Assembly (NCBI GenBank): GCA_041662525.1
Contig: JBAZSF010000002.1
Coordinates: forward strand, 3,121-67,120
Length of the DNA stretch: 64,000 bases
Direction: 5' to 3'
DNA from: Minisyncoccota bacterium
Lineage (GTDB): Bacteria; Patescibacteriota; Minisyncoccia; Phycocordibacterales; UBA9973
Shown: positions 1-64,000 of the stretch, in pieces
How the letters are laid out: each line of letters opens with the position of its first letter
How positions within the stretch are numbered: the first letter of the stretch is position 1
Notes under the pieces: model-generated
What the model saw: the letters and a program-made list of their open reading frames with translations, nothing else
Told to the model about the DNA's origin: nothing
Database searches by the model: none
Program-made: the position numbers and the translations under genes

Positions 1-8
1 CGACGACA

Positions 9-1805
9 GTGCAAACTTTTTATACAGACGGATATATTGAACAATATATTTCTGGTCTAGCTGAAAACACTACTTATTATTTTAGACTAGAAGTAACAAA
101 TAATTTCGGAACAGCATATTTAAATATTAACAACTTCACCACTCCTCAATGTACCCCTACTCCCCCTGCCCCTACTCCCATCCACGGAGGATGGAGTGAT
201 TGGAGTTATAAAAATACTCAATGCGGATTTACCGGCACTCAGACTCGTACTTGTACCAACCCTAGTCCAATGAATGGTGGAACTTATTGTGTTGGACCAG
301 CTACTCAGTCATATACAAATCCAGCGTGTTATGTACCACCACCATATATACCACCTGCTCCCATCCACGGAGGATGGAGTGATTGGAGTTATAAAAATAC
401 TCAATGCGGATTTACAGGCACACAGACTCGTACTTGTACCAACCCTAGTCCTGCTCATGGCGGAGCCTATTGTTATGGATCAGCTACCCAGTCATATACA
501 AATCCAGCATGTCCAGTAGTTCAGCAACCCACCGTTAACCTTTACGCTAACCCTACCAATATTCAAGCTGGACAAAACTCTACTTTGACTTGGAATTCCA
601 CCAACGCTACTTCTTGTTCCGCTTACTGGACGAACAGTACCGCTACCAATGGATCAGGTGTCGTCAATCCAAATGTTACTACTACTTACAGCATTACTTG
701 TTACGGTAATAGTGGTTTGAGTGCGACTGATTCTGCTACCGTGTATGTGAATCAAATTTATCAGCAAACTTGCCAAGATAGAAATGCTAATAATTATGGA
801 GGAACATTGCCCTGTGTATACAATATACAAACTTGCCAAGATTATAATGCAATGAATTACAGAGGAGCGTTGCCTTGCGTATATAGATCTGTTAATAACC
901 AACCTACGGTAACAGTCTATTCTGACCAAGTCAGTGTACCTTACAATGGAAGTGCTACCGTTCGCTGGATTACCACCAATGCATCTTATTGTAATGCAAG
1001 TGGTGGATCTGCTGGCTGGGCGGGAGTAAAAAGTATTGGCCCAGGAAGTTTCTACACTGGATCATTAACAAGCACTAAAACTTATACCCTTACTTGTAGT
1101 AACAGTTTCGGATCTGCCAGTGATTCAGAAACAATAACTGTTCGCGCAAAAACTGTTACCATCAATCCAAAACCTACTCCAACTTCGCTCGTACTTATCA
1201 CTTCTTCTATTAATCGAAATCAGCCAATCGTTCCTACAATTGATAACACCAGACCACGACCAGGAGATGAAATTAATTACACTGTAAGTTATCAAAATAT
1301 CGGTACTGGCGCTATTACCAATCTTAACCTACAAATAAATCTTCCTTTTGAAGTAGATTATATATCCTCTAATCCAAATAATCCGACTATCTCTGGTAAT
1401 ACTTTAATTTTTAGACTAGGAACACTCAAAGCAAATGGAGAAGGAACAGTAACCATAAGAACTCGAGTAAGAGATAATATTCCTGCTGGAACAAACTTAA
1501 ATTTCCCTGCAACTTTGAGCTACATTGATCCTTCAGGTCAAACTCAATCAGTAAATGCAAATGTTTCTGCGCAAGTATTAAGTAAAACAGAAAATATAAT
1601 TGCACCAATAGTACCACTCGGAGCAAATGTATTCTGGGCTGGTTTTCTTCCAACAAATCTATTCGGCTGGCTCTTCCTGCTTGTCCTTATTCTTATTCTA
1701 GTATATTTAGCCAAACACCTTTTTGATCAATCTTTTCACAAAAAAACTACGATCATTACTGATCAACCATCAGGGAAAAAGGTTACAACTACCACAGTAG
1801 AATAA
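9..1805 (+). CDS. Cell-surface repeat protein (5' partial): two thrombospondin type-1-like repeats, Ig/PKD-like ~90-aa repeats, DUF11-like domain, C-terminal transmembrane anchor
   Basis: ORF runs to window edge. Two near-identical segments '[43 protein letters not shown]' (WSxWS + Cys pattern of TSP1). Repeated 'T.TY.ITC..S.G.A.DS.T(V/I)' modules. DUF11-like '[17 protein letters not shown]'. C-terminal hydrophobic stretch '[14 protein letters not shown]'. Confidence 0.6.
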
Positions 1806-1830
1806 AAAGTAGTTCAAAAATAGAGTACCA

Positions 1831-1862
1831 CAAAAAACAGCGTAAATTTACGCTGTTTTTTG
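1831..1862 (+). terminator. Rho-independent terminator (perfect hairpin acagcgtaaa/tttacgctgt followed by T-run)
   Basis: Sequence aaaaaacagcgtaaatttacgctgttttttgtgg immediately after the stop of the surface-protein gene. Confidence 0.65.
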
Positions 1863-1877
1863 TGGTATATTTATTAA

Positions 1878-2459
1878 ATGTTACCCAATGAAATAGATGA
1901 AGAAATCATTCTTTTGTATAAAAATGGTGACAGAAAAGCGTTTAAAATCTTAATTGATCGCTATACAAAATCACTTTATAATTTCACCGCACGCCTAACT
2001 AACAAAAATGATGCGTCTGACATAGTGCAAGAAATTTTTATAAAGGTATGGAAGAATATTGACCATTTTGATGAAGAAAAAGCGAGTTTTAAAACTTGGA
2101 TTTTTACTATTGCCAAAAATACCGCAACAGATTTTTTAAGAAAAAAAAAGAGTCTTTTGTTTTCTGACTTAGCTAAAATAGAGAATCTCGATCTAAACAA
2201 TGAAAACGAAAATTCTTTTGCAAAAAATATACCAGATGAAAATTTACTACCAGATGAAGCTATGCAAAAATTACAAGATAGTGAATTTTTAAATAACACA
2301 CTAAAGAAACTTCGCCCAGATTATCAAGAAATTTTGGTACTCCACTATCAAGAAGAAATGACTTTTGAAGAAATAGGGAAAATTTTAAACAAACCATTAA
2401 ACACTGTAAAAAGCTCTCATCGTAGATCCATTATGGAATTAAGAAAAATACTGAGATAA
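1878..2459 (+). CDS. ECF-type RNA polymerase sigma factor (sigma-70 family, regions 2 and 4)
   Basis: Region-2-like 'IVQEIFIKVWKNIDHFDEEKASFKTWIFTIAKNTATDFLRKKK' and region-4 HTH 'MTFEEIGKILNKPLNTVKSSHRRSIMELRKIL'. Confidence 0.8.
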   Translation: MLPNEIDEEIILLYKNGDRKAFKILIDRYTKSLYNFTARLTNKNDASDIVQEIFIKVWKNIDHFDEEKASFKTWIFTIAKNTATDFLRKKKSLLFSDLAKIENLDLNNENENSFAKNIPDENLLPDEAMQKLQDSEFLNNTLKKLRPDYQEILVLHYQEEMTFEEIGKILNKPLNTVKSSHRRSIMELRKILR

Positions 2460-2465
2460 AAATGC

Positions 2466-2545
2466 AACCCCCTCAATCCCCCTTGTCAGGGGGAATACAC
2501 ATCACCACTTCTCCTCGCCCTGATAAGGGAGAGGTTGGGAGAGGG
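2466..2545 (+). repeat. Hairpin-forming repeat (ccccct..aggggg plus 'ctcctcgccctgataagggagaggttggg' stem-loop), related copy at 57905-57955
   Basis: Two inverted repeats read directly. Core 'ataagggagaggttggg' recurs as 'ataaggagagggttgggg' inside ksgA. Confidence 0.45.
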
Positions 2546-2594
2546 TTGTGTTAATTTGCACCAAAATAATTTCTGTAACGTATATATCCCTAAC

Positions 2595-3011
2595 ATGCAA
2601 AACAAACTAACGAAAATATTCCAAAAAGCTAAATATGAGGGGAACTCGGATTTAACCCAAGATATATGGCATACGATAATCAAGCGCGAAAAACGTGACA
2701 CCAAAATCAAATTCTGGGCTTTTGCTTCTATGGGGTTCACTTCTTTTGTGGGGCTAGTGCCGGCTGTAAAAATATTAATAAATGATTTTACTCAGTCCGG
2801 TTTTTATGATTATTTTTCTTTGTTATTTTCTAACAGTGAAGTAGTTTTTTCATATTGGAAAGAATTAGGTTTTTCTTTGGCTGAATCTTTGCCGACAATG
2901 AGCATAACTCTTACCCTTTCTCTTGTATTTATTTTAATACTGTCACTAAAAAACTTAACAAAACAAATTATTAATAATAACCCTATAGGCAAGACCTATG
3001 GGGTGGCTTAA
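2595..3011 (+). CDS. Putative anti-sigma factor / small membrane protein (two predicted TM segments)
   Basis: Immediately downstream of ECF sigma. Hydrophobic segments 'FWAFASMGFTSFVGLVPAV' and 'MSITLTLSLVFILILSL'. ORF-track start 2535 likely too far upstream; Met at 2595 (MQNKLTKIF) chosen. Confidence 0.35.
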   Translation: MQNKLTKIFQKAKYEGNSDLTQDIWHTIIKREKRDTKIKFWAFASMGFTSFVGLVPAVKILINDFTQSGFYDYFSLLFSNSEVVFSYWKELGFSLAESLPTMSITLTLSLVFILILSLKNLTKQIINNNPIGKTYGVA

Positions 3012-3016
3012 ATTGT

Positions 3017-3493
3017 ATGGAAAAAATAAGTAGAGATATAAAAAAAGTTTTTGAGTCAAAAGTTTTTATAAAAATTCTTTATGGAATAGCAATTGCAATA
3101 GTATTGTTATTTGTTTTATCAATAGGAATTTCTATTGGATTTAGGAAAGCGTCTTTTGGACGTGCTTGGGGAGAAAATTATACACGCAATTTTGGCATGA
3201 TGCCAAATCGCCAAATGTTTGGCCGTGACAATTTTCCAAATGCTAATGGGGCAATAGGAAAAATTATAAAAATAGAACTTCCAACATTAATAGTGGAAGA
3301 CAAAAACAATACCGAAAAATTAATTTTAATAAAAGAAGATACAAAAATACAAAAAATGATGTCTGTGATTAATGCGAGCGATCTTACTGTAGATGATTAC
3401 GTTGTAGTGATAGGCTCTCCGAACAACCAAGGTCAAATAGAAGCCAAATTTATCAGAATAATGCCAGCCGGTATACCTGTTCCTATAAAATAA
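3017..3493 (+). CDS. Hypothetical membrane-anchored protein (N-terminal TM)
   Basis: N-terminal 'ILYGIAIAIVLLFVLSIGISIGF', SD-like ggtgg upstream; in operon with MFP/ABC genes. Confidence 0.45.
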   Translation: MEKISRDIKKVFESKVFIKILYGIAIAIVLLFVLSIGISIGFRKASFGRAWGENYTRNFGMMPNRQMFGRDNFPNANGAIGKIIKIELPTLIVEDKNNTEKLILIKEDTKIQKMMSVINASDLTVDDYVVVIGSPNNQGQIEAKFIRIMPAGIPVPIK

Positions 3494-3494
3494 T

Positions 3495-5171
3495 ATGAAA
3501 AACTTTTTAAATAAAATAAAATTATATATTCTTGCCCATAAAATTATCAGCATTATTGTGGTAATAATAATTTTATCATTAGGATATTGGATTTACGACA
3601 AGATCACTAGCACGACTGGTGATACACGTTACCTAACAGCCAAAGTGGAAAGAGGGGCAATAATATCTTCTATTTCTGGCAGTGGTCAAGTCTCGTCTTC
3701 GAACCAGGTAGACATAAAGGCTAAGGTATCTGGAGATGCTATTTATATAGCAGTCAAAAATGGACAAAAAGTATCTAAAGGCGCCCTAATTGCACAACTT
3801 GATAATACAGACGCTCAAAAATCCGTACGTGATGCAGAACTCAGTTTGCAGTCTGCAAAAATTTCTTTAGATAAATTAAAAATTCAAAACTCAAACGATA
3901 ATTTAAATGCTGACTTGGACAAGGCTTATGACGATGGTTTTAATGTCGTCTCTGATGCTTTTTTAGACTTACCATCAATCGTAACTGGACTTGAAAATCT
4001 TTTAGCTCAAAACAATCTTTCGGAGAATGCTGCGCGAATAAGCGGAAAAACTGCACAAAACTATAGAAGTGACGCTGAAACTGCATATTTTAATGCCAAA
4101 AAAGCATTTGATAGTAATAGAATATTTTACAGAACACTCAACCATAACTCCCCCACAGAAGATATAGATAAAATAATTAATCAAACCTACGAAACAACTA
4201 AGCTTGTAGCTGACGCAATAAAAAAACTCCGTAATTTTGTAGATTTTTTATCAGAAGATACAGGAAGGATTTCTGAATTTACTTCTTACCAAAACACACT
4301 TTCTACATACACAAATACAAACAACGGACATCTTGATAACCTTCTCACTACCACCACTAATATAAAAAATTATAAAGATGCTTTTCCTAACACCAGTCTG
4401 GATTTACAATCTGCGGAGCTCTCGATTCAACTGAAACAAAATGCTTTACAAGATGCAAAAGATAAACTTACAGATTATTTTATCCGTGCTCCATTTGATG
4501 GAATCTTGGCATCAGTAAATATTAAAAAAGCTGATTCTATTAATACAAGCACGGTTGTGGCGACACTTATTACAAAAACACAATTAGCTGAAATTTCTCT
4601 GAACGAGGTTGACGTAGCAAAAATAAAAATTGGTCAAAAATCTACTCTTACTTTTGATGCTATACCAGACCTTTCCATTTCTGGAGTGGTGGCAGAGATA
4701 GATACTATTGGAACAGTTTCACAAGGAGTTGTAACATACATTGTGAAAATAAGTTTTGACACTCAAGATGAAAGAATAAAATCAGAAATGAGTGTATCCG
4801 CTTCAATTATCACAGATATGAAACAAAATGTTTTAGTAGTGCCGAATAGTGCCATAAAATCCCTGCCCGCCAATTCAAGGGTGGGACAAGTTGGAAGAAA
4901 CTATGTTGAAAGTTTTGATACACCCTTGGCACTACCAACGGATAGATCAATAGGTTACATCTCAAAAATTAAACCGAATAAAATCCCAGTAGAAGTTGGT
5001 CTCACTAATGATAGTGATAGTGAAATTATTTCTGGAATTAAAGAAGGTGATGAAATAGTAATCAGAACCATCTTGCCTACAACAGCTACCCCCGCTACTA
5101 CTGCGCCTAGTCTCTTTGGTGGCACAGGAGGAAATAGAGGGAACACAAATACAAGAATCCAACCCAGATAG
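3495..5171 (+). CDS. Efflux periplasmic adaptor (HlyD/MacA-family membrane fusion protein)
   Basis: N-terminal TM, then biotinyl/lipoyl-like 'KVSGDAIYIAVKNGQKVSKGALIAQLD', long coiled-coil hairpin region and beta-barrel C-terminus. Directly precedes a MacB-like ATPase and permease. Confidence 0.75.
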   Translation: MKNFLNKIKLYILAHKIISIIVVIIILSLGYWIYDKITSTTGDTRYLTAKVERGAIISSISGSGQVSSSNQVDIKAKVSGDAIYIAVKNGQKVSKGALIAQLDNTDAQKSVRDAELSLQSAKISLDKLKIQNSNDNLNADLDKAYDDGFNVVSDAFLDLPSIVTGLENLLAQNNLSENAARISGKTAQNYRSDAETAYFNAKKAFDSNRIFYRTLNHNSPTEDIDKIINQTYETTKLVADAIKKLRNFVDFLSEDTGRISEFTSYQNTLSTYTNTNNGHLDNLLTTTTNIKNYKDAFPNTSLDLQSAELSIQLKQNALQDAKDKLTDYFIRAPFDGILASVNIKKADSINTSTVVATLITKTQLAEISLNEVDVAKIKIGQKSTLTFDAIPDLSISGVVAEIDTIGTVSQGVVTYIVKISFDTQDERIKSEMSVSASIITDMKQNVLVVPNSAIKSLPANSRVGQVGRNYVESFDTPLALPTDRSIGYISKIKPNKIPVEVGLTNDSDSEIISGIKEGDEIVIRTILPTTATPATTAPSLFGGTGGNRGNTNTRIQPR

Positions 5172-5196
5172 AGTCTAAAGCTATATCTAAAAAGAT

Positions 5197-5883
5197 ATGA
5201 TAGAAATAAAAAATATTACAAAAATCTACAAAACAGGAGATGTCGAGTTTAAAGCATTGGATAATGTATCATTTACCGTCAACGACGGAGAATTTGTAGC
5301 CATCATGGGTCCATCAGGCAGTGGAAAATCAACCCTGATGCATATGCTGGGAGCGCTAGACATCCCAACTTCTGGAACATATTTATTAGACGACAAAGAT
5401 GTCTCCACTTTATCGGATGATGAACTTGCAGATATTCGTCGAGATAAAATTGGTTTTGTTTTTCAATCTTTTAATTTATTACCAAGAACAACAGTATTGC
5501 GCAATGTAATGCTACCTTTAATCTATGCCGGCGTACATGGTGCAGAAAGAATTGAAAGAGCAAAAAAAGCACTTAGGTCCTCAGGTTTGGATGAAAATCA
5601 TTTTTATCATATGTCTAATCAAATTTCTGGCGGTCAGATTCAACGTGTAGCGATAGCTAGAGCTTTGGTCAACAATCCATCGCTCATCTTAGCGGATGAA
5701 CCAACTGGAAATTTAGATTCAAAAACAGGAGAAATAGTAATTGACACTTTCCAAAAATTAAATAAAGAGTTAGGTCGTACCATTATTCTTATTACTCACG
5801 AACAAGAAGTAGCTGAACATGCTGATAGAATTCTTTTTATAAAAGATGGGAAATTAATTGAGGATAGAAAAACACACAAATGA
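5197..5883 (+). CDS. ABC transporter ATP-binding protein (MacB/LolD family)
   Basis: Walker A 'GPSGSGKST', signature 'LSGGQIQRVAIARAL', Walker B 'ILADEPTGNLD'. Confidence 0.9.
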   Translation: MIEIKNITKIYKTGDVEFKALDNVSFTVNDGEFVAIMGPSGSGKSTLMHMLGALDIPTSGTYLLDDKDVSTLSDDELADIRRDKIGFVFQSFNLLPRTTVLRNVMLPLIYAGVHGAERIERAKKALRSSGLDENHFYHMSNQISGGQIQRVAIARALVNNPSLILADEPTGNLDSKTGEIVIDTFQKLNKELGRTIILITHEQEVAEHADRILFIKDGKLIEDRKTHK

Positions 5884-7097
5884 AATTAGTTGATATCACA
5901 AATGAAACATATAGTTCACTTTCTGCAAACAAAGCACGTTCAGGTCTTACAATGCTCGGTATAGTTATCGGTATTGCTTCTGTAATTGCCATGGTCTCTA
6001 TCGGGAATGGTGCAAAAGTATCTATCCAATCGAGCATAGAAGGTCTGGGCTCCAATCTTCTAACAATCATTCCCGGAATAGTTCAACCAGGACGCGGAAT
6101 CGTATCTTCTGGACGTGGCGCAGCTCAAACACTTAAAAATGAAGACATCGATGTTGTAAAATCAATAGATGGAGTGGGAGCTGTTTCCCCCGAAGTTTCG
6201 AGTAGATTTCAAGTAGTAGCAAGTGGAAATAATACCAATACTACTATAACGGGGGCTACGCCGGATTATGCAAATGTGCATAATATTGCAGTTGCAAACG
6301 GAAGCTTTATCTCTGGTGCAAATCAAAGAAGCATCGGCCGACAAGCGGTGCTCGGTGCGACAGTGGCGACAGATTTATTTCCCGATCAGGACCTCGAAAG
6401 TATTTTAGGTAAAACTATTCGAATCAATAAAGTTAATTTTAATATTATTGGGATTTTAGTGGCAAAAGGAGGCGCTGGATTTTCTGGTCCAGATGATATG
6501 ATCTTTGTCCCCCTTTCGACAATGCAAAAAATTCTTTCCGGATTTGATTATCTTTCCATGATGGTAGTTTCTGTCACAGACAAAAATAAAATGACAGAGG
6601 TAAAAGATTTGATAACTAATGCCCTGTTAGACAAACATCGCATAGAAGAAGCCGATTTTTCAATAATTTCTCAAGAAGATATTTTAGGCACCTTAACCAC
6701 CGTAATAGACACTTTTACACTTTTCCTTGCGGCTATCGCTTCTATATCACTCTTGGTCGGAGGTATAGGAATTATGAATATGATGCTCACGACCGTTACT
6801 GAACGTACAAAAGAAATTGGTTTACGAAAAGCTATTGGGGCAAAAAGAAGCGACATCAACACGCAATTTCTCTCGGAGGCTGTAGTGCTCACTTTTATTG
6901 GGGGTTTTATAGGAATTATTTTAGGATGGCTGATCTGCTTGATAGTAACGTCAACTGGACTTGTAAAAACTCAAGTCTCAATCTCTTCTGTTCTTTTAGC
7001 TTTTGGTGTATCAACAGTTATCGGTATTATCTTTGGATACTACCCTGCCCGCCGAGCAGGCATGCTCAATCCAATTGATGCGTTAAGGTATGAGTAA
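5880..7097 (+). CDS. ABC transporter permease (FtsX/MacB-type, with periplasmic MacB_PCD-like domain)
   Basis: Start overlaps ATPase stop (ATGA). N-terminal TM, large extracytoplasmic domain, three C-terminal TMs with 'GGIGIMNMMLTTVTERTKEIGLRKAIGA' FtsX motif. Confidence 0.85.
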   Translation: MKLVDITNETYSSLSANKARSGLTMLGIVIGIASVIAMVSIGNGAKVSIQSSIEGLGSNLLTIIPGIVQPGRGIVSSGRGAAQTLKNEDIDVVKSIDGVGAVSPEVSSRFQVVASGNNTNTTITGATPDYANVHNIAVANGSFISGANQRSIGRQAVLGATVATDLFPDQDLESILGKTIRINKVNFNIIGILVAKGGAGFSGPDDMIFVPLSTMQKILSGFDYLSMMVVSVTDKNKMTEVKDLITNALLDKHRIEEADFSIISQEDILGTLTTVIDTFTLFLAAIASISLLVGGIGIMNMMLTTVTERTKEIGLRKAIGAKRSDINTQFLSEAVVLTFIGGFIGIILGWLICLIVTSTGLVKTQVSISSVLLAFGVSTVIGIIFGYYPARRAGMLNPIDALRYE

Positions 7098-7098
7098 T

Positions 7099-7216
7099 TG
7101 TGAATTATGAAACATAACTTTTCGCGGGGTTTCGAGGCTGACGAGCCGAGAACTTCAGGATTTTTTAAGCTTCAAAAAATCTGTACCGAAGAAAAGTTTA
7201 TGTTTTGTAATTCAAA
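7099..7216 (+). mobile_element. MITE-like element sharing terminal inverted repeat TGTGAATTATGAAAC with element at 10189-10330; interior homologous (reverse complement) to 15236-15300
   Basis: 5' end 'tgtgaattatgaaac' right after macB stop; degenerate 3' end 'gttttgtaattca'. Internal 'gctgacgagccgag' shared with repeat family R1. Confidence 0.4.
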
Positions 7217-7217
7217 A

Positions 7218-7322
7218 TAAAAAAACCAAACAAATTATCTTTCTTTTTTCAGGTCCTCGGTTCTCCGGGTCCCTATCTCGGCCAGACCATGAAAAAATAA
7301 AATAATTTGTTTGGTTTTTTTT
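7218..7322 (+). repeat. 18-bp perfect inverted repeat (aaaaaccaaacaaattat / ataatttgtttggttttt) whose loop carries a copy of the GGTCTGGCCGGGATAGGGACCCGGAGAACCGAGGACC element (reverse orientation)
   Basis: Read directly; the loop element matches the in-frame inserts in ksgA (58276-58312) and pcrA (59694-59730). Confidence 0.5.
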
Positions 7323-8587
7323 TATTTTCTAATAGAATAATTACCAGTGGCTATCCATTTATAGGTAGTCATTTCTTTCGGACCCATGGGACCACGAGCG
7401 TGGATTTTAGAGGTGGAAATGCCAATCTCTGAGCCAAGTCCAAAGATAGCACCATCGGAGAATCTAGTAGAAGCATTTACGTAAACTACGGCCGCGTCTA
7501 CTTCATCTAAGAATTTCTGACAATTTTTTTTATCTTCCGAAAGAATTGCTTCAGAGTGTTTGGAAGAATATTTATTAATATGTTTTATTGCTTCATCCAC
7601 ATTAGAAATAATTTTTACGGACATTTTTTGACTTAAAAACTCTCGCCCAAAATCTTCTGCTCTTGCTTTTTTTAAAAGATTAACTGGATAACATTTTTTT
7701 AATATTTCAAAACTCCTTAAATCAGCAAAAATCTCTACTTCTTTTTGGATTAACAATTCAGAAACCATAGGAAGAAATTTTTCTGCTATTTCGCTGTGTA
7801 CTAATAGTGTATCTAAAGAATTACAAACACTTGGACGTTGTGTTTTGGCATTAAAAATAATTTTGGCGGATGCATCAAGTCTAGAAGAAACGTCCACAAA
7901 AGTATGACAAACTCCAGCGCCTGTTTCGATCACTGGTACTGTAGCGTTTTCTCTCACAAAATTTATCAAACTAGAGCTTCCTCTTGGGATAATTACATCC
8001 ACCAAACCATTGGCCGAAATAATATCTAAAACAGCATCTTTTATTTTTGGATCTATAAATTGAACAACTTCAGGATCCACCCCAGAAGACATTAGAACAT
8101 TTTTTATAATTTTATGAAGAATTATATAACTTTCTCTTGCCTCCTTCCCTCCTTTAAGTATCACCGAATTGCCAGACTTGATACAAATCGCAGATACATC
8201 CGTGGTCACATTGGGTCGTGATTCATAGATAACACCGATTAACCCTATTGGCACTCTCTTTTTGCAAATTTTTAATTCTTTATTTTCTTTACTATTTCGA
8301 CAATCAAAAACCTCACCAATTGGATCTGGCATATTTATCAAACTTTCTATTTCTTTAGCCATACTTTCAATACGTGCATCATTTAAAAGCATACGGTCAC
8401 GCATCGGATCACTTGGTGGAAGTTTTTTTAAATCTTTAGAATTCGCCATAATAATTAATTTTTTATTTTTACGCAATTCTTTGGCTAAATTTTTCAAAAT
8501 TAAAATTCTTTTAGCATGAGACAAAAGTCCGAATTTAAGAGATGCTACTTTTGCTTTATTTAATTGTTTTAATATGTTCTTATTCAT
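7322..8587 (-). CDS. proA: Gamma-glutamyl phosphate reductase
   Basis: Aldehyde dehydrogenase fold with ProA-typical 'VPIGLIGVIYESRPNVTTD' and 'SNVDEAIKHINKYSSKHSEAI'; last gene of the proB-proC-proA operon. Confidence 0.9.
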   Translation of the reverse strand: MNKNILKQLNKAKVASLKFGLLSHAKRILILKNLAKELRKNKKLIIMANSKDLKKLPPSDPMRDRMLLNDARIESMAKEIESLINMPDPIGEVFDCRNSKENKELKICKKRVPIGLIGVIYESRPNVTTDVSAICIKSGNSVILKGGKEARESYIILHKIIKNVLMSSGVDPEVVQFIDPKIKDAVLDIISANGLVDVIIPRGSSSLINFVRENATVPVIETGAGVCHTFVDVSSRLDASAKIIFNAKTQRPSVCNSLDTLLVHSEIAEKFLPMVSELLIQKEVEIFADLRSFEILKKCYPVNLLKKARAEDFGREFLSQKMSVKIISNVDEAIKHINKYSSKHSEAILSEDKKNCQKFLDEVDAAVVYVNASTRFSDGAIFGLGSEIGISTSKIHARGPMGPKEMTTYKWIATGNYSIRK

Positions 8588-9348
8588 TATTTATCCTGAC
8601 TTAATTCTTTTGCTCTTTTGTAGGAAGCTTTAACGGCTTTTGATACAATTCCTTTTAAATTTTCTTTTTGGAAAACATCGAGAGCTGCTTCTGTCGTCCC
8701 ACCCTTTGAAGCAACTTTTTTTACAAGGGAAGAATAATCATCTTCTTTTGCCAATAGAGCAGAAGCTAAAAAAGTATTTTCAACTAATTTTCTACTTTCA
8801 TTTTTGTTAAATCCTAAATCACCGCAAACCTGCATTAAACAATCCGCTAAAAGGAAAAAATACGCCGGACCACTGCCAGAGATGGCTGTTACTTTATTTA
8901 TAGTGTCTTCATTTTTAACTTCAAAATTTTCTGTGATTTTATTTATGAAATTTTTAGCTTTCTTTTTCTCTACTCCAGATATTCCTATTCCCTTCCAAGC
9001 AGCTATGCCATAACCCACAGAAAGTCCTAAATTTGGCATCATCCTGATAATTTTTTTGTGACCAGAAAGATGCACGAGTTCTTTGATTGATACACCAGCC
9101 ATAATTGAAATTATTATTGTTTTCTTGTTTAAATAATTTTTAATTTCCCCAATAGCTTCTTTTGATTCTTGGGGCTTTGTGGCTAAAATCAAAAAATCAG
9201 CTTCTTTTACTTTTTGAATGAAATTATTTATATTTGGTTTATCTTTATCAATACTAAAAACACTAATTTTAGGATCTTTTTTAGTAATTGTTTTAGTGAT
9301 AGCTTTACCCATCGTACCAAAACCAATAATTACAACTTTAGTTCTCAT
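8587..9348 (-). CDS. proC: Pyrroline-5-carboxylate reductase
   Basis: N-terminal Rossmann 'VVIIGFGTMGKAI', C-terminal 'SKGGTTEAALDV'; start/stop overlaps with proB and proA. Confidence 0.85.
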   Translation of the reverse strand: MRTKVVIIGFGTMGKAITKTITKKDPKISVFSIDKDKPNINNFIQKVKEADFLILATKPQESKEAIGEIKNYLNKKTIIISIMAGVSIKELVHLSGHKKIIRMMPNLGLSVGYGIAAWKGIGISGVEKKKAKNFINKITENFEVKNEDTINKVTAISGSGPAYFFLLADCLMQVCGDLGFNKNESRKLVENTFLASALLAKEDDYSSLVKKVASKGGTTEAALDVFQKENLKGIVSKAVKASYKRAKELSQDK

Positions 9349-10114
9349 AATGTTTTTGTTTTTTATTTTTAACTAAAAGTCTTGTACCTGAAAAATTCTT
9401 ACCTATAGCTTCTACTATCGTTCCTGGTTTTTCACCATTACCGATAAGTGTTTCTACTCCTCTTTTGGTTGCATATTCAGCAGAAGAAATTTTTGCGCAC
9501 ATCCCCCCCACCCCCAGCTCAGACTTCCCAACTGAGCACAATGCTTTTATCTTATCATCAACCTTTTCTACATTTTTTATTAATTTTGCATCTTTATTAT
9601 GATCAGGATTATCTGTAAAAACTCCGTTTTGATTAGTCAAAATCAAAAGCTTGTCCGCCTTTAATCCCACCGCCACCATTGCGCTCAACGTGTCGTTGTC
9701 ATTGACTCTCAAGTCTTCCCTCTTCATTACATCATTCTCATTTATAATTGGTAAAACTTTATGTGAAAGCATCGCTTCTATGTTTAAAACAAAATTCTTA
9801 AAATGTTCTTTATTCGTAAAATCATCACTTAATATCAAAATTTGACCAACAACAATTTTATATTTTTTAGCTACATTGATATAGTTATGCATTAACATGG
9901 GCTGTCCAACAGCCGCAGCCACTTTTTTTCGAAGTGGGCTTACAAAATTAACCAACGGTAATCCTGTGCCGATAGCACCAGAAGTCACCAAAATAACTTC
10001 ATGCCCGAGTTTTAAAAGCTCAGCAATTTCTTTGATGATTTGCCTGATTCGTCCTTTATTTAATCCATTTTTACCAGAAATTACTTGGGTACCTATCTTT
10101 ATTACTAAACGCAT
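9338..10114 (-). CDS. proB: Glutamate 5-kinase (short form without PUA domain)
   Basis: Strong match to ProB core: 'LVIKIGTQVISG', 'VILVTSGAIGTG', 'VGDNDTLSA', 'GTGGMCAKISSAEYA'; 258 aa so no PUA domain. Confidence 0.9.
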   Translation of the reverse strand: MRLVIKIGTQVISGKNGLNKGRIRQIIKEIAELLKLGHEVILVTSGAIGTGLPLVNFVSPLRKKVAAAVGQPMLMHNYINVAKKYKIVVGQILILSDDFTNKEHFKNFVLNIEAMLSHKVLPIINENDVMKREDLRVNDNDTLSAMVAVGLKADKLLILTNQNGVFTDNPDHNKDAKLIKNVEKVDDKIKALCSVGKSELGVGGMCAKISSAEYATKRGVETLIGNGEKPGTIVEAIGKNFSGTRLLVKNKKQKHYEN

Positions 10115-10188
10115 ATAAATACTCTAGCTCAATAATTTATTATCTGCAAATACGTAATAATGCTATACTAACTGAAATTTAAAATAAA

Positions 10189-10330
10189 CTGTGAATTATG
10201 AAACTTGTCGCAGGCGCAGTTTTCTGGAAGCATTGCGCAGGATGACGATCCGAGCATAGCAAAAAATCAGTAGATTTTTATGTGTGCTGACAGAAAACTT
10301 GTGCCAAGAAAGAGTTTCGTAATTCACAGT
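10189..10330 (+). mobile_element. MITE-like element, 142 bp, with 16-bp terminal inverted repeats CTGTGAATTATGAAAC / GTTTCGTAATTCACAG; interior is a diverged copy of repeat family R1
   Basis: TIRs read directly; internal 'ttgcgcaggatgacgatccgagcatagcaa' aligns with R1 'ttgcgcaggctgacgagccgagcagttcgctggcatagcaa'. Confidence 0.55.
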
Positions 10331-10341
10331 GAAAAAAATAT

Positions 10342-11022
10342 ATGGAAAATAAAACAGCCGAATCATACCCAATGCGGATAAATAAATATCTGGCTCTTAA
10401 AAAAATCTCCACTAGACGTGGAGCAGATCTTCTAGTAAAAGACAAAAAAGTCTTTATCAATAAAAAATTGGCAGTCCTCGGCAGTCAAGTAAATGAGACT
10501 GATGTAGTAGAAGTAAAAGGTGCAAAACCCGTAGAATATAAATATTTTGCCTACAATAAACCAATAGGAACCGAAACAGATTCTCCTAAAAAAGATCTCT
10601 TTCCTTTGGGAAGACTTGATAAAAATTCCCATGGACTTTTGATACTTACTAATGATGGGCGAATAACTGATCAACTCTTAAACCCAAAATATTTTCATGA
10701 AAAAGAATACGTCGTTCGCACCAAAGAAAAACTCCGCTCAAACTTCAAACAAAAAATGGAAGAAGGCGTAGATATTGAAGGATATAAAACAAAACCATGC
10801 AAAATAAAAATAATGAGTGAAAATACTTTCAAAGTAATTTTAACCGAAGGAAAAAAACATCAAATCCGCCGAATGTGCGCAAACCTTTTCCAAGAAGTCG
10901 CTGACCTGAAACGTGAAAGAATCATGAATATAAAATTAGGAAACTTAAAGCCAAAAGCTATAAGAGAAATAAAAGGCGAAGAATTAACTATTTTTCTAAA
11001 TCAAGTACTTCATCAATCCTAA
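10342..11022 (+). CDS. rRNA pseudouridine synthase, RsuA/RluB/RluF family (S4 domain + catalytic domain)
   Basis: 'MRINKYLALKKISTRRGADLLV' (S4), catalytic 'GRLDKNSHGLLILTNDG', 'HQIRRMCANL'. Start ambiguous (10342 or 10371). Confidence 0.8.
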   Translation: MENKTAESYPMRINKYLALKKISTRRGADLLVKDKKVFINKKLAVLGSQVNETDVVEVKGAKPVEYKYFAYNKPIGTETDSPKKDLFPLGRLDKNSHGLLILTNDGRITDQLLNPKYFHEKEYVVRTKEKLRSNFKQKMEEGVDIEGYKTKPCKIKIMSENTFKVILTEGKKHQIRRMCANLFQEVADLKRERIMNIKLGNLKPKAIREIKGEELTIFLNQVLHQS

Positions 11023-12496
11023 TTTGTTTTACAAATTCAGGTACGTGGGAGACTAAAATCATTGCGCCTTTGTATTTGTCTAATGCTTCCGCGATAATAG
11101 GTAAATGGCGAAAATTTATATGATTGGTCGGCTCGTCTAAGATTAAGAGCCCGGGTTTTTGGAGAACTAGTCTAGCAAAAGCAACGAGTCCTTTTTGTCC
11201 TTCTGAAAGACTTCCTATTTTTGTACGAATAAATTCTCCAGTAATTAAAAAACCAGCGGCAATAGAACGCATTCGCTCTTCGTCTAACCTTTCTCCCCCT
11301 TCACGCATAGCGTCTGCTAAAGATTGGTAAACTGTATCTTCAAAGTTTAAAGTAGAAAAATCTTGTCTGTAATACCCGATCCGTGTTCCTTCTTTTACCT
11401 TTTCACCATCAGCATGACCACTCGCTAACCTCTCTAAAAGAGTTGTTTTACCAATACCATTCGGTCCTTGTAATAACAAGTGGTGATTTTTATTTAAAGA
11501 CACCTTAGCTTTATGTTTTACAATTTTCCCATTTTTCATCGTGGTAAAAGAAGAAATATTTAAAATCTCACCAATTAAATCAGGTTGAAAAGGAATAATA
11601 AAAGGCCTGATAGCTTTATCTTCTTTCCGCACATCTACTATCTCTTCTTCAAGCTCTTCTGCTTTTTCCCGCATTCGCTTTGCTACCAAACGCAGTCTTC
11701 CTCCTTTGTATGCAAAAACATTAGCCTGGTCTTTTTTCGCTTGGATTTCTTTTTGCAGTTGGGCATTTTTCATATTTTCTTTTTCTACCCGAGCAGTAAT
11801 ATCTTTCACTACATTAAAATAGTTCCCAACATATTGCTCAATCTTTTTTGTATAAACATCTAAATAAAGCACCCCCTGCGTAAAAGCATTTAGAAATTCT
11901 GCATCGTGGGAAATAACTAAAACCGTCTTTTTGTAATCAACTAAAAATTTTGTCAGATGCGCAATGCCAGCTTTATCTAAATTATTAGTAGGCTCATCTA
12001 AAAGAAGTAGATCTGGATCTTGAATAAGAGCCGAAGCCAAAAGCAAACGAGCTTGTTGTCCACCTGAAAAAGTTTTTATGATTCTGTCATGGACTTTTGT
12101 ATGCCCTTTCAAATTTACCACCTCTAACACGTCATCAATTCTAGGATCAATATCATACACCTTCGCTGATGTTTTATTTTGAAAACATTTCTCAAAAAAT
12201 TCTCTGACAGTCAAACCTAACTCTTCTCTTGGAATAACTTGCCTGGATAGAGCAATCGTAACTCCATTTACAATATTAATAATTCCAGATTCTCGAATAT
12301 TTTTTCCAAAAATAAGTCCAAAAATAGTACTCTTACCAGCACCATTTTGCCCCATTAGAGCAAATTTGGATCCTCGTCGCAAAGTAAAAGACACCTCATC
12401 TAAAATAGGTTTATTTACTCCCCACTCAAATGAAACTTTATCAAATCTAACTATAGTTTCTTGAGTTTTTTGGTTATCTTTCGATTCTTTAGACAT
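10988..12496 (-). CDS. ABC-F family ATPase (two tandem ABC domains, no TM; translation-factor-type)
   Basis: Two Walker A motifs ('GQNGAGKST', 'GPNGIGKTT') and two signatures ('FSGGQQARLLLA', 'LSEGQKGLVAFA') with an inter-domain coiled-coil linker. Confidence 0.85.
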   Translation of the reverse strand: MSKESKDNQKTQETIVRFDKVSFEWGVNKPILDEVSFTLRRGSKFALMGQNGAGKSTIFGLIFGKNIRESGIINIVNGVTIALSRQVIPREELGLTVREFFEKCFQNKTSAKVYDIDPRIDDVLEVVNLKGHTKVHDRIIKTFSGGQQARLLLASALIQDPDLLLLDEPTNNLDKAGIAHLTKFLVDYKKTVLVISHDAEFLNAFTQGVLYLDVYTKKIEQYVGNYFNVVKDITARVEKENMKNAQLQKEIQAKKDQANVFAYKGGRLRLVAKRMREKAEELEEEIVDVRKEDKAIRPFIIPFQPDLIGEILNISSFTTMKNGKIVKHKAKVSLNKNHHLLLQGPNGIGKTTLLERLASGHADGEKVKEGTRIGYYRQDFSTLNFEDTVYQSLADAMREGGERLDEERMRSIAAGFLITGEFIRTKIGSLSEGQKGLVAFARLVLQKPGLLILDEPTNHINFRHLPIIAEALDKYKGAMILVSHVPEFVKQIRIDEVLDLEK

Positions 12497-12549
12497 CCAA
12501 ATACATTAGCTTATTTTTGATAAAATAGCGAGTAAAAAAGACCAACTGC

Positions 12550-12579
12550 TTGACAAATTAGGTTATTTTATGATATACT
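12550..12579 (+). promoter_or_regulatory. Sigma-70-type promoter (TTGACA - 18 bp - TATACT) upstream of cspA-like gene, giving a ~90-nt 5'UTR
   Basis: Hexamers read directly at 12550-12555 and 12574-12579. Confidence 0.45.
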
Positions 12580-12668
12580 GTACATACAAAGTAGGTGCAA
12601 GAAGAGTTTAGAAGAGTCGATTTCTTAAGTATATCTATTTGTCTTTAATAATTTTAACTAAAAAATCA

Positions 12669-12869
12669 ATGACCGGTACAATAAAAAAGATGGTTAGTGA
12701 AAAAGGTTTTGGCTTTATAACAGCAGAAGGACTTCAGAAGGATTTATTCTTCCACAGTAATTCTCTTGTTGGCGTAACCTTTGATGAACTAAAAGAAGGT
12801 GATACTGTTTCTTTTGAAACAGAAGAATCACCAAAAGGATTGAATGCTACAAACGTACAACGTGCGTAA
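12669..12869 (+). CDS. Cold-shock protein (CspA family)
   Basis: 'MTGTIKKMVSEKGFGFITAEG...DLFFHSNSL' aligns with CspA RNP1/RNP2 motifs. Confidence 0.9.
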   Translation: MTGTIKKMVSEKGFGFITAEGLQKDLFFHSNSLVGVTFDELKEGDTVSFETEESPKGLNATNVQRA

Positions 12870-12882
12870 TATCTAATCATAA

Positions 12883-12915
12883 CAAAAAGCCCCCAAATAT
12901 GGGGGCTTTTTGTTT
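12883..12915. terminator. Bidirectional intrinsic terminator (gcccccaaatatgggggc hairpin flanked by A-run and T-run)
   Basis: Between convergent csp (+) and thioredoxin-like (-) genes. Confidence 0.7.
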
Positions 12916-12921
12916 TTTATT

Positions 12922-13200
12922 CTATTGATCGAATTCTTCTCCCTTCGCCCACTTCTTTAATATCTCATAATCCGTATCTCCGCAAATAAATTTCTTTGTT
13001 TGTGTATTATAGAAAAAAGGAACTCCACCACACAATTCTCCATTATCAATGGATAGTAATTTCTTTTCGTTTTCTTTATTATGCCAGACTTCTAATTTTT
13101 CTACTTTTACCCCCTCCTCTTTTTCTAAACGTTCCACTAGCTCGTGCATAGTGACACAATGTGGGCATTCAGTTCCATAAAATTCTAATAAATGATTCAT
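12922..13200 (-). CDS. Thioredoxin-fold protein, glutaredoxin-like (CPHC active site)
   Basis: 'FYGTECPHCV' CxxC motif, ~90 aa, second Cys pair 'GELCGG'. Confidence 0.7.
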   Translation of the reverse strand: MNHLLEFYGTECPHCVTMHELVERLEKEEGVKVEKLEVWHNKENEKKLLSIDNGELCGGVPFFYNTQTKKFICGDTDYEILKKWAKGEEFDQ

Positions 13201-13227
13201 AAAAATGAAAGAAATTTTATTTGTTAT

Positions 13228-13300
13228 TTAGAAAGCCTTGCGACCAGCTCTCGAGCCGAGCAGTTCGCTGGCATAGCAATGCCAGATAGATTGCTTTATA
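13228..13300 (+). repeat. Repeat family R1 copy (…GCCTTGCG-CCAGCTCTCGAGCCGAGCAGTTCGCTGGCATAGCAATGCCAGATAGATTGCTTTATA)
   Basis: Near-identical to copies at 15110-15205 and 43467-43556; contains hairpins ctggcat-agca-atgccag and gcaat-gccagatag-attgc. Confidence 0.6.
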
Positions 13301-13318
13301 AATAGCAAATCAAATTTC

Positions 13319-13582
13319 TTAATTAACCAACTTTGATAAGCGAGATTTCTTGCGAGCGGCATTGTTCTTCTTGATCACCCCTTTTTGCGCGGATTTGTCT
13401 ATCGCCTGAAAAGCAAGTGAGAGCATTTTTCTAGCTTCGGCTTTACCTGTTTCCTTGTTTGTTTTGACAACTTTCTCGATTTTCTTGATTATTTCTTTCA
13501 TTACCTTCTTGCGTTGGTCATTAAAAGCCTTCTTGCGAAGAGAACCTCGGATTGCTTTTTTAGCTGATTGTGTTATTGGCAT
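13319..13582 (-). CDS. rpsT: 30S ribosomal protein S20
   Basis: 'MPITQSAKKAIRGSLRKKAFNDQRKK...' basic 87-aa protein matching bS20. Confidence 0.85.
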   Translation of the reverse strand: MPITQSAKKAIRGSLRKKAFNDQRKKVMKEIIKKIEKVVKTNKETGKAEARKMLSLAFQAIDKSAQKGVIKKNNAARKKSRLSKLVN

Positions 13583-13635
13583 TTATGCAATATAGCAAAA
13601 AACCCAAAAAAATGCAATTATGCTATCATTAATTT

Positions 13636-14223
13636 ATGATTGGAAGCATTAAAGGAAAAATCATATTAAAAACAGACAAATTCCTGATCGTGGAAACGGG
13701 CGGGGTTGGCTATAAAATAAGTGTCTCCCCTGATGTACTAGCCAAGCTTGCCCCTCGACTGCGCTCGGGACAAAATGAAACAGACACTGTTTCATTTTGG
13801 ATACACACTCATGTACGAGAAGACGCTTTAGACTTGTATGGATTTTTAGAACGTTCAGAATTGGAATTTTTCGAAATGCTAATAAATATATCTGGCATAG
13901 GACCAAGGTCTGCCTTAGCAATTTTAGGAATTGCTTCAATTGAAACATTAAGAAAAGCTATTGGGACTGGAGACACTTCATATCTCACAAAAATATCAGG
14001 CATTGGTAAAAAAACTGCAGAAAGAATTGTAATTGAACTACGCGACAAAATGGGAACAAATTTAGAAGGAAGTTCCTTGCAGGGAGAATTAGACGCATTA
14101 GAAGCGCTTAAGTCTCTCGGCTATTCTCAAAACGAAGCACGTGAAGCATTAAAAAAAGTTACTCCTGATGCCAGCACCAATATAAAAATAAAAGAAGCGC
14201 TAAAAATTTTAGGAAATAAGTAA
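13636..14223 (+). CDS. ruvA: Holliday junction branch-migration complex subunit RuvA
   Basis: 'MIGSIKGKII...VETGGVGYKISV' OB domain, HhH 'ISGIGPRSALAIL', C-terminal domain III. Confidence 0.9.
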   Translation: MIGSIKGKIILKTDKFLIVETGGVGYKISVSPDVLAKLAPRLRSGQNETDTVSFWIHTHVREDALDLYGFLERSELEFFEMLINISGIGPRSALAILGIASIETLRKAIGTGDTSYLTKISGIGKKTAERIVIELRDKMGTNLEGSSLQGELDALEALKSLGYSQNEAREALKKVTPDASTNIKIKEALKILGNK

Positions 14224-14232
14224 ATAAAAACT

Positions 14233-15096
14233 ATGCCTGAGCTTCCAGAAGTTGAAACAACCACAAGGGGCCTAAGAAAAACGGTAGTAGGTCTCACAAT
14301 AAAAAATGTCTGGACTGATTTAGCAACAAAAGATAAACGCAAGACAGACAGTGTGGCCAATCCTAAATTTTTCAAAATTTTCAAGAAAGAAATTCTAAAT
14401 AAAAAAATTATATCAGTAGAAAGGCGTGCAAAAAATATTCTCATAAATCTTTCTGGCAAAAAAGAAACACAGCAAACTATTCTTATTCATCTAAAAATGA
14501 CCGGCTATTTATTTTATGGCAAAGATCCAGAAATTAAATTCGCACATGTAATTTTTACTTTAAGTAATAGTTATTATTTAATTTTTTCGGATATGCGTAA
14601 ATTCGGAAAGATAACTCTACTGGATACTAAAATTGCGCACGACAGTAAGCATTTAAATAATATCGGACCGGAACCACTTGATAAAAATTTCACTTTACCT
14701 AAATTAAAAGAACGTTTAAATAAAAAACCTACAGGTAAAATAAAAACCGTTTTAATGAATCAGGGAATCATAGCTGGTATTGGTAATATTTACTCGGATG
14801 AAATCCTCTGGCATGCTAACGTGCATCCAGAGAGAAAAGTTTCTACACTAAAAAATTCAGAAATTAAATTAATATTTAAAGCAATAAAAGAAACTCTCAA
14901 AAAAGGTATTGATTTCGGTGGAGATTCAATGTCAGATTATAAAAATATTTATGGCTTGCCTGGTAAATTCCAACTACACCATGAAGCATATAGACGCACT
15001 GGAGAAAAATGCAGAAAAAAAAATTGTAAAGGTATAATAATAAGAAAAGTTATAAATAGCCGCAGCGCACACTTTTGTGATACTCATCAAAAATAA
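14233..15096 (+). CDS. mutM: Formamidopyrimidine-DNA glycosylase (Fpg/Nei family)
   Basis: N-terminal 'MPELPEVE', H2TH region, C-terminal zinc finger 'CRKKNCKGIIIRKVINSRSAHFCDTHQ'. Confidence 0.9.
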   Translation: MPELPEVETTTRGLRKTVVGLTIKNVWTDLATKDKRKTDSVANPKFFKIFKKEILNKKIISVERRAKNILINLSGKKETQQTILIHLKMTGYLFYGKDPEIKFAHVIFTLSNSYYLIFSDMRKFGKITLLDTKIAHDSKHLNNIGPEPLDKNFTLPKLKERLNKKPTGKIKTVLMNQGIIAGIGNIYSDEILWHANVHPERKVSTLKNSEIKLIFKAIKETLKKGIDFGGDSMSDYKNIYGLPGKFQLHHEAYRRTGEKCRKKNCKGIIIRKVINSRSAHFCDTHQK

Positions 15097-15109
15097 GAGA
15101 ATATAAAAT

Positions 15110-15205
15110 TTAGAAAGCCTTGCGCAGGCTGACGAGCCGAGCAGTTCGCTGGCATAGCAATGCCAGATAGATTGCTTTATAGATTTTGATATTTTCTTAT
15201 TTTTG
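15110..15205 (+). repeat. Repeat family R1 copy (full: TTAGAAAGCCTTGCGCAGGCTGACGAGCCGAGCAGTTCGCTGGCATAGCAATGCCAGATAGATTGCTTTATAGATTTTGATATTTTC)
   Basis: Almost base-for-base identical to 43467-43556. Confidence 0.6.
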
Positions 15206-15235
15206 AATTCTAAAATTATAGAATCAAAATTTTTG

Positions 15236-15300
15236 TCGGTACAGATTTTTTGAAGCTTAAAAAATCCTGAAGTTTGCTCGCCGTCGCTCGCAAAACCCCT
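15236..15300 (+). repeat. Repeat homologous (reverse complement) to interior of MITE-like element at 7114-7200
   Basis: 'cggtacagattttttgaagcttaaaaaatcctgaagtt' is the exact reverse complement of 7151-7188. Confidence 0.5.
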
Positions 15301-15313
15301 TAAAAACTTTATT

Positions 15314-15793
15314 CTATAATTTTAAAATCCTAAAAAGTGCTATCCCTATCGCGACAGAAACATTTAACGATTCTTTTTTGCCTCGCATGGGAATTTCAGC
15401 AATTATATCGCATTTTTTTAGATTGCTCTTGGAAATTCCAGCCACTTCTTCCCCAACCAAGAATGCATTTTTATTTTGCAATTTAACCTTTTTATAATCA
15501 ACAGATTTTTTATCTTGCTCTATCCCGATAATTAAAAATTTTTCTTTCTTTAATTTAGTAAGTAATGTGGAGATACTTTTTTTCTGTTCCCAAGGCACGA
15601 ACTCTTCTGCACCCAAGGCAGATTTTGCCAGGTCTCCCCTCTTCCTACCAAATCGATCGAGTGGTGTCGGCGTATAACCCGTCAAATAAATTTTATTTAT
15701 TCCCGCCGCATCAGCCGTACGAAACATCGCTCCGACATTTTCTACGCTTCGAATGTTGTGCAGTATTAAAATATTTTTCTGTATTTTTTTCAT
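15314..15793 (-). CDS. SpoU/TrmH-family RNA 2'-O-methyltransferase
   Basis: SPOUT motifs 'NVGAMFRTADAAG', 'FLVGEEVAGIS', 'IPMRGKKESLNVSVAIGIALF'. Confidence 0.8.
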   Translation of the reverse strand: MKKIQKNILILHNIRSVENVGAMFRTADAAGINKIYLTGYTPTPLDRFGRKRGDLAKSALGAEEFVPWEQKKSISTLLTKLKKEKFLIIGIEQDKKSVDYKKVKLQNKNAFLVGEEVAGISKSNLKKCDIIAEIPMRGKKESLNVSVAIGIALFRILKL

Positions 15794-17004
15794 TATTTTT
15801 TATGTAAAAAATTCTTATTTCGCATATTTTTATGATAATTTATAGCAAATCGATGAGCTTCATTATTTGCTAGTAGAATTTCTCTTTTATATTTTAACCC
15901 AAACTCCTTATCCCCCATTATTGCTTTTGGCTTGTGCCTTTCATCTTTTAATACTGAAACTGTAGTGATATTTATGCCCATTTTCTTTAAAACATTTTTT
16001 GTAACATTAATTTGTGCCATACCACCGTCCACCACTATTAAATCTGGAAACATCCACTCTTTATGCGCCAACCTTCTTTCTAATACTTCTTTTAATGCAC
16101 CAATATCGTTGGCATTATCTTGAGTTCTGATTTTAAATTTTTTATATTCACTTTTTACCACTTCTCCATCTTCAACAACCACCATAGAACCAACCATATT
16201 TTTACCTCCCATATGAGCTATGTCATAAGCCTCAATTCTAAACACAGGCTTTAGGCTATAGGCACTAGGCTCTAGCTTTAAAAGAGCAATGTCGTTTATG
16301 TGTTGGAGTGAAAAAATCCTTCTTTTTGTTTTATTCGCTTGTTCAAATTCCTTATTCTTTGCATACAACATCATTTCCTTTTTAAAATTAGAAACGACTT
16401 TCTTTTTCTTACCTTCAAAAAATAATTTGAGATTTTTTATATTTTTGTCGTATGCTATTTTTGCCTCGGTAGTTCCAATATCGGGCGCAAGTCCTATCTG
16501 CTGATAAAATTCAAGATGATCTGGCTGTGCAGACTTGGCATCTAGATATGGAAAAATATGCCGAATTATTTTCATTGCTTCTTTGAGCTGAGACCCATTT
16601 GTAAATGGTCCATATGTTTTAGTAAAATTCTTTTTAATTAAATTTCTCCCACGAATAACTAAAATTTTAGGAAATTCTTCTTTGGTAATACAAACATAAT
16701 TAAAACTTTTATCATCCTTTTCTTTTGTATTGTAATAAGGCTGATGTTTTTTAATCAGATTGGCTTCTAAAATAATTGCTTCTAAAACGGAGTCAGTGGC
16801 TTCCCATTTTACATTATCTGATTTAAAGGCCATATCTAAAATGAGTGGGCCTCTGGTATTAATCAAGTCCTTACTGAAATAGCTTTTCGTGCGATCTCGA
16901 AGAGATGTCGCCTTTCCAATATATAAAATCTTATTATTTTTTAAGAAAAAATATACACCAGGATTGTCTGGTAGTTTTAATTTTTTAAGTATTTCTATTT
17001 TCAT
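15793..17004 (-). CDS. uvrC: Excinuclease ABC subunit C, shortened (GIY-YIG + RNase H-like endonuclease domains, no C-terminal (HhH)2)
   Basis: GIY-YIG 'PGVYFFLKNNKILYIGKATSLRDR', endonuclease domain 'RIEAYDIAHMGGKNMVGSMVV'; only 403 aa. Confidence 0.75.
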   Translation of the reverse strand: MKIEILKKLKLPDNPGVYFFLKNNKILYIGKATSLRDRTKSYFSKDLINTRGPLILDMAFKSDNVKWEATDSVLEAIILEANLIKKHQPYYNTKEKDDKSFNYVCITKEEFPKILVIRGRNLIKKNFTKTYGPFTNGSQLKEAMKIIRHIFPYLDAKSAQPDHLEFYQQIGLAPDIGTTEAKIAYDKNIKNLKLFFEGKKKKVVSNFKKEMMLYAKNKEFEQANKTKRRIFSLQHINDIALLKLEPSAYSLKPVFRIEAYDIAHMGGKNMVGSMVVVEDGEVVKSEYKKFKIRTQDNANDIGALKEVLERRLAHKEWMFPDLIVVDGGMAQINVTKNVLKKMGINITTVSVLKDERHKPKAIMGDKEFGLKYKREILLANNEAHRFAINYHKNMRNKNFLHKK

Positions 17005-17081
17005 CCCAGTACTAAAATTTTAATAATAATGTTTATCGTTATGTCCCTATCCAAAAATTTAGTACGGGACAGGTATAATTT

Positions 17082-19700
17082 TTACTTTTTCAAAACTCTT
17101 TTTAAATATTTCCCAGTATAACTTTTTGCATTATTTGCTACTTCTTCTGGTGTCCCCTTAGCAACAATATTACCTCCATTTATCCCGCCTTCCGGGCCGA
17201 TGTCTATAATATAATCAGAGCTTTTTACTATATCGAGATTGTGTTCAATCAAGACAACAGTATTACCATGAGACACTAGTTTATTTAAAACTTCTAAGAG
17301 TTTTTGCACATCATCATAATGAAGCCCCACAGTCGGTTCATCTAAAAGATAGATTGTTTTTTCTAAATGTGGACGATAAAGCTCACTACTGATTTTTACC
17401 CGTTGCGCTTCTCCGCCAGAGAGCGTCGTAGCTGATTGGCCAAGCTCTAAATAACCGAGCCCAACTTCAAAGAGAGTTTGTAACCTATCAAAAATTGCTG
17501 GAATATCTTTAAAAAATATTAATCCATTTTCTACGGTCATATTCAGCACTTCATAAATATTTTTTTTCTTATATTTTACAGTGAGTGTCTCTTTGTCAAA
17601 ACGTTTTCCATTACAAACATCACAAGTAACATAAACCGTCGGTAAAAAATGCATTTCTACAGCAATTTCCCCATTCCCTTCACATGCTTCACAACGACCA
17701 CCCTTCACGTTAAAAGAAAAACGGTTCGCTTTCCAACCTCGCAAACGTGCTTCTTCGGTTGTAGCAAAAAGATCTCGGATATGCGTAAAAGCGCCAGTAT
17801 AAGTGGCAATATTTGAACGTGGAGTCCTGCCTATGGGTGACTGATCGATCAAAATGACTCTCGACAAATATTCAGTCCCCGAAAATGAAGAGCAATTAAA
17901 AATTTTGGCTGTACGATATTTTCGTTCATAGCGAGCTTGAAGATTTTTATAAAGAATCTCATACATCAAAGAACTTTTTCCAGAACCAGAAACTCCAGTA
18001 ATAGAAGTCATAACACCTAGGGGCACTTCCACATTCAAATTATTTATATTAAAAATTTTTCCACCAGTAATACGAAGTGCTCCCTTGCCCCCTCGACGTT
18101 TTTTAGGAATTTCTATTTTTGTTTCACCGCGCAGATAACTAAGCGTTCTAGAATTATTTGTGTTCTTTTTTGCAGTTAATAAATCTTCAAGATAACCAGA
18201 AACAATAACTTCTCCACCATGGACTCCTGCTTTAGGACCAATGTCCACTATATAATCCGAAGCATAAATAGTATCTTCATCATGTTCTACTATTAAGATA
18301 GTATTTCCTAGATCTCGTAGATTTTGTAATGTTTTTATGAGTCTATCATTATCACGCTGATGAAGCCCAATGGTCGGCTCATCTAATACATAAAGTGCTC
18401 CTACGAGTCTCGATCCAAGCTGAGAAGCCAAGCGAATACGTTGTGCTTCTCCGCCAGAGAGAGTGTTTGCTTTACGAGAAAGCTGTAAATAATCCAACCC
18501 AACATCCAACATAAATTGAAGTCTGGCTTCTATCTCACGAACAACTGGCACAGATATTTCTTTTTCTTGTTCCGAAAGTTTTAAATTTTTAAAAAAATCA
18601 TAGGCATCTTTTATAGAAAGAGAAGCAAGGTCTAAAATATTTATGCCTCTAGAGGTCGGACCTCGGACTCCTTTGAGGTCCGACCTCTCTAGGAACACAT
18701 TCAAGGCTTCCGGACGAAGTCGCGCCCCATGACAAGTCTCACATGGCTCATCTCCCATAAAATATTTTGAACCAAGACCATTACAAGTAGGACAGGCGCC
18801 ATAAGGAGAATTAAAAGAAAACAATCTCGGTTCTACTTCTGGAAATGAAAAACCATCATTTTTACAAGCAAATTTTGCTGACATAATAAACTCTTCTTCG
18901 TTGATTCTTATAGTAACCAATCCGTCCGACTCAAGAAGCGCCCTCTCTAAAGCTTCAGAAAGACGCATTCTACTGCCATCTTTATTATCTACGAACTCAT
19001 GTACTGCAAAATGATCTACCAAAATATCAATATTATGAGCTTTATTTTTAGAAAGAGTAATTTGTTCGCGTAACTTTTTCATTACCCCATCGAGACGAAT
19101 CTCTGAAAAACCTTTTCCAAGTAAATCATAAAGTAATTGATAGTATTCACCTTTTCGTCCACGAACTATAGGAGAAAAAATACTTATTTCCGTTTCATCC
19201 CATTCTACACCCATAACTTTTTTATTCTTCTTTGAATTTTTACTTAATGTATTTATTTTCTCTAAAACAAAATTTAAAATTTCTTCATTGGAAAGTTTTT
19301 TTATTTCTTCTCCACATAAAGGACAATGTGGATGCCCGATGCGCGCATACATCACTCGCAAGTAATCATAAATTTCTGTAATAGTCGCCACCGTCGATCG
19401 CGGATTATTAGAACGAGATTTTTGATCAATCGAAATTGCTGGTGAAAGTCCTGTGATTTCATCCACGTCTGGCTTTGGCATTTGATTCAAAAATTGTCGA
19501 GCATAAGAAGAAAGGGACTCCACATATCGGCGTTGCCCTTCAGCGAAGATGGTATCAAAAGCCAAAGATGATTTTCCAGAACCAGAAACCCCAGTGATGG
19601 CTATCATCTTATTGCGTGGCATTTCCACTGAAATATTCTTCAGGTTATGTGTCCTAGCCCCTTTGACCCTTATTATGTCTATGTTTTTTTCTATTTTCAT
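17082..19700 (-). CDS. uvrA: Excinuclease ABC subunit A
   Basis: Two ABC modules (Walker A '[10 protein letters not shown]' x2, signatures 'LSGGEAQR' x2) with zinc-finger Cys clusters. Confidence 0.95.
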
Positions 19701-19816
19701 TGATTTTATTTATATATAACACAACAACACCCCGCCTTGCTCATAGGGGGTGTGTATGACTTTCTTTACAATATTTAAGTAACCGTATTATAACATAAAA
19801 TCAAAAGAAATCAAAA

Positions 19817-20887
19817 TTATTTTTGATTTGGAGTATATTCTATTTCAAAGCCAAGCTTGGCGGCTTCTAGTTTATATTTATCTTTCAAATCATCAAGCGA
19901 TTGGGTATTTTTATAATCAGAGCTTGCTCTAGTATAATTACTAATTTTGAAACCAATTTTATTTATACCATCCATCCCCTCAACAATTTTAGTGTATTGT
20001 TTATAAATTTTACCAAATTCTACTTCAGAAAATTTTTCCAACTTTTCACCCAATACCCGGGTTTCTTGATTTTGATTTAGAACTTGTGCAATTTTTTCCT
20101 GATGAACACCATTTGCATATTTTATAAATAATTTTTTTTCTTCATCAGAAAGAGACTCAGCCATTCGAATGCTAATTTCAAAAATTTTTTCAATCATTTC
20201 TCTGTATTTGTTAAACGTATCAATATTTTTATCACTTACTCTATATTCCCAAACCCCAGTTGCGTCAAAAACTTTACCATTAGCTTGGATGTCTTTCTCT
20301 CCAAGAGGACTATAAATCTGAGCAATTCCCTGAAAATCAACAATACTGGGAGCCATTGGAGATGGTTTTAATTCACCTGACTGCATTTTTTTTATATCTT
20401 CAGAACCATACCCGACACCTGAATAAACAGCGATAGGATGGGTATGGGTAAGAGATATTTCTTTAATTTTTTTCTCGTTGCAAAATTTTTCTATTTCTTC
20501 TAAAGAAAGTTTCATATTATCTCCATTATTTTCAATATTGTTGGGTGTAAAATAAGATTCTTCGTTTTTCTTGCTTAAAAAAACTCTCTCATGTGTATCT
20601 GAAAATACATAACCTTTTATTGTTTCTGAGTTTACTTGCAGACTTTCTTTACTGTTGACCATGCTAGGTGTTTCAATAGAAATAACAGAAGCAATATTTC
20701 CCCTACTATTTTCTCCAGGCTCCTTGGCTGTACCGCTCTCGACTTGTTGACCATATGCCTCACCCAAAGAACCATAAGTCAGCAGAACACTGATCAAACT
20801 TGTTCTAAGAAATTTTTTTACAGTTTCTAGTGTACTGGAATTTTCTGGTTTTTTTATTGGTTTTATTGTAGGAAATCCTTCGTTCAT
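19817..20887 (-). CDS. Hypothetical secreted protein inserted between uvrB and uvrA
   Basis: N-terminal signal-like 'LRTSLISVLLTYGSLGEAYG'; no confident domain. Confidence 0.5.
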   Translation of the reverse strand: MNEGFPTIKPIKKPENSSTLETVKKFLRTSLISVLLTYGSLGEAYGQQVESGTAKEPGENSRGNIASVISIETPSMVNSKESLQVNSETIKGYVFSDTHERVFLSKKNEESYFTPNNIENNGDNMKLSLEEIEKFCNEKKIKEISLTHTHPIAVYSGVGYGSEDIKKMQSGELKPSPMAPSIVDFQGIAQIYSPLGEKDIQANGKVFDATGVWEYRVSDKNIDTFNKYREMIEKIFEISIRMAESLSDEEKKLFIKYANGVHQEKIAQVLNQNQETRVLGEKLEKFSEVEFGKIYKQYTKIVEGMDGINKIGFKISNYTRASSDYKNTQSLDDLKDKYKLEAAKLGFEIEYTPNQK

Positions 20888-20910
20888 TTTAATAAATATA
20901 TCATAAATTA

Positions 20911-23142
20911 CTATTTCTTTTCTATGCGGATTCTCAAAACCCCAATCTCATCTCTCAAGATCGCCGCAGTTTCAAAGTCTAATTCTTTTACTGCTTTGTT
21001 CATTTCACGCTCTTTCATTTTTATTATTTTTTCGTAAATTAAATTACCAATCTCTTCATCTGATAAATAAGACTGTCCCAAACTAGTATTCGGTATTTTT
21101 CTATTAATCTTTTTGTCTTTTTTAAATTCTTTAGCATAAGCCCTCTTAAAAACTTCTAAATCAAGTTTGAGTTCTGCGTTCACCACCTTTCCATGCTCAC
21201 TCTCCATTTCTTCGGTAATATCTTTTATCTTTTTTATAATTGTTTTCGGAGTGATGCCATGCTTTTTATTATAAGAAAGTTGAATATTTCTTCGTCGTGT
21301 TGTTTCTCCCAATGCTTTCTCCATAGCATCTGTCATAACGTCCGCATATAGAATTACTTTCCCCTCACTATTGCGAGCCGCACGTCCAATAGTTTGAATT
21401 AAAGATGTTTCGGATCGCAAAAATCCAGCTTTATCAGCATCCAAAATTCCAATCAAAGCAACTTCTGGTAGATCAAGCCCTTCGCGCAACAGATTAACTC
21501 CAACCAAAACATCAAATTCTCCCTTTCGAAACTGTGTTAAAATTTTAATTCTCTCCATTGTTTTTATATCGCTATGTAAATATTCTGCTTTAATTTTTTT
21601 ATCTTTTAAGTAATTCGAAAGATCTTCTGCCATCTTTTTCGTCAGAGTCGTCGCTAAAACACGAAAACCTTTTGCAATTGTTTTTTCTGCTTCTGATATA
21701 AAATCTTGAATTTGGCCGGGGTAGTGCTGAGGATGATGCCCAGAGGAGTATTCGCTACGAACAGAACTTTCTTGCCCTTCCAAGATAAAGTGCGAACGAC
21801 GGCGGGCATCATCCTCAGCACTACTTTCCGAAACAGGCCTAACTATTGTTTCAGGATCTACTAATCCTGTGGGACGGATGATTTGTTCTACAATTTGTTC
21901 ACTTTCCTTTCTTTCCACATCACTTGGTGTCGCGCTTGTGTAAATTACTGGACCAATGCGTTCCTGAAATTCATTGTATTTAAGCGGTCTATTGTCTTTA
22001 GCTGAAGGTAAACGAAAACCATATTCCACAAGAGTATTTTTGCGAGAAGCGTCACCAGCATACATTCCATTTAATTGAGGAAGGGTTACATGCGATTCAT
22101 CAATAATAGTTAAAAATCCTGATTTCGGAAAGTAAGACAATAATGTCTCTGGCGGTTCACCTTCTTTCTTCCCTGATAAATGCCTAGAATAATTTTCTAT
22201 ACCATTACAATATCCGACTTCTTTTATCATTGCGAGATCGTAATTCGTTCTTCTTTTTATGCGCTCCGCTTCTAAAAGTTTTCCTTCCTTTTCAAATTTC
22301 TTTAGTTGTTGGGTCAATTCTTTTTTAATTTCCACAAGCGCTTTTTTCTTCTTTACATCTTCGGTAATAAAATGCTTCGCTGGAAAAATAAAAATACCTG
22401 CCCGTCCTTTGGCGGGTTTTATTTCTTCAATTATTTGTGAAGAAATTGGATCTATCTTTGTTATCTTTTCTATCTTTGAACCGTCAAGTTCTATTTGATA
22501 TGTAATCGTTTCCGAAACTGGCATAAATTCTACCCGCGTGCCAATAGAACGAAAAGTTCCAGGATTGAGATCTGCATTAGTGCGTTCAAAATGAATTTCA
22601 ATTAATTTTTTCATTAAAGTGAGGCGATCCATTTTCATCCCAATCTCGAGTTTTAAATTAACTTTTTCGTATTCTTCCGGAGAACCTAAACCATAAATAC
22701 AAGAAACTGAAGCAACTATTATCACATCACGCCTTGTTAGGAGCGCCTGCGTGGAAGCATGACGAAGCATATCTATTTCTTTATTAATAGAAGCATCTTT
22801 TTCAATATAAGTATCCGAAGCGGGCATATAGGCTTCCGGCTGATAATAATCATAATAAGAAACAAAATAATGCACCGCGGAATCCGGAAAAAATAACCGA
22901 AACTCTTGAGCGAGTTGAGCAGCTAAAGTTTTATTATGAGCTATTACTAAGGTTGGTTTGTTGTACTGTGCGATAACATTCGCCATAGTAAAAGTCTTAC
23001 CGGTACCTGTGGCTCCGAGCAATGTTTGCTTTTTCATTCCCCTTTCTAAGCCCTGCACAAGTGCGGAAATAGCCGCTGGTTGGTCTCCTGCAGGCTGGAA
23101 AGGATTATGCAATTTAAAGATACTTCCTTGATTTTTCGACAT
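20911..23142 (-). CDS. uvrB: Excinuclease ABC subunit B, carrying an in-frame ~40-aa palindromic-repeat insertion
   Basis: Helicase motifs 'GATGTGKTFTMANVI', 'DESHVT', C-terminal UVR domain. Extra 'VSESSAEDDARRRSHFILEGQESSVRSEYSSGHHPQHYPG' sits between conserved 'VRP' and 'QIQDFI'. Confidence 0.95.
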   Translation of the reverse strand: MSKNQGSIFKLHNPFQPAGDQPAAISALVQGLERGMKKQTLLGATGTGKTFTMANVIAQYNKPTLVIAHNKTLAAQLAQEFRLFFPDSAVHYFVSYYDYYQPEAYMPASDTYIEKDASINKEIDMLRHASTQALLTRRDVIIVASVSCIYGLGSPEEYEKVNLKLEIGMKMDRLTLMKKLIEIHFERTNADLNPGTFRSIGTRVEFMPVSETITYQIELDGSKIEKITKIDPISSQIIEEIKPAKGRAGIFIFPAKHFITEDVKKKKALVEIKKELTQQLKKFEKEGKLLEAERIKRRTNYDLAMIKEVGYCNGIENYSRHLSGKKEGEPPETLLSYFPKSGFLTIIDESHVTLPQLNGMYAGDASRKNTLVEYGFRLPSAKDNRPLKYNEFQERIGPVIYTSATPSDVERKESEQIVEQIIRPTGLVDPETIVRPVSESSAEDDARRRSHFILEGQESSVRSEYSSGHHPQHYPGQIQDFISEAEKTIAKGFRVLATTLTKKMAEDLSNYLKDKKIKAEYLHSDIKTMERIKILTQFRKGEFDVLVGVNLLREGLDLPEVALIGILDADKAGFLRSETSLIQTIGRAARNSEGKVILYADVMTDAMEKALGETTRRRNIQLSYNKKHGITPKTIIKKIKDITEEMESEHGKVVNAELKLDLEVFKRAYAKEFKKDKKINRKIPNTSLGQSYLSDEEIGNLIYEKIIKMKEREMNKAVKELDFETAAILRDEIGVLRIRIEKK
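21713..21838. repeat. Palindromic element inserted in-frame in uvrB (21-bp perfect inverted repeat GGTAGTGCTGAGGATGATGCCC / GGGCATCATCCTCAGCACTAC flanking ~60 bp)
   Basis: Inverted repeats at 21720-21741 and 21804-21824 read directly; maps to the non-conserved insert in the UvrB protein. Confidence 0.6.
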
Positions 23143-23259
23143 ATTTCTTATACTATCATAAGATATTGATTTTTTAAGAAATTATGCGCCCGTAGCTGTT
23201 TTGGTAGGTCGAAAGATCATAAGTAAAATAAATGTTCTTTATTTAAAAAATAAATATAT

Positions 23260-23332
23260 GCGCCCGTAGCTCAGCTGGTAGAGCAGATCCCTTTTAAGGA
23301 TAAGGTCGTTGGTTCGATCCCAACCGGGCGCA
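23260..23332 (+). tRNA. tRNA-Lys (anticodon UUU)
   Basis: Cloverleaf folded by eye: acceptor GCGCCCG/CGGGCGC, D-arm GCTC..GAGC, anticodon stem GATCC/GGATA with loop CTTTTAA, T-arm GTTGG-TTCGATC-CCAAC, discriminator A. CCA not encoded. Confidence 0.85.
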
Positions 23333-23345
23333 CAGTGTTAAAAAA

Positions 23346-23392
23346 ACAAAACCCCGCCTAGACGAGCACAAGGGCTTTGTCTAAAACGGGGT
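23346..23392. terminator. Hairpin (aaccccgc…gcggggtt) between tRNA-Lys and a minus-strand gene
   Basis: Inverted repeat read directly. Confidence 0.4.
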
Positions 23393-23402
23393 TATAAGAT
23401 TT

Positions 23403-23937
23403 TTAAGGCTCCCGGAGGAATTTCTCTATTTCAGCCCAATCTTTTGGATTGGGATTAACCTTGGGTTCGAGGAAGTTTTTAGCTTCCCTCCAACTCAAGA
23501 TTTTTTCCTCCATGATACATTGCGGAGGTGCGGTGGTAAATTCTTCCATCGCATAACCGCACCCTTTCGCAAGATCCCCGCTAATACGAACGAGGTATAC
23601 CTTGCGCCGATCGAGAGAACTAATGTCGTCGTTTGGCTCAAAATCAACGAACCAGACGGGACCGTTGAGGGTTTTAAAAACCATGAGTCCACCCTCTAAA
23701 CTATACATTGTTCCCGGTTTTATCTTATCCCTGTAAACTGAACCAACGACACCGAAATGTCGCCAGTGGCCCAAAATAACGTCAGATACAGTAGTTTCTG
23801 GCGTCATTACTATCGCAGGCTTTTGCACGATAGCAGCTGTAGTCTTAGGAGCTGGTACTATGCGGACCTTGTAAATGAACAGGGCACAGAAAATAATTAG
23901 AAAAGTTGCTAATAAAAAAACTTGGAAGCGTTGCATG
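23403..23937 (-). CDS. Hypothetical membrane-anchored protein (start likely at internal Met 23937, not ORF-track 24134)
   Basis: 'MQRFQVFLLATFLIIFCALFIY' signal/anchor from the internal Met; the upstream 66 aa look non-coding. Confidence 0.45.
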
Positions 23938-24149
23938 ATAACTCTCCTTCTTTTTTTTAAAAAACATTTTTCACCCGCTATTGATAGGGTATATTCCGGT
24001 GTGCCGGAAACACTACAGGGAAATCCTGCACATCTATTTATATCATACATATAAACATCATATTTGTCAACCTTACCGCAATATCCCAATACTTTGGAAT
24101 CACCCCTAAACAACAACTTATTTCTAATTTGCATAGCTTATATAAAAGA

Positions 24150-24198
24150 GAAAGGACCGGTTTAGGTCGCACCTGCGTCCTTCTCCGGTCCTTGATTG
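24150..24198. terminator. 9-bp stem hairpin (aaggaccgg…ccggtcctt) between two minus-strand genes
   Basis: Read directly; T-rich tract on minus strand after the hairpin. Confidence 0.4.
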
Positions 24199-24210
24199 AT
24201 ATTTTTCTTG

Positions 24211-24525
24211 TCATAATTCTGACAATAATGCCTGGATAGCTTTGTTACTTACCTCCTCTGGTAAATAAAATATTTTTTTGTAGAAAATAGCTATTCCAGT
24301 GATAAAAGCTTCATTCTTCGCACTGTGTACAACAGGTTTTCTGTTTAAATAATTACAATAAACGGATACCTTGATTCTTGAGAAACAAAACATAATACCT
24401 TCAGCTGCCATACGAGCTTGAAATTTGCTTGAGAAATGATTTGTGAATCCTTGGGGACCTCTTGCCCCAGGATGGAAAAGAAGCAACAACCATTTTGCAC
24501 CGTCTTGCTTGATTTCAATTTTCAT
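24211..24525 (-). CDS. Hypothetical protein (104 aa)
   Basis: ORF only; no recognizable motif. Confidence 0.35.
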   Translation of the reverse strand: MKIEIKQDGAKWLLLLFHPGARGPQGFTNHFSSKFQARMAAEGIMFCFSRIKVSVYCNYLNRKPVVHSAKNEAFITGIAIFYKKIFYLPEEVSNKAIQALLSEL

Positions 24526-24536
24526 TTTTTCCTCCC

Positions 24537-25220
24537 TTATCCTTCAGATTCTGTTCCCGCTCTTAAGCGAGCAATATTTTCTAGGTGTAAGAATGTGATA
24601 AAAATTAGTGAACTGAAACCTAGAATTTCGATTTCAAATCTTCCGTCCATTTTTACCGCCAGCAAAGCAATAATTGAGCAGGCGGTTAGCGAACGAACAG
24701 AAGACATTCTACCAAACCGAGCTAGTGGCATCGAGCGAAATTTTTTCCCATAGCGAGCAATTAACATATAGGTGAGCAACGCCACGAGCGTAATTTTAGG
24801 AGCTATTACCAAAAATACTCCCAAAAATGTCGCAACCGCCTTTCCTCCTCTATATCCTAGCAATATATAGAAAGAAGGAAATGCATGACCTGCCATTGCA
24901 AGAAAGCCAGATATGGCAACTGCCCAAAGAGGAAAGTGAAAAACAAATGCTCCAGCTACTGCAATGGCTCCCTTGGTGGCATCCAGCAAAATTGTATAAA
25001 TTTTTCCTTTTGTACCAACAATTCTCCCCACATTTGTTGCCCCTGGAGAGCAACTTCCGTTACGGAACAAATAAAAAAGATCCACTTTTTCTTTGCGTTT
25101 ATGTTTGATCCACAAGACGACAACAGGTCCCCAGAGAAATGACCCAAGAGCGTAACTCACACACCACCATAAAATAAGTAACCCCGAAGAATCAGAAATC
25201 AAACGTAAGTTTTCCATCAT
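24537..25220 (-). CDS. plsY: Glycerol-3-phosphate acyltransferase PlsY (acyl-phosphate dependent)
   Basis: 'SCSPGATNVGRIVGTKGKIYTILLDATKG' (SGNPGATNV motif), 'GHAFPSFYILLGYRGGKAVATFLG', C-terminal 'HLENIARL'. Start trimmed to MMENL. Confidence 0.8.
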   Translation of the reverse strand: MMENLRLISDSSGLLILWWCVSYALGSFLWGPVVVLWIKHKRKEKVDLFYLFRNGSCSPGATNVGRIVGTKGKIYTILLDATKGAIAVAGAFVFHFPLWAVAISGFLAMAGHAFPSFYILLGYRGGKAVATFLGVFLVIAPKITLVALLTYMLIARYGKKFRSMPLARFGRMSSVRSLTACSIIALLAVKMDGRFEIEILGFSSLIFITFLHLENIARLRAGTESEG

Positions 25221-25332
25221 TACTCCTTTCTTAATGTTGTGTGCAAATTTGCACGGGTTTATATAAAAAGAACATCCTATATTATGCACAATCTAGCAAT
25301 TACAGCTTTTATGTCAATAGTGTTCTATACAA

Positions 25333-26004
25333 TTAAAAAGCTTCAAGTAAAAACTGCTCAAAGGCACTCTCAGCATCCTGGCCTTTTTTGCGAGCTTCTG
25401 GCAAAAGATAGGAAATACGAGAAGCGAAAGTTTTGAGTTGCTCGGGAGTAAATTTGCTAAAATTATTTTTTAAAAGCATGTCTTTAATTTTCCAAAAAAG
25501 AACTCCGATAATTTCCTCCATATTTACCCCCACATCCATCGCCCGCCTAAAATGAAGCCAGGTATTCAATTTATCTTTATTGGCAAAAGCATTCGCCACT
25601 AAAAAATTATCATATTTCTCCAGCTTTATTTTTGGTAATTCAAAAATATTAACCTGTGATCTTTTTGCCCCAACTTTTTTAAAAGCATCGAGTATTGGTT
25701 TATTTAGTTTTCCTTCTAAGAATATAAAAAGATTATCCGACTCACCCATTTGCTTTAATTTATCTAAAACAAAATCTCTCGTTTCTTCATATTCAAAAAT
25801 ATTTTGAAAGACTATCGCAGATAAAACTGAAAAAAGACTAGATCCAGAATAAAAACTTTCAATCTGCATAGAATTAAAATTATTTCTACTCACCTGAAAA
25901 ATATCTGTCTCAGGAATGCCAATTTGGACAGGCAAAGATTTTATGAATTTTTCATAATTTAAAATTTTATTTTTAGAGTCATCTCCAGAGAAAAGATACA
26001 ACAT
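25333..26004 (-). CDS. Possible DNA polymerase III delta subunit (HolA-like), short
   Basis: 'MLYLFSGDD' N-terminus and size/context adjacent to polA; weak. Confidence 0.35.
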   Translation of the reverse strand: MLYLFSGDDSKNKILNYEKFIKSLPVQIGIPETDIFQVSRNNFNSMQIESFYSGSSLFSVLSAIVFQNIFEYEETRDFVLDKLKQMGESDNLFIFLEGKLNKPILDAFKKVGAKRSQVNIFELPKIKLEKYDNFLVANAFANKDKLNTWLHFRRAMDVGVNMEEIIGVLFWKIKDMLLKNNFSKFTPEQLKTFASRISYLLPEARKKGQDAESAFEQFLLEAF

Positions 26005-26025
26005 AAATATTTAACAAAAAATTAA

Positions 26026-26520
26026 TCACAACTTAACAGATTTTATGTACTCTAGGTAAGGCTCTCCATATTTTAAAATTAAAATTTTTTCTTCTTTTTC
26101 TAAGAAAACAAACTTTACAATAAGAGAAGATAGGAGCGCAAAAAAGATAACAAAAAAAGAATTAGCAATGATGCCGAATCCCACTATCATAGAAAAAATT
26201 CCAAGATTGGTTGGGTTTCTAACAAAGTGATAAGGTCCTTTACTGAAAGATTCTTTATTTATATTTTCTTTGTTGAAATGACGCGAAGTATGCTGTGCCC
26301 AAAATATTAAAACACTGCCAAGAACTAAGATAACAACACCAACTCCTACTGGAGCAGAATCTGTAAAAAGATTAATATCAAATACAAAATCAAGAAAGAC
26401 AGCAAATAAAAACAAGACAAGCTGTGTAGCGTGTGAATGCGCTAAAATCTTATGTATATTTTGTTTTTGAATATCATTTTTAATATTATTCTCCATGTTC
26501 ATATACCTATTGTAACACAA
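26026..26520 (-). CDS. Membrane methyltransferase, isoprenylcysteine carboxyl methyltransferase (ICMT)/PEMT family
   Basis: Four TM helices; C-terminal 'GPYHFVRNPTNLG' resembles ICMT 'RHPxY' region. Confidence 0.5.
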   Translation of the reverse strand: MCYNRYMNMENNIKNDIQKQNIHKILAHSHATQLVLFLFAVFLDFVFDINLFTDSAPVGVGVVILVLGSVLIFWAQHTSRHFNKENINKESFSKGPYHFVRNPTNLGIFSMIVGFGIIANSFFVIFFALLSSLIVKFVFLEKEEKILILKYGEPYLEYIKSVKL

Positions 26521-26525
26521 TTATG

Positions 26526-29006
26526 TCATTTTACTTCCTTAAGATTATCTCCAAAACCAAAGTGTACTTCTAGCGGAATATCTGTTTTATAATATAAAAA
26601 TGATTTCTGGAGTACCCCCTCCATGGCCTCTTTTATTATTTTTTCAGCTTTTTCCAACACACTTTCTTCCACTTCGTAAACCAATTCATCATGAATTTGA
26701 AGTATCAGATGAACACTCTCTAATAACCCAGCTTCCTTCAAACCTTCTTCCGTATACCTTATAGCTAATTTAATAATATCAGCCGCTGTCCCCTGAAGGG
26801 GGGCATTGGTCGCAGTCCGCTCGGCCATATTTTTCAAAAATGGAATTCTAGAGTTTATGTTTGGAAAATTCCTACGCCGACCAAATAAAGTTTCAGTATA
26901 AGAATTCTTTAACACGAACTTTTTTACTTCTTCTAAATAATCCCGCACCCCAGAAAATTGATTGAAATAATTATCATAAAACTTTTGGGCTTCTTCTCTC
27001 GTGCCACCGAGATTCTTCCGCAGGGCAGAAACTCCCATACCATAAATAATTCCAAAATTTATCACTTTTGCTTTTCTCCTCATTTCCCTGTCCACTTTTT
27101 CTATCGGCACATCGAAAACAAATGAAGCCACTCCAGTATGAATATCTTTTTTCTCTCGGAAAACTTGTGTCATTTTTTTATCACCTGAAAGCATAGCCGC
27201 TACCCGTAATTCAATCTGACTATAATCAAAAGCTACCAGCTTGTGACCTTTTGACGCAACAATACCACCTCGGATTCTTCTGCCAAGTTCTGTTTTTATT
27301 GGTAAATTTTGCAAGTTGGGATCTTGAGAAGCAAATCTTCCTGTGGTGGTGCCATTTTGTAAAAATTTAGCATGCAAGCGACCATCGGCATCTACCATTT
27401 TAGGAATAACATCAATATAAGTAGAAAGTAGTTTCTGCAATTCTCGATAAAATAATATTTCTTTTATGATTGGATTTTCTTCTTCCAATTCTTCTAATAC
27501 AGAAACCTTGGTAGAAAACCCACCACTTGCATTTTTCTTTACTTTATTTTTTCCTGGTGATTTTATGCCCATTTTATCAAAAAGCACTTCGCCTAATTGT
27601 TTTGGTGAATTTATATTAAATTCTACACCCGCCTGAGTGTATATTTTTTTAGTTAAAATATCTAATTCCTTATGATATTCAAGTGATAATTTTTCAAAAT
27701 ATTTTTTATCTATTAAAATTCCATAATCTTCCATTTTTTTCACTATCGGAATAATAGGTTTTTCTATCTCTTCATAAACTTTTTCTAATTTTTTTTCTTT
27801 CAGTGTTTTAAAAATCTGTTCATATGCTATTTCAAAAGAACTAGCATGCGTAAAAAACAAAATATCTTCCAAACTTGGATTGGGGATATCGGAATTGATG
27901 AGCCAAAGAGCGATACTGGCTTCTTGGAGTTTTTGCGCAGGAGGCAAAATAAGAGAATTTTTGAGCTGGTCTGGTTGAGCCCGCTCTTTTAAAGAATTCT
28001 GTGCGGGTGACCCGAGGACCCGAGAAAATTCTGCTGATTTTGCCTCCTGCTTATTCCCATCAAAAAAATTCCTCAGACGTGTAAGTAAACTCCTGAATTC
28101 AAAAATTGAAAAAACTTGTTCAATTTTTTTAAAATCGACAATTTCCCAAAAAGTTTTTTCTGGTAAAATGAAATCTATCGGGGTATCGGTTCTAATGGTC
28201 GCCAATATTTTGGAAAACAAGGCCTCCTCCTCGTTGTTTTTAAGTAACTCAATCATTCTAGGACTAATGCCTGCTTTCAAAAAATCTTCTTCGCCTTTCT
28301 TACCGTTTTCTTTGATTTTTTTATAAATTTCTTCGATGGTTCCAAATTTTGAAATTAAAATTTCAGCTGTTTTTTCGCCAACTCCTTTTATACCAATAAT
28401 ATTATCTGATGGGTCTCCACGTAGTCCTTTGTAATCCGGCAAAAGTCTCGGTTTAAAATGAAATCGGTTTATCATCGCATCTTCGTCGTATAAAATAGTA
28501 TCGTTAATTCCCTTTTTCAGAGTGTAAACTTGTACTTTTTTATCATCTATTAATTGCATAGTATCCATATCGCCTGAAGCAATAATAATTTTTATATTTT
28601 TATCTTTTTTATATTTCTCCACTATTGTTCCCAAGACATCATCCGCTTCAAAGCCAGGTGCATCATACATGGGTATATCAAAAGCATCAAAAATCTGACG
28701 GGAATTTTTCAATTGCATTATCAAGGCATCTTCCGTTTTTGCTCGGCCTGCTTTGTATCCATCATGAGCTTCGTGTCTAAAAGTTTTTTGGGGTAAATCA
28801 TAACAAGCCACAATATAGTCTGGCTTTAACTCAGTAATTATTTTCATCAACATAGTAGAAAGCCCATACAATGCTCCTGTCGGTTCACCCTTTGAAGATA
28901 AGAACTCCGGCAAAGCATGATAAGCGCGATGGATGATGGCATGAGCATCTAGTAATACTAAGGTTTTACTATCATTTGTTCTATTATTTATTTTTGTTTT
29001 TGGCAT
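26526..29006 (-). CDS. polA: DNA polymerase I
   Basis: 5'-3' exonuclease N-terminus 'LVLLDAHAIIHRAYHAL', polymerase motifs 'DYSQIELRV', 'RRKAKVINFGIIYGMG', 'LQIHDELVYE'. Confidence 0.9.
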   Translation of the reverse strand: MPKTKINNRTNDSKTLVLLDAHAIIHRAYHALPEFLSSKGEPTGALYGLSTMLMKIITELKPDYIVACYDLPQKTFRHEAHDGYKAGRAKTEDALIMQLKNSRQIFDAFDIPMYDAPGFEADDVLGTIVEKYKKDKNIKIIIASGDMDTMQLIDDKKVQVYTLKKGINDTILYDEDAMINRFHFKPRLLPDYKGLRGDPSDNIIGIKGVGEKTAEILISKFGTIEEIYKKIKENGKKGEEDFLKAGISPRMIELLKNNEEEALFSKILATIRTDTPIDFILPEKTFWEIVDFKKIEQVFSIFEFRSLLTRLRNFFDGNKQEAKSAEFSRVLGSPAQNSLKERAQPDQLKNSLILPPAQKLQEASIALWLINSDIPNPSLEDILFFTHASSFEIAYEQIFKTLKEKKLEKVYEEIEKPIIPIVKKMEDYGILIDKKYFEKLSLEYHKELDILTKKIYTQAGVEFNINSPKQLGEVLFDKMGIKSPGKNKVKKNASGGFSTKVSVLEELEEENPIIKEILFYRELQKLLSTYIDVIPKMVDADGRLHAKFLQNGTTTGRFASQDPNLQNLPIKTELGRRIRGGIVASKGHKLVAFDYSQIELRVAAMLSGDKKMTQVFREKKDIHTGVASFVFDVPIEKVDREMRRKAKVINFGIIYGMGVSALRKNLGGTREEAQKFYDNYFNQFSGVRDYLEEVKKFVLKNSYTETLFGRRRNFPNINSRIPFLKNMAERTATNAPLQGTAADIIKLAIRYTEEGLKEAGLLESVHLILQIHDELVYEVEESVLEKAEKIIKEAMEGVLQKSFLYYKTDIPLEVHFGFGDNLKEVK

Positions 29007-29043
29007 TGTATAAATTATACCATTTAGGATATACTTTAATATA

Positions 29044-30741
29044 ATGGCTTTATTTGATGAAGAAAAACAAAATAAACAATTAGACGAATTGCATAAACAA
29101 GAAGAAGAGCAATTAGTAGCGACATTGGCAGAATCAAAATACGGTCTCCCTTATATTGATCTTTCTCGTTTAGGAATAGACAATGAAGCGCTTCGCGCAA
29201 TATCTGAAAAAGATTCTAGAGAATTAAACATAGCACCTTTTAAACTTTTTGGAAAAAATATTTTTGTAGCATTACATTCACCATCTGATGACCTTATAAA
29301 AAGATTAAAAGATGATCTAGAAAGACATAACCTCGTCCCAACTTTTTATATGGCATCTACGGCTAGTATAAATAAAGTCTGGGAAAGATATAAAGAACTT
29401 TCAATGGCAGAAAATTCAATAATCGGTGGAATAGATATTTCTGGAGAAGTTTTAAGAGAAACATCAAAAAAAATAGAGGAAATGCAGGATATTCAAAAAA
29501 TGGTTACCGAAGCGTTAGAAGGAAATAAAATTCATAAAATTTCTCGTTTACTTGAAATAATTTTAGCTGGTGCGATTGCCATCAAAGCTTCTGATATTCA
29601 CATCGAACCAGAACAAGAGAGGGGTAGATTGAGACTACGTCTAGACGGGATACTCCAAGATACAAACTTTTTTGGATTGGATGTTTACCATCTACTTAAT
29701 TCTCGTATCAAATTATTATCTGGTATGAAACTAACATCTAAAATAGCCCAAGATGGACGTTTTAGTATTGTTGAGGAAAAGGAAGAAATAAATATTCGTG
29801 TTTCTCTTATTCCTGGTGCTTATGGAGAATCAATTGTGATGCGTATTCTGGACCCGAAATCTATCCAAGTAAAACTCGACGAGATAGGAATAGAGCCTTT
29901 TCTTTTTTCCATAATCCAAGAAGAAATTGCAAAACCAAATGGCCTCATTTTAGTCACGGGACCAACTGGCTCTGGAAAAACCACCACTCTTTACGCCTTC
30001 CTTCGTAAAATTTATTCTCCAGAAATAAAAATAATAACTATCGAAGACCCAGTCGAATATCATCTACCAGGAGTAACTCAGACTCAAACAAATGAAGAGA
30101 AAGGTTATACCTTTGTTGAGGGATTACGTTCTGCTCTGCGCCAAGACCCAGATGTGGTGATGGTTGGTGAAATTCGTGATAAAGAAACAGCCGAAATTGC
30201 AGTCCAATCAGCACTCACTGGCCATATAGTTTTCTCTACTTTACATACCAACAACGCAGCCGGAGTTATCCCCCGTCTGATTGACCTAGGGGTGAATCCT
30301 AAAATATTAGTTTCTGCCTTGTCTCTTTCTATTGCCCAACGATTGGTTCGTAAATTGTGCACTTTTTGTAAAAAAGAAAAAATCCCCACTGAAGAAGAAT
30401 TGAAAACTATAAAATTAGTTATGGATAGTATCAAAAATGAAGGTAAAAATCTTACAAATTATAATATAAATCCCGATGCCCCAATAAAATTATTTGAAGC
30501 GGTGGGTTGTGATAAATGTAATATGACTGGATACAAGGGACGAATAGGTATTTTTGAAGCAATCAAAACTGACGAAGCGATTGAAAAAATAATGCCAGAA
30601 AATCCAAGCGAAAGAGAGATTAAAAAAGTGTCAGAAACACAAAGAATACTTTCTATGCGCCAAGACGGCCTAGTAAAAATGTTAAATGGTATTACTTCGT
30701 TCGAAGAAGTGCAGAGCGTAGTGGATCTAAAAGAAGAATAA
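29044..30741 (+). CDS. pilB: Type IV pilus / type II secretion assembly ATPase (PilB/GspE family)
   Basis: N-terminal T2SSE_N-like domain, Walker A 'GPTGSGKTTTL', Asp box, 'VMVGEIRDKETAEIAVQSALTGHIVFSTLHTNNA', tetracysteine 'CTFC…CDKC'. Confidence 0.9.
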   Translation: MALFDEEKQNKQLDELHKQEEEQLVATLAESKYGLPYIDLSRLGIDNEALRAISEKDSRELNIAPFKLFGKNIFVALHSPSDDLIKRLKDDLERHNLVPTFYMASTASINKVWERYKELSMAENSIIGGIDISGEVLRETSKKIEEMQDIQKMVTEALEGNKIHKISRLLEIILAGAIAIKASDIHIEPEQERGRLRLRLDGILQDTNFFGLDVYHLLNSRIKLLSGMKLTSKIAQDGRFSIVEEKEEINIRVSLIPGAYGESIVMRILDPKSIQVKLDEIGIEPFLFSIIQEEIAKPNGLILVTGPTGSGKTTTLYAFLRKIYSPEIKIITIEDPVEYHLPGVTQTQTNEEKGYTFVEGLRSALRQDPDVVMVGEIRDKETAEIAVQSALTGHIVFSTLHTNNAAGVIPRLIDLGVNPKILVSALSLSIAQRLVRKLCTFCKKEKIPTEEELKTIKLVMDSIKNEGKNLTNYNINPDAPIKLFEAVGCDKCNMTGYKGRIGIFEAIKTDEAIEKIMPENPSEREIKKVSETQRILSMRQDGLVKMLNGITSFEEVQSVVDLKEE

Positions 30742-30747
30742 AAAATT

Positions 30748-30825
30748 ATGGCCAGCGACACCGAAGCGTCGCTGGCCATTGATGGCAGAGAACTAAGAGC
30801 TCTCTGCAGTAGGTTTTTTTATTTT
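30748..30825 (+). terminator. Double-hairpin intrinsic terminator after pilB (ggccagcgac…gtcgctggcc, then gcagaga…tctctgc + T-run)
   Basis: Read directly. Confidence 0.7.
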
Positions 30826-31124
30826 CTTTTTTTTCTTTTTTTTGATTGGTTCGCACATACGAACCACCCCCTTTCTTTTTAACTCTGGATTTCCATACGC
30901 CGGGTCATAAAAATATTCCTCGCACATATTTACTCCCTTAAAAAACAAATTTTATTCTTTTAAAGAATACTTGCTTTATTTAATAATGTTAAATTTTTTA
31001 ACATTAACCTAAGGATTTTGACTTTTTGTAAAATCTGTTAAAATTCTAATATGACCCATTCAATAACTTCAGGCCTTCGCTCTGAGTCTCAGTCTCGAAG
31101 AGGTCATGGTGATAAAATAGAACC

Positions 31125-31796
31125 ATGATCAAAATACAACCGATTGTACGAGATATAGTGCTAAAAGAGTTGGAAGCTTCTATTGCCCTATCAAATGGCT
31201 ATATGAATATGAGCAGTTATGCACATCGCATCCGTCCCAGAGTTGAAGCTCTTACTAAAAAACAAGTGACAATTACCAGCTTGGTGGTTTCCTTGTCACG
31301 CGTTCGAAAAGAATTAAAAAAAGAACAACCACTCATCTGGGATGTGCCTATAAAAAATATCACTACCAAACTTCCTTTATCAGAGATAATCTACGAAAAC
31401 ACAGATAAATTAATGGAGGAACTTGAATCACTTTATAAAAACATATCCGTATCGCAGGAAGATTTTTTTACTACTACCATCGGCACGGCTGAGGTTGATA
31501 TCATTTGTTCATCTAATTTAGAGAAAAAAGTATTGAAGCATTTTAAAATAAAACCAAAAATTATTAACTACAACTTAGCCGCCATTGGCGTTTCGTATGG
31601 TCCAGAAGTTTTTGGAATACCAAATGTTTTCTTCTCCCTTCTCTCGGTCACTGCTCGCGCTCGTATCAATATAGAAGAATTAGTTTCAACCCCCACTGAA
31701 TTAATTTTTATTATTGCCGAAAAAGATTTCGGGCAGACCGTCGCTTTGTTTTCTGAACTACACAGAGAAACAAATAAAAAAAGCATTAATCTCTAA
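31125..31796 (+). CDS. Hypothetical protein (223 aa)
   Basis: ORF with no confident motif; followed by hairpin ctttcagagc…gctccgaaag. Confidence 0.45.
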   Translation: MIKIQPIVRDIVLKELEASIALSNGYMNMSSYAHRIRPRVEALTKKQVTITSLVVSLSRVRKELKKEQPLIWDVPIKNITTKLPLSEIIYENTDKLMEELESLYKNISVSQEDFFTTTIGTAEVDIICSSNLEKKVLKHFKIKPKIINYNLAAIGVSYGPEVFGIPNVFFSLLSVTARARINIEELVSTPTELIFIIAEKDFGQTVALFSELHRETNKKSINL

Positions 31797-32112
31797 ACAA
31801 TCCTTTCAGAGCTGAGCTCCGAAAGTAATAAAATATTATAGGATGGCCCCAGAAACTAATAAAAGCTCCAAAACGTCCTATGCAAATTCATATAACCGGT
31901 GGCTGATTGCTTAGAGATTAATGCCTTATTTAAATATCAACAAAAAAACTTCTAACAATATTATACTACATGCTTAGACAAGCAAATGCTATAATGTTGA
32001 TAGCTATGTTGATACCCTGTTGATAAATGTACTACATATATAACATAGCATATAATAAAATTAATGTCAAGCTCATTGTTCGCAAGTAAACAGAATCAAG
32101 TAAAAAACCCTT

Positions 32113-33126
32113 ATGAAACAAGACAAAAAACAAGAAACAAATGACGACTCCTTTTTAGACCAAACTCTCCGCCCTACGAAGTGGAATGAATATATTGGAC
32201 AAAAACATATAAAAGATAACGTTAAAATCCTGTTGCGAGCAGCCGAGGAACGTGGACACATCCCTGAACACATTCTTTTTTACGGACCTCCAGGGTTAGG
32301 CAAAACCACCCTAGCACACTTAATCGCTAAAGAAACGGGTAGACAAATGAAAATCACTTCTGGACCAGCGATTGAAAAAGTGGGTGACTTGGCTTCCATT
32401 CTGACAAATCTAGCTTCTGGCGATATTCTTTTTATAGATGAAATTCATAGACTTAATAAAATGGTGGAAGAAATTCTCTACCCTGCCATGGAGTCTGGGG
32501 TTCTAGATATAATCATCGGCAAAGGCCCATCAGCGCGCACCATCCAGCTCGACTTACCACCATTTACTTTGATCGCAGCCACTACGAGAGTCTCTATGGT
32601 CTCCTCCCCGCTTCGTTCTCGTTTCTCTGGTGGGGTTTTTCGATTGGAATTTTACTCCAATGAAGAAATTGGGGAAATAGTAAAAAGATCGAGTGGTCTT
32701 CTAAAAATAACTTTAGAAGAAGATGCTCTAAAAGAAATCGCTAAGAGAAGCAGGTTCACCCCCCGCACGGCAAATTATTTTTTGAAACGCTGTCGTGATT
32801 TTGCGCAGGTAAATAAAAAGAGTTTAGATCAGAAGACCATAAGAGAAGCACTCAACATGCTTGCTATTGATGACATTGGTTTAAATGCTTCAGATAGAAA
32901 ATTTTTAGAAATATTAATTGAAAAATTTGGGGGTGGGCCAGTAGGATTAAAAACTATCGCTGCGGCGATGTCGGAAGAAGAAGCCACGGTAGAAGAAGTC
33001 ATCGAACCATATCTAATCCAACTCGGCCTCCTAGAACGCACTGCCCGCGGAAGAATGGCTACCAAGAAAGCATATGAGCATTTAGATTTTGACTTACCAG
33101 AAGAAAAACAAAGTAAATTAATTTAA
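32113..33126 (+). CDS. ruvB: Holliday junction ATP-dependent DNA helicase RuvB
   Basis: 'LRPTKWNEYIGQ', Walker A 'GPPGLGKTTLA', 'DEIHRL', sensor and winged-helix C-terminus. Confidence 0.95.
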   Translation: MKQDKKQETNDDSFLDQTLRPTKWNEYIGQKHIKDNVKILLRAAEERGHIPEHILFYGPPGLGKTTLAHLIAKETGRQMKITSGPAIEKVGDLASILTNLASGDILFIDEIHRLNKMVEEILYPAMESGVLDIIIGKGPSARTIQLDLPPFTLIAATTRVSMVSSPLRSRFSGGVFRLEFYSNEEIGEIVKRSSGLLKITLEEDALKEIAKRSRFTPRTANYFLKRCRDFAQVNKKSLDQKTIREALNMLAIDDIGLNASDRKFLEILIEKFGGGPVGLKTIAAAMSEEEATVEEVIEPYLIQLGLLERTARGRMATKKAYEHLDFDLPEEKQSKLI

Positions 33127-33394
33127 TACAAATAGAAAAAGCCGCCAGTGCTTCTTCAAATTAATGAAAATCTTTACGACTTAGAAATTAGGTCTAAAAG
33201 ACCTAGATAAAAATGGTTGGGGCCTCTCAGGACCCCAATTAACCACGAAAAATACGGGTCTCTCCTTTCTTTAAGGGGCAATTTTGGGAGAACCTTAAGA
33301 ACTTAAAAGAACAAGTTCACCCAATCTGTTTTTAGAATATAGAAAATAATAAAGAAAAGCAAAAAAGTTATCCCCATGCTAAACTTTAATCATC

Positions 33395-33877
33395 ATGAGA
33401 ATTTTAGGAATAGATCCTGGATATGAGCGATTAGGAATAGCTGTTTTAGAAAAAACTCCTAAGGTAAGTCCTAGGGAACAAGTGATTTTTTCTGAATGTT
33501 TTAAAACTTCAGCTAAATTAGAATTTAATGAAAGATTATTTTTAATCGGTGAAGAAGTAAAAAAAATAATTAAAAAATACAAACCAGAAGTTTTAGCTAT
33601 AGAAACTTTATTTTTAAATACTAATCACAAAACTGTGATGAAGGTCGCTGAAGTACGCGGAGTGGTGATCTACGAAGCCACCTGCGCTGGATTGAAAGTA
33701 TTCGAAGCTTCTCCACCCCAAATAAAAATAGCTACTACTGGCTATGGAAAAGCTAACAAAGAACAAATAATGAAAATGGTAAAAATTTTAGTGGATATAG
33801 ATAATTCTAAAACATCAGATGATGAATTGGACGCTATCGCTATCGCCTTAACTGCATCTGCACACATGAGACTTTAA
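33395..33877 (+). CDS. ruvC: Crossover junction endodeoxyribonuclease RuvC
   Basis: 'MRILGIDPGYERLGIAVLE', catalytic acidic residues, C-terminal 'DDELDAIAIAL'. Confidence 0.9.
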   Translation: MRILGIDPGYERLGIAVLEKTPKVSPREQVIFSECFKTSAKLEFNERLFLIGEEVKKIIKKYKPEVLAIETLFLNTNHKTVMKVAEVRGVVIYEATCAGLKVFEASPPQIKIATTGYGKANKEQIMKMVKILVDIDNSKTSDDELDAIAIALTASAHMRL

Positions 33878-34577
33878 ATATATTAATTTATAAAGGTTTT
33901 AATACACAAAATCGTTGTCGCAAAAACAGAAATAATCATTCTTTTATTGATTGTTTTGCCTTTTACCATTAAGCCACTGCTAGTGATCATCAAAAAAGCA
34001 TTGCATTTTTTACATGGATACTCTTCAAAGTCATGTGGATATGAAATTTTACATTTACTAAAGTGAATCATTTATTTAATATTATTTTTGAATAAAGCAA
34101 AAAAAACACCACCTGCTCGGTGGTAGAATCTTGTGAACAATCCAAAACGGAGGCTAAAGATGAAATTCAAGATTCATTTATTATTTTATTTTAACAACTT
34201 AACAAAATGAATTAAATATTTATTAATTTTTTCTCATACTCGTAAGTTCTATTTATCTATAATAACAAATTTTTCTAAAAAACAAAAATAATAAAGTTTT
34301 TTATTTTTTAATCATATTTTTTCTACTTTATTCACGATTAATTATCGTTCCATCTTAAGTTATCCACACATGCTATTGCCAAGTTTTTTATATTTTGATA
34401 CAAAGTAGGCATTAGTAGTTTATTTAATAAAAAATAATTTTTTTATGTATGAAGAAGATGAAGAAATAAAGGATAATTTTAAAGGAGGAGTAGATGAAGA
34501 TGAACCCTTAGATATGCTGGATGAAATAAATGATTTTAGTTTAGACGAAGAAGACCCAGACAGGGATGGATAAGATT

Positions 34578-34612
34578 GTAAAGTAAAAATCCGCCTTTTA
34601 TGGCGGATTTTT
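34578..34612. terminator. Bidirectional terminator (atccgcc-ttttat-ggcggat hairpin with flanking A/T runs)
   Basis: Lies 3' of tyrS (minus) and of the small acidic ORF (plus). Confidence 0.6.
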
Positions 34613-34614
34613 TA

Positions 34615-35808
34615 TTATTTTATCTTTATAAATCTATGCTTACCGATTTTATAAACAGTTTTTAAAACTTTTGATTCTGAATCGTTGACTTTTTCATTCT
34701 TTTCCATATCGGTTATTGCTCCTTCTCCTATTAATCTCCTAAATTCTGTTTTAGAGCTAACTATTTTTCCTGAAATCAATACATCCATAAGTTTTACTCC
34801 GTCTTCTGCCTTAACCTCTAAAATATCGTCTGGTATACCTCCTTTTGCAAAAGTATTTACAAAATTTTCCTCAGCTTCTTTTGCTTTTTTTTCTCCGTGG
34901 TAAAAAGAAACTATTTCTTTAGCTAATATTTTCTTAAAAATCATAGGGTTTTCCCCAGATTTTACTGCTTGTTTCATTTTTTCTATTTCTTCCATTGACA
35001 CGCGAGTCACTAATTCAAAATAGTCGAATATAACATCATCAATAATAGACATAATTTGCCCATACATTTCAACAGCATTACCTGAAATAGGTATAAAATT
35101 CTTCAAACTCTTTCCCATTGGTCTACCATCAGACCCAAGTAAAAGTTTCATAACCACTGCGCATTGCGGAACAAGCTTAAAAGAAGGCATTAAGTGCCTG
35201 CCAGCCAAAAGATTAAAGGTCTGATCGGTACCACCAAGCTCAACATCACAATTGAGTGCTACTGAATCGTATCCTTGCATTAAAGGATACATAAATTCAT
35301 CTAACCCTATTGGTTTTCCAGACTTAAAACGAATCATAAAAGACTCCCTGTCTAGCATTTGAGCAATTGTAAATTTCTTAGCCAAATTTATCACATCATT
35401 AAAATTTAAGTTTTTAAGCCATTCAGAATTATGTCTTACTTTTGTTTGTTTTTTTATTACTGTTTTGAAAAATTGATCCTGATAACTCTTTTCCATCTTT
35501 TTTACATCTTTTAGAGTTGTCTCTTCTCTCATATCAACTTTATCTGAATGATCACCAACCAAAGTTGTAAAATCTCCTATAATGAGAGTAACCTTGTGTC
35601 CGAGTTCCTGAAAATCTCTAAGTTTTCTATGAATGACCGAATGCCCAAGATGCAAGAAAGACCCAGTGACGTCTGTTCCTAATTTAAAATGTAATTGTTT
35701 ACCACTTAAAAGTTTTTTCCTAAGTTCTTCTTTGGTAAAAACTTCATGGACCCCACGGCTTAAAATTTCATCTATTTTCTTTTCATCTGTTATAACTTTC
35801 ATATTCAT
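34615..35808 (-). CDS. tyrS: Tyrosyl-tRNA synthetase
   Basis: 'HLGH' HIGH motif in 'SFLHLGHSVIHRKLRDFQELGHKVTLIIGDFT', 'PMGKSL' KMSKS-like, C-terminal S4 domain. Start trimmed from ORF-track 36012 to MNMK (35808). Confidence 0.85.
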   Translation of the reverse strand: MNMKVITDEKKIDEILSRGVHEVFTKEELRKKLLSGKQLHFKLGTDVTGSFLHLGHSVIHRKLRDFQELGHKVTLIIGDFTTLVGDHSDKVDMREETTLKDVKKMEKSYQDQFFKTVIKKQTKVRHNSEWLKNLNFNDVINLAKKFTIAQMLDRESFMIRFKSGKPIGLDEFMYPLMQGYDSVALNCDVELGGTDQTFNLLAGRHLMPSFKLVPQCAVVMKLLLGSDGRPMGKSLKNFIPISGNAVEMYGQIMSIIDDVIFDYFELVTRVSMEEIEKMKQAVKSGENPMIFKKILAKEIVSFYHGEKKAKEAEENFVNTFAKGGIPDDILEVKAEDGVKLMDVLISGKIVSSKTEFRRLIGEGAITDMEKNEKVNDSESKVLKTVYKIGKHRFIKIK

Positions 35809-35830
35809 GGATTCTACCACGTTTTCTGCT

Positions 35831-38383
35831 ATGATTAAAGGAATGCAAAAAATATTAAAGAAATTCAAAAAATTGTTTAAAAATAAAAGGTTCTTGAGGA
35901 ATATACTGCTATTATCCGCGGGTGTTTCTATACTAATGTTTGGAATACTTGTTATTTTACTATCTTCTTTAAATATTCCTGATTTAAATTCATTTGAGGA
36001 GAGAAAAATCATGAACTCTACTCAGATTTATGATCGTACGGGGGAAATTTTACTTTACGACATACATCAAGATATAAAAAGAACAGAGATCCCTTTTGAA
36101 CAAATGGGTTCAAGCATAAAAAATGCGACTATAGCTATCGAAGACGCTGAATTTTACACTCACAGTGGAGTCAAAATAACTTCTACCATTCGAGCTCTTT
36201 TTTCTAATTTATTTCATTTTGGAATAGGAGGCGGTGGCTCGACGATAACTCAACAATTGGTAAAAAATACTCTTTTAACGACAAAAAGAAGTTACGTCAG
36301 AAAAATAAAAGAATGGGTTTTGGCAATCAAGATAGACAATTCTATGTCTAAAGATAAAATCTTGGAAGCTTACTTGAACGAAATTCCTTATGGAGGAACT
36401 ATTTACGGTATAGAAACTGCCAGTAAAACTTATTTTAATAAAACTGCATTTGATTTAACATTAGCAGAAGCTGCATACCTAGCTTCTATCCCCCAGTCGC
36501 CGACCACTCTTTCACCTTATGGTAAGAATAGGGCTAAACTGGATGCCAGAAAGAATTTAGTATTATCCAGAATGTTAGAGTTGAAATTTATTACCAAAGA
36601 ACAATACGACCAAGCTAAAAATGAAGTGGTAACTTTTATTCCACAAGCTATATTGGGTATCAAAGCACCACATTTTGTTTTCTGGATTAAAGATTATTTA
36701 GAACAAAAATATGGAGTTGATATGGTAGAAAATGGTGGACTCAAAGTTACCACTACCATAGACGCAGATCTACAAGCCAAAGCAGATCAAATCGTAAAAG
36801 ATGGCGCATTACAAAATGAAAAAGATTGGAATGGAAGCAATGCTGGATTGGTGGCAATAGACCCAAAAACAGGGCAAATTTTAACAATGGTCGGCTCAAG
36901 AGATTATTTTGATAAAACCATTGATGGTAATTTCAATATAGCAACAGCTACCAGGCAGCCCGGGTCCTCTTTTAAGCCCTTTATTTACGCTACGGCCTTC
37001 AATAAAGGTTTTACCCCAGACACAGTACTGTTTGACCTACCAACAGAATTTCAATCAACCTGCAACGCCTACGGCAAGGCCCTACCTGGATACAACCAAC
37101 GAGATTGTTACATGCCAAGCAATTATGATGGAAAATTTCGTGGGCCGATGAGTCTACGGAATGCATTAGCACAATCAATCAACATTGTAGCAGTAAAACT
37201 TTTCTACTTGGCAGGACTTTCTGATTCATTAAAAAAAGCAAAAGATATGGGGATCAGTTCTCTAAAAGATATCAATCAATACGGTCTCACTCTCGTTATT
37301 GGAGGTGGAGAAGTTTCACTTTTGGATATGACTTCAGCCTATGGAGTCTTTGCAAACAATGGGATCAGAAATCCTTATACTGGAATTTTAAAAGTGGAAG
37401 ATTCCCATCAAAAAATTCTAGAAGAATTTAAACCTACAGCACAAGAAATCTTACCCAAAAACACTACCTTAAATATTTCAAATATTCTTTCTGATGAAGA
37501 AGCTCGCCAACCAACTTTTGGAGTACACTCTGTTTTATATATTCCCAATAAAGATGTGGCTGTAAAAACTGGAACAACAAACGACAACAAGGATGCTTGG
37601 ACCATTGGGTATTCTCCGTCTATTGTTGTGGGTGTTTGGGCTGGTAATAATGACAACAAGCCAATGAAAAAAGGTGGGGCAGCAGTAGCAGGGCCGATTT
37701 GGAATAAATTTATAAATGAAGCATTAAAAATACTCCCTTCTGAGAGTTTTGAAAAACCAGACATGGAAACTGATCCGACTAAAATAAAACCAGTTCTCCG
37801 TGGATTTTGGCAAGGGAATGAAAACTTCTTTATAGATAAAATTTCTGGTCTCTTGGCAACTGATAATACACCAAAGGAAACCTTGCAAGAAAAAATAATC
37901 ACCAATGTGCATTCAATTTTGTATTGGGTGGATCGAGATGATATCTTGGGGCAAGCCCCCTTGGGGGGAGGAGACAATAATTCTCAATTTAATCATTGGG
38001 AAATACCTGTCCAAAACTGGTGGGCACAAAACAGAGGAAATTATCCGACAACAACTTGGAGCGAAAAACCAATTGCAGTAGACAATGTGCACACTGATTC
38101 ATCAAAACCAATAGTCTCGATTCTTGAACCAAATAATACAACCACCTATTCCCCTGACCAAAAAATAAATTTAAAAATTTCAAGTTTTGGAATTTTTCCT
38201 TTACAAAAAATAGATATTTTTATAAATGGAATATATTTAGAAACTATAACATCTCCTTTTAATTTTTCTTTTACCCCAAAAGATTTAGAATCTATACAAA
38301 GTGAAAATGAATTAAAAATAATTTCTTATGATACTGTTTATAACAAAAGTGAAACCAATTTAATTTTTAAAGTAAACCAGTAG
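35831..38383 (+). CDS. Class A penicillin-binding protein (transglycosylase + transpeptidase) with C-terminal extension
   Basis: GT51 motifs 'AIEDAEFYTHSGV', 'GGSTITQQLVKN'; TPase 'SSFKPF' (SxxK), 'KTGTTND' (KTG). Start chosen at MIKGMQK; ORF-track start 35633 overlaps tyrS. Confidence 0.85.
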   Translation: MIKGMQKILKKFKKLFKNKRFLRNILLLSAGVSILMFGILVILLSSLNIPDLNSFEERKIMNSTQIYDRTGEILLYDIHQDIKRTEIPFEQMGSSIKNATIAIEDAEFYTHSGVKITSTIRALFSNLFHFGIGGGGSTITQQLVKNTLLTTKRSYVRKIKEWVLAIKIDNSMSKDKILEAYLNEIPYGGTIYGIETASKTYFNKTAFDLTLAEAAYLASIPQSPTTLSPYGKNRAKLDARKNLVLSRMLELKFITKEQYDQAKNEVVTFIPQAILGIKAPHFVFWIKDYLEQKYGVDMVENGGLKVTTTIDADLQAKADQIVKDGALQNEKDWNGSNAGLVAIDPKTGQILTMVGSRDYFDKTIDGNFNIATATRQPGSSFKPFIYATAFNKGFTPDTVLFDLPTEFQSTCNAYGKALPGYNQRDCYMPSNYDGKFRGPMSLRNALAQSINIVAVKLFYLAGLSDSLKKAKDMGISSLKDINQYGLTLVIGGGEVSLLDMTSAYGVFANNGIRNPYTGILKVEDSHQKILEEFKPTAQEILPKNTTLNISNILSDEEARQPTFGVHSVLYIPNKDVAVKTGTTNDNKDAWTIGYSPSIVVGVWAGNNDNKPMKKGGAAVAGPIWNKFINEALKILPSESFEKPDMETDPTKIKPVLRGFWQGNENFFIDKISGLLATDNTPKETLQEKIITNVHSILYWVDRDDILGQAPLGGGDNNSQFNHWEIPVQNWWAQNRGNYPTTTWSEKPIAVDNVHTDSSKPIVSILEPNNTTTYSPDQKINLKISSFGIFPLQKIDIFINGIYLETITSPFNFSFTPKDLESIQSENELKIISYDTVYNKSETNLIFKVNQ

Positions 38384-38624
38384 GTGTTCTTTTACCAAAA
38401 GATTCTTTAAGTTTTAGAAAGATTTTATTTTGCTTAAGGAAAACTTCGTTTTTATAAATTGGTTTAATATTTAAATAAATTATATTATTTTTTATCTGAA
38501 CATCTTCTGATTTTATTTCTACTTTAATAACTTCAGAGATGGTTTTTCTAATAATTTCTTTTTTCCCTTCGGTAGAAAGAAGAATATTATTAAATCTAGC
38601 TAATAAGTCTTTGATTTCAATCAT
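38367..38624 (-). CDS. Small protein downstream of dnaN, possibly DUF721/DciA-like
   Basis: Position (dnaA-dnaN-X) and size only; weak. Confidence 0.3.
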   Translation of the reverse strand: MIEIKDLLARFNNILLSTEGKKEIIRKTISEVIKVEIKSEDVQIKNNIIYLNIKPIYKNEVFLKQNKIFLKLKESFGKRTPTGLL

Positions 38625-38628
38625 GTGT

Positions 38629-38697
38629 TAGGCTCTAGGCATCTAGGCTCTAGGCTTTAGCTTTGGTTCAGCTAACGCCTAAGGCCTAAAGCCTAAT
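38629..38697. repeat. Palindromic heptamer-array element (CTAGGCT… arm / GCCTAAG GCCTAAA GCCTAAT arm)
   Basis: Related arrays at 48898-48975 and 58638-58670, all in intergenic gaps of minus-strand operons. Confidence 0.5.
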
Positions 38698-38704
38698 TTA
38701 CTAT

Positions 38705-39802
38705 TCATCTATTCATGGGCATGATAAGATAAGTAAAAGATGAATCAGAAATAGGAGAAATAACTATTGGCTTAGATGCTCCAGATAATTTTACAGAAAC
38801 ACTATCAGTATTAATTGATTGAAAACAATCTAAAAAATATTTATAATTAAAACTTAGTTCAACAATTTCTCCTTTAAGAACAGCATCTAAATATGTTTTA
38901 TTTTCTCCAATATCATTATTGGCAGAAGAAAGTTCAAAAATTTTTTCTTTAGGTGAAATCTTTAGATTAACTTGATTGAATTTATCTGAAAAAACATTAG
39001 AAAGTTTTAAAGCATTTAATAAATCTTGTTTGAGTACCACCACATCAGTCAAAGAATCTTTTGGAATGATTTGCCTATAGTCTGGAAAAATACCATCAAT
39101 AATTCTTGAAGTTAAATAAACATTATCGGAAGAAAAAGAAATTTGATTTTTATTAAAACAAACCTTTATAGTACCTTTAAATTCTCCGAAGACTTTCAAT
39201 ATTTCTCCTATGTTTTTATATGGGATAAGAATTCCCAGAATCTCCTCGAGTCCTTTTACTTTAACTTTTTTTTCAGCCAACCTAAACGAATCTGTAGAAA
39301 CAAAAATTAAATTATCCTCATTGGTATACATAAAAACACTTGAAATTTCAGGTTTAATGTCTGAAATGGAAGAACTATAGTAAACCGCTTTTATTCCATC
39401 AATTAATTTATTTGATTCTATTTCAAAACTACTACCAACAACTTTTGGTATTGTTGGGAAATCTTCGTGGGGCTGACTTTTAAGTTTTATTTGGCTTTTT
39501 TTTGTTTTAATTAATAAGTTTCCGTCTGTGTTTTCAAAAAATATATTTTCATTTTGTGAAACATTAGAAAAAACAGCATTTAATATTGATCCAGAAACAG
39601 CAAGGGATCCTTCTTTTTCCACCTTGGCTGGAATTTCAATTTCAATTCCAAGATTTAAATTTGTAGATCTAAGTTTTAATGAGTTATTGGAAGTAATTAA
39701 TAATATTGAACTTAATATTGGTAAAGTTAAATTCTTACCAGTAATTCTTTCTACTTGAGAAATAGCATTTTTTATTTTCTCCACAGAGCATTCTAGTTTC
39801 AT
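38705..39802 (-). CDS. dnaN: DNA polymerase III beta sliding clamp
   Basis: Three-domain clamp, N-terminal 'MKLECSVEKIKNAISQVERI…LPILSSILL', C-terminal 'IMPMNR'. Confidence 0.9.
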   Translation of the reverse strand: MKLECSVEKIKNAISQVERITGKNLTLPILSSILLITSNNSLKLRSTNLNLGIEIEIPAKVEKEGSLAVSGSILNAVFSNVSQNENIFFENTDGNLLIKTKKSQIKLKSQPHEDFPTIPKVVGSSFEIESNKLIDGIKAVYYSSSISDIKPEISSVFMYTNEDNLIFVSTDSFRLAEKKVKVKGLEEILGILIPYKNIGEILKVFGEFKGTIKVCFNKNQISFSSDNVYLTSRIIDGIFPDYRQIIPKDSLTDVVVLKQDLLNALKLSNVFSDKFNQVNLKISPKEKIFELSSANNDIGENKTYLDAVLKGEIVELSFNYKYFLDCFQSINTDSVSVKLSGASKPIVISPISDSSFTYLIMPMNR

Positions 39803-39947
39803 ATGTTTATATATTATATATTTAAATTATTAATAATATTAGGTGTGTTGATAAGTGTATAAGTATTTTTTATATTGGTAAACATTATTGTTTTACTGAA
39901 TTTATTTTTTAATTTAAGTCTGATAACTTTCTAATAACTATTTTTAA
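39803..39947. promoter_or_regulatory. AT-rich dnaA-dnaN intergenic region with DnaA-box-like TGTTGATAA (candidate DUE / second oriC module)
   Basis: 'gtgttgataagtgtataag' and >80% A+T content. Confidence 0.4.
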
Positions 39948-41285
39948 TTATTTAAACATAATCCTTATTTGTTCTAATTCTTGGATTAATTGTGGATCAT
40001 TTTTTAAATCTTCTTTGATTTTTACACATGAATGCATGACTGTTGTATGGTCTTTTCCACCTAATTTTTGTCCTATGAGTGGATAAGAAACACTAAAATC
40101 TTCTCGAAGTAAATACATAATAATTTGTCTGGTTTTTACTATTTCCTTTTTTCTAGTTTTTTCATAAATAGACATTTCTTCTAATTTATAATATTCAGCT
40201 ACAACTTTTACAACATCTTTTATAGCCATATTCTTTTTTGGTTTCATGTTGTTTTTTAGTAGATTTTTAACTTCTATGAGCGAGGGGGCCTTATTTTTTA
40301 AGCGATATTGGCAAATAATAAGATTTAAGCTTCCTTCAAGCTCACGAATATTTCCTTGGATGGAAGAAGCAACATAATCAATTACATCCTCTTCTAAGGT
40401 TATATTGAGTTCACGAAGCCTTACCTTAATAATTGCGAGACGAGACTCGTATTCTGGCTCAGTGACGTCTACAATCATTCCTGCAGCAAAACGAGACTTT
40501 AAACGATCTGCTAGTTCTGGAATATAATTAGGGTGTTTATCGGAAGAAAAAATAATTTGTTTATTGTTTTCATAAAAAGTATTAAATGTATGAAAAAGTT
40601 CTTCTTGAATTTTTTCCATTTTACCAATGAATTGGATATCATCTATGATCAAAAGATCATATTTACGATATTTTTCTTTAAAAGAATTTGCTTTATTCCC
40701 CTGGAGGGAGTTTATAAAATCTGTTGCAAACTTTTCCAAGGTCATATAGTGCACCTTTTTTTCAGGATGTTTATTTTTTATTGAATTTCCTACAGCTTGA
40801 ATCAAGTGAGTTTTTCCGAGACCAGTGCCACCATAAATAAAAAATGGATTATATTTAGTTCCAGGTGATTCTATTATTGCTTGGGAAGCCGCATAAGCGA
40901 GTTCGTTGAAGGCCCCGACAATAAAAGAATTAAAATGGTAACGTGGATTTAGATTATTCTCTGGATTTATATATAAATCCTTTAAAGGTAATTCTTTTTC
41001 TATGGTTTCACTTATTATTGTTTCTTGTTTAGAATTTTCTATTTTTGTAATTACATATTCTACCGCACGCATATTTTCATAATTTTCGGCTATGGTTTTG
41101 GTTATGAGTTTATGGTATTTATTTATAAGCCAATCACGAACAAATTCATTTGGTACTCCTACATACACAATCCCATTTTCCTCTTTTGCGATAGATGTAT
41201 TTTTAAACCATGTACTAAAATTGGCTTTAGACATGTCAGATTCAATTTTTAGTAAACAGTTTTTCCACAATTGGTTTGTGTTCAT
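39948..41285 (-). CDS. dnaA: Chromosomal replication initiator DnaA
   Basis: AAA+ 'GGTGLGKTHLIQAVG', 'LLIIDDIQF', C-terminal DNA-binding 'YPLIGQKLGGKDHTTVMHS'. Confidence 0.95.
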   Translation of the reverse strand: MNTNQLWKNCLLKIESDMSKANFSTWFKNTSIAKEENGIVYVGVPNEFVRDWLINKYHKLITKTIAENYENMRAVEYVITKIENSKQETIISETIEKELPLKDLYINPENNLNPRYHFNSFIVGAFNELAYAASQAIIESPGTKYNPFFIYGGTGLGKTHLIQAVGNSIKNKHPEKKVHYMTLEKFATDFINSLQGNKANSFKEKYRKYDLLIIDDIQFIGKMEKIQEELFHTFNTFYENNKQIIFSSDKHPNYIPELADRLKSRFAAGMIVDVTEPEYESRLAIIKVRLRELNITLEEDVIDYVASSIQGNIRELEGSLNLIICQYRLKNKAPSLIEVKNLLKNNMKPKKNMAIKDVVKVVAEYYKLEEMSIYEKTRKKEIVKTRQIIMYLLREDFSVSYPLIGQKLGGKDHTTVMHSCVKIKEDLKNDPQLIQELEQIRIMFK

Positions 41286-41436
41286 AGTTTCATATTATAC
41301 TCTTTATAAAACAGAAGGCATCTTTTAAAGCTTATTAACTCTGTTGATAAGCTGTGGATAAAAATTTTTTCTTAATAATTTTTTACGAGGAAGATTAAAT
41401 GAATTTGATTTATTCTTAATAATATTGTAAACTTTG
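41286..41436. promoter_or_regulatory. Candidate oriC: dnaA/rpmH divergent intergenic region with one perfect DnaA box (TTATCCACA) and an adjacent 1-mismatch box (TTATCAACA)
   Basis: 'ctgttgataagctgtggataaaaa' at ~41335-41360 read directly; classic rpmH-dnaA origin arrangement. Confidence 0.55.
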
Positions 41437-41439
41437 ATT

Positions 41440-41574
41440 ATGTCAGTTACATATCAACCTAAAAAAAGAAAAAGAGCAAGAGCCCATGGTTTTTTGGTTA
41501 GATCCAGGATTAAGACCGGGAAAAAGGTTCTTAAAAGAAGACGCCAAAAGGGTAGAAAAAAACTCAGTGTTTAA
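41440..41574 (+). CDS. rpmH: 50S ribosomal protein L34
   Basis: Translates to '[44 protein letters not shown]' (44 aa), the canonical bL34. Below the ORF-track size cutoff. Confidence 0.85.
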
Positions 41575-41586
41575 CTTGGTTTAAAT

Positions 41587-41910
41587 ATGCTTCCTAAAAA
41601 AAATAGAGTGAGCACCAAAGAAGTAGACAAGATCTTTAAAGAAGGCAGATTCTTTGTTTCCCCTAGTTTTACTTTTAAATACTTAAAAAGTACCAATAAA
41701 GGGGTAAAAATTTCCTTTATAGCTCCAAAAAGTGTAGCCAAACTTGCTGTTAAGAGAAATTTGCTAAGACGTCGAGGATATACAGCCCTTGCTAAGCATA
41801 TAGATCAATTCCCTTCTGGGCTTATGGGTGTTTTTATATTTAAAAAATATCAAGATGATATTTCTGTAATTGAAGATGAAATTAAAAATATACTTACAAA
41901 AATTAATTAG
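41587..41910 (+). CDS. rnpA: Ribonuclease P protein component
   Basis: 'LPKKNRVSTKEVDKIFKEGRFF…KRNLLRRR' with the RNR motif; follows rpmH. Confidence 0.85.
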   Translation: MLPKKNRVSTKEVDKIFKEGRFFVSPSFTFKYLKSTNKGVKISFIAPKSVAKLAVKRNLLRRRGYTALAKHIDQFPSGLMGVFIFKKYQDDISVIEDEIKNILTKIN

Positions 41911-42181
41911 TCCCGTTAGAAGCAGGTCTCCCCAAGGTGACCGAAGCACTCGCTTACTAGCGAGGGCGGCTTCTAACGGGATTAGCTTTTATCAAAAACA
42001 TATTTCTATTTTTTTGAAACCCAGTTGTGTTTTTTACCCTACTTGTTCAGAATACACAAAACAATCGATAGAAAAGTACGGCGCTTTAAAGGGTATTTAT
42101 TTAGGATTTTTACGTATATTACGTTGCCATCCTTGGCAGAAAAACCACATTGACCCCGTCACTCGCGAGCGACAGGGTTGA
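41870..42181 (+). CDS. yidD: Membrane protein insertion efficiency factor YidD, with in-frame palindromic insertion near N-terminus
   Basis: 'FYQKHISIFLKPSCVFYPTCSEY…RILRCHPW…DPV' matches YidD; 'PVRSRSPQGDRSTRLLARAASNGIS' is extra between 'LIS' and 'FYQ'. Confidence 0.75.
   Translation: MKMKLKIYLQKLISPVRSRSPQGDRSTRLLARAASNGISFYQKHISIFLKPSCVFYPTCSEYTKQSIEKYGALKGIYLGFLRILRCHPWQKNHIDPVTRERQG
41912..41980. repeat. Palindromic element (12-bp perfect IR CCCGTTAGAAGC / GCTTCTAACGGG with inner hairpin ctcgct-tacta-gcgag) inserted in-frame at the 5' end of yidD
   Basis: Read directly; corresponds to the non-conserved 25-aa segment of YidD. Confidence 0.55.
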
Positions 42182-42234
42182 TCCCGTTGTTTGATTTTCT
42201 AGCGTTTTTTTGCTTTTTCATATAGAATGAGGTA

Positions 42235-42960
42235 ATGCTTACAAATATATGGAATACTATTTTATATCAGCCATTATTAAACGCTTTGGCTTTTTTAGTG
42301 TCAATTATTCCTGGCGGAGACGTTGGTATTGCAGTTATTGTTCTTACTGTTCTTGTTAAAATTATTCTTTTCCCTTTGTCTCAAAAATCTATTGAAAGTC
42401 AGGCAGAGATGAATATTTTGACCCCTGAGATTAATAAAATAAAGACAAGTGGGGCTTCTAAAGAAGAACAAGCACGTCTTACGTTTGAATTATATAAAAA
42501 ACACAACACCAATCCTTTTTCAGGATGTCTTTTGGTTTTAGTTCAGATTCCTGTTATTTTTGCTTTATATTATGTCTTTTTTAAAGGAATAAATTTTGAA
42601 AGTGGACTTCTCTACTCATTTATTAAGGTTCCTTCACAAATTAACATGGTTTTTCTTGGTTTTCTTGATATCACTAAAAAAAGTTTAGTTTTGGCTATTT
42701 TGGCTGGTTTATCTCAATATCTACAAGCATATTTTATGCCAAAACCACCTGTCTCTTCAGGGACCGGCTCTTCTTTTGCAGAAAGTTTTACTAAAAATAT
42801 GAGTATGCAAATGAAATATGTTTTTCCATTTATTGTCGCTTTTATTGCTTATAGTATCTCTGGAGCAGTGGCTCTTTATTGGATTACCAGCAATCTTTTT
42901 ATGGTTGGTCAACAGATTTATGTTAAAAAAGAGAAAAATTTTAAGATTGTAATTAAATAA
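42235..42960 (+). CDS. yidC: Membrane protein insertase YidC (short, Gram-positive/Oxa1-like form)
   Basis: 'VLVKIILFPLSQKSIESQAEM', 'ELYKKHNTNPFSGCLLVLVQIPVIFALYY', five TM helices. Confidence 0.9.
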   Translation: MLTNIWNTILYQPLLNALAFLVSIIPGGDVGIAVIVLTVLVKIILFPLSQKSIESQAEMNILTPEINKIKTSGASKEEQARLTFELYKKHNTNPFSGCLLVLVQIPVIFALYYVFFKGINFESGLLYSFIKVPSQINMVFLGFLDITKKSLVLAILAGLSQYLQAYFMPKPPVSSGTGSSFAESFTKNMSMQMKYVFPFIVAFIAYSISGAVALYWITSNLFMVGQQIYVKKEKNFKIVIK

Positions 42961-42961
42961 T

Positions 42962-43447
42962 ATGGAGAAAGAAGAAATCCAAAATTTAATAAAAGAATTA
43001 ATTGAAAAAACCACAGTAAAATTAAATAAAATTTCAATTATTGATGATAAACCTAAAAATATATGGGTTTCTGTGGAAGTTAGTGAACCACATTTTTTTA
43101 TTGGGCGTGAAGGTGAAGGTTTGCATGCATTGAGTTATCTTGTTCACAGAATCATAGAATCAAAAAATCCTCGCAATGATGTAAAGACAACGGAACCACA
43201 AGGATTAGGTGTTATTATAGATATAAATGGTTTTCAAAAAAAACATGTTGAGAGTATTCGCGCAATAGCTCATATGATGTCAGAAAGAGCGAGATATTTT
43301 AAGTCTAATATTGAAATTGATCCAATGTCTGCATTTGAGCGTAGGATCGTGCATGAATTTTTGTCTGAAGCAAATGATTTAAAAACTGAGTCTGTGGGCT
43401 TTGGGCGTGATCGCCGAGTGGTGATTAAATATATTGGGGTTATGTAA
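42962..43447 (+). CDS. jag: Jag/KhpB-like RNA-binding protein (KH + R3H domains)
   Basis: R3H 'FERRIVHEFLSE…GFGRDRRVVIKY'; conserved position after yidC. Confidence 0.85.
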   Translation: MEKEEIQNLIKELIEKTTVKLNKISIIDDKPKNIWVSVEVSEPHFFIGREGEGLHALSYLVHRIIESKNPRNDVKTTEPQGLGVIIDINGFQKKHVESIRAIAHMMSERARYFKSNIEIDPMSAFERRIVHEFLSEANDLKTESVGFGRDRRVVIKYIGVM

Positions 43448-43466
43448 GAAAAAGAAAATATAAAGT

Positions 43467-43556
43467 TTAGAAAGCCTTGCGCAGGCTGACGAGCCGAGCA
43501 GTTCGCTGGCATAGCAATGCCAGATAGATTGCTTTATAAATTTTGATATTTTCTTT
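43467..43556 (+). repeat. Repeat family R1 copy
   Basis: Identical core to 15110-15205. Confidence 0.6.
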
Positions 43557-43560
43557 TTCT

Positions 43561-44952
43561 TTATTTTAAAGCGAGCTCCCAAAGAAAAGAATCTTTTTTA
43601 TTCACAAAAAATAAATAGTCCTCACTACTATCTAATGCAAGTTTGATACTATCGACGTCTTCCCCACCTAGAGCGACAGGGTCTGCAATCATTGTTGTAT
43701 TTCCAGTTTTAATATCTATTTTCCAAATTCGATCTCTAAAAAAAGTTTCTCCTTGATACCAGCTATCCGGATATTGGCCGTTAGGAATAGTGGTTGGTAC
43801 TCCACAATAAACAACATCATTAGTTTTATTCCAAACACATTTTTCCGCCAATGTTCTCACCCCCAACGTATTGGAAACTTTTGTATCTGTATGATAAATA
43901 TTAAGTGATAAGGTGTCATTGCTATAAAGAACCAGTTTCCCATTAGGACTAGTGAGAGTAGTAAGCCCATTTACAGCACCTAATATTTTGTGAAAATTAT
44001 AGTTTTTATTATTTGGGTCCATAGCGTACATATATCCAGGGATTCCAAATGAAGGTTTGGTGGTGAAAGTAATCATTTTATTATTTGGAAATAAGGACAA
44101 CCATTCAGTGAAAGGTGAATCAAAAACCTGAACTTTTTTATTATTTAATAAATTAAGTGTTGTACCAATTATGTTGTCTCCTAAATTATTTCCCAAATTA
44201 TTCCCACTGCTAAACATATAAAAAATACTATTAGAATCACTTGATAGACTTAAATCTTTTATGTTTTCCGGGAGGAACACCCCTTTTATTTCATTACTAC
44301 TCGTGGTGTCTGCGCCAAGAAATTCTTTTGGTAAAGTACCGACAAAAGTTATAATCGTTTTAGCATCTGATTTTAAATATCGCATAATTACAGAATTCCC
44401 TTTGTTTCCAAAAAATGCTTCATAAACCTTTGGTATTATTGTGGTAGAAAATTTCTTTTCTTCTATTTTGTCTACAAAGGTTTGATATATATTTCCTGTA
44501 GCTCTTTCTATATATCTTAAAGCTGGCATAAATTCTGTTGGAGGTGGAGTTGGCTTGGTTGTTTTTGTAGTAGTTGTTGTCTTTGGAGGAATTATTAAAC
44601 CTGTTGCTGGATCAATTTCTGGCGCTACCACAGGGATTTCTTTCAATCTTTCTTTGGAAAATACGGTAAAACCCGCGATAGGCATGCTCGAAACCTTTTT
44701 TAATTTTATGTTTGTCTCTGGTGTTGTAGAAATTTGTCCATCTCCAGAGATATCCACTGGGGGTGTGGTATTCGTGGGGGGCTTTGTTGAATTATTTCCA
44801 AATGGATTAAATTGTGAAATAAAATTTGTACCCGTGCTGTCTTCTCCTGGTGTATTTGTATTTGTTCCTGGATTGAAATAAAAATATCCAAATAATGTAC
44901 TTATTCCGATGACGATGATTATTATTAAAAGTATAAAATTTCTTTTTGACAT
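43561..44952 (-). CDS. Hypothetical secreted protein: N-terminal anchor, Pro/Thr-rich linker, beta-rich C-terminal domain
   Basis: 'ILLIIIIVIGISTLFGYFYF' then 'TTTTKTTKPTPPPTE' linker; first gene (3' end) of the T4SS-like minus-strand cluster. Confidence 0.5.
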   Translation of the reverse strand: MSKRNFILLIIIIVIGISTLFGYFYFNPGTNTNTPGEDSTGTNFISQFNPFGNNSTKPPTNTTPPVDISGDGQISTTPETNIKLKKVSSMPIAGFTVFSKERLKEIPVVAPEIDPATGLIIPPKTTTTTKTTKPTPPPTEFMPALRYIERATGNIYQTFVDKIEEKKFSTTIIPKVYEAFFGNKGNSVIMRYLKSDAKTIITFVGTLPKEFLGADTTSSNEIKGVFLPENIKDLSLSSDSNSIFYMFSSGNNLGNNLGDNIIGTTLNLLNNKKVQVFDSPFTEWLSLFPNNKMITFTTKPSFGIPGYMYAMDPNNKNYNFHKILGAVNGLTTLTSPNGKLVLYSNDTLSLNIYHTDTKVSNTLGVRTLAEKCVWNKTNDVVYCGVPTTIPNGQYPDSWYQGETFFRDRIWKIDIKTGNTTMIADPVALGGEDVDSIKLALDSSEDYLFFVNKKDSFLWELALK

Positions 44953-44955
44953 AAA

Positions 44956-45972
44956 TTAAAGTGTTTTAACGTATTTTATTCTTCCTGCATATGAACTTAC
45001 GGGTCTTACTGCGACTCCTCCTTGACCTTGTGCATCTATCATCTTACCATCGCCTATATACATCATCACATGGCCAGCCTTCCCTCCTTGTGGAGTCCAC
45101 CCAATTAAATCACCAGCCTTTAATGGCACACCATTTACTTTCGTTCCATCAGAACTGACACTTGTGGCAACAGTACTTCCTGAACCAAATATTCCAGTAG
45201 AAGTTCCTCCAGGATTTGATAATCCTGCACAGACATATACCTGACTTACATAAGAAGAACAATCTATCATTGCCTTGCCTCCCTTAACAGTATTTCTGTC
45301 TTGTTGACTATAGCTGGAATTTCCTACATAGGATTTAGCAATCCCAGAAAGAGCATTTGGTCCACCATCCCTAGGACAAATAATACCAACATTAGTTAAA
45401 TCATTTTTTATTGTTGCGGTATTTAGTTCTCTTGTACCTTCACCGCCTAACTCTACTGTAATCGTCACATCTTTCAAACTTGATAAACTAGAATCGAGCA
45501 ATTTAGGATTTATTGTATAAAGCAATGTCCAAGCACCGAGGGCTAAGATAAGACCAAAAATTGCATTTACAATCTTGCCTTTGCCGTCGCCTTTTTCCCC
45601 AGGAAGTTCGCTCGTCATATATTGAATACCACCCATGAAGATCATGACTACTGCCAAGACAGCACAGATACCAATGAAAATCTTGATCATTAAATTTAAA
45701 TACGCACTCAAATTATTTTCTTGTGTAGGGTCAAAAGTAGTCAGTGTTTCACCGTCAGGGTTGGGTAGTGGGGCTAAAAGATTGTAATTAGTTGTTGGTG
45801 TTGCTGATAAACTATTACATTGTGAGGCATCTCCTCCGTTATTTACAGCATCAATCACACATTGGTCATAAGCACTAATTGCTTCACTAAAATATATAGG
45901 AGCTAAAAAACCAAATAATATAAAAGCGAGATATGTTAAGGTTATTATTTTTTTAAATATATTTTTTTTCAT
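44956..45972 (-). CDS. Membrane-anchored NlpC/P60-family peptidoglycan hydrolase (TcpG/PrgK-like position)
   Basis: Two TM segments, C-terminal 'DCSSYVSQVY' (catalytic Cys) and 'GHVMMYIGDGKMIDA' (His). Confidence 0.65.
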   Translation of the reverse strand: MKKNIFKKIITLTYLAFILFGFLAPIYFSEAISAYDQCVIDAVNNGGDASQCNSLSATPTTNYNLLAPLPNPDGETLTTFDPTQENNLSAYLNLMIKIFIGICAVLAVVMIFMGGIQYMTSELPGEKGDGKGKIVNAIFGLILALGAWTLLYTINPKLLDSSLSSLKDVTITVELGGEGTRELNTATIKNDLTNVGIICPRDGGPNALSGIAKSYVGNSSYSQQDRNTVKGGKAMIDCSSYVSQVYVCAGLSNPGGTSTGIFGSGSTVATSVSSDGTKVNGVPLKAGDLIGWTPQGGKAGHVMMYIGDGKMIDAQGQGGVAVRPVSSYAGRIKYVKTL

Positions 45973-45979
45973 TTTTTAC

Positions 45980-46966
45980 TTAAAAGCTTACATTGATTTC
46001 TTTGGTGGTACTTTCAAAAATTTTATCTATATTATTAATGTCCAATCTTATTTTAGATGTTCCAGAAATTCCAGCTTGTGCTTTGAGCGGTAGTGTATTT
46101 TTTCTATAGATAGGTGCATTGACCGTTTCATTATTTATAAACCAATCCCAGGTAAGAGTCGGAATCCTGATGTCTTTCGGTGAGATAAAATATGGTGCTG
46201 CTTCGATGACTTCTTCACCTAATATTTTATACCCATTGGTTAATGCTTGTTCCCAAATTGTTCCTAAATTAGCATCATTTTTATAAAATACAATTTTTGG
46301 TTTTGTTATTTTTATATCTATACTTTCTGTTGAAGAATATTTTTGATCAGTGGTTCTCGCTGTTACTTCAATATTATTTGAATTCTCAAGATAGTCATTT
46401 ATGTAAGTAAAAGAATTCTTTCCATAACCAGAACCATCTTGGTTGTTAGTATAATCTTTTTTCCACACATAAGTCATGTTTTTAGGATTTATAAAATTGG
46501 AACCAGACTTTACCTCTGGCAGAGCGACAACTTTTACTAAACTATCAGGCGAAGGTAGGGCTTTGCCTTTGTAAAATGGAGGCACATAAGAATCCAAGGC
46601 CTGTGTGAGTAATACCATAGCTAAGGGCTTTATTATTATCTTTGTATTTGTTGCGCCATCAGGTAGAGAGATAGTGGCGATGACAGTTGTTTCCCCTCCT
46701 GCATTTGGAGCGTTAAGAGAAAAAGATTTTTTACCGATTCCAGATGAAATATTTTTACCATTTATAGACCAAGAAATTAAAACAATGTCTAGGTTGTTAA
46801 CATAACTTTTTAAAGTAATATCTACGTTTTCAAGAGGAGCTGGATTTTCTGGGGATACATTAACTAAAATATCAATCGAGGTAGCCCCTACCTTTAAAGG
46901 TAAAAAAGTTCCTAATACCGTAATTGTTATAATAAAAAATGAGAATATTAACTTCCAAAATTTCAT
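45980..46966 (-). CDS. Hypothetical secreted protein (signal peptide, beta-rich)
   Basis: 'MKFWKLIFSFFIITITVLGTFLPLKVGA' signal peptide; no domain call. Confidence 0.5.
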   Translation of the reverse strand: MKFWKLIFSFFIITITVLGTFLPLKVGATSIDILVNVSPENPAPLENVDITLKSYVNNLDIVLISWSINGKNISSGIGKKSFSLNAPNAGGETTVIATISLPDGATNTKIIIKPLAMVLLTQALDSYVPPFYKGKALPSPDSLVKVVALPEVKSGSNFINPKNMTYVWKKDYTNNQDGSGYGKNSFTYINDYLENSNNIEVTARTTDQKYSSTESIDIKITKPKIVFYKNDANLGTIWEQALTNGYKILGEEVIEAAPYFISPKDIRIPTLTWDWFINNETVNAPIYRKNTLPLKAQAGISGTSKIRLDINNIDKIFESTTKEINVSF

Positions 46967-47036
46967 ATATTCTAATTATACTCGGTAGTGAAACTTTTAT
47001 CAAAGACAAAAGCTTTACTGTCGGGATATATCATAC

Positions 47037-48890
47037 CTACTTCCCTGCTATCTCTCGTGCTTCTTTTTCTTCTCTAGCTTTTTTGTTTAATAATATTTGT
47101 GAAGGGTCAGAGGTAATGATCTGATCTTCGGTATAAGAAGAAACTATCTTTATAGCCACATGTTTTAGTCCTGCGAAGAATATACCCTCTCCTAACCCAG
47201 ATTCCAAAAGTAAATATTTTTCCTCATCAGTGAGATTGAAGGTCTTTTGCAAAATATCAATCGTGGTTGGTGATTGTTTTAAAAGAAGCTGAATAGAGGA
47301 ATTGGTAATAATCGGTACACCATAGGGAGACTTCATAAAGTCAGCTGCGTCTTGGGTGATAGTAGAAAGACCCAAGTAATATTTTCTACCTCTTTTAGCA
47401 ATGGAATACAAGAATGATGCGGTATCTTCGGATTTCATCATCCACCAAGCTTCATCTACTACGAGCAAGCGTTTCTTTAAATTCTTGCGAATCGCATTCC
47501 AAATGTAATGCATTATGATATACATAGCTACTGGTTTTAATTCGTCTTCCATGTCACGGACAGAAAATACCACAAATTTTTTATTAATGTCTACATTGGA
47601 TGGTCTATTGAGAAAGGTTGCCCAAGAACCTCTGGTATATTTTGCTAGTCTAGCAATAACTGAATCACTTCCTTCCATTCCAGAGAGCACCATTTCAAAA
47701 TCTGAAAGAAGAGGAGGCTCTATATTTGAAAAATCCGATTCTGGGGTGATATCTTTTATGGCATAAGTTTCTGAAATAGCTCTATCCACCATTGAATCTT
47801 CTTCTGGAGTGAGTCCTCCTAACATCAGTCTGAAAAGTCCCACTAGATTAATAATATTTGAACGCAAGACATCTTCGGCTGTTTCATCTTCACGAGGTAT
47901 TGGTAAATCAAAAGGATTTAAATGGTGATCTGAAGAAAGAGAGATATTAAAATATCGTCCACCGACAGCTTCAGTCAAGAATTCATATTCTCTTTCTGGA
48001 TCTATCACGATAACATCTATATCAAACATCAAGGATCGTAGGATTTCTAATTTTGTGGCATAAGATTTTCCAGAACCTGATTTAGCAAAGGTTACAGAAT
48101 TGTAATTTTCCAAGGAAAATCGGTCGAAGATAACGAGGGACGAGTTATGTCTATTAATACCATAGAGTATTCCTTTGTCGGAAGTAAGGTCAGAAGAAAT
48201 AAATGGGAAGACACTCGAAAGTGGCTCAGAGTTTAATTTTTGATGGATATTTAATAAGTCTGTTTCTATTGGAATAACACTTTTGAAACCTTCTTCTTGT
48301 TGGAAAAGCGCCGGCTTGATATATATAAGCTTTGATTCAAGCATCGATTTTATCTCATTTTCTATTTTAAATAACTCCATTTCGTTATCTGCATAAATCG
48401 TAATATAAATTCCCACATCAAACATTTTTTCTTGGGCTTGGATCAAATTATTACGAAGCCCTTCTAGGTCTTCGTAGGCAGTGTCCAGCATCGGATCACG
48501 TACCATTCCTTTTGATTCTCGGACATTTATTTGACTCTGAACCTCAGCCACTTTTTTCTGAAATTGTCGAAGCATCAGAGAAGTATCTATAGGGTGAACG
48601 AATATTGAAATATCAAAAATTTTATCCAAATTAATTATAGGAGAAAACCAATTGTCTGTTAAAAATCTCGGATAAGATATTATAAAAAAAGTACGGGCTA
48701 TTTTATTGCCTAAATTTATGGATTTTGGATCAATCTTTAAAGCTGATGGAGCAATTACGTCTTGGAGCTCTAAATTTGCAGATTCATAAATCTTTTCTGG
48801 TAAGACAGCCAAAACAGAAGCTCGCATTTCTCCAGCCCCAGTTTCTTTTTTTCCTCCTAATAATTTTTTTATGTTTTCTAAAATACTCAT
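47037..48890 (-). CDS. virB4: VirB4/TraC/TrbE-family conjugation (type IV secretion) ATPase, C-terminal ATPase portion
   Basis: Walker A 'AKSGSGKSY', 'LLVVDEAWWMM' (Walker B), 'GLSTITQDAADF'; AAA_10/DUF87 architecture. Confidence 0.85.
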   Translation of the reverse strand: MSILENIKKLLGGKKETGAGEMRASVLAVLPEKIYESANLELQDVIAPSALKIDPKSINLGNKIARTFFIISYPRFLTDNWFSPIINLDKIFDISIFVHPIDTSLMLRQFQKKVAEVQSQINVRESKGMVRDPMLDTAYEDLEGLRNNLIQAQEKMFDVGIYITIYADNEMELFKIENEIKSMLESKLIYIKPALFQQEEGFKSVIPIETDLLNIHQKLNSEPLSSVFPFISSDLTSDKGILYGINRHNSSLVIFDRFSLENYNSVTFAKSGSGKSYATKLEILRSLMFDIDVIVIDPEREYEFLTEAVGGRYFNISLSSDHHLNPFDLPIPREDETAEDVLRSNIINLVGLFRLMLGGLTPEEDSMVDRAISETYAIKDITPESDFSNIEPPLLSDFEMVLSGMEGSDSVIARLAKYTRGSWATFLNRPSNVDINKKFVVFSVRDMEDELKPVAMYIIMHYIWNAIRKNLKKRLLVVDEAWWMMKSEDTASFLYSIAKRGRKYYLGLSTITQDAADFMKSPYGVPIITNSSIQLLLKQSPTTIDILQKTFNLTDEEKYLLLESGLGEGIFFAGLKHVAIKIVSSYTEDQIITSDPSQILLNKKAREEKEAREIAGK

Positions 48891-48897
48891 ATTAATT

Positions 48898-48975
48898 CAG
48901 GCTTTAGCTTTTAGGCTCTATAGGCTCTAGCTTTTGAATTTGCTAATGCCTAATGCCTAGTTGCCTAGCGCCTAC
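48898..48975. repeat. Palindromic heptamer-array element (…TAGGCTC arm / GCTAATGCCTAATGCCTAGTTGCCTAGCGCCTA arm)
   Basis: Same family as 38629-38697. Confidence 0.5.
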
Positions 48976-49610
48976 TCTATTTTTATTTTCCCTTCTATCT
49001 CTCCTGGATTGAAAACTTTATAAAATACTTCGACTACTTCTTCGGTGCCGAGCTGGGCTGAATTTATACCACAACGAGAAAGGCCTTGCTGAATGACAGC
49101 TACCCTCTCTTCCAACTGGGACCTTTTTTCTTCGAAAGCTATTTGTTGGGCGGCTTTTATTTCTTCTTTATTTTTTCTTGAAAATATTCTATCTATTATT
49201 CCAGAATCTGATTTAAAGGTAGAGTTGGTGTAAGGCACTACTACAAAAAAGTTTTTGGTCATGATAGCCACGGAATCAGTAAAATTTTTAATAAATTCTA
49301 TATATTCTCTGGTTTGTAATTTTAAAAGGGGTTCATTTTGTACTTTAATTCTATTTTCTAAAAGTAGGAGATATGGCCTGATGTCTAGTCTTCTAGACTG
49401 TATTGATATTTGTACAGAAAAATCTAAAGTATTAAGAAAGTTTTGGAATTGCATTATGGTTGCTTGTTGTTCATCAGAAGACTTTAGAGATAGATTTACA
49501 GAATTAGCTAAAACAATAGCTCGTAATTCTTCGTTTTTTAACACGATTATTCCATCACGGACTTCCTTGATCGGGACAAACTCTTGAGTTGCTTTTGCAT
49601 TTAAGGCCAT
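48972..49610 (-). CDS. Probable N-terminal domain of a split VirB4 (CagE/TrbE/VirB N-domain-like)
   Basis: 'PIKEVRDGIIVLKNEELRAIVLANSVNLSLKSSDEQQATIMQFQNFLNTLDFSVQISIQSRRLD' resembles the start of VirB4/TraC proteins; directly upstream of the 617-aa ATPase part. Confidence 0.4.
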   Translation of the reverse strand: MALNAKATQEFVPIKEVRDGIIVLKNEELRAIVLANSVNLSLKSSDEQQATIMQFQNFLNTLDFSVQISIQSRRLDIRPYLLLLENRIKVQNEPLLKLQTREYIEFIKNFTDSVAIMTKNFFVVVPYTNSTFKSDSGIIDRIFSRKNKEEIKAAQQIAFEEKRSQLEERVAVIQQGLSRCGINSAQLGTEEVVEVFYKVFNPGEIEGKIKIE

Positions 49611-49614
49611 ATTT

Positions 49615-50058
49615 TTATTGTAAATTGTTTCCTTTTTGTTTACTTAAATCTAATACATCTAAACTCCAAGCTAGATCTCGCAATTTGCTTCCGTTTAATT
49701 CTAAATTATTTGAATGCATCATTTGAATTTTATTTTTCTTCCCGTCTGTATCAGCCATATTTGAAGTATTGCGGGCAGATACACTTTTTTTCCAAATATA
49801 AAGTTTATTTTGGGTAAAATATTTGAAACTAGATTCAATCATATTGATGAAAGGTTTGTTGTTTGGTTTGTAAAAAGTAAGAGCGAGTGAGAATCCGGCA
49901 ATAGCCAAAATTGGGATTAATCCTAAAATAAGACCTAGTAATTTATAAAGAATAAAACATAGACCTGCTCCACCTGCCAAGTAAACAAATTCCCTAAAAG
50001 TAAAAGGGCCAAATATTTTATCTTCAATGTCTAAAAATTGTGGAACTTTAAATTGCAT
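49615..50058 (-). CDS. PrgI/VirB3-like small membrane protein
   Basis: 'MQFKVPQFLDIEDKIFGPFTFREFVYLAGG' followed by two TM helices, the PrgI-family signature arrangement upstream of VirB4. Confidence 0.55.
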   Translation of the reverse strand: MQFKVPQFLDIEDKIFGPFTFREFVYLAGGAGLCFILYKLLGLILGLIPILAIAGFSLALTFYKPNNKPFINMIESSFKYFTQNKLYIWKKSVSARNTSNMADTDGKKNKIQMMHSNNLELNGSKLRDLAWSLDVLDLSKQKGNNLQ

Positions 50059-50209
50059 GGGGCAAGCAACGGCTTAATCTAATTATAACAACAAATGAGG
50101 AGCAAAAACAAATTTATTTGTTTATTGTCCGAATGCTGTTGTTATATGGTATTCCATATAATATAGATTTTTTCTAGCACCTAGTGTTTCTGATGTTTTT
50201 TGTTGGCAT

Positions 50210-50782
50210 TTATTCCGGAATTTCTCTGTATGGATCGATGGCTGGCTTGCTCACTATGATTTTTGGTGGAGTTGGAATGCTTGCTTTGGTAATATTTTCT
50301 ATAGAATGTTCAGTTTTTACTATTGGAACCTGAAAAGAACCAGATAGTTTTTGCGCCAAGATCGGAGGTGCTTTTTTTATTTCTTTTTTATTTTCATCTA
50401 TAATTTCAATCCCTGCAGAATTTAATATTTGCATATCACTTTCCCCTTCCGATGATTTTATCAAGCTTTCTTTTATTTTTACAAAAACTAGCTCATTCAT
50501 TTCTTTTACCAATTCATTTACTTCATCTCCAGAAAGATGCATTCTGTTTGCTAGTTCTTTTGGGTAATTTTCTGGACCAAGAAGCCCGCAAAGTAATAAT
50601 TCTGTTTCAGTCTCTAGGTCTCCTAATTGTTCAAAGGTATATCCTTTTGTTTTCCTCATTTCCAAGATAACTGCTTTGTAATCAACAGTGTTGATGGCGT
50701 TTCGGGTTTCTTTTGGCAATTCCGCTTTTGCTTTTTCAATTTTTATTTGTAATAAATCTGTTGTGTTTTCTATATTATCCAT
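50210..50782 (-). CDS. Hypothetical protein, paralog of adjacent 50802-51272 product
   Basis: Shared segment 'LL.GL..P…S..E…E.N..F..I.E.L' with neighbour. Confidence 0.45.
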   Translation of the reverse strand: MDNIENTTDLLQIKIEKAKAELPKETRNAINTVDYKAVILEMRKTKGYTFEQLGDLETETELLLCGLLGPENYPKELANRMHLSGDEVNELVKEMNELVFVKIKESLIKSSEGESDMQILNSAGIEIIDENKKEIKKAPPILAQKLSGSFQVPIVKTEHSIENITKASIPTPPKIIVSKPAIDPYREIPE

Positions 50783-50801
50783 ATATTTATTGTAGTATAT
50801 A

Positions 50802-51272
50802 TTATTTTTTTATAAAAAAGACTGGTAAGACTGTGTCTGGTGCTTCTTTATTGTTTACATTTTCTTTTTGTTCCAAGAAAGCAGAATAATCTCCACCAGA
50901 GAGAATAAAATTAAGATTTTGTTCAGCGGATGCATTTTTTACCTTATCGCTTGTTTTTATTTTTGCTAATATTTTTTCAGAAATTGGTGTAAATATTTTT
51001 TGATTTACTTCTTCCGCTATTTTTTCTGCTTCTGTCTTACTGGTGCCGATATTGTTCTCAATATTTTGCGCGAAGAAATTTGGATCTTCTAATCCCGCTA
51101 AAACAATCAGAATTTCTGCTTGAAAAAGATTTATTTCATCATCTAAGAGTAAATTTTTTTTACCAATTTCTTCCGCAATATTTTCCCAACCAAAAGTACT
51201 TATCACTTCTTGATTTTCTTTTGATAGCTTCGCTACTTCTTCTTTAATTGTTTGTTTTAATTTGTCAGTCAT
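50802..51272 (-). CDS. Hypothetical protein, paralog of adjacent 50210-50782 product
   Basis: See above; no TM, acidic. Confidence 0.45.
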   Translation of the reverse strand: MTDKLKQTIKEEVAKLSKENQEVISTFGWENIAEEIGKKNLLLDDEINLFQAEILIVLAGLEDPNFFAQNIENNIGTSKTEAEKIAEEVNQKIFTPISEKILAKIKTSDKVKNASAEQNLNFILSGGDYSAFLEQKENVNNKEAPDTVLPVFFIKK

Positions 51273-51278
51273 ATAACT

Positions 51279-53510
51279 TTATGTTTTTGTTCCACTGTCT
51301 AACTTAACCTCTGTCATTATTTTATGGGCAGCTTCTTTATTAAAACCACGATCATTTCCAAAGCTAAATTTTACTATTCTTTGAGCATAAGCCTGCCTCC
51401 TTCTTACATTTTCGGTTTTAATTGTTTGAATTTGTTCTTTCTGTAATTTTTCTAGAGCATCAATATTCTTTCCAGTTCCTTTCCTCTCGTAAGCTTTTCC
51501 AGCACTATCTAGAGTCATATAACTTTCTCCTTTCATGAAAGCAGTTTTGTCCTGTTTTGCATTTTTTAATGCATTTGTTTTTGTTTGTAATTCTAATTGT
51601 GTAATTGTTCCAGCTTTAAAGTCTCTTTCTGCGTCAACCGCTTCTTGCCTCTTCTTTTCAATTGTTTTATCAAGTGTGCTAATTTCTTGTGCATTTGTGC
51701 TCAACAAAGCCTGCAGATCCATTTCAGTTTTATTCAATGCTTGTTTTAATGATTCATCCTCTCTAACTTCAAGTCCTTTTGCTCTCTTTATATTTTTTTC
51801 TACTTTTTCTTTTCGTGTTTGTGCGATTCCGCCTTTTTGTGCTTCACCGAGGTTCATTCCTGTAGCCCCTGATAAGTTTTTGCCGGCAATTTTTACTCCC
51901 CGTACATCAAAACTACTCTTTTGGGCAAAAGCACCAACGCTTGTTAATCCACTAGCGACTTTGTTCATACCCAGCCTATTTCCCCATTCAGACTCTCCAA
52001 ATTTATTTGCTCTACTTGCTAATTTATTAGCAAGAGTTCCCCCACCTCCACCTAGAACACTTCGTCCAGCAATAGCTGTTGCTCCCAACCCTGCTCCCAG
52101 AGCTAATCCGCCTGCAATCTTTGCGCCTTTCATTACCATTTCACCTATCGCGCCAGAACCCTTTTTAGCATAGTCAGTTGCTTTTAGAAGAAGAACTAAA
52201 ATTAATAATGCAGGAAGAATAATTCCCAACAACGATTCTATCATTCGAGTGCTCGATGCTGTTTGAAGGCCTTTAAATATGTCTGCATGAATGAGCATAA
52301 ATATGAAATATAAAAAGAACATAAAAATCGGCGCCATAAAAGAAACTTTGATCAGGCGTGTAAACCAAGCATCCCATCCCAAAGAGTCAATTTTTTTAAA
52401 AGAAGGAACTACTGAAGACATAAAAGCAAAAGGAGAAAAAATAATTAAAACAAAAAATTCTATAAGTCGTCCTAAAAAGCTTAAACCAACTATAATAAGA
52501 CAGTAAGCAGCAAAAAGCATAAGTACTCCAGCGATAAGAAGCATACCAATTAATATTCCAGGTGCTACTTTGGCAGCTGGGGGTACAGGAACTCCGTTTA
52601 TTGGTTCTTGTTGCTTAGCATTATCTAAATATTCCTGACTTACTAATTTTGTAGGGTCAAAAGCGTTTACTAATCCCCCCGCAACATCTTTTTCTCTATT
52701 CCCCGTGCTTGTATACGGCCTGTCATTTCCTTGTGCATCTTTTGTGTTAACGCTTACTTTATTATAAAAAATCAACGCTAAAATATTAGAAGAATCAATA
52801 ATAACTTGAGTGAAAAACATAGAAAAGTTTATAAGTAGTGCCATTATTACGACACTTCCTATCATTTTTTTAACCTCAGACCCTCCCATTCCTAAAATAA
52901 CTTTAATAGCTATATAAAGCAATATGAGTATAAAGAAAATATTAGAAAGATCGCGCACTATCCCCCAAGCTTCTCTTACAAAAGGGTTGGAAAGAAATGA
53001 ACTATATAAAGTTATATTTACCAAGACATTAAAAAAATATGCGGATACATATAGCAACCAACTAGGAATAACATAAAAAATACCATAAAAAAGTTGGATA
53101 AAACATCCAGGCCAAAAAGTACCTGAAGCAAGAGGGTTAACAGAACATTTATTGTCAGTAATTTCTTTTTCAAAAGCTGATTGATTTGGATTAGGTGTTG
53201 CGGGTGCTGCCGGGTCTGCTGGTGTGTCGTCTATCGTCGGCTGTCCTGCTGTTATAACCCACTGATTGTTAAATGTATCCACACAAGGTGCATTAGTTGG
53301 CGGAGTAGTATCACAAGCTTCTTGAGGATCAGATGCAGAGGCATGCACCATCACCATCGGTCCAAAAATACCGATCAAGACAAAAAGCAAAAATCCCAAT
53401 ACTAAAATTTTACTTTTCTTGCCCCGTAGTGAGCTTTGCTCTACTACTGGAGTAGTATAAAATTTATTTTTTCCAGTAACAGAATTTTCTTTTGTTAAAT
53501 CTTTTGACAT
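51279..53510 (-). CDS. VirB6/TrbL-like polytopic membrane protein with Gly-rich and coiled-coil C-terminal extension
   Basis: N-terminal signal, Cys-rich extracellular 'CDTTPPTNAPC', ≥6 TM helices (e.g. 'IFFILILLYIAIKVILG', 'MLLIAGVLMLFAAYCLIIVGLSFL'), 'GGLALGAGLGATAIAG', then coiled coil. Confidence 0.5.
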   Translation of the reverse strand: MSKDLTKENSVTGKNKFYTTPVVEQSSLRGKKSKILVLGFLLFVLIGIFGPMVMVHASASDPQEACDTTPPTNAPCVDTFNNQWVITAGQPTIDDTPADPAAPATPNPNQSAFEKEITDNKCSVNPLASGTFWPGCFIQLFYGIFYVIPSWLLYVSAYFFNVLVNITLYSSFLSNPFVREAWGIVRDLSNIFFILILLYIAIKVILGMGGSEVKKMIGSVVIMALLINFSMFFTQVIIDSSNILALIFYNKVSVNTKDAQGNDRPYTSTGNREKDVAGGLVNAFDPTKLVSQEYLDNAKQQEPINGVPVPPAAKVAPGILIGMLLIAGVLMLFAAYCLIIVGLSFLGRLIEFFVLIIFSPFAFMSSVVPSFKKIDSLGWDAWFTRLIKVSFMAPIFMFFLYFIFMLIHADIFKGLQTASSTRMIESLLGIILPALLILVLLLKATDYAKKGSGAIGEMVMKGAKIAGGLALGAGLGATAIAGRSVLGGGGGTLANKLASRANKFGESEWGNRLGMNKVASGLTSVGAFAQKSSFDVRGVKIAGKNLSGATGMNLGEAQKGGIAQTRKEKVEKNIKRAKGLEVREDESLKQALNKTEMDLQALLSTNAQEISTLDKTIEKKRQEAVDAERDFKAGTITQLELQTKTNALKNAKQDKTAFMKGESYMTLDSAGKAYERKGTGKNIDALEKLQKEQIQTIKTENVRRRQAYAQRIVKFSFGNDRGFNKEAAHKIMTEVKLDSGTKT

Positions 53511-53545
53511 TTTTTATAAACTTATTTTGGTATTTATATTTTCTT

Positions 53546-55663
53546 CTATTGTCCAGATAATCCTAGATTAAATACAGAATTCAATAAGTTGCTTTCGTTT
53601 TTTATCATTATCCATATTTTTGGTTTCAAATTATCCTTGTTGAATGTTACTGTCTCTCCTATACCAGCATTATCCATATTTGCGAATGAGACAGGAGCAG
53701 ATATTGGCCAACTAGCATTCCCTCCCCATACATTGAGTCTTTCATATTGATTTTTTAGCTCCGCATACCACTGATCGATATTGTTGGGATCTGTGGTCAC
53801 TACCATATTAGTATTGGCTGCTTGGTTGATTTGAGCCATGCCCATAGATATAAATGATTTAGCTGCTGAGGTGTCAGCCACAAAATACACCGCTTGGCCT
53901 GGATATAATCTAACACCAAACTCAGGTTTACCGAGCGTAAGATTATTGTAATTGTGATTGGTAGGGTTTTCAGACTGAGATATTGGAATACCTACAGTAA
54001 TAGGTACAATGACATTTTTGGCGGGACTAGAAGAGTCTTTTATGACAACAGAAGTAACACCATCTGTTACGCCAGACACGATCAAGTTTGTACCAGAGAG
54101 GATGGCTATCGCAGTCGATTCATTTAGACCTGTTTGAATAGCATAAGGTTCTACTCCACCAGACATAGAGGCGATGACTTGACCACCAGCAGTAGTGAAA
54201 ATATTTGCTGGAGTAACCATGATGGCTCCAATAGCACTTACTGTAATAGTGATAGTGACATTCTGAGTTGGGTTAGATGAATCTTGGACTACGATTGAAG
54301 TTGTTCCAGGTGCAATTCCAGTGATTGTGAGTTTATTTCCAGAGGAACTAGAAGTATTAATTATAGCAGTAGCTATAGAAAATGTGTCTGTTTGAAATTG
54401 AATATCATAATTTCCTGAACCGCCTGATATCGTTGTGCTGGTTGTTTGTCCGACATAAACCGAAACATTATTTGGAATATTCAAAGATCCGATTGTGGGA
54501 GTACTACCATCTAAGGTAGTGCCATTATAGCTCCAATTGTCCACTGGAGGTGTGCCACTAACTGCACCTGAGAGAGCATTCAAACCTTTATCTAAAAAGT
54601 GATTTAAAAGGGCATCAAAAATTGAAGCCAAACTATTACCTATCGCCCCATCAAGTGCGGTTTGTAGGAATGGAGTACCAACGGCGGTAAATATTTGGTT
54701 TGCTGCCACTGAACCAGGAGTAGTGTTTTTTAAACCACCTGGACAAGCATTTGTCAGTGCCCATGTAGCTTTTGCCCCTGCTTCATTTGCATAATAATCA
54801 TGAACATAGTCATCGTATGCTTGTTGGTCTTCTGGATTTGTTGGTAAGTTGTTACCTTCAGAATCAAGACCCCCTTCTCTTACTACTGGTGGATTAAAGG
54901 CGATAGGATTTTGAAAGCTCGGTCTATTAAATTCATTTATGCCATTATTATATTTAGGATTAGACGGACAAGTTTGAGGAGAGAGAAAGCCCATGCCTTG
55001 TTGGAGAAGGGATTGGGTTTTTTGCGCGGCATTTTGAGTGGTATTTTGAAGCCCTCTAGCAAGTACGTCAGTCATTTGCATTTGGGATCCTAGATAATTA
55101 TTTTGGGGGTATTGTGTATTTATTAAAAATCCATTCCATCCACCGGCATTAAAATTATTTCTGTAATTTTCAGCTTGCGCTGAATTCATTACTTTGCTCA
55201 AAGTGTATCCCATATTATCGGAAAGTTTGCTTTTGTAACTATTTATCGCACTTAAAGCAAATTGTTTTCCGAAAGGATATAGTAAGCTGTCGTAGCCGAA
55301 TGTATTTACTACATTTTTTAGCTCTGATTTTGCTATATCTCTAAAGAAAGAGTCAGGATTTTCTAAGAAAAGTGGTGATCCATGAAAATCAGAATTTATC
55401 CAATTTATAGTGGCTTGAGTCATTTTTGCCAAGATTCGTTTGGCGGCCATTTTAAGTAATTGATTGCCTATGTATTCTGCCCAATTTTTAATATCAAAAC
55501 TTTCGCTTAAGAAATCCATAACTGGTACCCCTGGTCCTGGTGCTGGGGCTACAGCTTCAGTTTGTTTTGGCCTAGAAAATAAAACAGCAGGAGTGATAAT
55601 TGAAATGATTAAAAGAATGGAGATAAATTTTATTGTTTTATTTTTAGTTGAGTTTTTTTTCAT
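53546..55663 (-). CDS. Large secreted protein with two bacterial Ig-like (Big_2-type) domains
   Basis: Signal/anchor 'FISILLIISIITPAVLF'; repeats '…NKLTITGIAPGTTSIVVQDSSNPTQNVTITITV' and '…TNLIVSGVTDGVTSVVIKDSSSPAKNVIVPITV'. Confidence 0.55.
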   Translation of the reverse strand: MKKNSTKNKTIKFISILLIISIITPAVLFSRPKQTEAVAPAPGPGVPVMDFLSESFDIKNWAEYIGNQLLKMAAKRILAKMTQATINWINSDFHGSPLFLENPDSFFRDIAKSELKNVVNTFGYDSLLYPFGKQFALSAINSYKSKLSDNMGYTLSKVMNSAQAENYRNNFNAGGWNGFLINTQYPQNNYLGSQMQMTDVLARGLQNTTQNAAQKTQSLLQQGMGFLSPQTCPSNPKYNNGINEFNRPSFQNPIAFNPPVVREGGLDSEGNNLPTNPEDQQAYDDYVHDYYANEAGAKATWALTNACPGGLKNTTPGSVAANQIFTAVGTPFLQTALDGAIGNSLASIFDALLNHFLDKGLNALSGAVSGTPPVDNWSYNGTTLDGSTPTIGSLNIPNNVSVYVGQTTSTTISGGSGNYDIQFQTDTFSIATAIINTSSSSGNKLTITGIAPGTTSIVVQDSSNPTQNVTITITVSAIGAIMVTPANIFTTAGGQVIASMSGGVEPYAIQTGLNESTAIAILSGTNLIVSGVTDGVTSVVIKDSSSPAKNVIVPITVGIPISQSENPTNHNYNNLTLGKPEFGVRLYPGQAVYFVADTSAAKSFISMGMAQINQAANTNMVVTTDPNNIDQWYAELKNQYERLNVWGGNASWPISAPVSFANMDNAGIGETVTFNKDNLKPKIWIMIKNESNLLNSVFNLGLSGQ

Positions 55664-55692
55664 TTCCTTATATTTATTATATAATTTTTAAC

Positions 55693-56616
55693 TTAGTTGT
55701 TCAATTTTTGTTTGATGGTATTTATAAGGTTGTTGGCTGAAGATGTTAAAGTCGCAGCGTCATTTCCATACTGGACGATGGCGTTTATTGCCACTATCGG
55801 ATCACCATCATAAAGCTTTATATCACTAATATTTTCCACCATTTTTTCAGAATTATTTATTAATGCTAAATGAAAAAGTGAGAGAGATTGTGGAACTTGT
55901 ATTTTTAATGACTCACTGATGATTTGATTTGTTTTATTAATGATCAAATCAAGTTCTGATAATTTTTCAATATTTGTTTCATCTGCCACAAATTCTTGCA
56001 AGATAGTCGATACTCCTTTTTTGATATGTTGTTTTAAATAAATAGCATTTAAAGCGTCGCTATATTTTTGGATGGCTTGTTTGGTGTCACTGTTTATGAT
56101 TTTAATATCAGAAATCGTATAGATTTTTCTCTGGGTAGAATTTTCTATTTTTTCTGAGAGAGAATTACTCAAGGCGTCTATGGTTTCTTGGTTCACTTGA
56201 CCATTTTGGTTTAGAGCGGCCACTGTGGTAAAAAGTTCTCTGGAGAATTTTTCCGTTTGAGTTAAATTCTCTGTTCCTGCGGAAGCAAGGCCTCCGCTTG
56301 TCGTTCCCGTGTCTTTTCCTTGTTCAGATCTTAATTTACTTAATGCTGAGCTGTCAGGTGTGCCTGGGTTGGTTTCTTTTTTAGTTGGGTCAAGTCCATA
56401 TAAACCTTCTTGCCAGTCCGGTATTCCATCACCATCAGTATCTTTGTTCACTAAATCTTCTATGGTTGCATTTTCATCATAAGATAAACCATTTGGATTT
56501 ATTTCTTGTTTAGATATTTCAGTATTTTTAAAGATAGATGTCTTTTGAAAAAGAAAAAGTACCACTAAAAAAAGCACCGCTAAGATGATTAGAATTATCC
56601 TTTTGTGTTTTACCAA
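55693..56616 (-). CDS. Membrane-anchored hypothetical protein with thrombospondin type-3-like Ca-binding motif
   Basis: N-terminal TM 'IILIILAVLFLVVLFLF'; 'DTDGDGIPDWQEG' DxDxDG motif. Confidence 0.5.
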   Translation of the reverse strand: MVKHKRIILIILAVLFLVVLFLFQKTSIFKNTEISKQEINPNGLSYDENATIEDLVNKDTDGDGIPDWQEGLYGLDPTKKETNPGTPDSSALSKLRSEQGKDTGTTSGGLASAGTENLTQTEKFSRELFTTVAALNQNGQVNQETIDALSNSLSEKIENSTQRKIYTISDIKIINSDTKQAIQKYSDALNAIYLKQHIKKGVSTILQEFVADETNIEKLSELDLIINKTNQIISESLKIQVPQSLSLFHLALINNSEKMVENISDIKLYDGDPIVAINAIVQYGNDAATLTSSANNLINTIKQKLNN

Positions 56617-56706
56617 AAATATTTTAATAACAAGTTAATTGTAACATCTCTTTTAAAAGGAAACTAGGTTTTTGGGGATATCTAGACACTAGATTATGTT
56701 ATAATT

Positions 56707-57708
56707 ATGATTATGAGAACGTTTTATTTTTATTTATTTATTATTTTTACTCTCTTTTCTTTTTCACAGACTATTTTTGCAGTTTCTACTGATTGTAGTA
56801 TTACTCTTAAATTAAGAGTAGGTTCTAAGGGTACTGAAGTAGAATGTCTTCAAAGAAAAATAGGAATAGTGGCAGATGGTAGCTTTGGATCCTTGACCAA
56901 GGTTGCAATTTTAACTTTCCAATCAAATAACGGCTTGGTAACTGATGGCATCGTTGGTCCCCTTACCCGTGCAACCTTAAATGCTGTGAAGGTAGGCAAT
57001 ATTTACCCAGAAGGCTGTATTTCAAATGCAGGATTTAGTCCAAAAACTGGTATTAAGTGTGATAATATCGTAAAAAGTGTTGTAAATAAAGGATTAAACC
57101 CTACCTCTGCCCCTATCTCTAATTCTACTCCTACACCTACTCCCAAAGTTGCTTCTAATAGTATTAATATGGATCAGTTTATTAAAACAGTAGTGGAAGT
57201 GAGCAGAAAATCTGGTTCCAGTGAAGAAGATATTAAAATTATAGCGGATACTCTCAGGGAAACAATTATAAATAGTGATGTTGATTATAATAAAAAATTT
57301 GAAGAATTACTTACAAATGAAAGTAAATTAAGCGCTAATTTAAAAACCAAGCCACTTTCATCTTTGTTTGACAAAGTTCTTACCAAAACCTTTTCCTTTT
57401 TAGGAATTAAACCTCCTATTGCGCATGCAGCAGTTGGTATACCATTTGGTGGTGCTTTACTTTTTCCTTTTTTCTGCGCATACAATGCTAGCTGGATGAT
57501 CACTATTTCTCCTTTACCACCGACTTTTGTAAGCCTTCTCACTTATTATCCAGGAACTCAAGGATTTGCAAGCTATAATATACCTTTTACTAGTTGGTTA
57601 CTTGGGGATTATGTAACACCTGGTGTTTGTATCATACCTGCTCATCATCCTATCGTTATTCCTACCACCGGCACCATTACTCCAATGGTTGGTTCTTCCC
57701 CGCTTTAG
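56707..57708 (+). CDS. Secreted peptidoglycan-binding-domain (PG_binding_1) protein with hydrophobic C-terminus
   Basis: Signal peptide; 'GSKGTEVECLQRKIGIVADGSFGSLTKVAILTFQSNNGLVTDGIVGPLTRATL' matches PGBD1 repeat. Confidence 0.6.
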   Translation: MIMRTFYFYLFIIFTLFSFSQTIFAVSTDCSITLKLRVGSKGTEVECLQRKIGIVADGSFGSLTKVAILTFQSNNGLVTDGIVGPLTRATLNAVKVGNIYPEGCISNAGFSPKTGIKCDNIVKSVVNKGLNPTSAPISNSTPTPTPKVASNSINMDQFIKTVVEVSRKSGSSEEDIKIIADTLRETIINSDVDYNKKFEELLTNESKLSANLKTKPLSSLFDKVLTKTFSFLGIKPPIAHAAVGIPFGGALLFPFFCAYNASWMITISPLPPTFVSLLTYYPGTQGFASYNIPFTSWLLGDYVTPGVCIIPAHHPIVIPTTGTITPMVGSSPL

Positions 57709-58630
57709 AAGCTAAGATTATCCAATCTTCGAGAGTTAAATCTTCCGCTCTTTTATTTTTCAAATCTGCCAAAGCAAGGCTTTGGCAGACGTTCTTTAAA
57801 TTACTCGAGAGCTTTTTTCTTTTGTGTGCGAATCCCGCTTTTACTATTTCCCAAAATTTTTCTTCGAAGATCTGATTGTTCAAAGATTTATTTTGAACAG
57901 TCCCGTTGCCTCCCTCTCTTTTATAAGGAGAGGGTTGGGGTGAGGTGAATTTTTCCCTCGAAATATTTTTTATTGAAATAATAGCCGAATCAACTTTTGG
58001 TGCGGGTGAAAAATATCTTTTATCAACTTTCATTATCATTTTTGGCTCTCCATAAGCTTTGACAGAAATCGAAAGGATACTTTCTTTTACCCTGAGCGGA
58101 GTCGAAGGGTTGCTTCCCTTTCCCACTATTCTTTTGGCAACTTCATGTTGTACCATTAATACCATGAGCTCTGGTTGATGTAATCCCCCTAGAAATTTTT
58201 TCAAAATTGCGCCAGTAATATTGTAAGGGATGTTGGCGATGATTTTAAAATCAGGTGATTCAAAGTTTTTGGAATGGTCTGGCCGGGATAGGGACCCGGA
58301 GAACCGAGGACCTGAGAAAAACTTTTGAATCACCTGATTTATATTAAAATCAAGGATATCCTCATTTATCAAAATTAATTTATTTTCTAAAATTTCTTTT
58401 TCAAATTTCTCTTTTAAAAATTCAAAAAGTTCACGGTCTTTTTCTACCGCGATAACAGTTCCAGATTTTTCTAAAAGTTTTTTTGTTAAAGCCCCCTTCC
58501 CTGGTCCTATTTCTAAAATTACATCATCTGATTTGATTTCCCCTGCTTCAATAATTTTTCGTAGAGCCAACTCTGATTTTAAAAAATTTTGCCCTAATGA
58601 TTTTTTTGCTTTATGATTTTTTATTTGCAT
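57677..58630 (-). CDS. rsmA: 16S rRNA (adenine1518/1519-N6)-dimethyltransferase RsmA/KsgA with two in-frame repeat insertions
   Basis: 'SLGQNFL', 'ILEIGPGKGALT', 'IANIPYNITG'; extra segments 'GPRFSGSLSRPDHSKNF' and 'SPQPSPYKREGGNG' coincide with repeat copies. Confidence 0.85.
   Translation of the reverse strand: MQIKNHKAKKSLGQNFLKSELALRKIIEAGEIKSDDVILEIGPGKGALTKKLLEKSGTVIAVEKDRELFEFLKEKFEKEILENKLILINEDILDFNINQVIQKFFSGPRFSGSLSRPDHSKNFESPDFKIIANIPYNITGAILKKFLGGLHQPELMVLMVQHEVAKRIVGKGSNPSTPLRVKESILSISVKAYGEPKMIMKVDKRYFSPAPKVDSAIISIKNISREKFTSPQPSPYKREGGNGTVQNKSLNNQIFEEKFWEIVKAGFAHKRKKLSSNLKNVCQSLALADLKNKRAEDLTLEDWIILASKAGKNQPLE
57905..57955. repeat. Hairpin repeat (ccctctc…gagaggg, family of 2466-2545) in-frame inside rsmA
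   Basis: Read directly. Confidence 0.45.
58276..58312. repeat. GGTCTGGCCGGGATAGGGACCCGGAGAACCGAGGACC element in-frame inside rsmA
   Basis: Identical core to 59694-59730 and (reverse) 7252-7288. Confidence 0.6.
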
Positions 58631-58637
58631 TTTTTTT

Positions 58638-58670
58638 GCTAATGCCTAGAGCCTAAAGCCTAGTGCCTAT
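58638..58670. repeat. Heptamer array GCTAATGCCTAGAGCCTAAAGCCTAGTGCCTAT (half-copy of palindromic heptamer element)
   Basis: Between rsmA and pcrA. Confidence 0.45.
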
Positions 58671-60929
58671 TTATAAGTAAATTGTTTTTATTCCACTCTC
58701 CTCGCCTTCCTTTTCTAATAAATCTGCTGGAATATCTGTAATAAATTCTGATGGGGCATTGATATTGCGAGATCCAAAAATAGTACGGAAATTCGCAAAG
58801 GATAAGAATAACTTTCTTCGAGCACGAGTGAGCGCTACATAAAAAAGCCTTCTCTCTTCCTCACTATCTTCATTCACCTTACTCTCTCCTTGTCTTTGAT
58901 GCGGGAAAAGTCCATCTTCTAACCCTGTGATAAAAACATAATCAAATTCAAGACCTTTTGAGGCATGCACCGTCATTAATTTTACCCCAGTTTTCTCTTT
59001 CTTTTTTTCTTCGTTAATCATTAAACTATCTTGATCTGAGGCGAGAGACGCATCTTCTAAAAGCTTTTCTACGCCTCCCCCGTCTGCTAGGTTGTCATAT
59101 TTGAGCGCTAGGGTGGCGAGTTCTTTGATGTTTTCTAACCTTTCCATATCTTCCTCAGTGCCATTTTGTAATTCCTGTTCTATTCCAGATTTTTTTACTA
59201 CAAATTTTATTACCTCACTCGTTTTTGAGTTGTTTATTTTTTCTTTTATTTCTTCCAGTGTTTTATAAAAATTATCAATTTTTATTTGTGTTTTTATTGG
59301 TAGAGTTTCTTTTTGGTTAGCAAAAATTTTCATCAAAGTTACTTTTCCAATGCCTCTTGCAGGGAAATTCATGATTCTTTTTATGTCAGATAAACTATCT
59401 GGATTTAAAGCTGCCCGTAAATATGCGAGAGTGTCTTTAATTTCTTTTCTTTCAAAAAATTTAACTCCTAGAACTTGATAAGGAATATTGTATCTCAGCA
59501 TTGCTTCTTCGAGTGCTCTCGATTGGAAATTGGCTCGGTAAAGTATTGAGATGCTGGATAAAACATTCTCGGACTCACCACGAAAAAATTCTCCCGAAAA
59601 TTCTTCCTGCTCCGCGTCGCCACTCCTCCCAAGGGTTCGCTCGAGAACATATTTTCCAGCATCTTGAGCTCTGCCGGATGCGCTTTTTTGGATGGTCTGG
59701 CCGGGATAGGGACCCGGAGAACCGAGGACCTCCGAAAAAGCGTCTCCGGCGGAGCTGTCTAGTATCTCCAGAATTTTTGTCGCAACAAATTCAGCTTCGT
59801 CGGTTTCGTCTAGGGCTTCGTAAAGACTTATCTTTTCACCTTCAATATTTTTTGTAAATAAATTTTTATCTGGTCTATATTTATTTTTCTTGATTACTTC
59901 ATTGGCTGCTTCTAAGATATTTTTAGTAGAGCGATAATTTTGTTCCAATAAAATGATTTTTGTATTTGGATAATCTTTTTCGAAATTTAAAATATTTTTT
60001 AAATTTGCTCCACGCCAAGAATAAATATTTTGATCTGCATCCCCCACCACGCAAATATTTTTATTTCTTTCAGAAAGTAATTTAGACATCAAATATTGCA
60101 CTTCATTTGTGTCTTGATATTCATCGACGTGTATATATTCCCATTTTTCTTGATAAATTTTTCTAATTTCTGCGTTTTCTTTTAGTAATTTTGTAGCTTT
60201 CAAAAGTAGGTCATCAAAGTCTAAAGAATTTTCTTTCATCTTTTGCTTCTCATACAAATTCCAAACTTGCGCTACTATTTTACCTAAAGAACTTCCTCCG
60301 CCTTCTTCCCTTTCCATATAATCTGCCAAATGCACAAATTTTCCTTTTTCTCGTGAGATTATATTTTTTATTTTTTTTGGATCATATTGTTTTGGGTCTA
60401 CACCGATTTCTTTCAAGATATTTTTAATAAGAGTATTCGCATCTCCTTCATCTAAAATAGTAAAATATCTCGTGAGTCCGAGTAGTCGGGCATTTTCTTT
60501 TATGATATAAACTCCAAGAGAATGGAAAGTAGAAACAAAAGGAACTTCGGACAAAATATTCTCGGACTCACCACGAAAATTTTCTGCTGAAAATTTTCTC
60601 TGTCCGTCGCCGTCGCTCCTACCAAGGGTTCGCTCGAGAACATATTGCCCTCCATTTTTACTATTCGAAAAAGCATTGCCGATGAAGCTGTCTTTTATTG
60701 CGAAATTAATGCGCTCCCGCATTTCTTTGGCAGCTTTGTTGGTGAAGGTTACCGCTAAGATTTTATCTGGGGACACTCCATTTTTTATAAGATTCACAAT
60801 TCGATGCGTGATTGTTTTTGTTTTTCCAGCTCCTGCTCCGGCAATAATCAAAAGCGGTCCCTTCATATGGAGCGCCGCTTCTTTTTGTTCACTATTTAGA
60901 CCTTTTAGATGTTTTTCGTCTTTATCCAC
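58671..60929 (-). CDS. pcrA: ATP-dependent DNA helicase PcrA/UvrD (SF1) carrying repeat insertions at two sites
   Basis: 'LIIAGAGAGKTKTITHRI', 'VDEYQDTN', 'TFHSLG', 'VHASKGLEFD'; non-conserved segments 'YVLERTLGRSDGDGQRKFSAENFRGESENILS' and 'GSPGPYPGQT…YVLERTLGRSGDAEQEEFSGEFFRGESENVLS'. Confidence 0.9.
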   Translation of the reverse strand: MDKDEKHLKGLNSEQKEAALHMKGPLLIIAGAGAGKTKTITHRIVNLIKNGVSPDKILAVTFTNKAAKEMRERINFAIKDSFIGNAFSNSKNGGQYVLERTLGRSDGDGQRKFSAENFRGESENILSEVPFVSTFHSLGVYIIKENARLLGLTRYFTILDEGDANTLIKNILKEIGVDPKQYDPKKIKNIISREKGKFVHLADYMEREEGGGSSLGKIVAQVWNLYEKQKMKENSLDFDDLLLKATKLLKENAEIRKIYQEKWEYIHVDEYQDTNEVQYLMSKLLSERNKNICVVGDADQNIYSWRGANLKNILNFEKDYPNTKIILLEQNYRSTKNILEAANEVIKKNKYRPDKNLFTKNIEGEKISLYEALDETDEAEFVATKILEILDSSAGDAFSEVLGSPGPYPGQTIQKSASGRAQDAGKYVLERTLGRSGDAEQEEFSGEFFRGESENVLSSISILYRANFQSRALEEAMLRYNIPYQVLGVKFFERKEIKDTLAYLRAALNPDSLSDIKRIMNFPARGIGKVTLMKIFANQKETLPIKTQIKIDNFYKTLEEIKEKINNSKTSEVIKFVVKKSGIEQELQNGTEEDMERLENIKELATLALKYDNLADGGGVEKLLEDASLASDQDSLMINEEKKKEKTGVKLMTVHASKGLEFDYVFITGLEDGLFPHQRQGESKVNEDSEEERRLFYVALTRARRKLFLSFANFRTIFGSRNINAPSEFITDIPADLLEKEGEESGIKTIYL
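59561..59655. repeat. Repeat family R4 copy in-frame in pcrA (encodes YVLERTLGRS…RGESEN)
   Basis: Imperfect terminal inverted repeat aacattctcgga… / …gttcgctcgagaacatat; second copy at 60553-60657. Confidence 0.6.
59694..59730. repeat. GGTCTGGCCGGGATAGGGACCCGGAGAACCGAGGACC element in-frame in pcrA, adjacent to R4 copy
   Basis: Read directly. Confidence 0.6.
60553..60657. repeat. Repeat family R4 copy in-frame in pcrA (second site)
   Basis: ~80% identical to 59561-59655 at nucleotide level; same encoded peptide motif. Confidence 0.6.
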
Positions 60930-60951
60930 GCATCTAATATAACATGAATAT

Positions 60952-63309
60952 CTATTTTCTTAGATTTGCTTCAAAGATTTCTAGAGTTATTCCGTCTTTT
61001 CCCTTACCAGCAGCTAATGCTTGTAAACAGCGAGCGATAAAATGTTCAGTACTTTCTTCGCCTATTCCAATAAAACCTTTTGGTTTAAGCCCCGCATGGT
61101 TTTTAAGTATATTTAAATAACTTGATAAATGGTTAGTTGCTGGATCAGTGCTTGGTTGTTTTTCATATTTTAAAACTTCACTCGCATTCATTTTTAAAGT
61201 GCTTGAAAAATTGTTCCAGCTCCATGTGCTTGGTTCTAATTTGGATAAATAATCTACATCATTTTGTCTTGCCCCATAAGCTTGCATTAATTTTTCTTCA
61301 GACAGATTATAGGGATTTTCTAAAAATTCTGGATTTAAAGCTAAAATAGGCTTAGCATGGTCTGAAAAACCTTGTAATTTATCTAATGGGTACCCATTTC
61401 CTCCACCAGAATACAACACACCACCGCCAGTACTTGCCATTCTTCCTGTATCTGCTGAGTTACCAGTTAATGTGTCACCACCAGTATTTCTTTTCATTCC
61501 AGTTTCTTGTGATGTGCCTGTATGTATTGTCCCAGCAGGTTCTTTGGGAGTTAATTGATCATGTATTGTTTTTGTTAGTTCTTCAGGAGTAACTGATTTT
61601 GGAGCTGGTTCGTAAGGATGTACGTCAGATTCTAATTTTAGCTCAGGTACTTTAATTTTTGTGTGCAGGTCATCTCCAAGATGGATTTTACTATCTTCCT
61701 TGCTTTCAAAAACTTCGTTTCCACTTTCTGTTGAAACTTTTGCACTTCCATCTGAATCAAACATCTTTCCCCCATAACGCTCCACATCCTTTCCTGTCGC
61801 TGCGTCATGAAAAATTAAATTTCCTTTGTCATCAAATTTTAAAGTTGAACCCTCTCGAATCAACGCACTTTCTTCTCCATTTGGTTTATAAAATCCAAAT
61901 TTTTTTGCTTCTTCTACGGCATTATGGTCACTACTCATAAGATCCTGAACACTTTTTGGTGCCTTGGAATAATCCCCATGATATTGTTCTGCAATTTGTT
62001 TTTTCAAATCTAAAATCCCTTGTATTCCACCTTTTCCATTTTCAAACTTAATTCCCTCGTTAGTAAATTCAGTAGTTGGTTTAGGCGTTTCTGGAGCAGC
62101 TGATGCTTCTGGTTCAGGATCTGCTGGCGCAGGAGAAGTAGGCCCTTGATCTAGAGCAGGTTTAGGCACGGGTGTTGGTGCTTCTGGTTTTTCTATCGTT
62201 TTTTCTCTATGCAATATACCTTTTACAAATTTTCCAGCTCCATCAATCGGATGAATGTTGTGTGAGGTTAAAAGATGAGAGACACTTTCAAACATTTTAT
62301 CTACAGATAAGGCTAGAGTTTCTACTGTTACCACTGCGACGATAGTTTTACCCGCTGTTTGTGCATAGCGACCAGCCATAGCCAGTCCATCCACAGTGCC
62401 GTATTGGGTAATAATACGATCACAATCTTCTAAATTTTTCTTTTCTTTTATTAAAAGTTTTTCGATTGCTGCTTCTTTTTGTTCATGTGTAAGCCCCCCA
62501 TCCCCTTGTATCTTTGTGATTTTTATTTCAAGAAGAGCTAATCCACCTTCGATATCTGTTTTTAATATTTTTTGGATAAAAGAATTTGCTACATCAGGTA
62601 TTTTTAATCTTTCTTGCAAATCTTTAGGCATTTCCATCAAATAAGCATTTTTTAATGCTTCAGCAGAAACATTTCCTTGCTGTTCTTTTTGTTGTGCTTT
62701 TTCATATATTTTCCAAGCTTCTTCTTCTGCACGTTCTACATCTTGAATTCTAGTTTTTTCGATTACCTCTTCATTTTTCAAACGCGCTTCTTTACCAGCT
62801 TCAGCCATACGAGCAGTCGCCATGCCTCCCATCATTACATAGCGTAATGGTGAAGCGAGCGACGCTCCAGTTAAATCAGTTACCATTCTTCCATATCTCA
62901 CAAGATTCCCAAAGAGTAGGCTCGCATTTGAAAGCCGGTGTTTTTCTTTACCACTCGTGGTGTCTTCAGCTTTTTTAAAGGCAACTTTTGCGTCACGTTC
63001 GAAACCTTTTTGCATTTCAGTAAAAAATCTTCCAGTAGTTCCCTTCTTATCAATTTTATTCAGTGCTTTATTAAAAGCTCCAGCAAAAAGGTCGTTTTTT
63101 GCTTTTTCAACTTTAAAACCAATAGTACTCAATCCCCAACCAATTTTCCCCCTATCTTCCGGTGAAAGATTTTCTATCTCTTTTTCTGTTTCAATTTCTT
63201 CCGGAGTTTTTGGATTTGTTTTTTCTTTTTGTTTTTTATTTTCTTCTGCGATACTTTTTTCAATCTTTTGGTTAAGCTTAGTATTAGGCATTAGATTTAT
63301 TTTTTTCAT
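60952..63309 (-). CDS. Large hypothetical protein (785 aa), Lys/Glu-rich N-terminus, Pro-rich linker, Gly/Asp-rich region
   Basis: ORF only; no signal peptide or confident domain. Confidence 0.45.
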   Translation of the reverse strand: MKKINLMPNTKLNQKIEKSIAEENKKQKEKTNPKTPEEIETEKEIENLSPEDRGKIGWGLSTIGFKVEKAKNDLFAGAFNKALNKIDKKGTTGRFFTEMQKGFERDAKVAFKKAEDTTSGKEKHRLSNASLLFGNLVRYGRMVTDLTGASLASPLRYVMMGGMATARMAEAGKEARLKNEEVIEKTRIQDVERAEEEAWKIYEKAQQKEQQGNVSAEALKNAYLMEMPKDLQERLKIPDVANSFIQKILKTDIEGGLALLEIKITKIQGDGGLTHEQKEAAIEKLLIKEKKNLEDCDRIITQYGTVDGLAMAGRYAQTAGKTIVAVVTVETLALSVDKMFESVSHLLTSHNIHPIDGAGKFVKGILHREKTIEKPEAPTPVPKPALDQGPTSPAPADPEPEASAAPETPKPTTEFTNEGIKFENGKGGIQGILDLKKQIAEQYHGDYSKAPKSVQDLMSSDHNAVEEAKKFGFYKPNGEESALIREGSTLKFDDKGNLIFHDAATGKDVERYGGKMFDSDGSAKVSTESGNEVFESKEDSKIHLGDDLHTKIKVPELKLESDVHPYEPAPKSVTPEELTKTIHDQLTPKEPAGTIHTGTSQETGMKRNTGGDTLTGNSADTGRMASTGGGVLYSGGGNGYPLDKLQGFSDHAKPILALNPEFLENPYNLSEEKLMQAYGARQNDVDYLSKLEPSTWSWNNFSSTLKMNASEVLKYEKQPSTDPATNHLSSYLNILKNHAGLKPKGFIGIGEESTEHFIARCLQALAAGKGKDGITLEIFEANLRK

Positions 63310-63668
63310 GATATTTATATTATACAGTTTTCAATTTTTAATACCAAATTTAGGTTGAAATAGTTATCCACATTAATTTACGATTAAATTGACTTTTGAC
63401 CCTTTTTGAGCTATTTTAGAGGTATAGTTCTGAAGAGAGGCATGGGGCAAGTTGACCGAATTCTAGAGATGGTAGTAATTATCGTGAGAACCTTTTGTTT
63501 GCAGTACTATGGTCGTCCTGTGATTCTACCCTTATATTTATTGAATATTTTGGGCTAGAAAAGGAAATCTCGCGACACTTTGTTTGTTTTATAAAACCTA
63601 AAAATAAAAAAGTTAGTAAAATATTAAGAGTTATTTCAGCCTTTTCTTTATTGTTTGGGGTTATTTTT

Positions 63669-64000
63669 ATGTCTTTACAACCAGTTGAGGCAGGGCTCAT
63701 GTCTTCCCTTTCTTCTATCTTTGTCGGTGATCAGGCATATGCGCTTCAAGCCAATGTTTCCTCTATTTCAATCTTAGAGGACAAAAACAGTAAAGATGAC
63801 GTCAATATTACTGACGATACAAACATAAATATAGATAATATTTCTGAAGACAAAGCACTTTCTCCTAATATTGGTTTAATGGGCGTGTCAGACGAAAAAG
63901 ATATTTTTGACTCTTCTGGAGAAGATATTAGTGTTTATGTGGTGAGAAAGGGTGATTCTATTTCACAAATAGCTGATATGTTTGAGGTTTCAACTAATAC
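63669..64000 (+). CDS. LysM-domain protein (3' partial; true start probably upstream non-ATG, signal peptide 'ISAFSLLFGVIFMSLQPVEA')
   Basis: Frame open from 63456 to window end. C-terminal 'YVVRKGDSISQIADMFEVSTN' is the start of a LysM motif. Overlapping minus ORF 63479-63700 judged spurious. Confidence 0.5.
   Translation, partial: MSLQPVEAGLMSSLSSIFVGDQAYALQANVSSISILEDKNSKDDVNITDDTNINIDNISEDKALSPNIGLMGVSDEKDIFDSSGEDISVYVVRKGDSISQIADMFEVSTN

Follow-up and report, generated by a model that had tools for sequence, protein, structure and literature searches.

Tandem four-cysteine thrombospondin type-1 repeats, probably of a reduced lineage-specific subtype, in a membrane-anchored surface protein of Paceibacteria

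Thrombospondin type-1 repeats (TSRs) are textbook adhesion modules of animals and apicomplexans. Two TSR-like segments near the start of the 64,000-nucleotide stretch of DNA analysed here (the window) raise the question of whether they are true TSRs, what they do on a bacterial surface and where they come from. The answer in which we have good confidence is that they are two tandem, recently duplicated TSRs of a reduced, lineage-specific subtype, carried by a Sec-exported, membrane-anchored protein of Paceibacteria.

Both segments lie inside one open reading frame in frame 3, open at the 5' end of the window. The missing 5' end, whose recovery had been recommended, was obtained from locus L001 and from protein P0001 (WC671_00975 of an NCBI metagenome-assembled genome, Candidatus Paceibacterota; 669 aa, 100% identity over 100% of the query). 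The N-terminus of P0001 is signal-peptide-like (MNNKIKLSIGFLLSVITLFSFLIIPTPASA), and Kyte-Doolittle analysis revealed hydrophobic segments at residues 4-33 and 601-647, the latter agreeing with the C-terminal membrane anchor of the original prediction. The 669-aa product is a type-I surface protein composed of a signal peptide, a putative FN3-like domain, two TSRs, β-rich modules, a DUF11/CLIPPER stalk, a transmembrane (TM) helix and a basic tail, with the following features in window coordinates:

3..1805, + strand: surface-protein gene, 3' 600 codons plus stop (translation; first 69 codons outside the window)
3..149, + strand: C-terminal part of a putative FN3-like N-terminal domain (sub-threshold Pur_ac_phosph_N matches in homologues P0008 and P0042)
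171..329, + strand: TSR repeat 1 (DNA copy 1), four Cys; TSP_1 20.8 bits alone, 100.5 bits against the family profile
210-212, + strand: repeat 1 Lys at the C1 position (alignment to solved TSRs and bacterial six-Cys repeats)
312-314, + strand: repeat 1 Tyr at the C5 position (same alignment)
330..353, + strand: Pro-rich linker YVPPPYIP between TSR 1 and TSR 2 (translation)
354..512, + strand: TSR repeat 2 (DNA copy 2); TSP_1 23.0 bits alone, 99.0 bits against the family profile
513..764, + strand: β-rich module 1 with a conserved Cys pair (PTVNLYANP…TYSITC…VYVNQ), presumed Ig/PKD-like from its sequence pattern
765..883, + strand: two 21-aa two-Cys mini-repeats (QTCQDxNAxNYxGxLPCVY; direct repeat D2, 56 nt, 79% identity)
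900..1148, + strand: β-rich module 2 (PTVTVYSDQ…TYTLTC…ETITVR), presumed Ig-like; strongly conserved in 120/120 listed homologues
1227..1523, + strand: DUF11/CLIPPER domain, membrane-proximal stalk (PF01345, 41.5 bits, cut-off 24.6; residues 409-507 of the partial protein)
1659..1712, + strand: single TM helix (within hydropathy segment 601-647 of P0001; conserved in homologues)
1713..1802, + strand: basic, Thr-rich cytoplasmic tail (translation; '[KR][KR]TTTT' tail conserved in the family)
1825..1868, + strand: terminator-like 20-bp hairpin right after the stop codon (promoter/terminator scan)

The predicted DUF11 domain is thus recognised by Pfam, and TIGR01451 also matches the region (24.9 bits). 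The Ig-like repeats fared less well: module 2 gave no significant HMM match and the best match of module 1 was K319L-like_PKD (E 3.1, not significant), so that their Ig-like character is presumed from sequence pattern. The mini-repeats, which correspond to no Pfam family, occur in 1-4 copies in homologues, and a conserved F-L-P-x-x-L-F-G-W motif precedes the TM helix. Among the 120 closest homologues, variable N-terminal modules, including 0 to 5 TSRs, are mounted on a conserved C-terminal core that opens with β-rich module 2.

A repeat search of the window returned a single family of 159-nt direct repeats, consisting of two copies (171-329 and 354-512) with 90% DNA identity and 183 nt spacing, where near-identical segments had been announced at ~175-330 and ~355-510. 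The encoded repeats are identical at 47 of 53 residues, and their 16 nucleotide differences fall in 12 codons, six synonymous and six nonsynonymous. This likeness is far above chance, and the two repeats are a recent duplication. Both the WSxWS motif and the TQTRTC core pointed out earlier are present in the translation. In many homologues the TSRs abut without a linker.

The two segments encode true TSRs. The recommended scan with Pfam TSP_1 (PF00090; curated gathering cut-off 21.6 bits) scored 29.1 bits (E 1.1e-6) on the 600-aa partial protein and 34.8 bits on the 127-aa two-repeat segment; taken singly, repeat 2 exceeds the cut-off and repeat 1 falls slightly below it. Indeed, PF00090 is already precomputed for P0001. 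When the whole protein was compared with PDB sequences by phmmer, the best matches included UNC5B (2.6e-12) and thrombospondin-1 (5.6e-10), and every match at E<0.1 was a TSR protein. A profile of 23 family repeats matched solved structures of UNC5B (4.3e-13) and thrombospondin-1 (1.8e-12 to 3.3e-12), followed by UNC5D, ADAMTS13, C8 and properdin. Residues W8, W11 and R26, invariant in 23/23 family repeats, correspond to the W-x-x-W of strand A and its partner Arg in strand B, the window repeats having a single Arg (Q-T-R) where canonical TSRs have R-x-R. Two AF2 models (pLDDT 81.6 and 80.2) combine an irregular opening segment with two long β-strands. Their top 36 and top 33 Foldseek matches in the PDB were all TSRs, each E-value being non-significant singly; broadening the alignment to 44 sequences for the second AF2 run gave no sharper statistics. 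The claimed TSP1 identity is therefore upheld by a TSP_1 match over the curated cut-off together with E 4e-13 to solved TSRs.

Group-1 TSRs contain six Cys forming three disulfides (C1-C5, C2-C6 and C3-C4), and C1 and C5 of thrombospondin-1 pair together. The original prediction had assigned such six-Cys spacing to the window repeats, but the translation and the family alignment show four Cys in each, mapping to C2, C3, C4 and C6 of solved TSRs. HMMER alignment to thrombospondin-1 (1lsl) identifies the absent ones as C1 (Lys in the window repeats) and C5 (an invariant Tyr): a variable K position coincides with C1 and the Tyr with C5. Four-Cys and six-Cys bacterial repeats are colinear. Across 1262 unique repeats, C1 and C5 were both present in 1093, both absent in 114 and discordant in 55, a pairwise pattern consistent with the loss of exactly one disulfide. 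Repeats devoid of both carry the residue pairs K/Y (35), Q/Y (31) and R/Y (9). In longer repeats the three strands are lengthened in a co-ordinated way, by +3, +2 and +2 residues, as expected of a layered three-strand fold.

Disulfide topology had been named as a point on which TSP1 identity might fail; the four Cys are compatible with C2-C6 and C3-C4, the disulfides to which the alignment would assign them. In full-protein numbering, in which both TSRs span residues 128-241, the predicted pairs are C143-C178/C153-C165 in repeat 1 and C204-C239/C214-C226 in repeat 2. A Lys/Gln/Arg…Tyr pair replaces the canonical C1-C5 disulfide in this reduced subtype, which retains the W-x-x-W strand, one partner-strand Arg (Q-T-R), the C-x-N-P-x-P-x-x-G-G-x-x-C-x-G turn and the four Cys.

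The closest known modules are canonical group-1 TSRs (thrombospondin-1 TSR2/3, PDB 1LSL and 3R6B; UNC5B/D, 6OOL and 5FTT). Like the window repeats, they start with GGW-x-x-W, carry the CG turn and the Q/R-x-R-x-C strand, and have an identically spaced C-x-N-P-x-P-x-x-G-G-x-x-C-x-G turn; the predicted window model comprises one irregular segment and two β-strands. They differ in having six Cys rather than four, with K/Q/R at C1 and Tyr at C5 in the reduced form, and up to three Trp and three Arg in animals, whereas the window repeats have two Trp and one Arg and thus lack one layer (by HMMER alignment, -3/-2 residues). The O-fucosylation motif C-x-x-S/T-C-G of eukaryotic TSRs is also absent, the window sequence reading K-N-T-Q-C-G with the first Cys missing; O-fucosylation and C-mannosylation of W-x-x-W are eukaryotic modifications that do not define the fold. 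Finally, the host of the window repeats is a bacterial membrane protein.

An adhesin-like role of this protein is plausible. Apicomplexan TRAP/MIC2-type invasins, through which a small cell attaches to a larger host cell, are likewise type-I proteins whose extracellular part bears one or more TSRs and which have one TM helix and a short cytoplasmic tail. This likeness concerns a possible working mode, and nothing indicates that the proteins as a whole have a common ancestor; unlike the invasins, the window protein is without a vWA/I domain, an acidic Trp-containing tail and a gliding motor, and its TSRs are of another subtype. Features of fibrillar adhesins are also present (signal peptide, repeated modules, DUF11 and a cell-surface anchor). 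CLIPPER/DUF11 is a stalk domain of such adhesins, which also combine a signal peptide, repeated β-rich modules and a C-terminal anchor (PMC12617251). The window protein differs in its single, membrane-proximal CLIPPER domain and in being anchored by a TM helix instead of a sortase, OmpA or archaeosortase signal. Read by eye, the window domain has T/S and N (LVLITSS…INLP) where the isopeptide Lys and Asp of the CLIPPER Lys-Asp-Asn triad would be expected, and this apparent replacement makes an isopeptide cross-link doubtful. Cultured Paceibacteria are attached to host cells (PMC10936435). Architecture and lineage biology are thus what make adhesion or host attachment plausible; the N-terminus yielded no recognised adhesive domain, weak FN3-like matches being found in homologues only. 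The TSRs, placed in the distal (N-terminal) half of the anchored protein, may act as rigid, disulfide-stapled modules that help to present or form the ligand-binding tip of an adhesin-like protein, which would be used in contact with another cell or surface.

Alternatively, and as a possibility to be taken seriously even if we consider it somewhat unlikely, the TSRs could be purely architectural, serving as rigid spacers, resistant to proteases, that lengthen an envelope- or S-layer-associated protein and bind no ligand of their own, any binding being due to the N-terminal FN3-like domain or other modules. Conservation falls almost wholly on structural residues (W, C, G and P, plus the single R), the surface is near-neutral, and close relatives have anywhere from 0 to 5 TSRs. 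Moreover, adjacent copies are homogenised in the manner of stalk repeats, being 0.80-0.96 identical where the mean between proteins is 0.70, and repeated domains serve as stalks in CLIPPER-type proteins (PMC12617251). What speaks for binding is that eukaryotic TSRs are usually ligand-binding, and that repeat residues 11-15 and 39-43, variable between proteins, are surface loops that could carry specificity.

The gene neighbourhood suggests another role, which we regard as improbable, namely that the protein is the extracellular sensor of a surface signalling unit formed with an adjacent ECF-type sigma factor and two small membrane ORFs. At 1878-2459 lies a gene for a sigma-70 r2/r4 protein; next come two small ORFs that match no Pfam family and an HlyD-MacB ABC exporter. 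The same downstream set is found in locus L004, and in L005, L007, L008 and L009 the homologous gene is flanked by MacB genes. However, the terminator-like hairpin separates the TSR gene from the sigma gene, and no anti-sigma domain was detected. The linkage was seen in only a few close relatives, with differing gene order, and may therefore be mere inherited synteny.

With regard to origin, the TSR gene is bacterial, as indicated by a GC3 like that of its neighbours (0.246 in the TSR segment, 0.249 in the rest of the gene and 0.23-0.30 in neighbouring genes) and by its setting among uvrABC, polA and dnaA; the window also encodes ruvABC, dnaN and PBP1. A recent acquisition directly from the genome of an animal or other eukaryotic host might be suggested by the strong local identity to the animal TSR of UNC5B (RTCTNPAPLNGGAFCEG versus RTCTNPAPANGGAYCSG) and by the GGGTQTRTRTCTNPAPANGGADCVG core common to eukaryote-like exon fragments, but it is very improbable and was rejected: GC3 is fully host-like, the four-Cys repeat has its nearest relatives among bacteria, six-Cys TSRs built on the same core are spread over many bacterial phyla, and Patescibacteria include intermediate forms. 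Any inter-domain transfer must therefore be old and not specific to this gene. A viral scan returned only 3 loci, one of them in a giant-virus metagenome-assembled genome, and thus gave no sign of a phage vehicle. Convergence of a Cys-rich repeat, an assembly chimera or a eukaryotic contaminant, to which the short (~50 aa), low-complexity module and the individually non-significant structure-search E-values might lend some colour, is hardly credible and effectively refuted by the sequence E-values with full-length colinear alignment to solved TSRs, the continuation of the ORF into DUF11 and the TM anchor, two independent contigs from ENA and JGI (L001, L002) on which an identical gene adjoins this sigma factor, and hundreds of Patescibacteria homologues.

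The description of this module as rare in bacteria proved overstated. A two-pattern scan of GTDB species genomes yielded 198 TSR-encoding stretches, the best 80 of which span ~70 genomes of Patescibacteria, Bdellovibrionota, Planctomycetota, Pseudomonadota, Omnitrophota and others, and the repeat is present in 18 of the 120 nearest family members listed. TSRs in bacteria are thus uncommon but not exceptional. A full-text literature search found no paper describing type-1 repeats in bacteria. In a representative library, 5497 proteins matched at E<=1e-3 and 279 at E<=1e-30, a set without taxonomy in which eukaryote-like and bacterial top matches are mixed. A profile search of a 5.8-billion-protein set returned only proteins of 52-109 aa, mostly of nameless source and probably mainly eukaryotic exons, and is uninformative on bacterial distribution.

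Six-Cys bacterial TSRs occur in Patescibacteria, Bdellovibrionales, Planctomycetales, Rickettsiales-labelled metagenome-assembled genomes, Omnitrophota and Gammaproteobacteria, including complete Azotimanducaceae chromosomes. They equal the window repeats in length, are colinear with them and are also found in large secreted multi-domain proteins, but they keep C1 and C5, mostly have a 'CGGG' loop one residue shorter than that of the four-Cys form, and belong to different architectures (VWA+TSR, β-helix+TSR, or a prepilin-like N-terminus with 15-17 TSRs). In the GTDB loci, all 36 four-Cys repeats were on Paceibacterota/Nomurabacteria-labelled or low-GC unlabelled or mislabelled contigs, and phyla outside Paceibacterota/Nomurabacteria had six-Cys repeats only. 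A +1 'CGx[ST]G' loop is common to the four-Cys form and a subset of Patescibacteria six-Cys repeats, and loci L014, L019 and L020 mix both forms in one protein. The four-Cys subtype may have arisen inside Patescibacteria from ordinary six-Cys bacterial TSRs.

The four-Cys TSR is a variant form of a domain already known, and the contigs on which it was found are all of Paceibacteria/Nomurabacteria type. The find is modest, since the domain, already database-tagged in bacteria, recurs in surface proteins of host-dependent ultra-small bacteria and of several other phyla, and the accepted view of how TSRs work is unchanged by either the variant or its bacterial occurrence. A bolder and rather unlikely view would make TSRs a genuine, long-resident prokaryotic extracellular module rather than one peculiar to eukaryotes, of which Patescibacteria evolved a two-disulfide version (Lys/Gln…Tyr for C1-C5) for host-contact proteins; in its strongest form, if true, the TSRs of animal matrix and apicomplexan invasins would be descendants of such bacterial modules instead of their source. 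The natural exchange of one of three disulfides for a Lys/Gln/Arg-Tyr pair offers a ready test of the contribution of that disulfide to the fold. For Paceibacteria, the analysis delineates a membrane-protein family in which the stalk is conserved and the distal end shuffled, and whose members are reasonable candidates for host-attachment molecules.

A reading frame on the forward strand (frame 3) is open from the first bases of the window to a stop codon at 1803-1805, and the 600 residues that it encodes are 100% identical to the C-terminal portion of a public 669-aa protein, P0001 ('MAG: hypothetical protein WC671_00975 [Candidatus Paceibacterota bacterium]'), encoded on a 160-kb contig. Two independent contigs, from ENA and JGI (L001, L002), carry this gene too, again with the same sigma-factor gene behind it. 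The original prediction placed two near-identical thrombospondin type-1 repeats (TSRs) in this protein, and both were recovered as 159-nt direct DNA copies:

171-329, + strand, TSR repeat 1
354-512, + strand, TSR repeat 2

The copies show 90% nucleotide identity in a direct-repeat search and have 47 of 53 residues in common; given this identity of DNA and protein, the observation is real and far beyond chance. They differ at 16 nucleotides, with six synonymous and six non-synonymous codons. Adjacent TSRs within one protein are 0.80-0.96 identical versus a mean of 0.70 between proteins, a likeness of neighbours that suggests recent duplication or homogenisation, common events in the repeat arrays of surface proteins.

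Judged by sequence, the domain identity of these repeats as TSRs is almost certain. The Pfam TSP_1 model (PF00090; curated cut-off, 21.6 bits), already annotated on P0001 in databases, reached 29.1 bits over the protein, 34.8 bits over the two-repeat segment of 127 aa, and 23.0 (repeat 2) and 20.8 bits (repeat 1) for the single copies. A phmmer search of all PDB sequences with the whole protein retrieved only TSR-containing proteins, headed by UNC5B (2.6e-12) and thrombospondin-1 (5.6e-10) and followed by UNC5D, C8β, ADAMTS13 and properdin, and profile A1, an alignment of 23 family repeats, matched UNC5B (4.3e-13) and thrombospondin-1 TSR2-3 (1.8e-12 to 3.3e-12) in the PDB. Structure prediction backs this identity only qualitatively. 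Two AF2 models (pLDDT 81.6 and 80.2) show an irregular N-terminal segment and then two long β-strands, and the TSR layout is reportedly an irregular segment plus two β-strands. Among the PDB matches of Foldseek, the first 36 and the first 33 were TSRs throughout (including UNC5D, thrombospondin-1, BAI1, F-spondin, properdin, semaphorin-5A and TRAP), yet with E-values of only 0.03-2 and TM-scores of 0.3-0.5. A full-text literature search found no description of bacterial type-1 repeats, the bacterial matches being to type-3 repeats only.

The six-Cys spacing of the original prediction is contradicted by the translation, which holds four Cys per copy. In a HMMER alignment to thrombospondin-1 TSR2 (1lsl), these align with C2, C3, C4 and C6 of the six canonical positions. 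The C1 position is taken by a residue that varies, four places N-terminal of the 'CG' Cys and read as Lys in the window (repeat 1, codon 210-212), and the C5 position by an invariant Tyr (repeat 1, codon 312-314). A joint alignment (A2) with six-Cys bacterial and eukaryote-like repeats was colinear and showed the same C1/C5 substitutions. Among 1262 unique repeats, C1 and C5 occurred together in 1093, were jointly missing in 114 and disagreed in 55, a coupling inflated by shared ancestry; shifted alignment of long eukaryote-like repeats accounts for many of the 55, and where both Cys were absent the commonest residue pairs were K/Y (35), Q/Y (31) and R/Y (9). The disulfides of group-1 TSRs are C1-C5, C2-C6 and C3-C4; because C1 pairs with C5 and both go together, exactly one disulfide appears to have been lost from the four-Cys variant. 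Since this predicted loss is compatible with the fold, disulfide topology does not speak against the TSR assignment. In longer repeats the three strands are extended together, by insertions of +3, +2 and +2 residues (GGWSAWSDWS…QTRTRSC…STETQTY in the contig L008; GGYSDFGDWS…QTRTRTC…STETRxC in eukaryote-like repeats), an independent fit to a layered three-strand architecture. The repeat thus has the sequence characters of TSP_1 and lacks the classical six Cys and three disulfides; for want of this defining feature, we class it with reduced forms of the TSR domain, not with standard members.

All 120 closest homologues listed were Patescibacteria-type proteins in which the C-terminal core, made up of a β-rich module, DUF11, a TM helix and a Thr-rich tail, is strongly conserved and the N-terminal half varies; the repeat was present in 18, at 1-5 copies each and 32 altogether. 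A GTDB scan with two peptide patterns and one genome per species, whose species count is a lower bound, yielded 198 TSR-encoding stretches, the best 80 coming from about 70 genomes. These best 80 include, on the Patescibacteria side, many Paceibacterota, Nomura-, Moran-, Yanofsky- and Staskawiczbacteria and MAGs labelled Saccharibacteria, and, from other groups, Bdellovibrionales, Pseudobacteriovorax, MAGs labelled Rickettsiales, Planctomycetales, Gammaproteobacteria (including two complete Azotimanducaceae chromosomes), Thermodesulfovibrionia and Omnitrophota. TSRs are therefore uncommon in bacteria by species fraction (a lower bound), but the predicted rarity was overstated, since they are recurrent and widespread across many phyla.

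The loci of the best 80 of 198 contain 121 full-length repeats, of which 75, in all groups, are six-Cys. All 36 four-Cys repeats there belong to contigs labelled Paceibacterota, Paceibacteria or Nomurabacteria, or to low-GC contigs whose labels are doubtful or uninformative. The four-Cys form and a subset of Patescibacteria six-Cys repeats have in common a 'CGx[ST]G' loop that is longer by one residue and nearly absent elsewhere, the short loop occurring in 30 of 34 counted six-Cys repeats of other phyla; single proteins at L014, L019 and L020 hold both forms. We infer that the four-Cys subtype arose inside Patescibacteria. Eukaryote-like exon fragments have the core GGGTQTR(TR)TCTNPAPANGGADCVG in common with bacterial TSRs, which makes an old inter-domain transfer, in either direction, likely.

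L008 (JAMPXW010000001.1), labelled Burkholderiales, has 35% GC, codes for a TSR-DUF11 protein of the Paceibacteria type and shares its MacB genes with relatives of the window; its label is probably a binning error. In IMG/VR, a TSR relative was found in only three viral contigs (L082-L084), one of them the giant-virus MAG GVMAG-S-3300013132-246. Four proteins of the representative library combine bacterial-looking N-termini with many six-Cys TSRs and other modules: P0243 (prepilin-like start 'GFTLVEVAI', 15-17 TSRs), P0259 and P0296 (VWA and 5-9 TSRs, a TRAP-like domain pair) and P0339 (β-helix/NosD region, 5 TSRs).

The gene shares the window (34.5% GC) with ordinary bacterial genes, including an ECF-type sigma factor, an HlyD-MacB ABC exporter, proB/proA/proC-like genes, ruvA/B/C, fpg, uvrA/B/C, polA, a pilB-like ATPase, PBP1, dnaN, dnaA, yidC, uvrD and one tRNA-Lys. 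GC3 is 0.246 in the TSR segment, 0.249 in the remainder of the gene and 0.23-0.30 in its neighbours, a match that rules out both contamination and recent acquisition of the repeats. Other features of the window are:

29044-30741, PilB-like T2SSE ATPase
38705-39802, - strand, dnaN
39948-41285, - strand, dnaA
42235-42960, + strand, yidC
44956-45972, - strand, NlpC/P60 and T4SS-pilin protein
47037-48890, - strand, TraG/VirB4-like P-loop ATPase
51279-53510 and 53546-55663, - strand, two proteins of >700 aa without Pfam match

The last three lines belong to a type IV secretion-like cluster (43561-55663, - strand). The dnaN-dnaA-yidC region (38705-42960) is probably a replication origin, since the dnaA-yidC spacer holds a perfect DnaA box (41353-41361) and a one-mismatch box (41342-41350); DnaA box counts across the whole window are only marginally above chance. 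The spacer that separates the sigma-factor stop codon from the following ORF contains a GC-rich imperfect palindrome of ~92 nt (2461-2552) in this AT-rich genome, with an RNA fold of -47.5 kcal/mol (z -4.0; 0 of 200 shuffles as stable), possibly a terminator or an element of the REP/MITE type. Two listed ORFs on opposite strands, for a class-I (Trp/Tyr-type) tRNA synthetase (34615-36012, - strand) and PBP1 (35633-38383, + strand), overlap by ~380 nt; the synthetase probably starts downstream of the listed ATG, because its match begins at residue 104.

The protein is built, from N- to C-terminus, as follows:

Residues 4-33 of P0001, N-terminal hydrophobic signal ending in ASA (hydropathy)
After the signal, FN3-like domain (sub-threshold matches, in homologues only)
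Next, in order, Pro/Thr linker, TSR1, Pro-rich linker and TSR2
After TSR2, β-rich Cys-pair module
765-820 and 828-883, two 21-aa two-Cys mini-repeats, QTCQDxNAxNYxGxLPCVY (direct repeat D2, 79% identity)
After the mini-repeats, second β-rich module
Next, DUF11/CLIPPER domain (Pfam match)
Next, single hydrophobic TM helix, with the conserved motif FLPxxLFGW ahead of it
C-terminal to the helix, basic, Thr-rich tail

The DUF11 domain and C-terminal membrane anchor were thus correctly foreseen. The mini-repeat occurs in 1-4 copies in homologues and matches no Pfam family. Because the basic tail comes after the TM helix, most of the protein should face outward. Across the family, the C-terminus (window 1641-1802) reads F-[LF]-P-x-x-L-[FLI]-G-W, TM helix and '[KR][KR]TTTT…' Thr-rich tail, and resembles a signal for anchoring or sorting that is specific to the lineage.

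An adhesin-like role, as originally proposed, is a reading to which we give about even credence: the TSRs would be rigid, disulfide-stapled distal modules that serve to bind a partner or else to keep the tip at a distance from the membrane. The classical TSR binding mode is disfavoured, given the near-neutral character of the repeats (pI 8.2), their single strand-B Arg and the lack of TSRs in most family members. The main rival to the adhesin-like role, a pure spacer function of the TSRs, seems possible though less probable. The adjoining ECF sigma-factor gene might form a signalling unit with the TSR protein, but a 20-bp terminator-like hairpin separates the two genes and their synteny is limited to close relatives.

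Cultured Paceibacteria live attached to methanogenic archaea and parasitise them (PMC10936435). With its cysteine count corrected and its rarity tempered, the pair of repeats stands as a real finding. Although not a relative of the TRAP/MIC2-type invasins, the protein may work in the way that they do: they too are type-I membrane proteins whose TSRs lie outside a small cell that attaches to a larger one.

Follow-up and report, generated by a model that had tools for sequence, protein, structure and literature searches.

A proB-type amino-acid kinase gene (9338-10114, minus strand) and an rluF-type gene (10342-11022, plus strand) diverge from a spacer that holds a palindromic element of 141 nt. 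Homologues of the rluF product carry the name 23S rRNA pseudouridine2604 synthase. Read in the direction of rluF, the spacer consists of the box TGcTATACT, 19 nt, the element, 12 nt and the ATG. The box, a putative extended -10 promoter element, is conserved in the related loci L116, L117 and L119 (TGaTATACT, TGcTATAAT and TGaTATAAT). Since the element begins 19 nt downstream from this -10 box, it falls inside the 5′ leader of rluF. Coordinates of all features are given in Table 1.

The window, that is, the whole stretch of 64,000 nucleotides that was analysed, belongs to a Candidatus Paceibacterota bacterium (Patescibacteria/CPR; G+C content about 34%) and contains housekeeping genes, including dnaA, dnaN, rnpA and yidC. 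Its RluF and KsgA show 100% identity to proteins assigned to Candidatus Paceibacterota. The interval from 38705 to 43447 harbors dnaN and dnaA on the minus strand and rnpA, yidD, yidC and a jag/R3H gene on the plus strand; the replication origin probably lies in the 41286-41586 spacer, where GC skew shows no sharp switch. A minus-strand cluster at 43561-56616, coding for a T4SS pilin/NlpC-P60 protein, a TraG/VirB4-like ATPase, a PrgI-like protein and also containing numerous ORFs that match no Pfam family, is a type-IV-secretion-like or conjugation-like island. Two perfect GC-cored hairpins with A- and T-run flanks (1825-1868 and 12879-12916) are bidirectional intrinsic terminators, distinct from the repeat families. 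In a related locus (L066, 2203-4401), a XerC/D-type tyrosine recombinase is split by an intein with a LAGLIDADG endonuclease domain and is 732 residues long, against about 325 in its orthologues.

A first-pass annotation had described a MITE-like element at 10189-10330, bounded by 16-bp inverted repeats that were exact reverse complements and devoid of coding capacity. The terminal repeats are present, but their complementarity is 15 out of 16, the sole mismatch being a U.G wobble on the plus strand. The right arm ends at 10329, one base earlier than proposed; A10188 and T10330 add one further pair to the palindrome. The absence of coding capacity was confirmed: only chance ORFs, none of plausible size, overlap 10189-10329.

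The element is organized in three layers. These are the 16-nt tips, a subterminal shell made of paired segments around an asymmetric internal loop, and a three-way junction formed by hairpin P4, within a 22-nt core, and hairpin P5, which has an AG(C/U)A loop. Together, the tip (C-T-K-TGAATTAYGAAAC) and the shell make up imperfect terminal inverted repeats of about 35 bp. In the core of this copy, GCGCAGGATGACGATCCGAGCA, an A-U compensatory variant replaces the usual C-G pair.

The 16-nt arm by itself is weak evidence, as a search for its pattern with up to 3 mismatches gave 3 matches against 1.36 expected; the whole 141 nt is far beyond chance. The predicted RNA fold has a free energy of -64.6 kcal/mol (z = -9.6), with none of 200 shuffled sequences equally stable, and the DNA fold has a z of -8.1. 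Rfam 15 yields no match overlapping 10189-10329 even at E <= 10, and in the whole window only a tRNA-Lys reaches the gathering score; overlaps seen on other copies involve plant MIR families at E values of 1.7 to 9, far below threshold and due to chance. We also considered a hammerhead or other self-cleaving ribozyme, as CTGACGAG resembles the CUGAUGA core. This candidate was discarded: the motif lies in a hairpin apex, has no GAAA/stem II partner and finds no Rfam match.

Table 1. Features of the rluF leader element and of its relatives in the window (CM, covariance model R1)
Feature	Position	Strand	Remarks
rluF-type pseudouridine synthase gene	10342..11022	+	Pfam S4 and PseudoU_synth_2; ATG 12 nt past the element
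Putative extended -10 promoter element of rluF, TGcTATACT	10161..10169	+	19 nt upstream of the element
Probable MITE of 141 nt, long form, type-A interior	10189..10329	+	Single long hairpin fold; L116 and L117 lack it in their orthologous proB<>rluF spacer
Left terminal inverted repeat, CTGTGAATTATGAAAC	10189..10204	+	Terminus C-T-K-TGAATTAYGAAAC also present at 24 further, distinct sites
Right terminal inverted repeat, GTTTCGTAATTCACAG	10314..10329	+	15/16 complementary to left arm, one U.G
Left subterminal shell (TTGTCGCAGGCGCAG...)	10205..10234	+	Conserved columns and asymmetric internal loop in alignment A2
Conserved unpaired block GTCGCA, left shell	10207-10212	+	
22-nt core GCGCAGGATGACGATCCGAGCA: hairpin P4, GACG loop, GCA/GA internal loop	10235..10256	+	
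Three-way-junction module (P3, P4, P5 with AGYA loop)	10219..10310	+	CM 82.9 bits, E = 9e-22
P5 hairpin and right subterminal shell	10257..10313	+	
Conserved unpaired block AAGAAA, right shell	10306-10311	+	
Second TIR-bearing copy, TTGTGAATTATGAAAC ... GTTTTGTAATTCAAAA, different interior	7098..7217	+	CM 7116-7209, 43.4 bits
Copy with 7098-type interior, different arms, degenerate P4	15200..15335	-	Inverted match to 7116-7225; CM 15216-15307, 32.6 bits
Short-form type-B copy overlapping fpg stop codon	15089..15209	+	CM 15106-15197, 82.0 bits
Short-form type-B copy, 93% identical to 15089-15209, compensatory arm differences	43446..43566	+	CM 43463-43554, 82.9 bits
Older type-B copy, mutated P4	13208..13328	+	CM 13224-13316, 54.3 bits; upstream of rpsT
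Diverged family member translated inside UvrD	60548..60639	-	CM 25.9 bits, E = 7.5e-5; ORF intact; direct repeat D3

The orthologous spacer was found empty in two relatives. In L116, which is syntenic (proA-proC-proB<>rluF) and encodes an RluF 91% identical to that of the window, TGaTATACT is followed by 13 nt and the ATG; in L117 (RluF 90% identical), 34 nt separate the -10 box from the ATG. The window leader thus has 141-147 extra nt relative to these loci. As L116 and L117 lack the 141 bp including the terminal repeats, the whole element is an insertion. A third relative, L119 (RluF 91% identical), carries a copy from another subfamily, with other arms, directly after the -10 box and about 20 nt from the window site. 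This spacer is an insertion hot spot. With the insertion, an rluF mRNA that was almost leaderless would begin with a highly stable hairpin of 141 nt, and this leader is predicted to affect rluF expression.

Termini, target duplications and interiors

A covariance model (R1) built from 113 relatives finds seven matches in the 64-kb window, a density close to one copy per 9 kb. Four occurrences of the motif GGNTGACGANCCGAG were counted in the window, always on the plus strand, where 0.15 would be expected. The copy at 7098 abuts the TAA stop codon (7095-7097) of a MacB/FtsX permease gene. The first-pass annotation had recognized the terminus directly 3′ of this stop codon, placing its start at 7099 instead of 7098. 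It had also reported the interior of this copy to be reverse-complement-identical over about 38 bp to 15236-15300. The identity holds (39 of 39 positions, 7151-7189), with the matched segment ending at 15274 and not extending through 15300.

The search for the terminal repeat in metagenomes identified C-T-K-TGAATTAYGAAAC at 24 other distinct insertion sites. A scan with a pattern combining the tip and the adjacent shell, TGAATTAYGAAACTYGTYGCAGG, returned 42 metagenome loci; the matching right end, GTTTCGTAATTCA, is present, and the flanks differ. We set element boundaries three bases outside TGAATTA...TAATTCA, which corresponds to the 16-nt repeat of the first-pass annotation. Among 24 oriented elements with distinct flanks, six are bordered by perfect 7-bp target duplications (shuffled mean 0.30, maximum 3 in 5000 shuffles) and a further three by perfect 6-bp duplications (shuffled mean 0.17); flanks matching at 6 or more positions out of 7 are found in ten (shuffled mean 1.07, maximum 5). 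Heptamers that are duplicated are rich in A and T (TATATTA, TATGATA, TAGTTTA, TATAATA, TAATTTA) and often resemble -10 boxes. The signal is confined to the conserved TIR tip: over all long forms, no target duplication was found at the end of the variable outer stem. About 88 of 116 core-bearing copies lack this TIR and have unrelated arms; among copies of this kind, an exact 7-nt duplication occurs in 5 of 119.

The copy at 10189 does not itself display a clean duplication. The A-runs on either side, proposed as candidates in the first-pass annotation, match at 6 of 8 positions in low-complexity sequence (AAAATAAA and GAAAAAAA), and the heptamers that abut the element, AAATAAA and TGAAAAA, match at 4 of 7; the score is likewise 4 of 7 for the 7098 copy. 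The 10189 copy could have been acquired by recombination from another allele, not by transposition. Derivation of its arms from the target by inverted duplication was rejected, the arms being unrelated to the flanks and recurring in other genomes.

Four loci (L130, L133, L136 and L157) carry near-identical copies of 133-139 nt in four different contexts, which indicates recent activity; the samples with near-identical copies include Ga0210057, Ga0210019 and Ga0210050. This subfamily retains an intact TIR and shell around a diverged core (GCGCAGGCGAACACGCAAGCA), an argument for movement depending on the ends and not on the junction. Overall, the same TIR and subterminal shell enclose at least four different interiors, including the canonical core, diverged cores and the 7098/15200-type interior, in line with the earlier suggestion that these elements recombine modules. 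A similar pattern is seen upstream from rpsT (S20). At this site, the window and L116 share a type-B copy, L117 and L118 have the same arms with a type-A interior and a small nested hairpin, and L119 has an unrelated palindrome. Thus, interiors are exchanged while arms stay. In L117 (3748-3877) and in L118, the P4 loop is the exact site at which the small AT-rich hairpin AGAAAATAAAAATGGTATTCCATTTATTATTTTCT is nested, an example of apex insertion. Conserved TIRs, 6-7-bp duplications above chance, presence/absence polymorphism and near-identical copies with different flanks support, at the family level, the proposal of a nonautonomous transposable family.

The cognate transposase that the first-pass annotation suggested looking for was found neither in the window nor in 1.28 Mb of related loci. 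Genes for a transposase, an integrase or a HUH protein are absent from the window, from the vicinity of the copies and from the intervals between inverted termini. A combined TIR and target duplication scan of the 1.28 Mb revealed no full-length IS with these termini, and no Y1_Tnp domain was found in any protein scanned. Recurrent neighbor genes were considered as sources of the mobilising enzyme and dismissed: their clusters are housekeeping genes at orthologous sites, and the largest of these merely reflects translation of the element. Inverted TIR tips bracket a single gene, an mltG/YceG-like one (L129, 731-1751), the left tip being bare and the right one joined to half a shell; the bracket could reflect a rearrangement between two elements or gene capture.

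Family distribution and copies within genes

The core 22-mer was used in an exact search in which its two covarying positions were left free. This matched more than 115 genome loci; among the matches listed, all but two chance ones are in Patescibacteria, the hosts being Nomurabacteria, Zambryskibacteria, Paceibacterota, Minisyncoccia and MAGs labelled Saccharibacteria. The search of IMG/VR returned no match to the core, leading us to reject a phage vector for the family. The near-invariant family 22-mer is GCGCAGGNTGACGANCCGAGCA, with conserved GACG and AGCA loops, and its free positions covary (C-G, A-T, T-A and G-C). In related loci totalling 0.6 Mb, the covariance model scores 109 matches. 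Patescibacteria are the only hosts of the family, whose interior is a phylum-wide structured module. In the literature searched, neither MITEs nor palindromic elements were found to be described for CPR bacteria, and the family, which is large, is apparently undescribed.

By a strict pattern, 28 of the 116 distinct copies are long forms with the shell; in the remaining copies, unrelated arms bear the junction. Either P5 type, A or B, can be found with the long as well as the short form, in free combination. In an alignment of 35 long-form copies (A2), 95.9% of cells are paired, a proportion that drops to 77.5% after column shuffling and to 32-51% after sliding of the partners. Compensatory changes affect 28 of 40 pairs, the covariation score is 0.512 versus 0.155, and a strand-specific G.U is conserved. 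Copy orientation is independent of the neighboring genes (<< 32, >> 22, >< 17, <> 14). Some copies are kept at orthologous sites, between NYN and rpsO, in nine genomes. In L058 (900-6250), five copies lie within 8 kb, occupying nearly every spacer between ssb, efp, recA and ftsK, and two copies have 130-nt spans, suggesting nested insertions.

Copies are also found inside long open ORFs (21 of 116, about 18%), in the sense orientation in 13 cases and antisense in 8; the genes concerned include TsaD, Fmt, KsgA and UvrD. In TsaD, the element occupies one loop in four genomes and the ORF is intact. The translated insert in TsaD or Fmt reads, for example, ...IAQADEPSIANFQQK.... The UvrD protein of the window (752 aa; gene at 58671-60929, minus strand) carries two diverged family copies (59556-59665, sibling of the one in Table 1, and 60549-60658), which are 80% identical and encode ...YVLERTLGRS..FRGESEN.., in addition to a palindrome from a second family with the core GGTCTGGCCGGGATAGGGACCCGGAGAACCGAGGACC. 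The three inserts make this UvrD about 60-100 aa longer than its relatives (693 aa in L123).

The second family is represented at 58245-58345 in KsgA, at 59665-59760 in UvrD and, in the opposite orientation, at 7214-7326 between genes. Two of its copies are translated in frame (...SGPRFSGSLSRPDHSKN...), and each copy has its own long arms. The KsgA protein of the window, which contains this family, has 317 aa; its homologues vary in length between 256 and 363 aa, and at three sites both filled and empty alleles occur, also among close relatives. At the first site, the insert adds 22 aa (66 nt) whereas the palindrome spans about 95 nt; therefore, the outer arms lie over codons that are native to the gene. 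The window, L123 and L124 each have different outer arms, and yet each pair is self-complementary. The pattern suggests hairpin-templated conversion, and extension of a palindrome into native codons does seem to occur at this second-family insert. A third KsgA insertion (57865-57946, residues ~229-255; TSPQPSPYKREGGNGTVQNK..., containing a small GC-rich hairpin of the CCCTCTCC...GGAGAGGG type) is present or absent among homologues, and a fourth small insert, GKGSNPSTPLRV, is also polymorphic. In the empty KsgA allele of L121 (~1640-1670), which has the sequence ACGAATTACGAATTACGAAAA, GAATTAC is repeated in tandem; the repeat resembles the MITE tip GAATTACGAAAC and may be a coincidence or a footprint.

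Palindromes were observed at other sites as well. Within uvrB (20911-23142, minus strand), a 114-nt palindrome at 21717-21830 has near-perfect arms of 25 nt and a DNA fold z of -7.1. A part of its interior, GCGAACGACGGCGGGC, resembles the degenerate P4 of the 15200-type copy, and this palindrome is probably a further in-frame family member missed by the model. Another palindromic family, CCCGTTAGAAGC...GCTTCTAACGGG, is found at the rnpA/yidD junction (41911-41982) and in L119 (4400-4480). In L119, it lies at a site that in the window is occupied by the first family; thus, unrelated palindromes colonise the same sites.

Intron-like removal of the inserts from mRNA was examined and rejected. The apparently split UvrD of L043, L047 and L070 is explained by the downstream ORF being KsgA. 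TsaD is broken in L025 only, where it lacks about 40 essential residues besides and is probably a misassembly or a pseudogene.

Nature and maintenance of the element

Bacterial MITEs, such as Correia/NEMIS of Neisseria and RUP of Streptococcus pneumoniae, are non-coding elements of 100-160 bp with terminal inverted repeats and AT-rich targets. The Patescibacteria family resembles them in size, in being non-coding, in having terminal inverted repeats, target-site duplications and AT-rich targets, and in its many intergenic copies by promoters or gene ends, which form long hairpins when transcribed; subfamilies arising through internal rearrangement are a further likeness. Like MITEs in general, it is made of non-coding units below ~500 bp with conserved TIRs, filled and empty sites and dispersed copies, some of them near-identical. 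Bacterial MITEs are covered by a review (PMC10969869). Unlike Correia/NEMIS and RUP, to which it has no sequence similarity, the family makes a duplication of 6-7 bp and not TA, has a conserved, covarying three-way-junction interior and has relatives that frequently lie in frame within genes. A cognate IS is not known for it, none having appeared in the window, beside the copies or in the 1.28-Mb scan.

Rickettsia palindromic elements (RPEs), reportedly found by Ogata and coworkers in 2000 between genes and in frame inside housekeeping genes, are similar in other ways. They too are palindromic repeats of ~100-150 bp in the reduced, AT-rich genome of a host-dependent bacterium, with intergenic and in-frame copies at permissive protein loops, in either orientation, and with no known transposase. 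At the family level, the Patescibacteria repeats also lie within ORFs without breaking the frame. Unlike RPEs, the subfamily studied here has clear TIRs and target duplications, and the 10189 copy itself is intergenic; sequence and lineage are called unrelated, the hosts being from unrelated phyla in which homology is not expected. REP/REPIN sequences (RAYT, IS200/IS605-like) share hairpin repeats, covarying arms, vertical persistence and a presumed single-stranded folded substrate. However, REPINs are strictly extragenic, have a GTAG-type tetranucleotide, produce no target duplication and go with a RAYT gene. None of this applies to the Patescibacteria family, which has copies inside genes and target duplications and for which no Y1_Tnp was found. 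Finally, the GC-rich palindromic or double-hairpin elements of AT-rich organelle genomes, such as Volvox and Allomyces mtDNA (a topic of PMC2670323), resemble the family in having G+C-rich hairpin cores in an AT-rich genome and in having spread into intergenic DNA and genes with the enzyme not identified; these elements are organellar, sequence-unrelated and without a TIR/target duplication architecture. The element belongs to the MITE/RPE-like kind, with unusual structural conservation and an RPE-like intragenic habit.

In our interpretation, the 10189-10329 segment is probably a MITE moved in trans by an enzyme making 6-7-bp staggered cuts at TA-rich targets. Such an enzyme would cut heptamers like TATAATA, TATATTA and TATGATA, and this target choice would account for copies piling up at -10 boxes and stop codons. 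Two processes would best account for the long, covarying hairpin and for interiors being swapped among copies, namely selection for the folding of one strand, and gene conversion or template switching between and within copies. Near-complete pairing, compensatory changes and the strand-specific G.U are more than a classical DDE MITE needs, and count against this interpretation. The same holds for the lack of a clean duplication at 10189, for the failure to find a transposase or full-length IS in the window, beside copies or in the 1.28 Mb, and for the core-bearing copies that have no such TIR. The strong covariation would suit an RPE/REPIN-like selfish hairpin, whose folded single strand would be copied by a chromosomal, possibly domesticated, structure-specific enzyme recognising the three-way junction; the TIR would then be merely the outermost part of the stem. 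Pointing in the same direction are the core 22-mer, near-invariant at positions not fixed by the search pattern and borne on many unrelated arms, the greater stability of the sense strand in 106 of 116 copies, the occurrence of 21 of 116 copies within open ORFs in both orientations, the arms that reach native codons and stay self-complementary while differing between orthologues, and the failure to find a transposase. We nonetheless regard this alternative as unlikely: the recently active L130/L133/L136/L157 copies keep the TIR and shell around a diverged core (GCGCAGGCGAACACGCAAGCA), the 6-7-bp duplications abut the conserved tips, as is the signature of staggered-cut integration, and G.U counts in the copy-specific outer arms are symmetric between strands. 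Strand-specific RNA selection was rejected along the same lines; the sense strand is indeed the more stable in 106 of 116 copies, but outer-arm G.U pairs are symmetric and orientation is independent of the genes.

The sense orientation of the element between the rluF promoter and the ATG, together with its very stable fold and G.U pairs on the sense strand, could also be taken as the mark of a functional structured RNA, be it a cis-acting rluF 5′ leader, a small RNA gene or a multi-copy RNA family. Compensatory changes in 28 of 40 pairs, conserved loops and the retention of copies at the NYN/rpsO sites of nine genomes would be in keeping with such a role. We find it quite improbable, however, since the element is missing from the rluF leader of relatives with a 90-91% identical RluF, orientation does not follow the neighboring genes, copies lie within coding sequences in both orientations, target-site duplications exist and Rfam has no match even at E <= 10. 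An ordinary intrinsic terminator or a chance inverted repeat has practically no standing. The window does contain simple terminator hairpins (1825-1868 and 12879-12916), but the present element sits between divergent genes, where no terminator is needed, and has no T-run after the stem; the z of -9.6, the model E value of 9e-22, hundreds of homologous copies and the empty sites argue against chance.

A separate proposal concerns the interior of the probable MITE. The three-way-junction module, folded as ssDNA or as RNA, might serve as a structure-specific ligand of a chromosomal Patescibacteria protein that would spread or maintain any hairpin bearing the module. We hold this to be doubtful. 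If true, hairpin-templated conversion would lengthen the arms and keep them complementary, even where they cover codons of essential genes, and palindromes would propagate independently of a transposase, which would explain RPE-type in-frame insertions.

The genomes of Patescibacteria are among the smallest and most streamlined in bacteria, and the usual description of them is that they hold little mobile DNA. The family described here inserts at promoters and at stop codons, and TsaD, Fmt, KsgA and UvrD contain translated copies; part of the large variation in length among housekeeping proteins (e.g., KsgA, 256-363 aa) is due to it. It bears on gene calling and assembly of CPR MAGs and offers a marker with which insertion polymorphism can be followed at the strain level. 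Besides the Rickettsia RPEs, which raised the question of how palindromic repeats colonise coding genes, there is now a second and independent lineage in which to study it.

Follow-up and report, generated by a model that had tools for sequence, protein, structure and literature searches.

Classical MITEs are defined by termini that a transposase recognises, together with target-site duplications, and REP sequences are palindromes of 20-40 nt with a GTAG head, which occur in clusters and are associated with RAYT. In Correia elements, the terminal inverted repeats are conserved and 26 bp long, the target duplication is TA and an IHF site is present; these elements are typically not found as in-frame inserts in ORFs. 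Small ribozymes are often tied to repeated or mobile sequences as well, and the core motifs of the hammerhead are CUGANGA, GAAA and a UH cleavage site. The genomes of Patescibacteria are among the smallest and most streamlined of bacteria. The transcript hairpins of Correia elements are cleaved by RNase III, their inversion has been reported, and they influence the expression of neighbouring genes (PMC10969869). The same source summarises the Rickettsia palindromic elements (RPEs; Ogata et al. 2000) as in-frame insertions in ORFs (PMC10969869).

Here, a repeat named R1 was analysed in a stretch of 64,000 nucleotides from a Minisyncoccota bacterium (contig JBAZSF010000002.1), referred to below as the window. 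R1 is probably one subtype of a non-autonomous, palindromic repeat family specific to Patescibacteria, whose behaviour is, by analogy, closest to that of the RPEs. Members of this family move, invert, become homogenised, are tolerated in frame within ORFs and are held under constraint. Other readings, as a functional RNA, a folded single-stranded DNA signal or a terminator, are partly compatible with this explanation and are weighed below.

Copies of R1 in the window and its relatives in Patescibacteria

The original prediction described three near-identical copies of the repeat, which was borne out by the 42-nt core GAGCCGAGCAGTTCGCTGGCATAGCAATGCCAGATAGATTGC, as it matched the window at exactly three positions (13253, 15134 and 43491, all on the plus strand) and gave 0 matches in shuffled sequence. 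The segments 15089-15209 and 43446-43566 were 93% identical over 121 nt. The copy near 13228 had a core of about 75 nt in common with the other type-A copies, and differed from them by one extra base, by a variant second hairpin (GCGACCAGCUCUCGAGCC) and by its outer arms and flanks. The unit size of about 95 bp proposed at first was too small, the actual units being imperfect palindromes of 112-143 nt. The diverged copy that had been placed within a 'MITE' at 10189-10330 was a genuine relative (covariance model, 51 bits, E 3e-10), and two extra diverged copies, absent from the earlier description, were detected at 7114-7201 (+) and 15200-15336 (-). In total, the window held six copies (three of type A, one of type B and two of type C), and the R1 family occupied about 1% of its length:

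7101-7214, plus strand: type-C copy (model match 7114-7201); covariance model 32.6 bits, E 1.4e-5
10188-10330, plus strand: type-B copy (the 'MITE' copy); fold -66.6 kcal/mol, z -9.9; 51.1 bits, E 3e-10
13209-13320, plus strand: type-A copy 1, full hairpin; fold -39.9 kcal/mol, z -5.5; 93.8 bits
15087-15206, plus strand: type-A copy 2, full hairpin; fold -47.6 kcal/mol, z -6.9; 105.5 bits
15200-15336, minus strand: second type-C copy, 73% complementary to 7116-7225 over 110 nt; fold -40.3 kcal/mol; weak model score of 10.6 bits
43446-43561, plus strand: type-A copy 3, full hairpin; fold -44.7 kcal/mol, z -6.2; 106.4 bits
13233-13297 (copy 1), 15115-15178 (copy 2) and 43472-43535 (copy 3), plus strand: three-way-junction core, supported by covariation on 102 copies

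Neighbouring genes were named from Pfam matches and from the gene calls of the source contig. The three type-A copies had been placed immediately 3' of genes, and this held for the copies at mutM and jag. The stop codon of mutM (TAA 15094-15096) lies inside the outer stem of copy 2, whose core is sense to that gene, and copy 3 occupies the entire gap from the jag/KhpB stop (TAA 43445-43447) to the stop (43561-43563) of a convergent 463-aa ORF. The copy at 13228 did not follow this description. It spans the gap between the start of a thioredoxin-like ORF (ATG 13198-13200; ORF 12922-13200, 92 aa) and the stop of rpsT (13319-13321; gene 13319-13582), both encoded on the minus strand, and its core is antisense to both.

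Among the diverged copies, that of type B separates proB (minus) from a divergently transcribed pseudouridine synthase gene (plus). The type-C copy at 7101-7214 is located directly 3' of a 405-aa ORF (5880-7097) and retains AGGCUGACGAGCCGAG; it has the outermost arm GTGAATTATGAAAC / GTTTYGTAATTCA in common with the type-B copy at 10188-10330, but their cores differ. The second type-C copy is directly 3' of a SpoU methylase gene (minus, 15314-15793) and abuts type-A copy 2, so that each of the two convergent genes, mutM and SpoU, has its own sense-oriented element.

Beyond the window, the exact pattern AAGCNTTGCGN{8,9}CGANCCGAGCA was scanned over one genome per species (185,579 species). Of the 96 loci obtained with this 19-base pattern, whose exactness inflates the apparent conservation of the core and may under-sample diverged members, about 75 belonged to Patescibacteria (Nomurabacteria, Paceibacterota, Moraniibacteriota, Minisyncoccia and MAGs labelled Saccharibacteria), so the copies are not restricted to the window; the remaining 20 or so were high-GC chance matches, mostly to one actinobacterial coding gene. 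A covariance model derived from 30 type-A copies was then run over the window and 82 loci and gave 102 matches at E < 0.001 in 671 kb of loci. Four subtypes could be distinguished, with elements of approximately 110-170 nt: A, which is R1; B, that of the window 'MITE' copy; C, that of two window copies; and D, which is G+C-rich. Types C and D surfaced in the run of the covariance model. Carriage by phages was rejected, as the pattern gave 0 matches in a viral contig collection. No description of such elements in Patescibacteria or in the candidate phyla radiation was found in the full-text literature, and the family is apparently undescribed.

Other repeats were observed in the window. At 41907-41984 (-), a weak match to the model (19.8 bits, E 0.03) corresponds to a G+C-rich imperfect palindrome upstream of yidC, at the junction of the ORFs 41587-41910 and 41870-42181, and this palindrome is possibly a further hairpin element, diverged or unrelated, located within or between ORFs. 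A second, unrelated palindromic family is present at 7214-7326, 58253-58336 and 59679-59743, with a G+C-rich core (GGTCTGGCCGGGATAGGGACCCGGAGAACCGAGGACC) that shows 89-93% identity among the copies and, in one orientation, has AT-rich inverted arms on either side; the 7214-7326 copy of this family abuts a type-C element. Peptides such as GREGSQRPSASNG are inserted in TsaD and UvrD of relatives. Direct repeats include a tandem of 159 nt (171-329 and 354-512, 90% identical), a nearby 56-nt pair (765-820 and 828-883), the pair 59556-59665 / 60549-60658 (80% identical) and the pair 17401-17480 / 18439-18518 (73% identical). The last of these lies inside an 872-aa ORF (17082-19700) and may represent an internal duplication of a coding domain, since the counterpart of this ORF in the relative L098 matches UvrA_inter.

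Fold, covariation and constraint

Each copy consists of a long variable stem (about 20-35 bp) topped by a conserved three-way junction of approximately 65 nt. In the minimum-energy folds, a long AT-rich stem closes a multiloop with two hairpins, at -40 to -67 kcal/mol (z -5.5 to -9.9 against shuffles), and repeat and fold together uphold the original description of a structured, repeated intergenic element. The helix P1 (AAAGC/GCUUU) closes the junction and runs outward into the variable stem. P2 is nearly invariant and has the general form N-(U)-UGC / GCA-N', a 3x2 internal loop (GCA/GA) and GGCU-GNCG-AGCC with its GNCG loop; in copy 2 it reads UGC-GCA-GGCU-GACG-AGCC-GA-GCA. P3, a hairpin of 7 bp with an AGCA loop, is free in sequence and reads CUGGCAU-AGCA-AUGCCAG in copy 2. 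Of the two hairpins proposed at the outset, ctggcat-agca-atgccag is thus real and covaries in relatives, whereas gcaat...attgc found no support, as only 64.8% of its cells pair, without covariation, and it overlaps the first hairpin.

When the 30 type-A copies were aligned, 97.5% of cells were paired and five of the seven P3 pairs were compensatory. In the alignment of the 102 model matches, which was fitted to the covariance model and leans to the model's own structure, 95.8% of cells were paired, compared to 37-50% with the partners slid, and 27 of 29 pairs showed compensatory changes; the same compensations were visible in the raw sequence listing, outside the model-fitted alignment. P3 was paired in 99.4% of cells in these matches, with up to four pair types per position. 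In P2, GGCU/AGCC was replaced by GGAU/AUCC (the variant carried by the type-B copy of the window), GGUU/AACC, GGGU/ACCC, GGCC/GGCC or GGCG/CGCC, and UGC/GCA by CUC/GAG, while the N17-N42 pair was either C-G or A-U. Covariation across relatives, suggested at the start as a check on the element, was present in 27/29 pairs on 102 copies, and Rfam held no matching family.

Near-invariant nucleotides close to the junction combined with freely covarying stems are the usual signature of a functional RNA, and a long insertion of variable length is tolerated in the distal P2 of one copy (L069), as would be expected if the junction were a functional structured RNA, with a specific partner (protein, RNase or ligand) or with an activity of its own, maintained by host selection and with mobility as a secondary or past trait. 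Against this reading stands the lack of any Rfam match, known self-cleaving ribozymes included. With Rfam 15 at the gathering threshold, only tRNA matches were obtained in the whole window and in 12 loci with subtypes A, B and D (type C being represented in the window), and a permissive E-value scan of 15050-15350 returned only chance-level microRNA or CRISPR matches. None of the hammerhead, twister, twister-sister, pistol and hatchet families reached threshold. A hammerhead-like reading of CUGACGAG was also discarded, as its fourth base is variable in relatives (CUGNCGAG) and the segment is a covarying hairpin.

The sense strand folded better than the antisense in 73 of 82 copies (p 3e-13), although these copies share one core and are not independent. 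In the variable arms, with G-T and A-C both scored symmetrically as mismatches, G-U exceeded A-C by 65:34 in intergenic copies and by 37:16 in copies within ORFs. This one-strand excess points to one strand being under selection in single-stranded form, whether as RNA or as DNA. It is what a functional RNA would leave, but G-T wobble is tolerated in DNA too and covariation requires only intramolecular pairing, so the pairing data fit equally well with an element that acts as single-stranded DNA, its junction being recognised by an enzyme for folded single strands and its hairpin forming in replication or DNA uptake. For that alternative, the systems compared were REP/RAYT, the palindromic elements derived from IS200/IS605 and integron attC sites, and the architecture of R1 is unlike that of REP (short, with a GTAG head) and of attC (in which structure is conserved and sequence is not).

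Constraint was assessed by comparing the window with its relative L098, in which MutM is 86% identical. At four-fold degenerate sites the two were 54% identical (312/573), whereas two orthologous non-coding elements were 87% (core 92%) and 82% identical, with their differences concentrated at compensating stem positions. The functional constraint raised in the original prediction is thus supported, both by the compensatory changes and by the 82-92% identity of orthologous copies against 54% at four-fold sites; the same contrast favours a functional RNA. Orthologous copies inside ORFs were 89% identical at third codon positions of the core, compared to 47% for the host gene, although this identity is partly a matter of ascertainment, as the loci were found with the exact pattern; positions outside both the search pattern and P3 were 85% identical. 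Amino-acid identity of the insert in the core was no higher than that of the host protein. P3 in these orthologous ORF copies stays paired with different sequences, a further point in favour of a functional RNA.

Conserved third positions in the core, a peptide no better conserved than its host and the 85% identity outside the pattern together show that constraint acts on nucleotides and pairing and not on the peptide. In the same sequence comparisons, the core changes several times more slowly than synonymous sites. The conservation of orthologous copies fits a host function at least as well as a selfish element, which should decay at resident sites. For a mobile palindromic family, the explanation that we prefer, the core would be kept by selection either because the agent that propagates or converts the copies recognises it or because of a host-level function, and the arms would need only to pair.

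Gain, loss, inversion and genomic context

The mobility considered in the original prediction was supported by copies that are present or absent between syntenic relatives. L098 has the rpsT-site and mutM-site copies and lacks those of types B and C, the type-B site being an empty syntenic gap of only 66 nt. L099 (MutM 81% identical) is without any copy: trx and rpsT are 16 nt apart, and mutM and the convergent SpoU methylase gene share 20 nt at their 3' ends (4836-4855), compared to the gap of 217 nt, filled by two elements, that separates mutM and SpoU in the window. The rpsT site is also occupied in L098/L070, L006, L014 and L067, and the site 3' of mutM in L098, L014 and L085. Such gains and losses between close relatives speak against a functional RNA.

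When filled and empty sites of the window, L098 and L099 were compared, no consistent direct repeat was detected, the junctions being AT-rich and diverged so that a short duplication is possible, and neither a transposase nor a conserved terminal repeat was found. An origin of the arms by inverted duplication of the target site, considered for the type-C insertion near mutM, was rejected on two grounds: the arms of its type-C sibling at 7101-7214 are homologous, and no comparable relation exists between the type-B insertion and its own empty site. Many other genomes have in common an outer layer, YTCGTYGCAGGCGTAC...GTATGCCAAGAAAGAR, that differs from the outermost arm of the type-B and type-C window copies and in which an asymmetric internal loop is conserved; the elements give the impression of being built in layers or modules.

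The flanks of the element in uvrD are colinear between L068 and L094, with 80-81% identity, but the 55-nt core matches at 30/55 positions in direct and at 45/55 in inverted orientation. Therefore, the core was flipped in place between its arms, with the reading frame kept. P3 is identical in the three type-A copies of the window and takes two different forms in the rpsT-site and mutM-site copies of L098, which indicates that copies were homogenised within the lineage of the window. Homogenisation among copies is an event at the level of DNA, and in-place inversion, like the independence from the direction of transcription described below, fits a DNA-level process; these three features favour the single-stranded DNA alternative. 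For this alternative, however, neither a conserved cleavage motif nor a target sequence came to light, and the copies found in pairs within one locus were co-oriented in 10 of 16 cases, with no clear replication-strand bias, so that we regard it as rather improbable.

With respect to the flanking ORFs, as given by crude gene calls (ORFs of at least 90 aa), the intergenic copies were distributed as 15 convergent, 11 divergent, 9 tandem-sense and 12 tandem-antisense, with no preference of orientation, and about one quarter of them were antisense to both neighbours. A position 3' of genes is consequently not a rule of the family, as intergenic copies lack orientation bias and many relatives are inside ORFs. 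The random intergenic orientation argues against a strand-specific role in host mRNAs, yet the core is asymmetric and conserved. It also weighs against a functional RNA, as do the type-D copies that occupy ORFs in either orientation, the flipping of the core between relatives and the lack of a conserved promoter: a scan of the three type-A copies yielded no promoter-like site. On balance, we consider it unlikely that R1 is primarily a functional RNA.

As many as 26 copies lie inside long ORFs with the frame open through the element. They occupy eight or more sites, in tsaD (two), uvrD/pcrA (two), fmt, rsmA, a glmM-like gene and a rluA-like gene, and would add peptides such as SIAQADEPSIANFQQK to the host proteins TsaD, UvrD, Fmt and RsmA. 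The original prediction had not foreseen such in-frame inserts in essential genes. Against solved structures of TsaD and Fmt, the inserts stand out as additional segments, of about 32 and about 26 residues, respectively. Type-B copies in ORFs are always sense and in the same frame, giving ...SIAQADEPSIANFQQKIMCG..., in contrast to the type-D copies mentioned above. Coding capacity as the cause of the constant orientation of type B was not supported, as this type has about one open frame per orientation.

Proteins with an R1-type insert also carry other repeat-like in-frame inserts in L017 and L021 (TsaD) and in L052 (UvrD), one example being REKENQTFPGRNFFTKKFAQSSGRRPAESRQSLFSFS, which adjoins a type-B insert; ORFs in these genomes thus seem to be colonised by several families of elements. 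Consensus DnaA boxes (TTATCCACA / TGTGGATAA) were observed within about 40 nt of type-B copies in L020, L063, L071 and L075, and one conserved insertion site may thus be in or beside the replication origin region.

Four of the six window copies abut stop codons, two of the four filling the gap between convergent genes, and in both directions the stems have an A-rich tract on their 5' side and a U-rich tract on their 3' side. Such placement would suit elements that are primarily bidirectional terminators or stabilisers of 3' ends, recruited and kept for that role, with the junction as the top of the hairpin, and so would the retention of the rpsT-site and mutM-site copies across several species and the lack of any other terminator-like hairpin in the gaps. 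A simple scan for a hairpin followed by a U tract, however, gave 0 terminator-like sites in 12900-15450 and 43300-43700, so that the element itself is not called and the terminator suggested in the original prediction was not detected in its classical form; the element is a branched structure and its own U-rich tract is paired. Termination as the primary role also leaves the conservation of the asymmetric core unexplained, and many copies are in essential ORFs or between divergent genes, where it would be harmful or pointless. This explanation is accordingly the one to which we give very little probability.

For a mobile palindromic family, a 3'-end role would instead be a by-product of the long stem. 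The window copies that reach the stops of mutM, jag, rpsT and the convergent genes would most probably form 3'-end hairpins, and these would terminate or shield adjacent transcripts coming from either side. Because the stems reach the stop codons and no other terminator-like hairpin was found in 12900-15450 and 43300-43700, such hairpins are the most likely local effect of the element.

A bolder proposal, which we find doubtful although possible, is that the three-way junction constitutes a new functional module of Patescibacteria, in the form of a folded single-stranded DNA signal or of an RNA that is active itself or has a dedicated protein partner. This module would be selected by the host at dozens of sites per genome, including essential genes, and spread and renewed by hairpin-guided insertion, conversion and inversion.

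Comparison with known palindromic elements

The streamlined genomes of Patescibacteria appear to carry several families of hairpin repeats. If the preferred explanation is true, in-frame selfish insertions in essential genes are not peculiar to Rickettsia and recur in another host-dependent lineage with reduced genomes. The invariant junction with covarying stems, its slower-than-synonymous evolution and its in-place inversion would make the element a testable candidate for a new structured RNA or a new mode of spreading. On a practical level, the elements lengthen proteins such as TsaD, UvrD, Fmt and RsmA, and in MAGs they can mislead gene calling, the assignment of orthologues and assembly.

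Two classes of functional element were compared with R1. Hammerhead-type RNAs resemble it in their compact three-way junction, near-invariant junction nucleotides and freely covarying stems. Nevertheless, their core motifs are not in the right arrangement here and no Rfam ribozyme scores, and translation through essential ORFs argues against efficient self-cleavage. Intrinsic terminators are simple G+C-rich hairpins followed by a U tract, an organisation that R1 does not have.

Like MITE, ERIC and REP families, R1 is short, non-coding, multi-copy and hairpin-forming, and is polymorphic for presence and absence (six copies in the window, with types B and C absent from L098 and all absent from L099); some such families are transcribed with their neighbours. 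In contrast to MITEs, the termini are here the least conserved part and the conserved part is internal: the arms pair, but their sequences differ by subfamily (AAGAAAATATAAA..., AAGAAATTTTATTTG..., ACTGTGAATTATGAAAC..., TCGTCGCAGGCGTAC...) and do not form conserved terminal inverted repeats. Compared to REP and BIME, the units are of 110-170 nt, without the GTAG head, and dispersed singly. We know of no MITE, ERIC or REP family in which a three-way junction covaries and is conserved throughout a candidate superphylum.

The Correia or NEMIS elements of Neisseria are closer in being small palindromic repeats near genes, with long transcript hairpins and inversion. The 26-bp termini, the TA duplication and the IHF site are not evident in R1, whose termini vary: TAAGA at the start and TCTTA at the end are seen in copies 2 and 3, but not in copy 1 or in the copies of types B and C.

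The closest behaviour is that of the RPEs. They are also palindromic repeats of about 100-150 bp in the small genomes of host-dependent bacteria, without a known coding partner, and are both intergenic and, unusually often, present as in-frame open inserts in unrelated housekeeping genes, to which they add a peptide segment, at insertion sites common to related species; in-frame palindromic inserts in housekeeping ORFs were found here as the 26 copies at eight or more sites described above. The likeness is an analogy by behaviour and implies no membership, as the hosts are Patescibacteria in one case and Alphaproteobacteria in the other and no sequence relationship is expected. R1 differs from the RPEs in its conserved internal three-way junction with terminal arms that vary, in a constraint that demonstrably acts on nucleotides and pairing and not on the peptide, and in the inversion of its core in place.

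Follow-up and report, generated by a model that had tools for sequence, protein, structure and literature searches.

Rickettsia palindromic elements (RPEs; Ogata et al., 2000, 2002) comprise several families of short palindromes in a reduced, AT-rich genome; according to a review (PMC10969869), about half of their copies are located in ORFs, always in frame, where they form peptide segments in unrelated housekeeping proteins, and no transposase encoded by them is known. Bacterial MITEs such as Correia/NEMIS, ERIC, BOX, and Nezha are small non-autonomous elements with inverted ends that occasionally occur in frame within genes (PMC10969869). According to a sequence-only reading of the window, i.e., the whole 64-kb stretch of DNA analysed here, palindromes lie without breaking the frame at six sites in uvrB, pcrA (two sites), rsmA (two sites), and yidD, in parallel to the RPEs. 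Strong palindromes are indeed present at all six sites, the frame is kept, and the four genes are intact. We consider it likely that these are RPE-like mobile DNA elements, non-autonomous and able to form hairpins, which are native to Nomurabacteria/Paceibacterota (within CPR, the Patescibacteria), fall into several families (A, B, C, D, E, and the F/Q/S superfamily), would be read as loops, and probably enter by fold-back insertion. The elements are polymorphic in presence and absence, reuse sites, and preserve the reading frame; they have conserved cores and covarying stems, and occur as multi-copy families.

The uvrB ORF (20911-23142, minus strand) contains at site 1 a family C element (21721..21831, minus strand), which encodes SESSAEDDARRRSHFILEGQESSVRSEYSSGHHPQHY and consists of two perfect 21-nt arms (21721-21741 and 21804-21824) with the core between them. 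The extra segment spans amino acids 438-474 (nt 21721-21831), and its 37 residues constitute a clean insertion between the adjacent residues 427 and 428 of the solved UvrB 9gy7_E. An 18-nt GC-rich palindromic insert (22397..22416, minus strand; PAKGRA) is also in frame and is missing in L001, the closest relative, which shares 84% DNA identity over 22 kb. Site 2 (22110..22127, minus strand) is empty in the window, with the junction of SYFPK and SGFL at the mini-palindrome AAATCAGGATTT, and is occupied by a family C copy in L001 and in another relative, L199. The empty site VRPVSEKGNYKGQIQDF is found in about half of the 120 UvrB relatives compared, at least five extra amino acids occur at site 1 in 59/120 and at site 2 in 48/120, and truncated element remnants exist. 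One uvrB codon hosts at least eight unrelated insert families across relatives, so that many families rather than few are involved. An AlphaFold2 model of UvrB (40 close homologs) had a mean pLDDT of 55, which is too poor for surface mapping or a fold search; it places residues 436-475 between a strand and a helix at pLDDT <50.

In pcrA (58671-60929, minus strand), the segments that are extra with respect to the solved PcrA 1pjr comprise amino acids 77-127 and 392-457. Site 1 is a family B element (60549..60658, minus strand; QYVLERTLGRSDGDGQRKFSAENFRGESENILS), and most relatives are empty at this position. Site 2 is a composite of a family B element (59549..59664, minus strand; DAGKYVLERTLGRSGDAEQEEFSGEFFRGESENVLSS; arms 59549-59571 and 59642-59664) and a family A element (59667..59756, minus strand; SSAGDAFSEVLGSPGPYPGQTIQKSASGRAQ; core 59692-59728 with 26-nt copy-specific arms). 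The coordinates proposed from the sequence alone were broadly right and needed small changes; for this composite site an end at 59730 was slightly short. Only 3/68 relatives are empty at site 2, and the fillers belong to A, B, F/Q/S, and other families. The rsmA ORF (57677-58630, minus strand) carries a family A element at site 1 (58248..58340, minus strand; NQVIQKFFSGPRFSGSLSRPDHSKNFESPDF; core 58276-58312) and a family E hairpin at site 2 (about 57900-57960, minus strand; CCCTCTC...GAGAGGG), which encodes TSPQPSPYKREGGNG and is adjoined by a small arms-only hairpin (57877-57899, minus strand; together 57877..57960). The two sites are filled in 16/54 and 22/54 relatives, respectively, so both main elements are missing in many of them, and a third, small GC-rich hairpin insert (58087..58129, minus strand; NPSTPLRV) is present in few relatives only. 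The rsmA inserts fall at alignment gaps against the solved KsgA. In yidD, the family D hairpin (41908..41984, plus strand) lies at the rnpA stop and the yidD N-terminus and reads LIS-[PVRSRSPQGDRSTRLLARAASNGIS]-FYQ; it is single-copy among the sequences compared, and the Pfam YidD profile match begins only at residue 36, past the insert. Each of the six sites corresponds to a segment missing from solved or related orthologs.

Besides these sites and the second uvrB insert (22397-22416), elements not named by the sequence-only reading were found in uvrA, polA, ruvA, and a PBP gene (36625-36754). At the position of the GC-rich uvrA hairpin (18639..18700, minus strand) L001 has a different palindrome, the polA hairpin (27937..28050, minus strand) is common to L001 at 95% identity, and ruvA contains (13746..13799, plus strand) a 21-nt palindromic GC-rich in-frame insert that L001 lacks, together with an arms-only hairpin (13771-13799). 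Accordingly, uvrA, ruvA, and uvrB provide further indels or replacements between the window and L001. The assertion that the families also occur between genes proved correct as well: a family A copy with long AT-rich arms (7214..7326; core 7252-7288, reverse orientation) lies between convergent genes. It is adjoined by an F-like element (7099..7215) recognized from the sequence by its GGCTGACGAGCCGAG motif. Other intergenic elements belong to the F/Q/S superfamily (10188..10330) or to family F (13208..13328, 15089..15209, and 43446..43566), and the core motif of the one at 15089..15209 is genic in pcrA and rsmA of relatives. A hammerhead-like reading of CTGACGAG in family F was rejected, as it has no Rfam match and the remaining core is missing.

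The elements range in size from ~18 to 150 nt, and their GC content of 50-68% compares with 34% in the window genome, which is that of a member of Ca. Paceibacterota/Nomurabacteria. Fifteen strong hairpins occur in the window versus 0-1 in local shuffles, and in folding tests families A, C, D, and E reach z-scores of -5 to -8.8, but family B only about -1.9. UvrB (E = 7e-228) and PcrA (E = 3e-149) align over their full length to solved structures, which argues that the host genes are intact and not pseudogenes; no frameshift or stop codon interrupts uvrB, pcrA, rsmA, or yidD. The inserts cluster at few indel-tolerant positions and are not spread along the genes. Such sites are naturally indel-prone loops, and an assembly artefact might be suspected where the contig of a relative (L079) breaks at an element, but artefacts of this kind, low-complexity expansions, or ordinary loops particular to the lineage are hardly credible in place of mobile DNA. 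The same nucleotide families recur in other genes, sites, frames, orientations, and intergenic spacers, dozens of assemblies made independently in different studies contain them, and the hairpin statistics lie far above the shuffled controls. Shared lineage-specific loops were not seen either; close relatives are empty or have unrelated elements at the same codon.

Searches with the elements or their peptides yielded little. No relevant Rfam family was found at gathering or permissive thresholds, and the sub-threshold matches were dismissed as chance or coding conservation. Exact-protein look-up of the window UvrB gave no record. An exhaustive HMMER search of a 1.8-billion-protein library with the 35-aa family B peptide returned only eight weak matches, several of them unrelated repeat proteins; a query of this length is too short for a library of this size. 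A word-index protein search with a 48-aa insert gave one uninformative candidate.

At least 114 stretches of GTDB genomes contain family A, and all matches listed are from Patescibacteria, a taxonomic range that represents a lower bound; IMG/VR viral contigs contain 0 matches, and thus there is no sign of a phage vector. Among the matches listed are 128 distinct family A copies, 70 inside long ORFs and 58 in tight intergenic spacers. As orthologous copies are included, these counts are not statistics of independent events. Of family B, 18/19 copies are genic, with pcrA, rsmA, uvrB, and two unidentified ORFs as hosts. Families A, B, C, and F/Q/S are multi-copy, and the phenomenon is clade-wide in Nomurabacteria/Paceibacterota. 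Genic family A copies have a strand bias of 53:17, which probably reflects orthologous copies and peptide tolerance. The intergenic copies are unbiased relative to transcription (11:13) and so give no hint that insertion depends on the strand.

Yeast mitochondrial GC clusters and the 'byp' elements of Magnusiomyces mitochondria are GC-rich palindromic mobile elements that enter coding genes of an AT-rich genome; byps disrupt the reading frame, and the ribosome skips over them. The strong GC-rich hairpins in the AT-rich genome studied here resemble both, and the inserts might likewise never reach the protein, being excised in the manner of introns or bypassed by the ribosome, so that the proteins would be unaltered. 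We regard this as very improbable. Unlike byps, the CPR copies keep the frame, and their hosts are free-living or episymbiotic bacteria instead of organelles; all genic copies examined are in frame and stop-free. Genic family A copies use exactly the five frames that are open in the consensus used and never the closed one, and family B is read in a single frame in 18/18 genic copies although five are open. The confinement of the inserts to few indel-tolerant positions also speaks against removal, as does the absence of split genes at the 58 non-genic copies (positions checked in all, five inspected in detail); these copies are situated in tight spacers between genuine genes, and splitting was ruled out, for instance, between atpG and atpD and between polA and the next gene. 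No Rfam intron or ribozyme matched the elements, and at 6-66 aa the inserts are too short for inteins. We infer from frame preservation and from the clustering in loops that the inserts are translated as extra, mostly hydrophilic loops; the insert or junction peptides predicted from the sequence include PVSESSAEDDAR, SHFILEGQESSVR, TLGRSDGDGQR, FSAENFR, and FSGSLSRPDHSK.

At the tip of each copy is a conserved core of about 45-70 nt, carried by a stem whose sequence no other copy shares. In family A, pairwise identity is 0.34 for the arms versus 0.92 for the core; the arms are ~93% complementary, exceed the 95th percentile of random controls in 128/128 copies, and have zero information content beyond a T/A run. 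Core identity is 0.95 where the rsmA gene has 0.71 and its third codon positions 0.51; even between genomes with synonymous-site saturation of the host genes, the cores remain ~92-95% identical, which is suggestive of ongoing activity or homogenisation. Within a genome, core identity may stem from gene conversion rather than recent transposition, and two core orientations at one site could reflect a flip between the arms instead of separate insertions. In the covariation alignment, for which copies with long arms in a single register had been chosen beforehand, 21/23 pairs of the outer helix change on both sides, and the covariation score is 0.61 compared with 0.15 in shuffled and 0.09-0.16 in slid controls; an inner core pair covaries from C-G to U-A. 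Families C and F/Q/S share this core and arm build.

Conserved structure of this kind could also mean that the hairpins are motifs selected by the host, such as protein-binding sites or signals for RNA stability, termination, or processing, with the genic copies as tolerated by-products or functional in their own right. The core is conserved far beyond synonymous sites, the stem covariation is strong and extends to the inner core pair, and operon spacers are filled exactly, as between atpG and atpD, where the copies occupy orthologous positions in two genomes. Nevertheless, we find this explanation unlikely, since many unrelated families occur at one codon across genomes, presence and absence differ among close relatives, truncated remnants are found, the intergenic orientation is indifferent to transcription, and Rfam contains no match.

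At sites with testable orthologs native host codons make up one arm, whose reverse complement constitutes the second. On the coding strand of rsmA site 1, the 3' arm is native host sequence and the 5' arm an inverted copy thereof, and in 8/8 copies the match to 34 empty orthologs is better when the 3' arm is the one retained. The arms at pcrA site 2 begin at conserved ..LD(N/S)G codons, and in uvrB of the relative L198 one arm extends into invariant codons (Y-P-G-Q). A host origin is not obvious for some arms, including the 21-nt pair in the uvrB copy of the window. As the arm ends are fuzzy, the length of the copies modulo 3 did not separate insertion of one arm from insertion of both. No consistent direct target duplication was found at the element flanks, where the lengths of direct repeats are distributed much as in the control (3.6 versus 3.2 nt); a 2-4-nt duplication is compatible with these values.

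Classical MITEs have fixed ends and are mobilised by a transposase encoded elsewhere, and the copy-specific arms might then be terminal inverted repeats that underwent fast compensatory drift. This alternative is possible but doubtful. The elements are small, multi-copy, and non-coding, and family B and one F subfamily possess family-specific terminal repeats (GGACAAAATGTT; TGAATTATGAAAC) as in ordinary MITEs; uvrB site 2 can moreover be read as an element that has 11-12-nt terminal repeats and entered the centre of the mini-palindrome of the host, where 3 nt (CAG) may have been duplicated. Drift does not easily explain, however, why a T/A run is all the sequence information in family A arms next to cores that are 92-95% identical, or why in uvrB of L001 the site-2 core is identical to the site-1 core over 69 nt while the arms are unrelated. 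The overlap of arms with conserved host codons and the inconsistent direct duplications also argue against it. No transposase, reverse transcriptase, or integrase was identified among the ORFs of the 64-kb window; a RAYT gene was not seen there either, nor was a parent IS seen. RAYT (Y1 HUH) transposases mobilise REPs and REPINs, which are short, imperfect, multi-copy palindromes with conserved stem sequence and are extragenic by definition. The CPR elements are similarly short, imperfect, and multi-copy, presumably act as single-strand hairpins, and would likewise depend on an enzyme encoded elsewhere, but 55% of the family A and 18/19 of the family B copies are located in ORFs, and their stems lack conservation.

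Returning to fold-back insertion, the occurrence of host flanking codons in one stem arm and of their reverse complement in the other suggests that the elements probably insert by a fold-back or template-switch process. Copies would land genome-wide, and those surviving would be located in spacers or be stop-free, length-compatible copies in indel-tolerant protein loops, where the ribosome would read through them to give extra loops of 6-66 aa. During insertion or its immediate repair, copy-choice or fold-back synthesis would bring the core into the site and duplicate ~10-25 nt of the adjacent target in inverted form, as opposed to a cut-and-paste reaction with fixed terminal repeats and direct target duplication. 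Continued copying or gene conversion among copies would then keep the cores alike, and compensatory change or arm-to-arm templating would keep the stems paired. More tentatively, and at somewhat less than even chances, the elements may represent a previously undescribed class of mobile hairpins in CPR, in which only the apical core is transmissible, the stem is made from host codons by inverted target duplication through a mechanism distinct from all known transposition chemistries, and repeated use of permissive codons remodels loops in a large share of the housekeeping proteins of the clade.

How far, then, does the parallel to the RPEs reach? It holds for the behaviour, as both systems comprise several multi-copy palindromic families with about half of the copies in ORFs, always in frame and at indel-tolerant positions. 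It does not extend to the architecture: a core with copy-specific, partly host-made arms is unlike the build described for RPEs or classical MITEs, and to our knowledge such a stem has not been described for RPEs. In addition, the CPR elements (~18-150 nt) differ from RPEs by their unrelated host lineage, their GC-rich cores of other sequence, the at least eight families at the same codon, and cores that stay near-identical despite silent-site saturation of the host genes. Compared by description, they may thus be considered an analogue of the RPEs and not a member. From MITEs they are distinguished by arms that differ per copy in family A and likewise in C and F/Q/S, by the lack of a consistent direct target duplication, and by the absence of a visible parent IS. 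The SDR repeats of Nostoc, which are 21-27 nt long and mostly non-coding, were reportedly characterized by Elhai et al. in 2008 as tiny mobile repeats that have a secondary structure in common, supported by compensatory changes, and show nested insertions. The CPR elements resemble them in small size and in a secondary structure supported by compensatory changes; we know of no report of inverted host-codon duplication or of systematic in-frame insertion into housekeeping proteins for SDR. No earlier report of such elements in CPR was found in the literature.

The notion of selfish palindromic DNA that adds peptides to essential proteins has rested mainly on Rickettsia. CPR, which account for a big share of bacterial diversity, would provide a second and much larger case in another reduced-genome radiation. 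Insertion without fixed ends is suggested by the conserved core with its copy-specific stem, part of which comes from the host, and since public metagenomes contain many pairs of filled and empty sites, the insertion process is directly testable. For work on CPR genomes, the elements are of practical importance, because assemblies break at them and because loops derived from them contaminate the alignments, phylogenies, and predicted structures of CPR proteins; read-through of elements may account for short 'hypothetical' ORFs and for unusual peptide motifs annotated in CPR. Finally, the hot-spot codons map where helicases, polymerases, and methyltransferases tolerate insertions of 20-60 aa.

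The window's UvrB is identical to a protein assigned to a "Candidatus Paceibacterota" MAG, which places its bearer among the CPR/Patescibacteria, near the Nomurabacteria. In a composition scan, the elements stand out from the window (34.5% GC) as islands of 50–68% GC. The strong palindromes that the sequence-only reading had placed within housekeeping genes were located by an inverted-repeat scan in uvrB (perfect 21-nt arms at 21721–21741 and 21804–21824), rsmA (58248–58270 and 58318–58340), yidD (41908–41930 and 41962–41984), and pcrA (59549–59571 and 59642–59664), and a further pair is intergenic (7214–7255 and 7285–7326). According to direct-repeat analysis, rsmA (58266–58321) and pcrA (59684–59739) share a 56-nt unit, here family A, which recurs in reverse orientation at the intergenic position 7244–7297; the proposal that multi-copy families also occur between genes thus holds. 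Two copies of the 110-nt family B are found in pcrA (59556–59665 and 60549–60658). Compared with shuffled sequences, single strands of families A (z = −7.4 to −8.8), C (−6.7), D (−7.5), and E (−5.0) fold strongly, and family B folds weakly (about −1.9). The window contains 15 strong hairpins versus 0–1 in local shuffles; seven of them lie in long ORFs and one more in yidD. The yidD element is placed exactly on the rnpA stop codon, and a small GC-rich palindrome (CCCGTCACTCGCGAGCGACAGGG) at the 3′ end of yidD (42150–42190) encodes the C-terminal ..DPVTRERQG.

The inserts are, as had been stated, segments absent from canonical orthologs. UvrB aligns to the solved structure 9gy7_E (E = 7e-228) with residues 9–437 on 5–427 and 475–645 on 428–598, which leaves a clean insert of 37 aa between adjacent residues. 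The extra segments of PcrA relative to 1pjr are residues 77–127 and 392–457, the RsmA/KsgA structure alignment has gaps at both rsmA sites, and positions 6–67 of the Pfam YidD profile match residues 36–97, i.e., only past the insert. Neither frameshifts nor internal stops were found in any of the host genes, which argues against pseudogenes. Since AF2 gave only a poor model of UvrB (pLDDT 55), exposure of the insert sites on the structure is judged from alignment gaps.

Lineage-specific loops shared by close relatives were an alternative explanation, and it fails because relatives have either empty sites or unrelated inserts at the same uvrB position. Among the best 120 relatives (77–100% identity), UvrB is 684–792 aa long. 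About half of them show the empty sequence "VRPVSEKGNYKGQIQDF", and 59 carry at least five extra residues at site 1 (after aa 437), as do 48 of the 120 at site 2 (after aa 341), which is empty in the window. Site 1 is occupied by at least eight unrelated inserts, among them family C (RRRSHSILEGQxSSGRSEYSSE), family B (ERTLGRSGDDGQRKFSAENFRGESE, matching the pcrA inserts of the window), family A in two frames (GDPENRGPEQK and FSQVLGSP..), and a PLLxKERG type; in other genomes, family C is found at site 2 too. In 80 pcrA–rsmA loci from metagenomes, most relatives lack an insert at pcrA site 1, the rest having B, A, or other families there, and site 2 is filled in all but 3 of 68 by many different families. 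In rsmA, 16 of 54 relatives have an insert at site 1 and 22 at site 2. Two PcrA homologs of 1075 and 1136 aa (L080:342–3567 and L081:3826–7234) exceed the usual length by ~400 aa; an intein or another large insert, separate from the hairpin elements, is the probable cause. The ATP synthase beta subunit of another relative (atpD, L178:4533–4900) contains short, GC-rich-looking inserts (..PSTSSGQVA.., ..LPAETLAKSGG..), which suggests that core energy machinery is affected as well. One contig (L079, Ga0172379_10031298) is 100% identical to the 5′ part of the window's pcrA and stops inside this gene close to the block of repeats at site 2; metagenome assemblies seem to break at the elements.

Recent change is visible against the nearest available relative, the 22-kb syntenic locus L001 (UvrB identity 87%, DNA about 84%). 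At uvrB site 2 the window is empty (..TTTCCGAAATCAGGATTTTTA..) and L001 has a 93-nt family C copy, whose 69-nt core, the conserved apical part, is identical to the site-1 core of L001, with unrelated flanking arms. Similarly, the two uvrB cores of the relative L199 are closer to each other than either is to those of L001, and this likeness within genomes points to intragenomic copying or gene conversion. In uvrA, two different palindromic elements occupy the same position (window 18639–18700, L001:14520–14600), an element having been replaced and not merely gained or lost. A 21-nt GC palindrome in ruvA and an 18-nt palindrome in uvrB are present in the window only, and the orthologous arms at uvrB site 1 differ by three compensated double changes.

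A degenerate core pattern for family A matched GTDB representative genomes in at least 114 stretches and had no match in IMG/VR. Those listed all derive from Patescibacteria MAGs, most of them labeled Nomurabacteria or Paceibacterota, and a single MAG can hold as many as seven loci. A set of 128 distinct copies gives the in-frame to intergenic ratio sought for the elements: 70 are genic (within an ORF of 150 aa or more, flanked by 25 aa or more on each side) and 58 are not. As with the other copy counts here, orthologous copies are included, and the numbers are not those of independent events. The 58 occupy tight spacers (for example atpG|atpD, or between polA and the next gene) where the hairpin lies within a few nt of the end of one gene and the start of the next; split genes were looked for at these 58 listed copies and none was found. 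The 70 listed genic copies use five frames (28, 22, 11, 6, and 3 times), exactly those free of stops in the consensus, and never the single closed one. Of 19 family B copies, 18 are genic, and these use one frame throughout despite five open ones, and all seven family C copies are genic in a single frame. The F/Q/S superfamily, with the common motif GCGCAGGCTGACGAGCCGAGCA, is intergenic in the window (10234, 15121, 43478) and genic in pcrA and rsmA of relatives. Removal of the elements before translation is an unlikely alternative: the reading frame is kept, the closed frame goes unused, and the inserts cluster at few indel-tolerant codons, from which we infer that they become part of the protein and are sifted by selection acting on it.

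The window also covers the neighborhood of the chromosomal origin (38705–43447), with dnaN, dnaA, rpmH, rnpA, yidD, yidC, and a jag/R3H gene in canonical order. A motif (..GCTAAYGCCTARRGCCTAAAGCCTA) is common to 38657–38695, just 3′ of dnaN, and 58624–58662 at the pcrA–rsmA junction. A type IV secretion-like cluster (43561–56616 and 60952–63309) includes a TraG/VirB4-type P-loop ATPase (47037–48890) and a T4SS pilin with NlpC/P60 (44956–45972); the large ORFs around it (307–785 aa) had zero Pfam matches. A surface-protein-like ORF (9–1805) with TSP1 and DUF11 matches contains a 159-nt direct repeat (171–329 and 354–512, 90% identical) and is followed by a perfect 21-nt palindrome (1826–1867) that looks like a terminator.

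Core-anchored alignment of family A revealed a conserved center (cTTTTnGAAT-GGTCTGGCCGGGATAGGGACCCGGAGAACCGAGGACC-TGAnAAAAg) between flanks without sequence information (pairwise identity 0.34 versus 0.92 in the core), which are mutually complementary despite lacking shared sequence. These arms are mostly 15–29 nt long, with approximate boundaries, and 93% complementary, and in all 128 listed copies the arm score exceeds the 95th percentile of random controls. In 31 copies chosen beforehand because their long arms share one register, 21 of 23 outer-helix pairs are altered on both sides, 89% of cells are paired, and covariation is 0.61 versus 0.15 in shuffles (0 of 500 reach 0.61) and 0.09–0.16 in slid controls; one inner core pair covaries from C-G to U-A. 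The same build was found in six of seven family C copies and 97% of F/Q/S, and the ends of family B are shorter and partly family-specific. The cores of seven rsmA site-1 copies have a mean identity of 0.95, a value somewhat upward-biased by the pattern used to find them, compared with 0.71 for the host gene in its conserved columns, falling to 0.51 at third codon positions. Selection on the protein cannot account for this conservation, since five different frames are used to read the core; the candidates left are recent spread, homogenization of the copies, and selection at the nucleic acid level. A structural motif selected by the host is a less likely alternative, for which the covarying helix speaks and against which the empty sites of relatives speak. 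Genes also contain arms-only hairpins (window 13771–13799 and 57877–57899; rsmA site 1 of L004) with perfect arms of 8–13 nt, loops of 3–7 nt, and no family core, which may have been left behind when cores were lost or have arisen by the fold-back process described below. In two relatives (L018:5276–5350 and L056:2192–2270), a second small hairpin (TTGGAATCTG..CAGATTCCAA) interrupts the family A core, an insertion within the element that keeps the pcrA frame.

Family A was compared with known small bacterial repeats. Neither the family-specific terminal repeats nor the direct target duplication of MITEs was found, nor the extragenic location that defines REPs. The proposed parallel to Rickettsia palindromic elements (RPEs) stands for behavior, which matches RPEs as summarized in a 2024 MITE review (PMC10969869). 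It is one of analogy, and RPE family membership cannot be claimed: the lineage is unrelated, and so, it appears, are the sequences. In that review Rickettsia is still the outstanding case, and similar processes elsewhere are only speculated (PMC10969869). Full-text literature outside subscription journals, searched for CPR, Patescibacteria, Parcubacteria, and Nomurabacteria, yielded no account of elements of this kind. We consider it quite probable that these are selfish, non-autonomous hairpin elements, tolerated and translated where they lie in frame in permissive loops, functionally the RPE scenario. Transposases, reverse transcriptases, HUH proteins, and integrases had no match among window ORFs of at least 150 aa, and no autonomous partner is visible.

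At the sites where orthologs permit the test, one arm is, judging from the alignments, host sequence. At rsmA site 1, either core orientation gives a 23-codon insertion at the same position, and in all eight copies the match to 34 empty orthologs is better once the core and 5′ arm are deleted than after deletion of the core and 3′ arm. At uvrB site 1 of L198, the 3′ arm (..CCTTACCCTGGCC) extends into the Y-P-G-Q codons, whose reverse complement makes up the 5′ arm; at pcrA site 2, the conserved ..L-D-(N/S)-G codons form the arm start, and opposite them their mirror image yields the recurrent "..PLS(E/Q)". The element flanks showed no consistent direct target duplication, and no host source is obvious for the window's own 21-nt uvrB arms. 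For uvrB site 2, an alternative reading is an element with ~11-nt inverted ends at the center of a host mini-palindrome. A classical MITE with fast compensatory drift of its arms is a less probable alternative: this reading of uvrB site 2 and the partly family-specific ends of family B have to be set against the terminal repeats and target duplications missing from family A. For the insertion step we tentatively favor a copy-choice or fold-back process, at odds somewhat below even. The core would be copied into the insertion site, and the nascent strand would snap back on the hairpin and copy 10–25 nt of the neighboring host DNA in inverted orientation. The fold-back process would explain the copy-specific, host-derived stems, the absence of fixed ends and direct duplications, the nested hairpins in L018 and L056, and the arms-only hairpins in ruvA (13771–13799) and L004. 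If confirmed, such inverted target duplication would constitute a new insertion mechanism.
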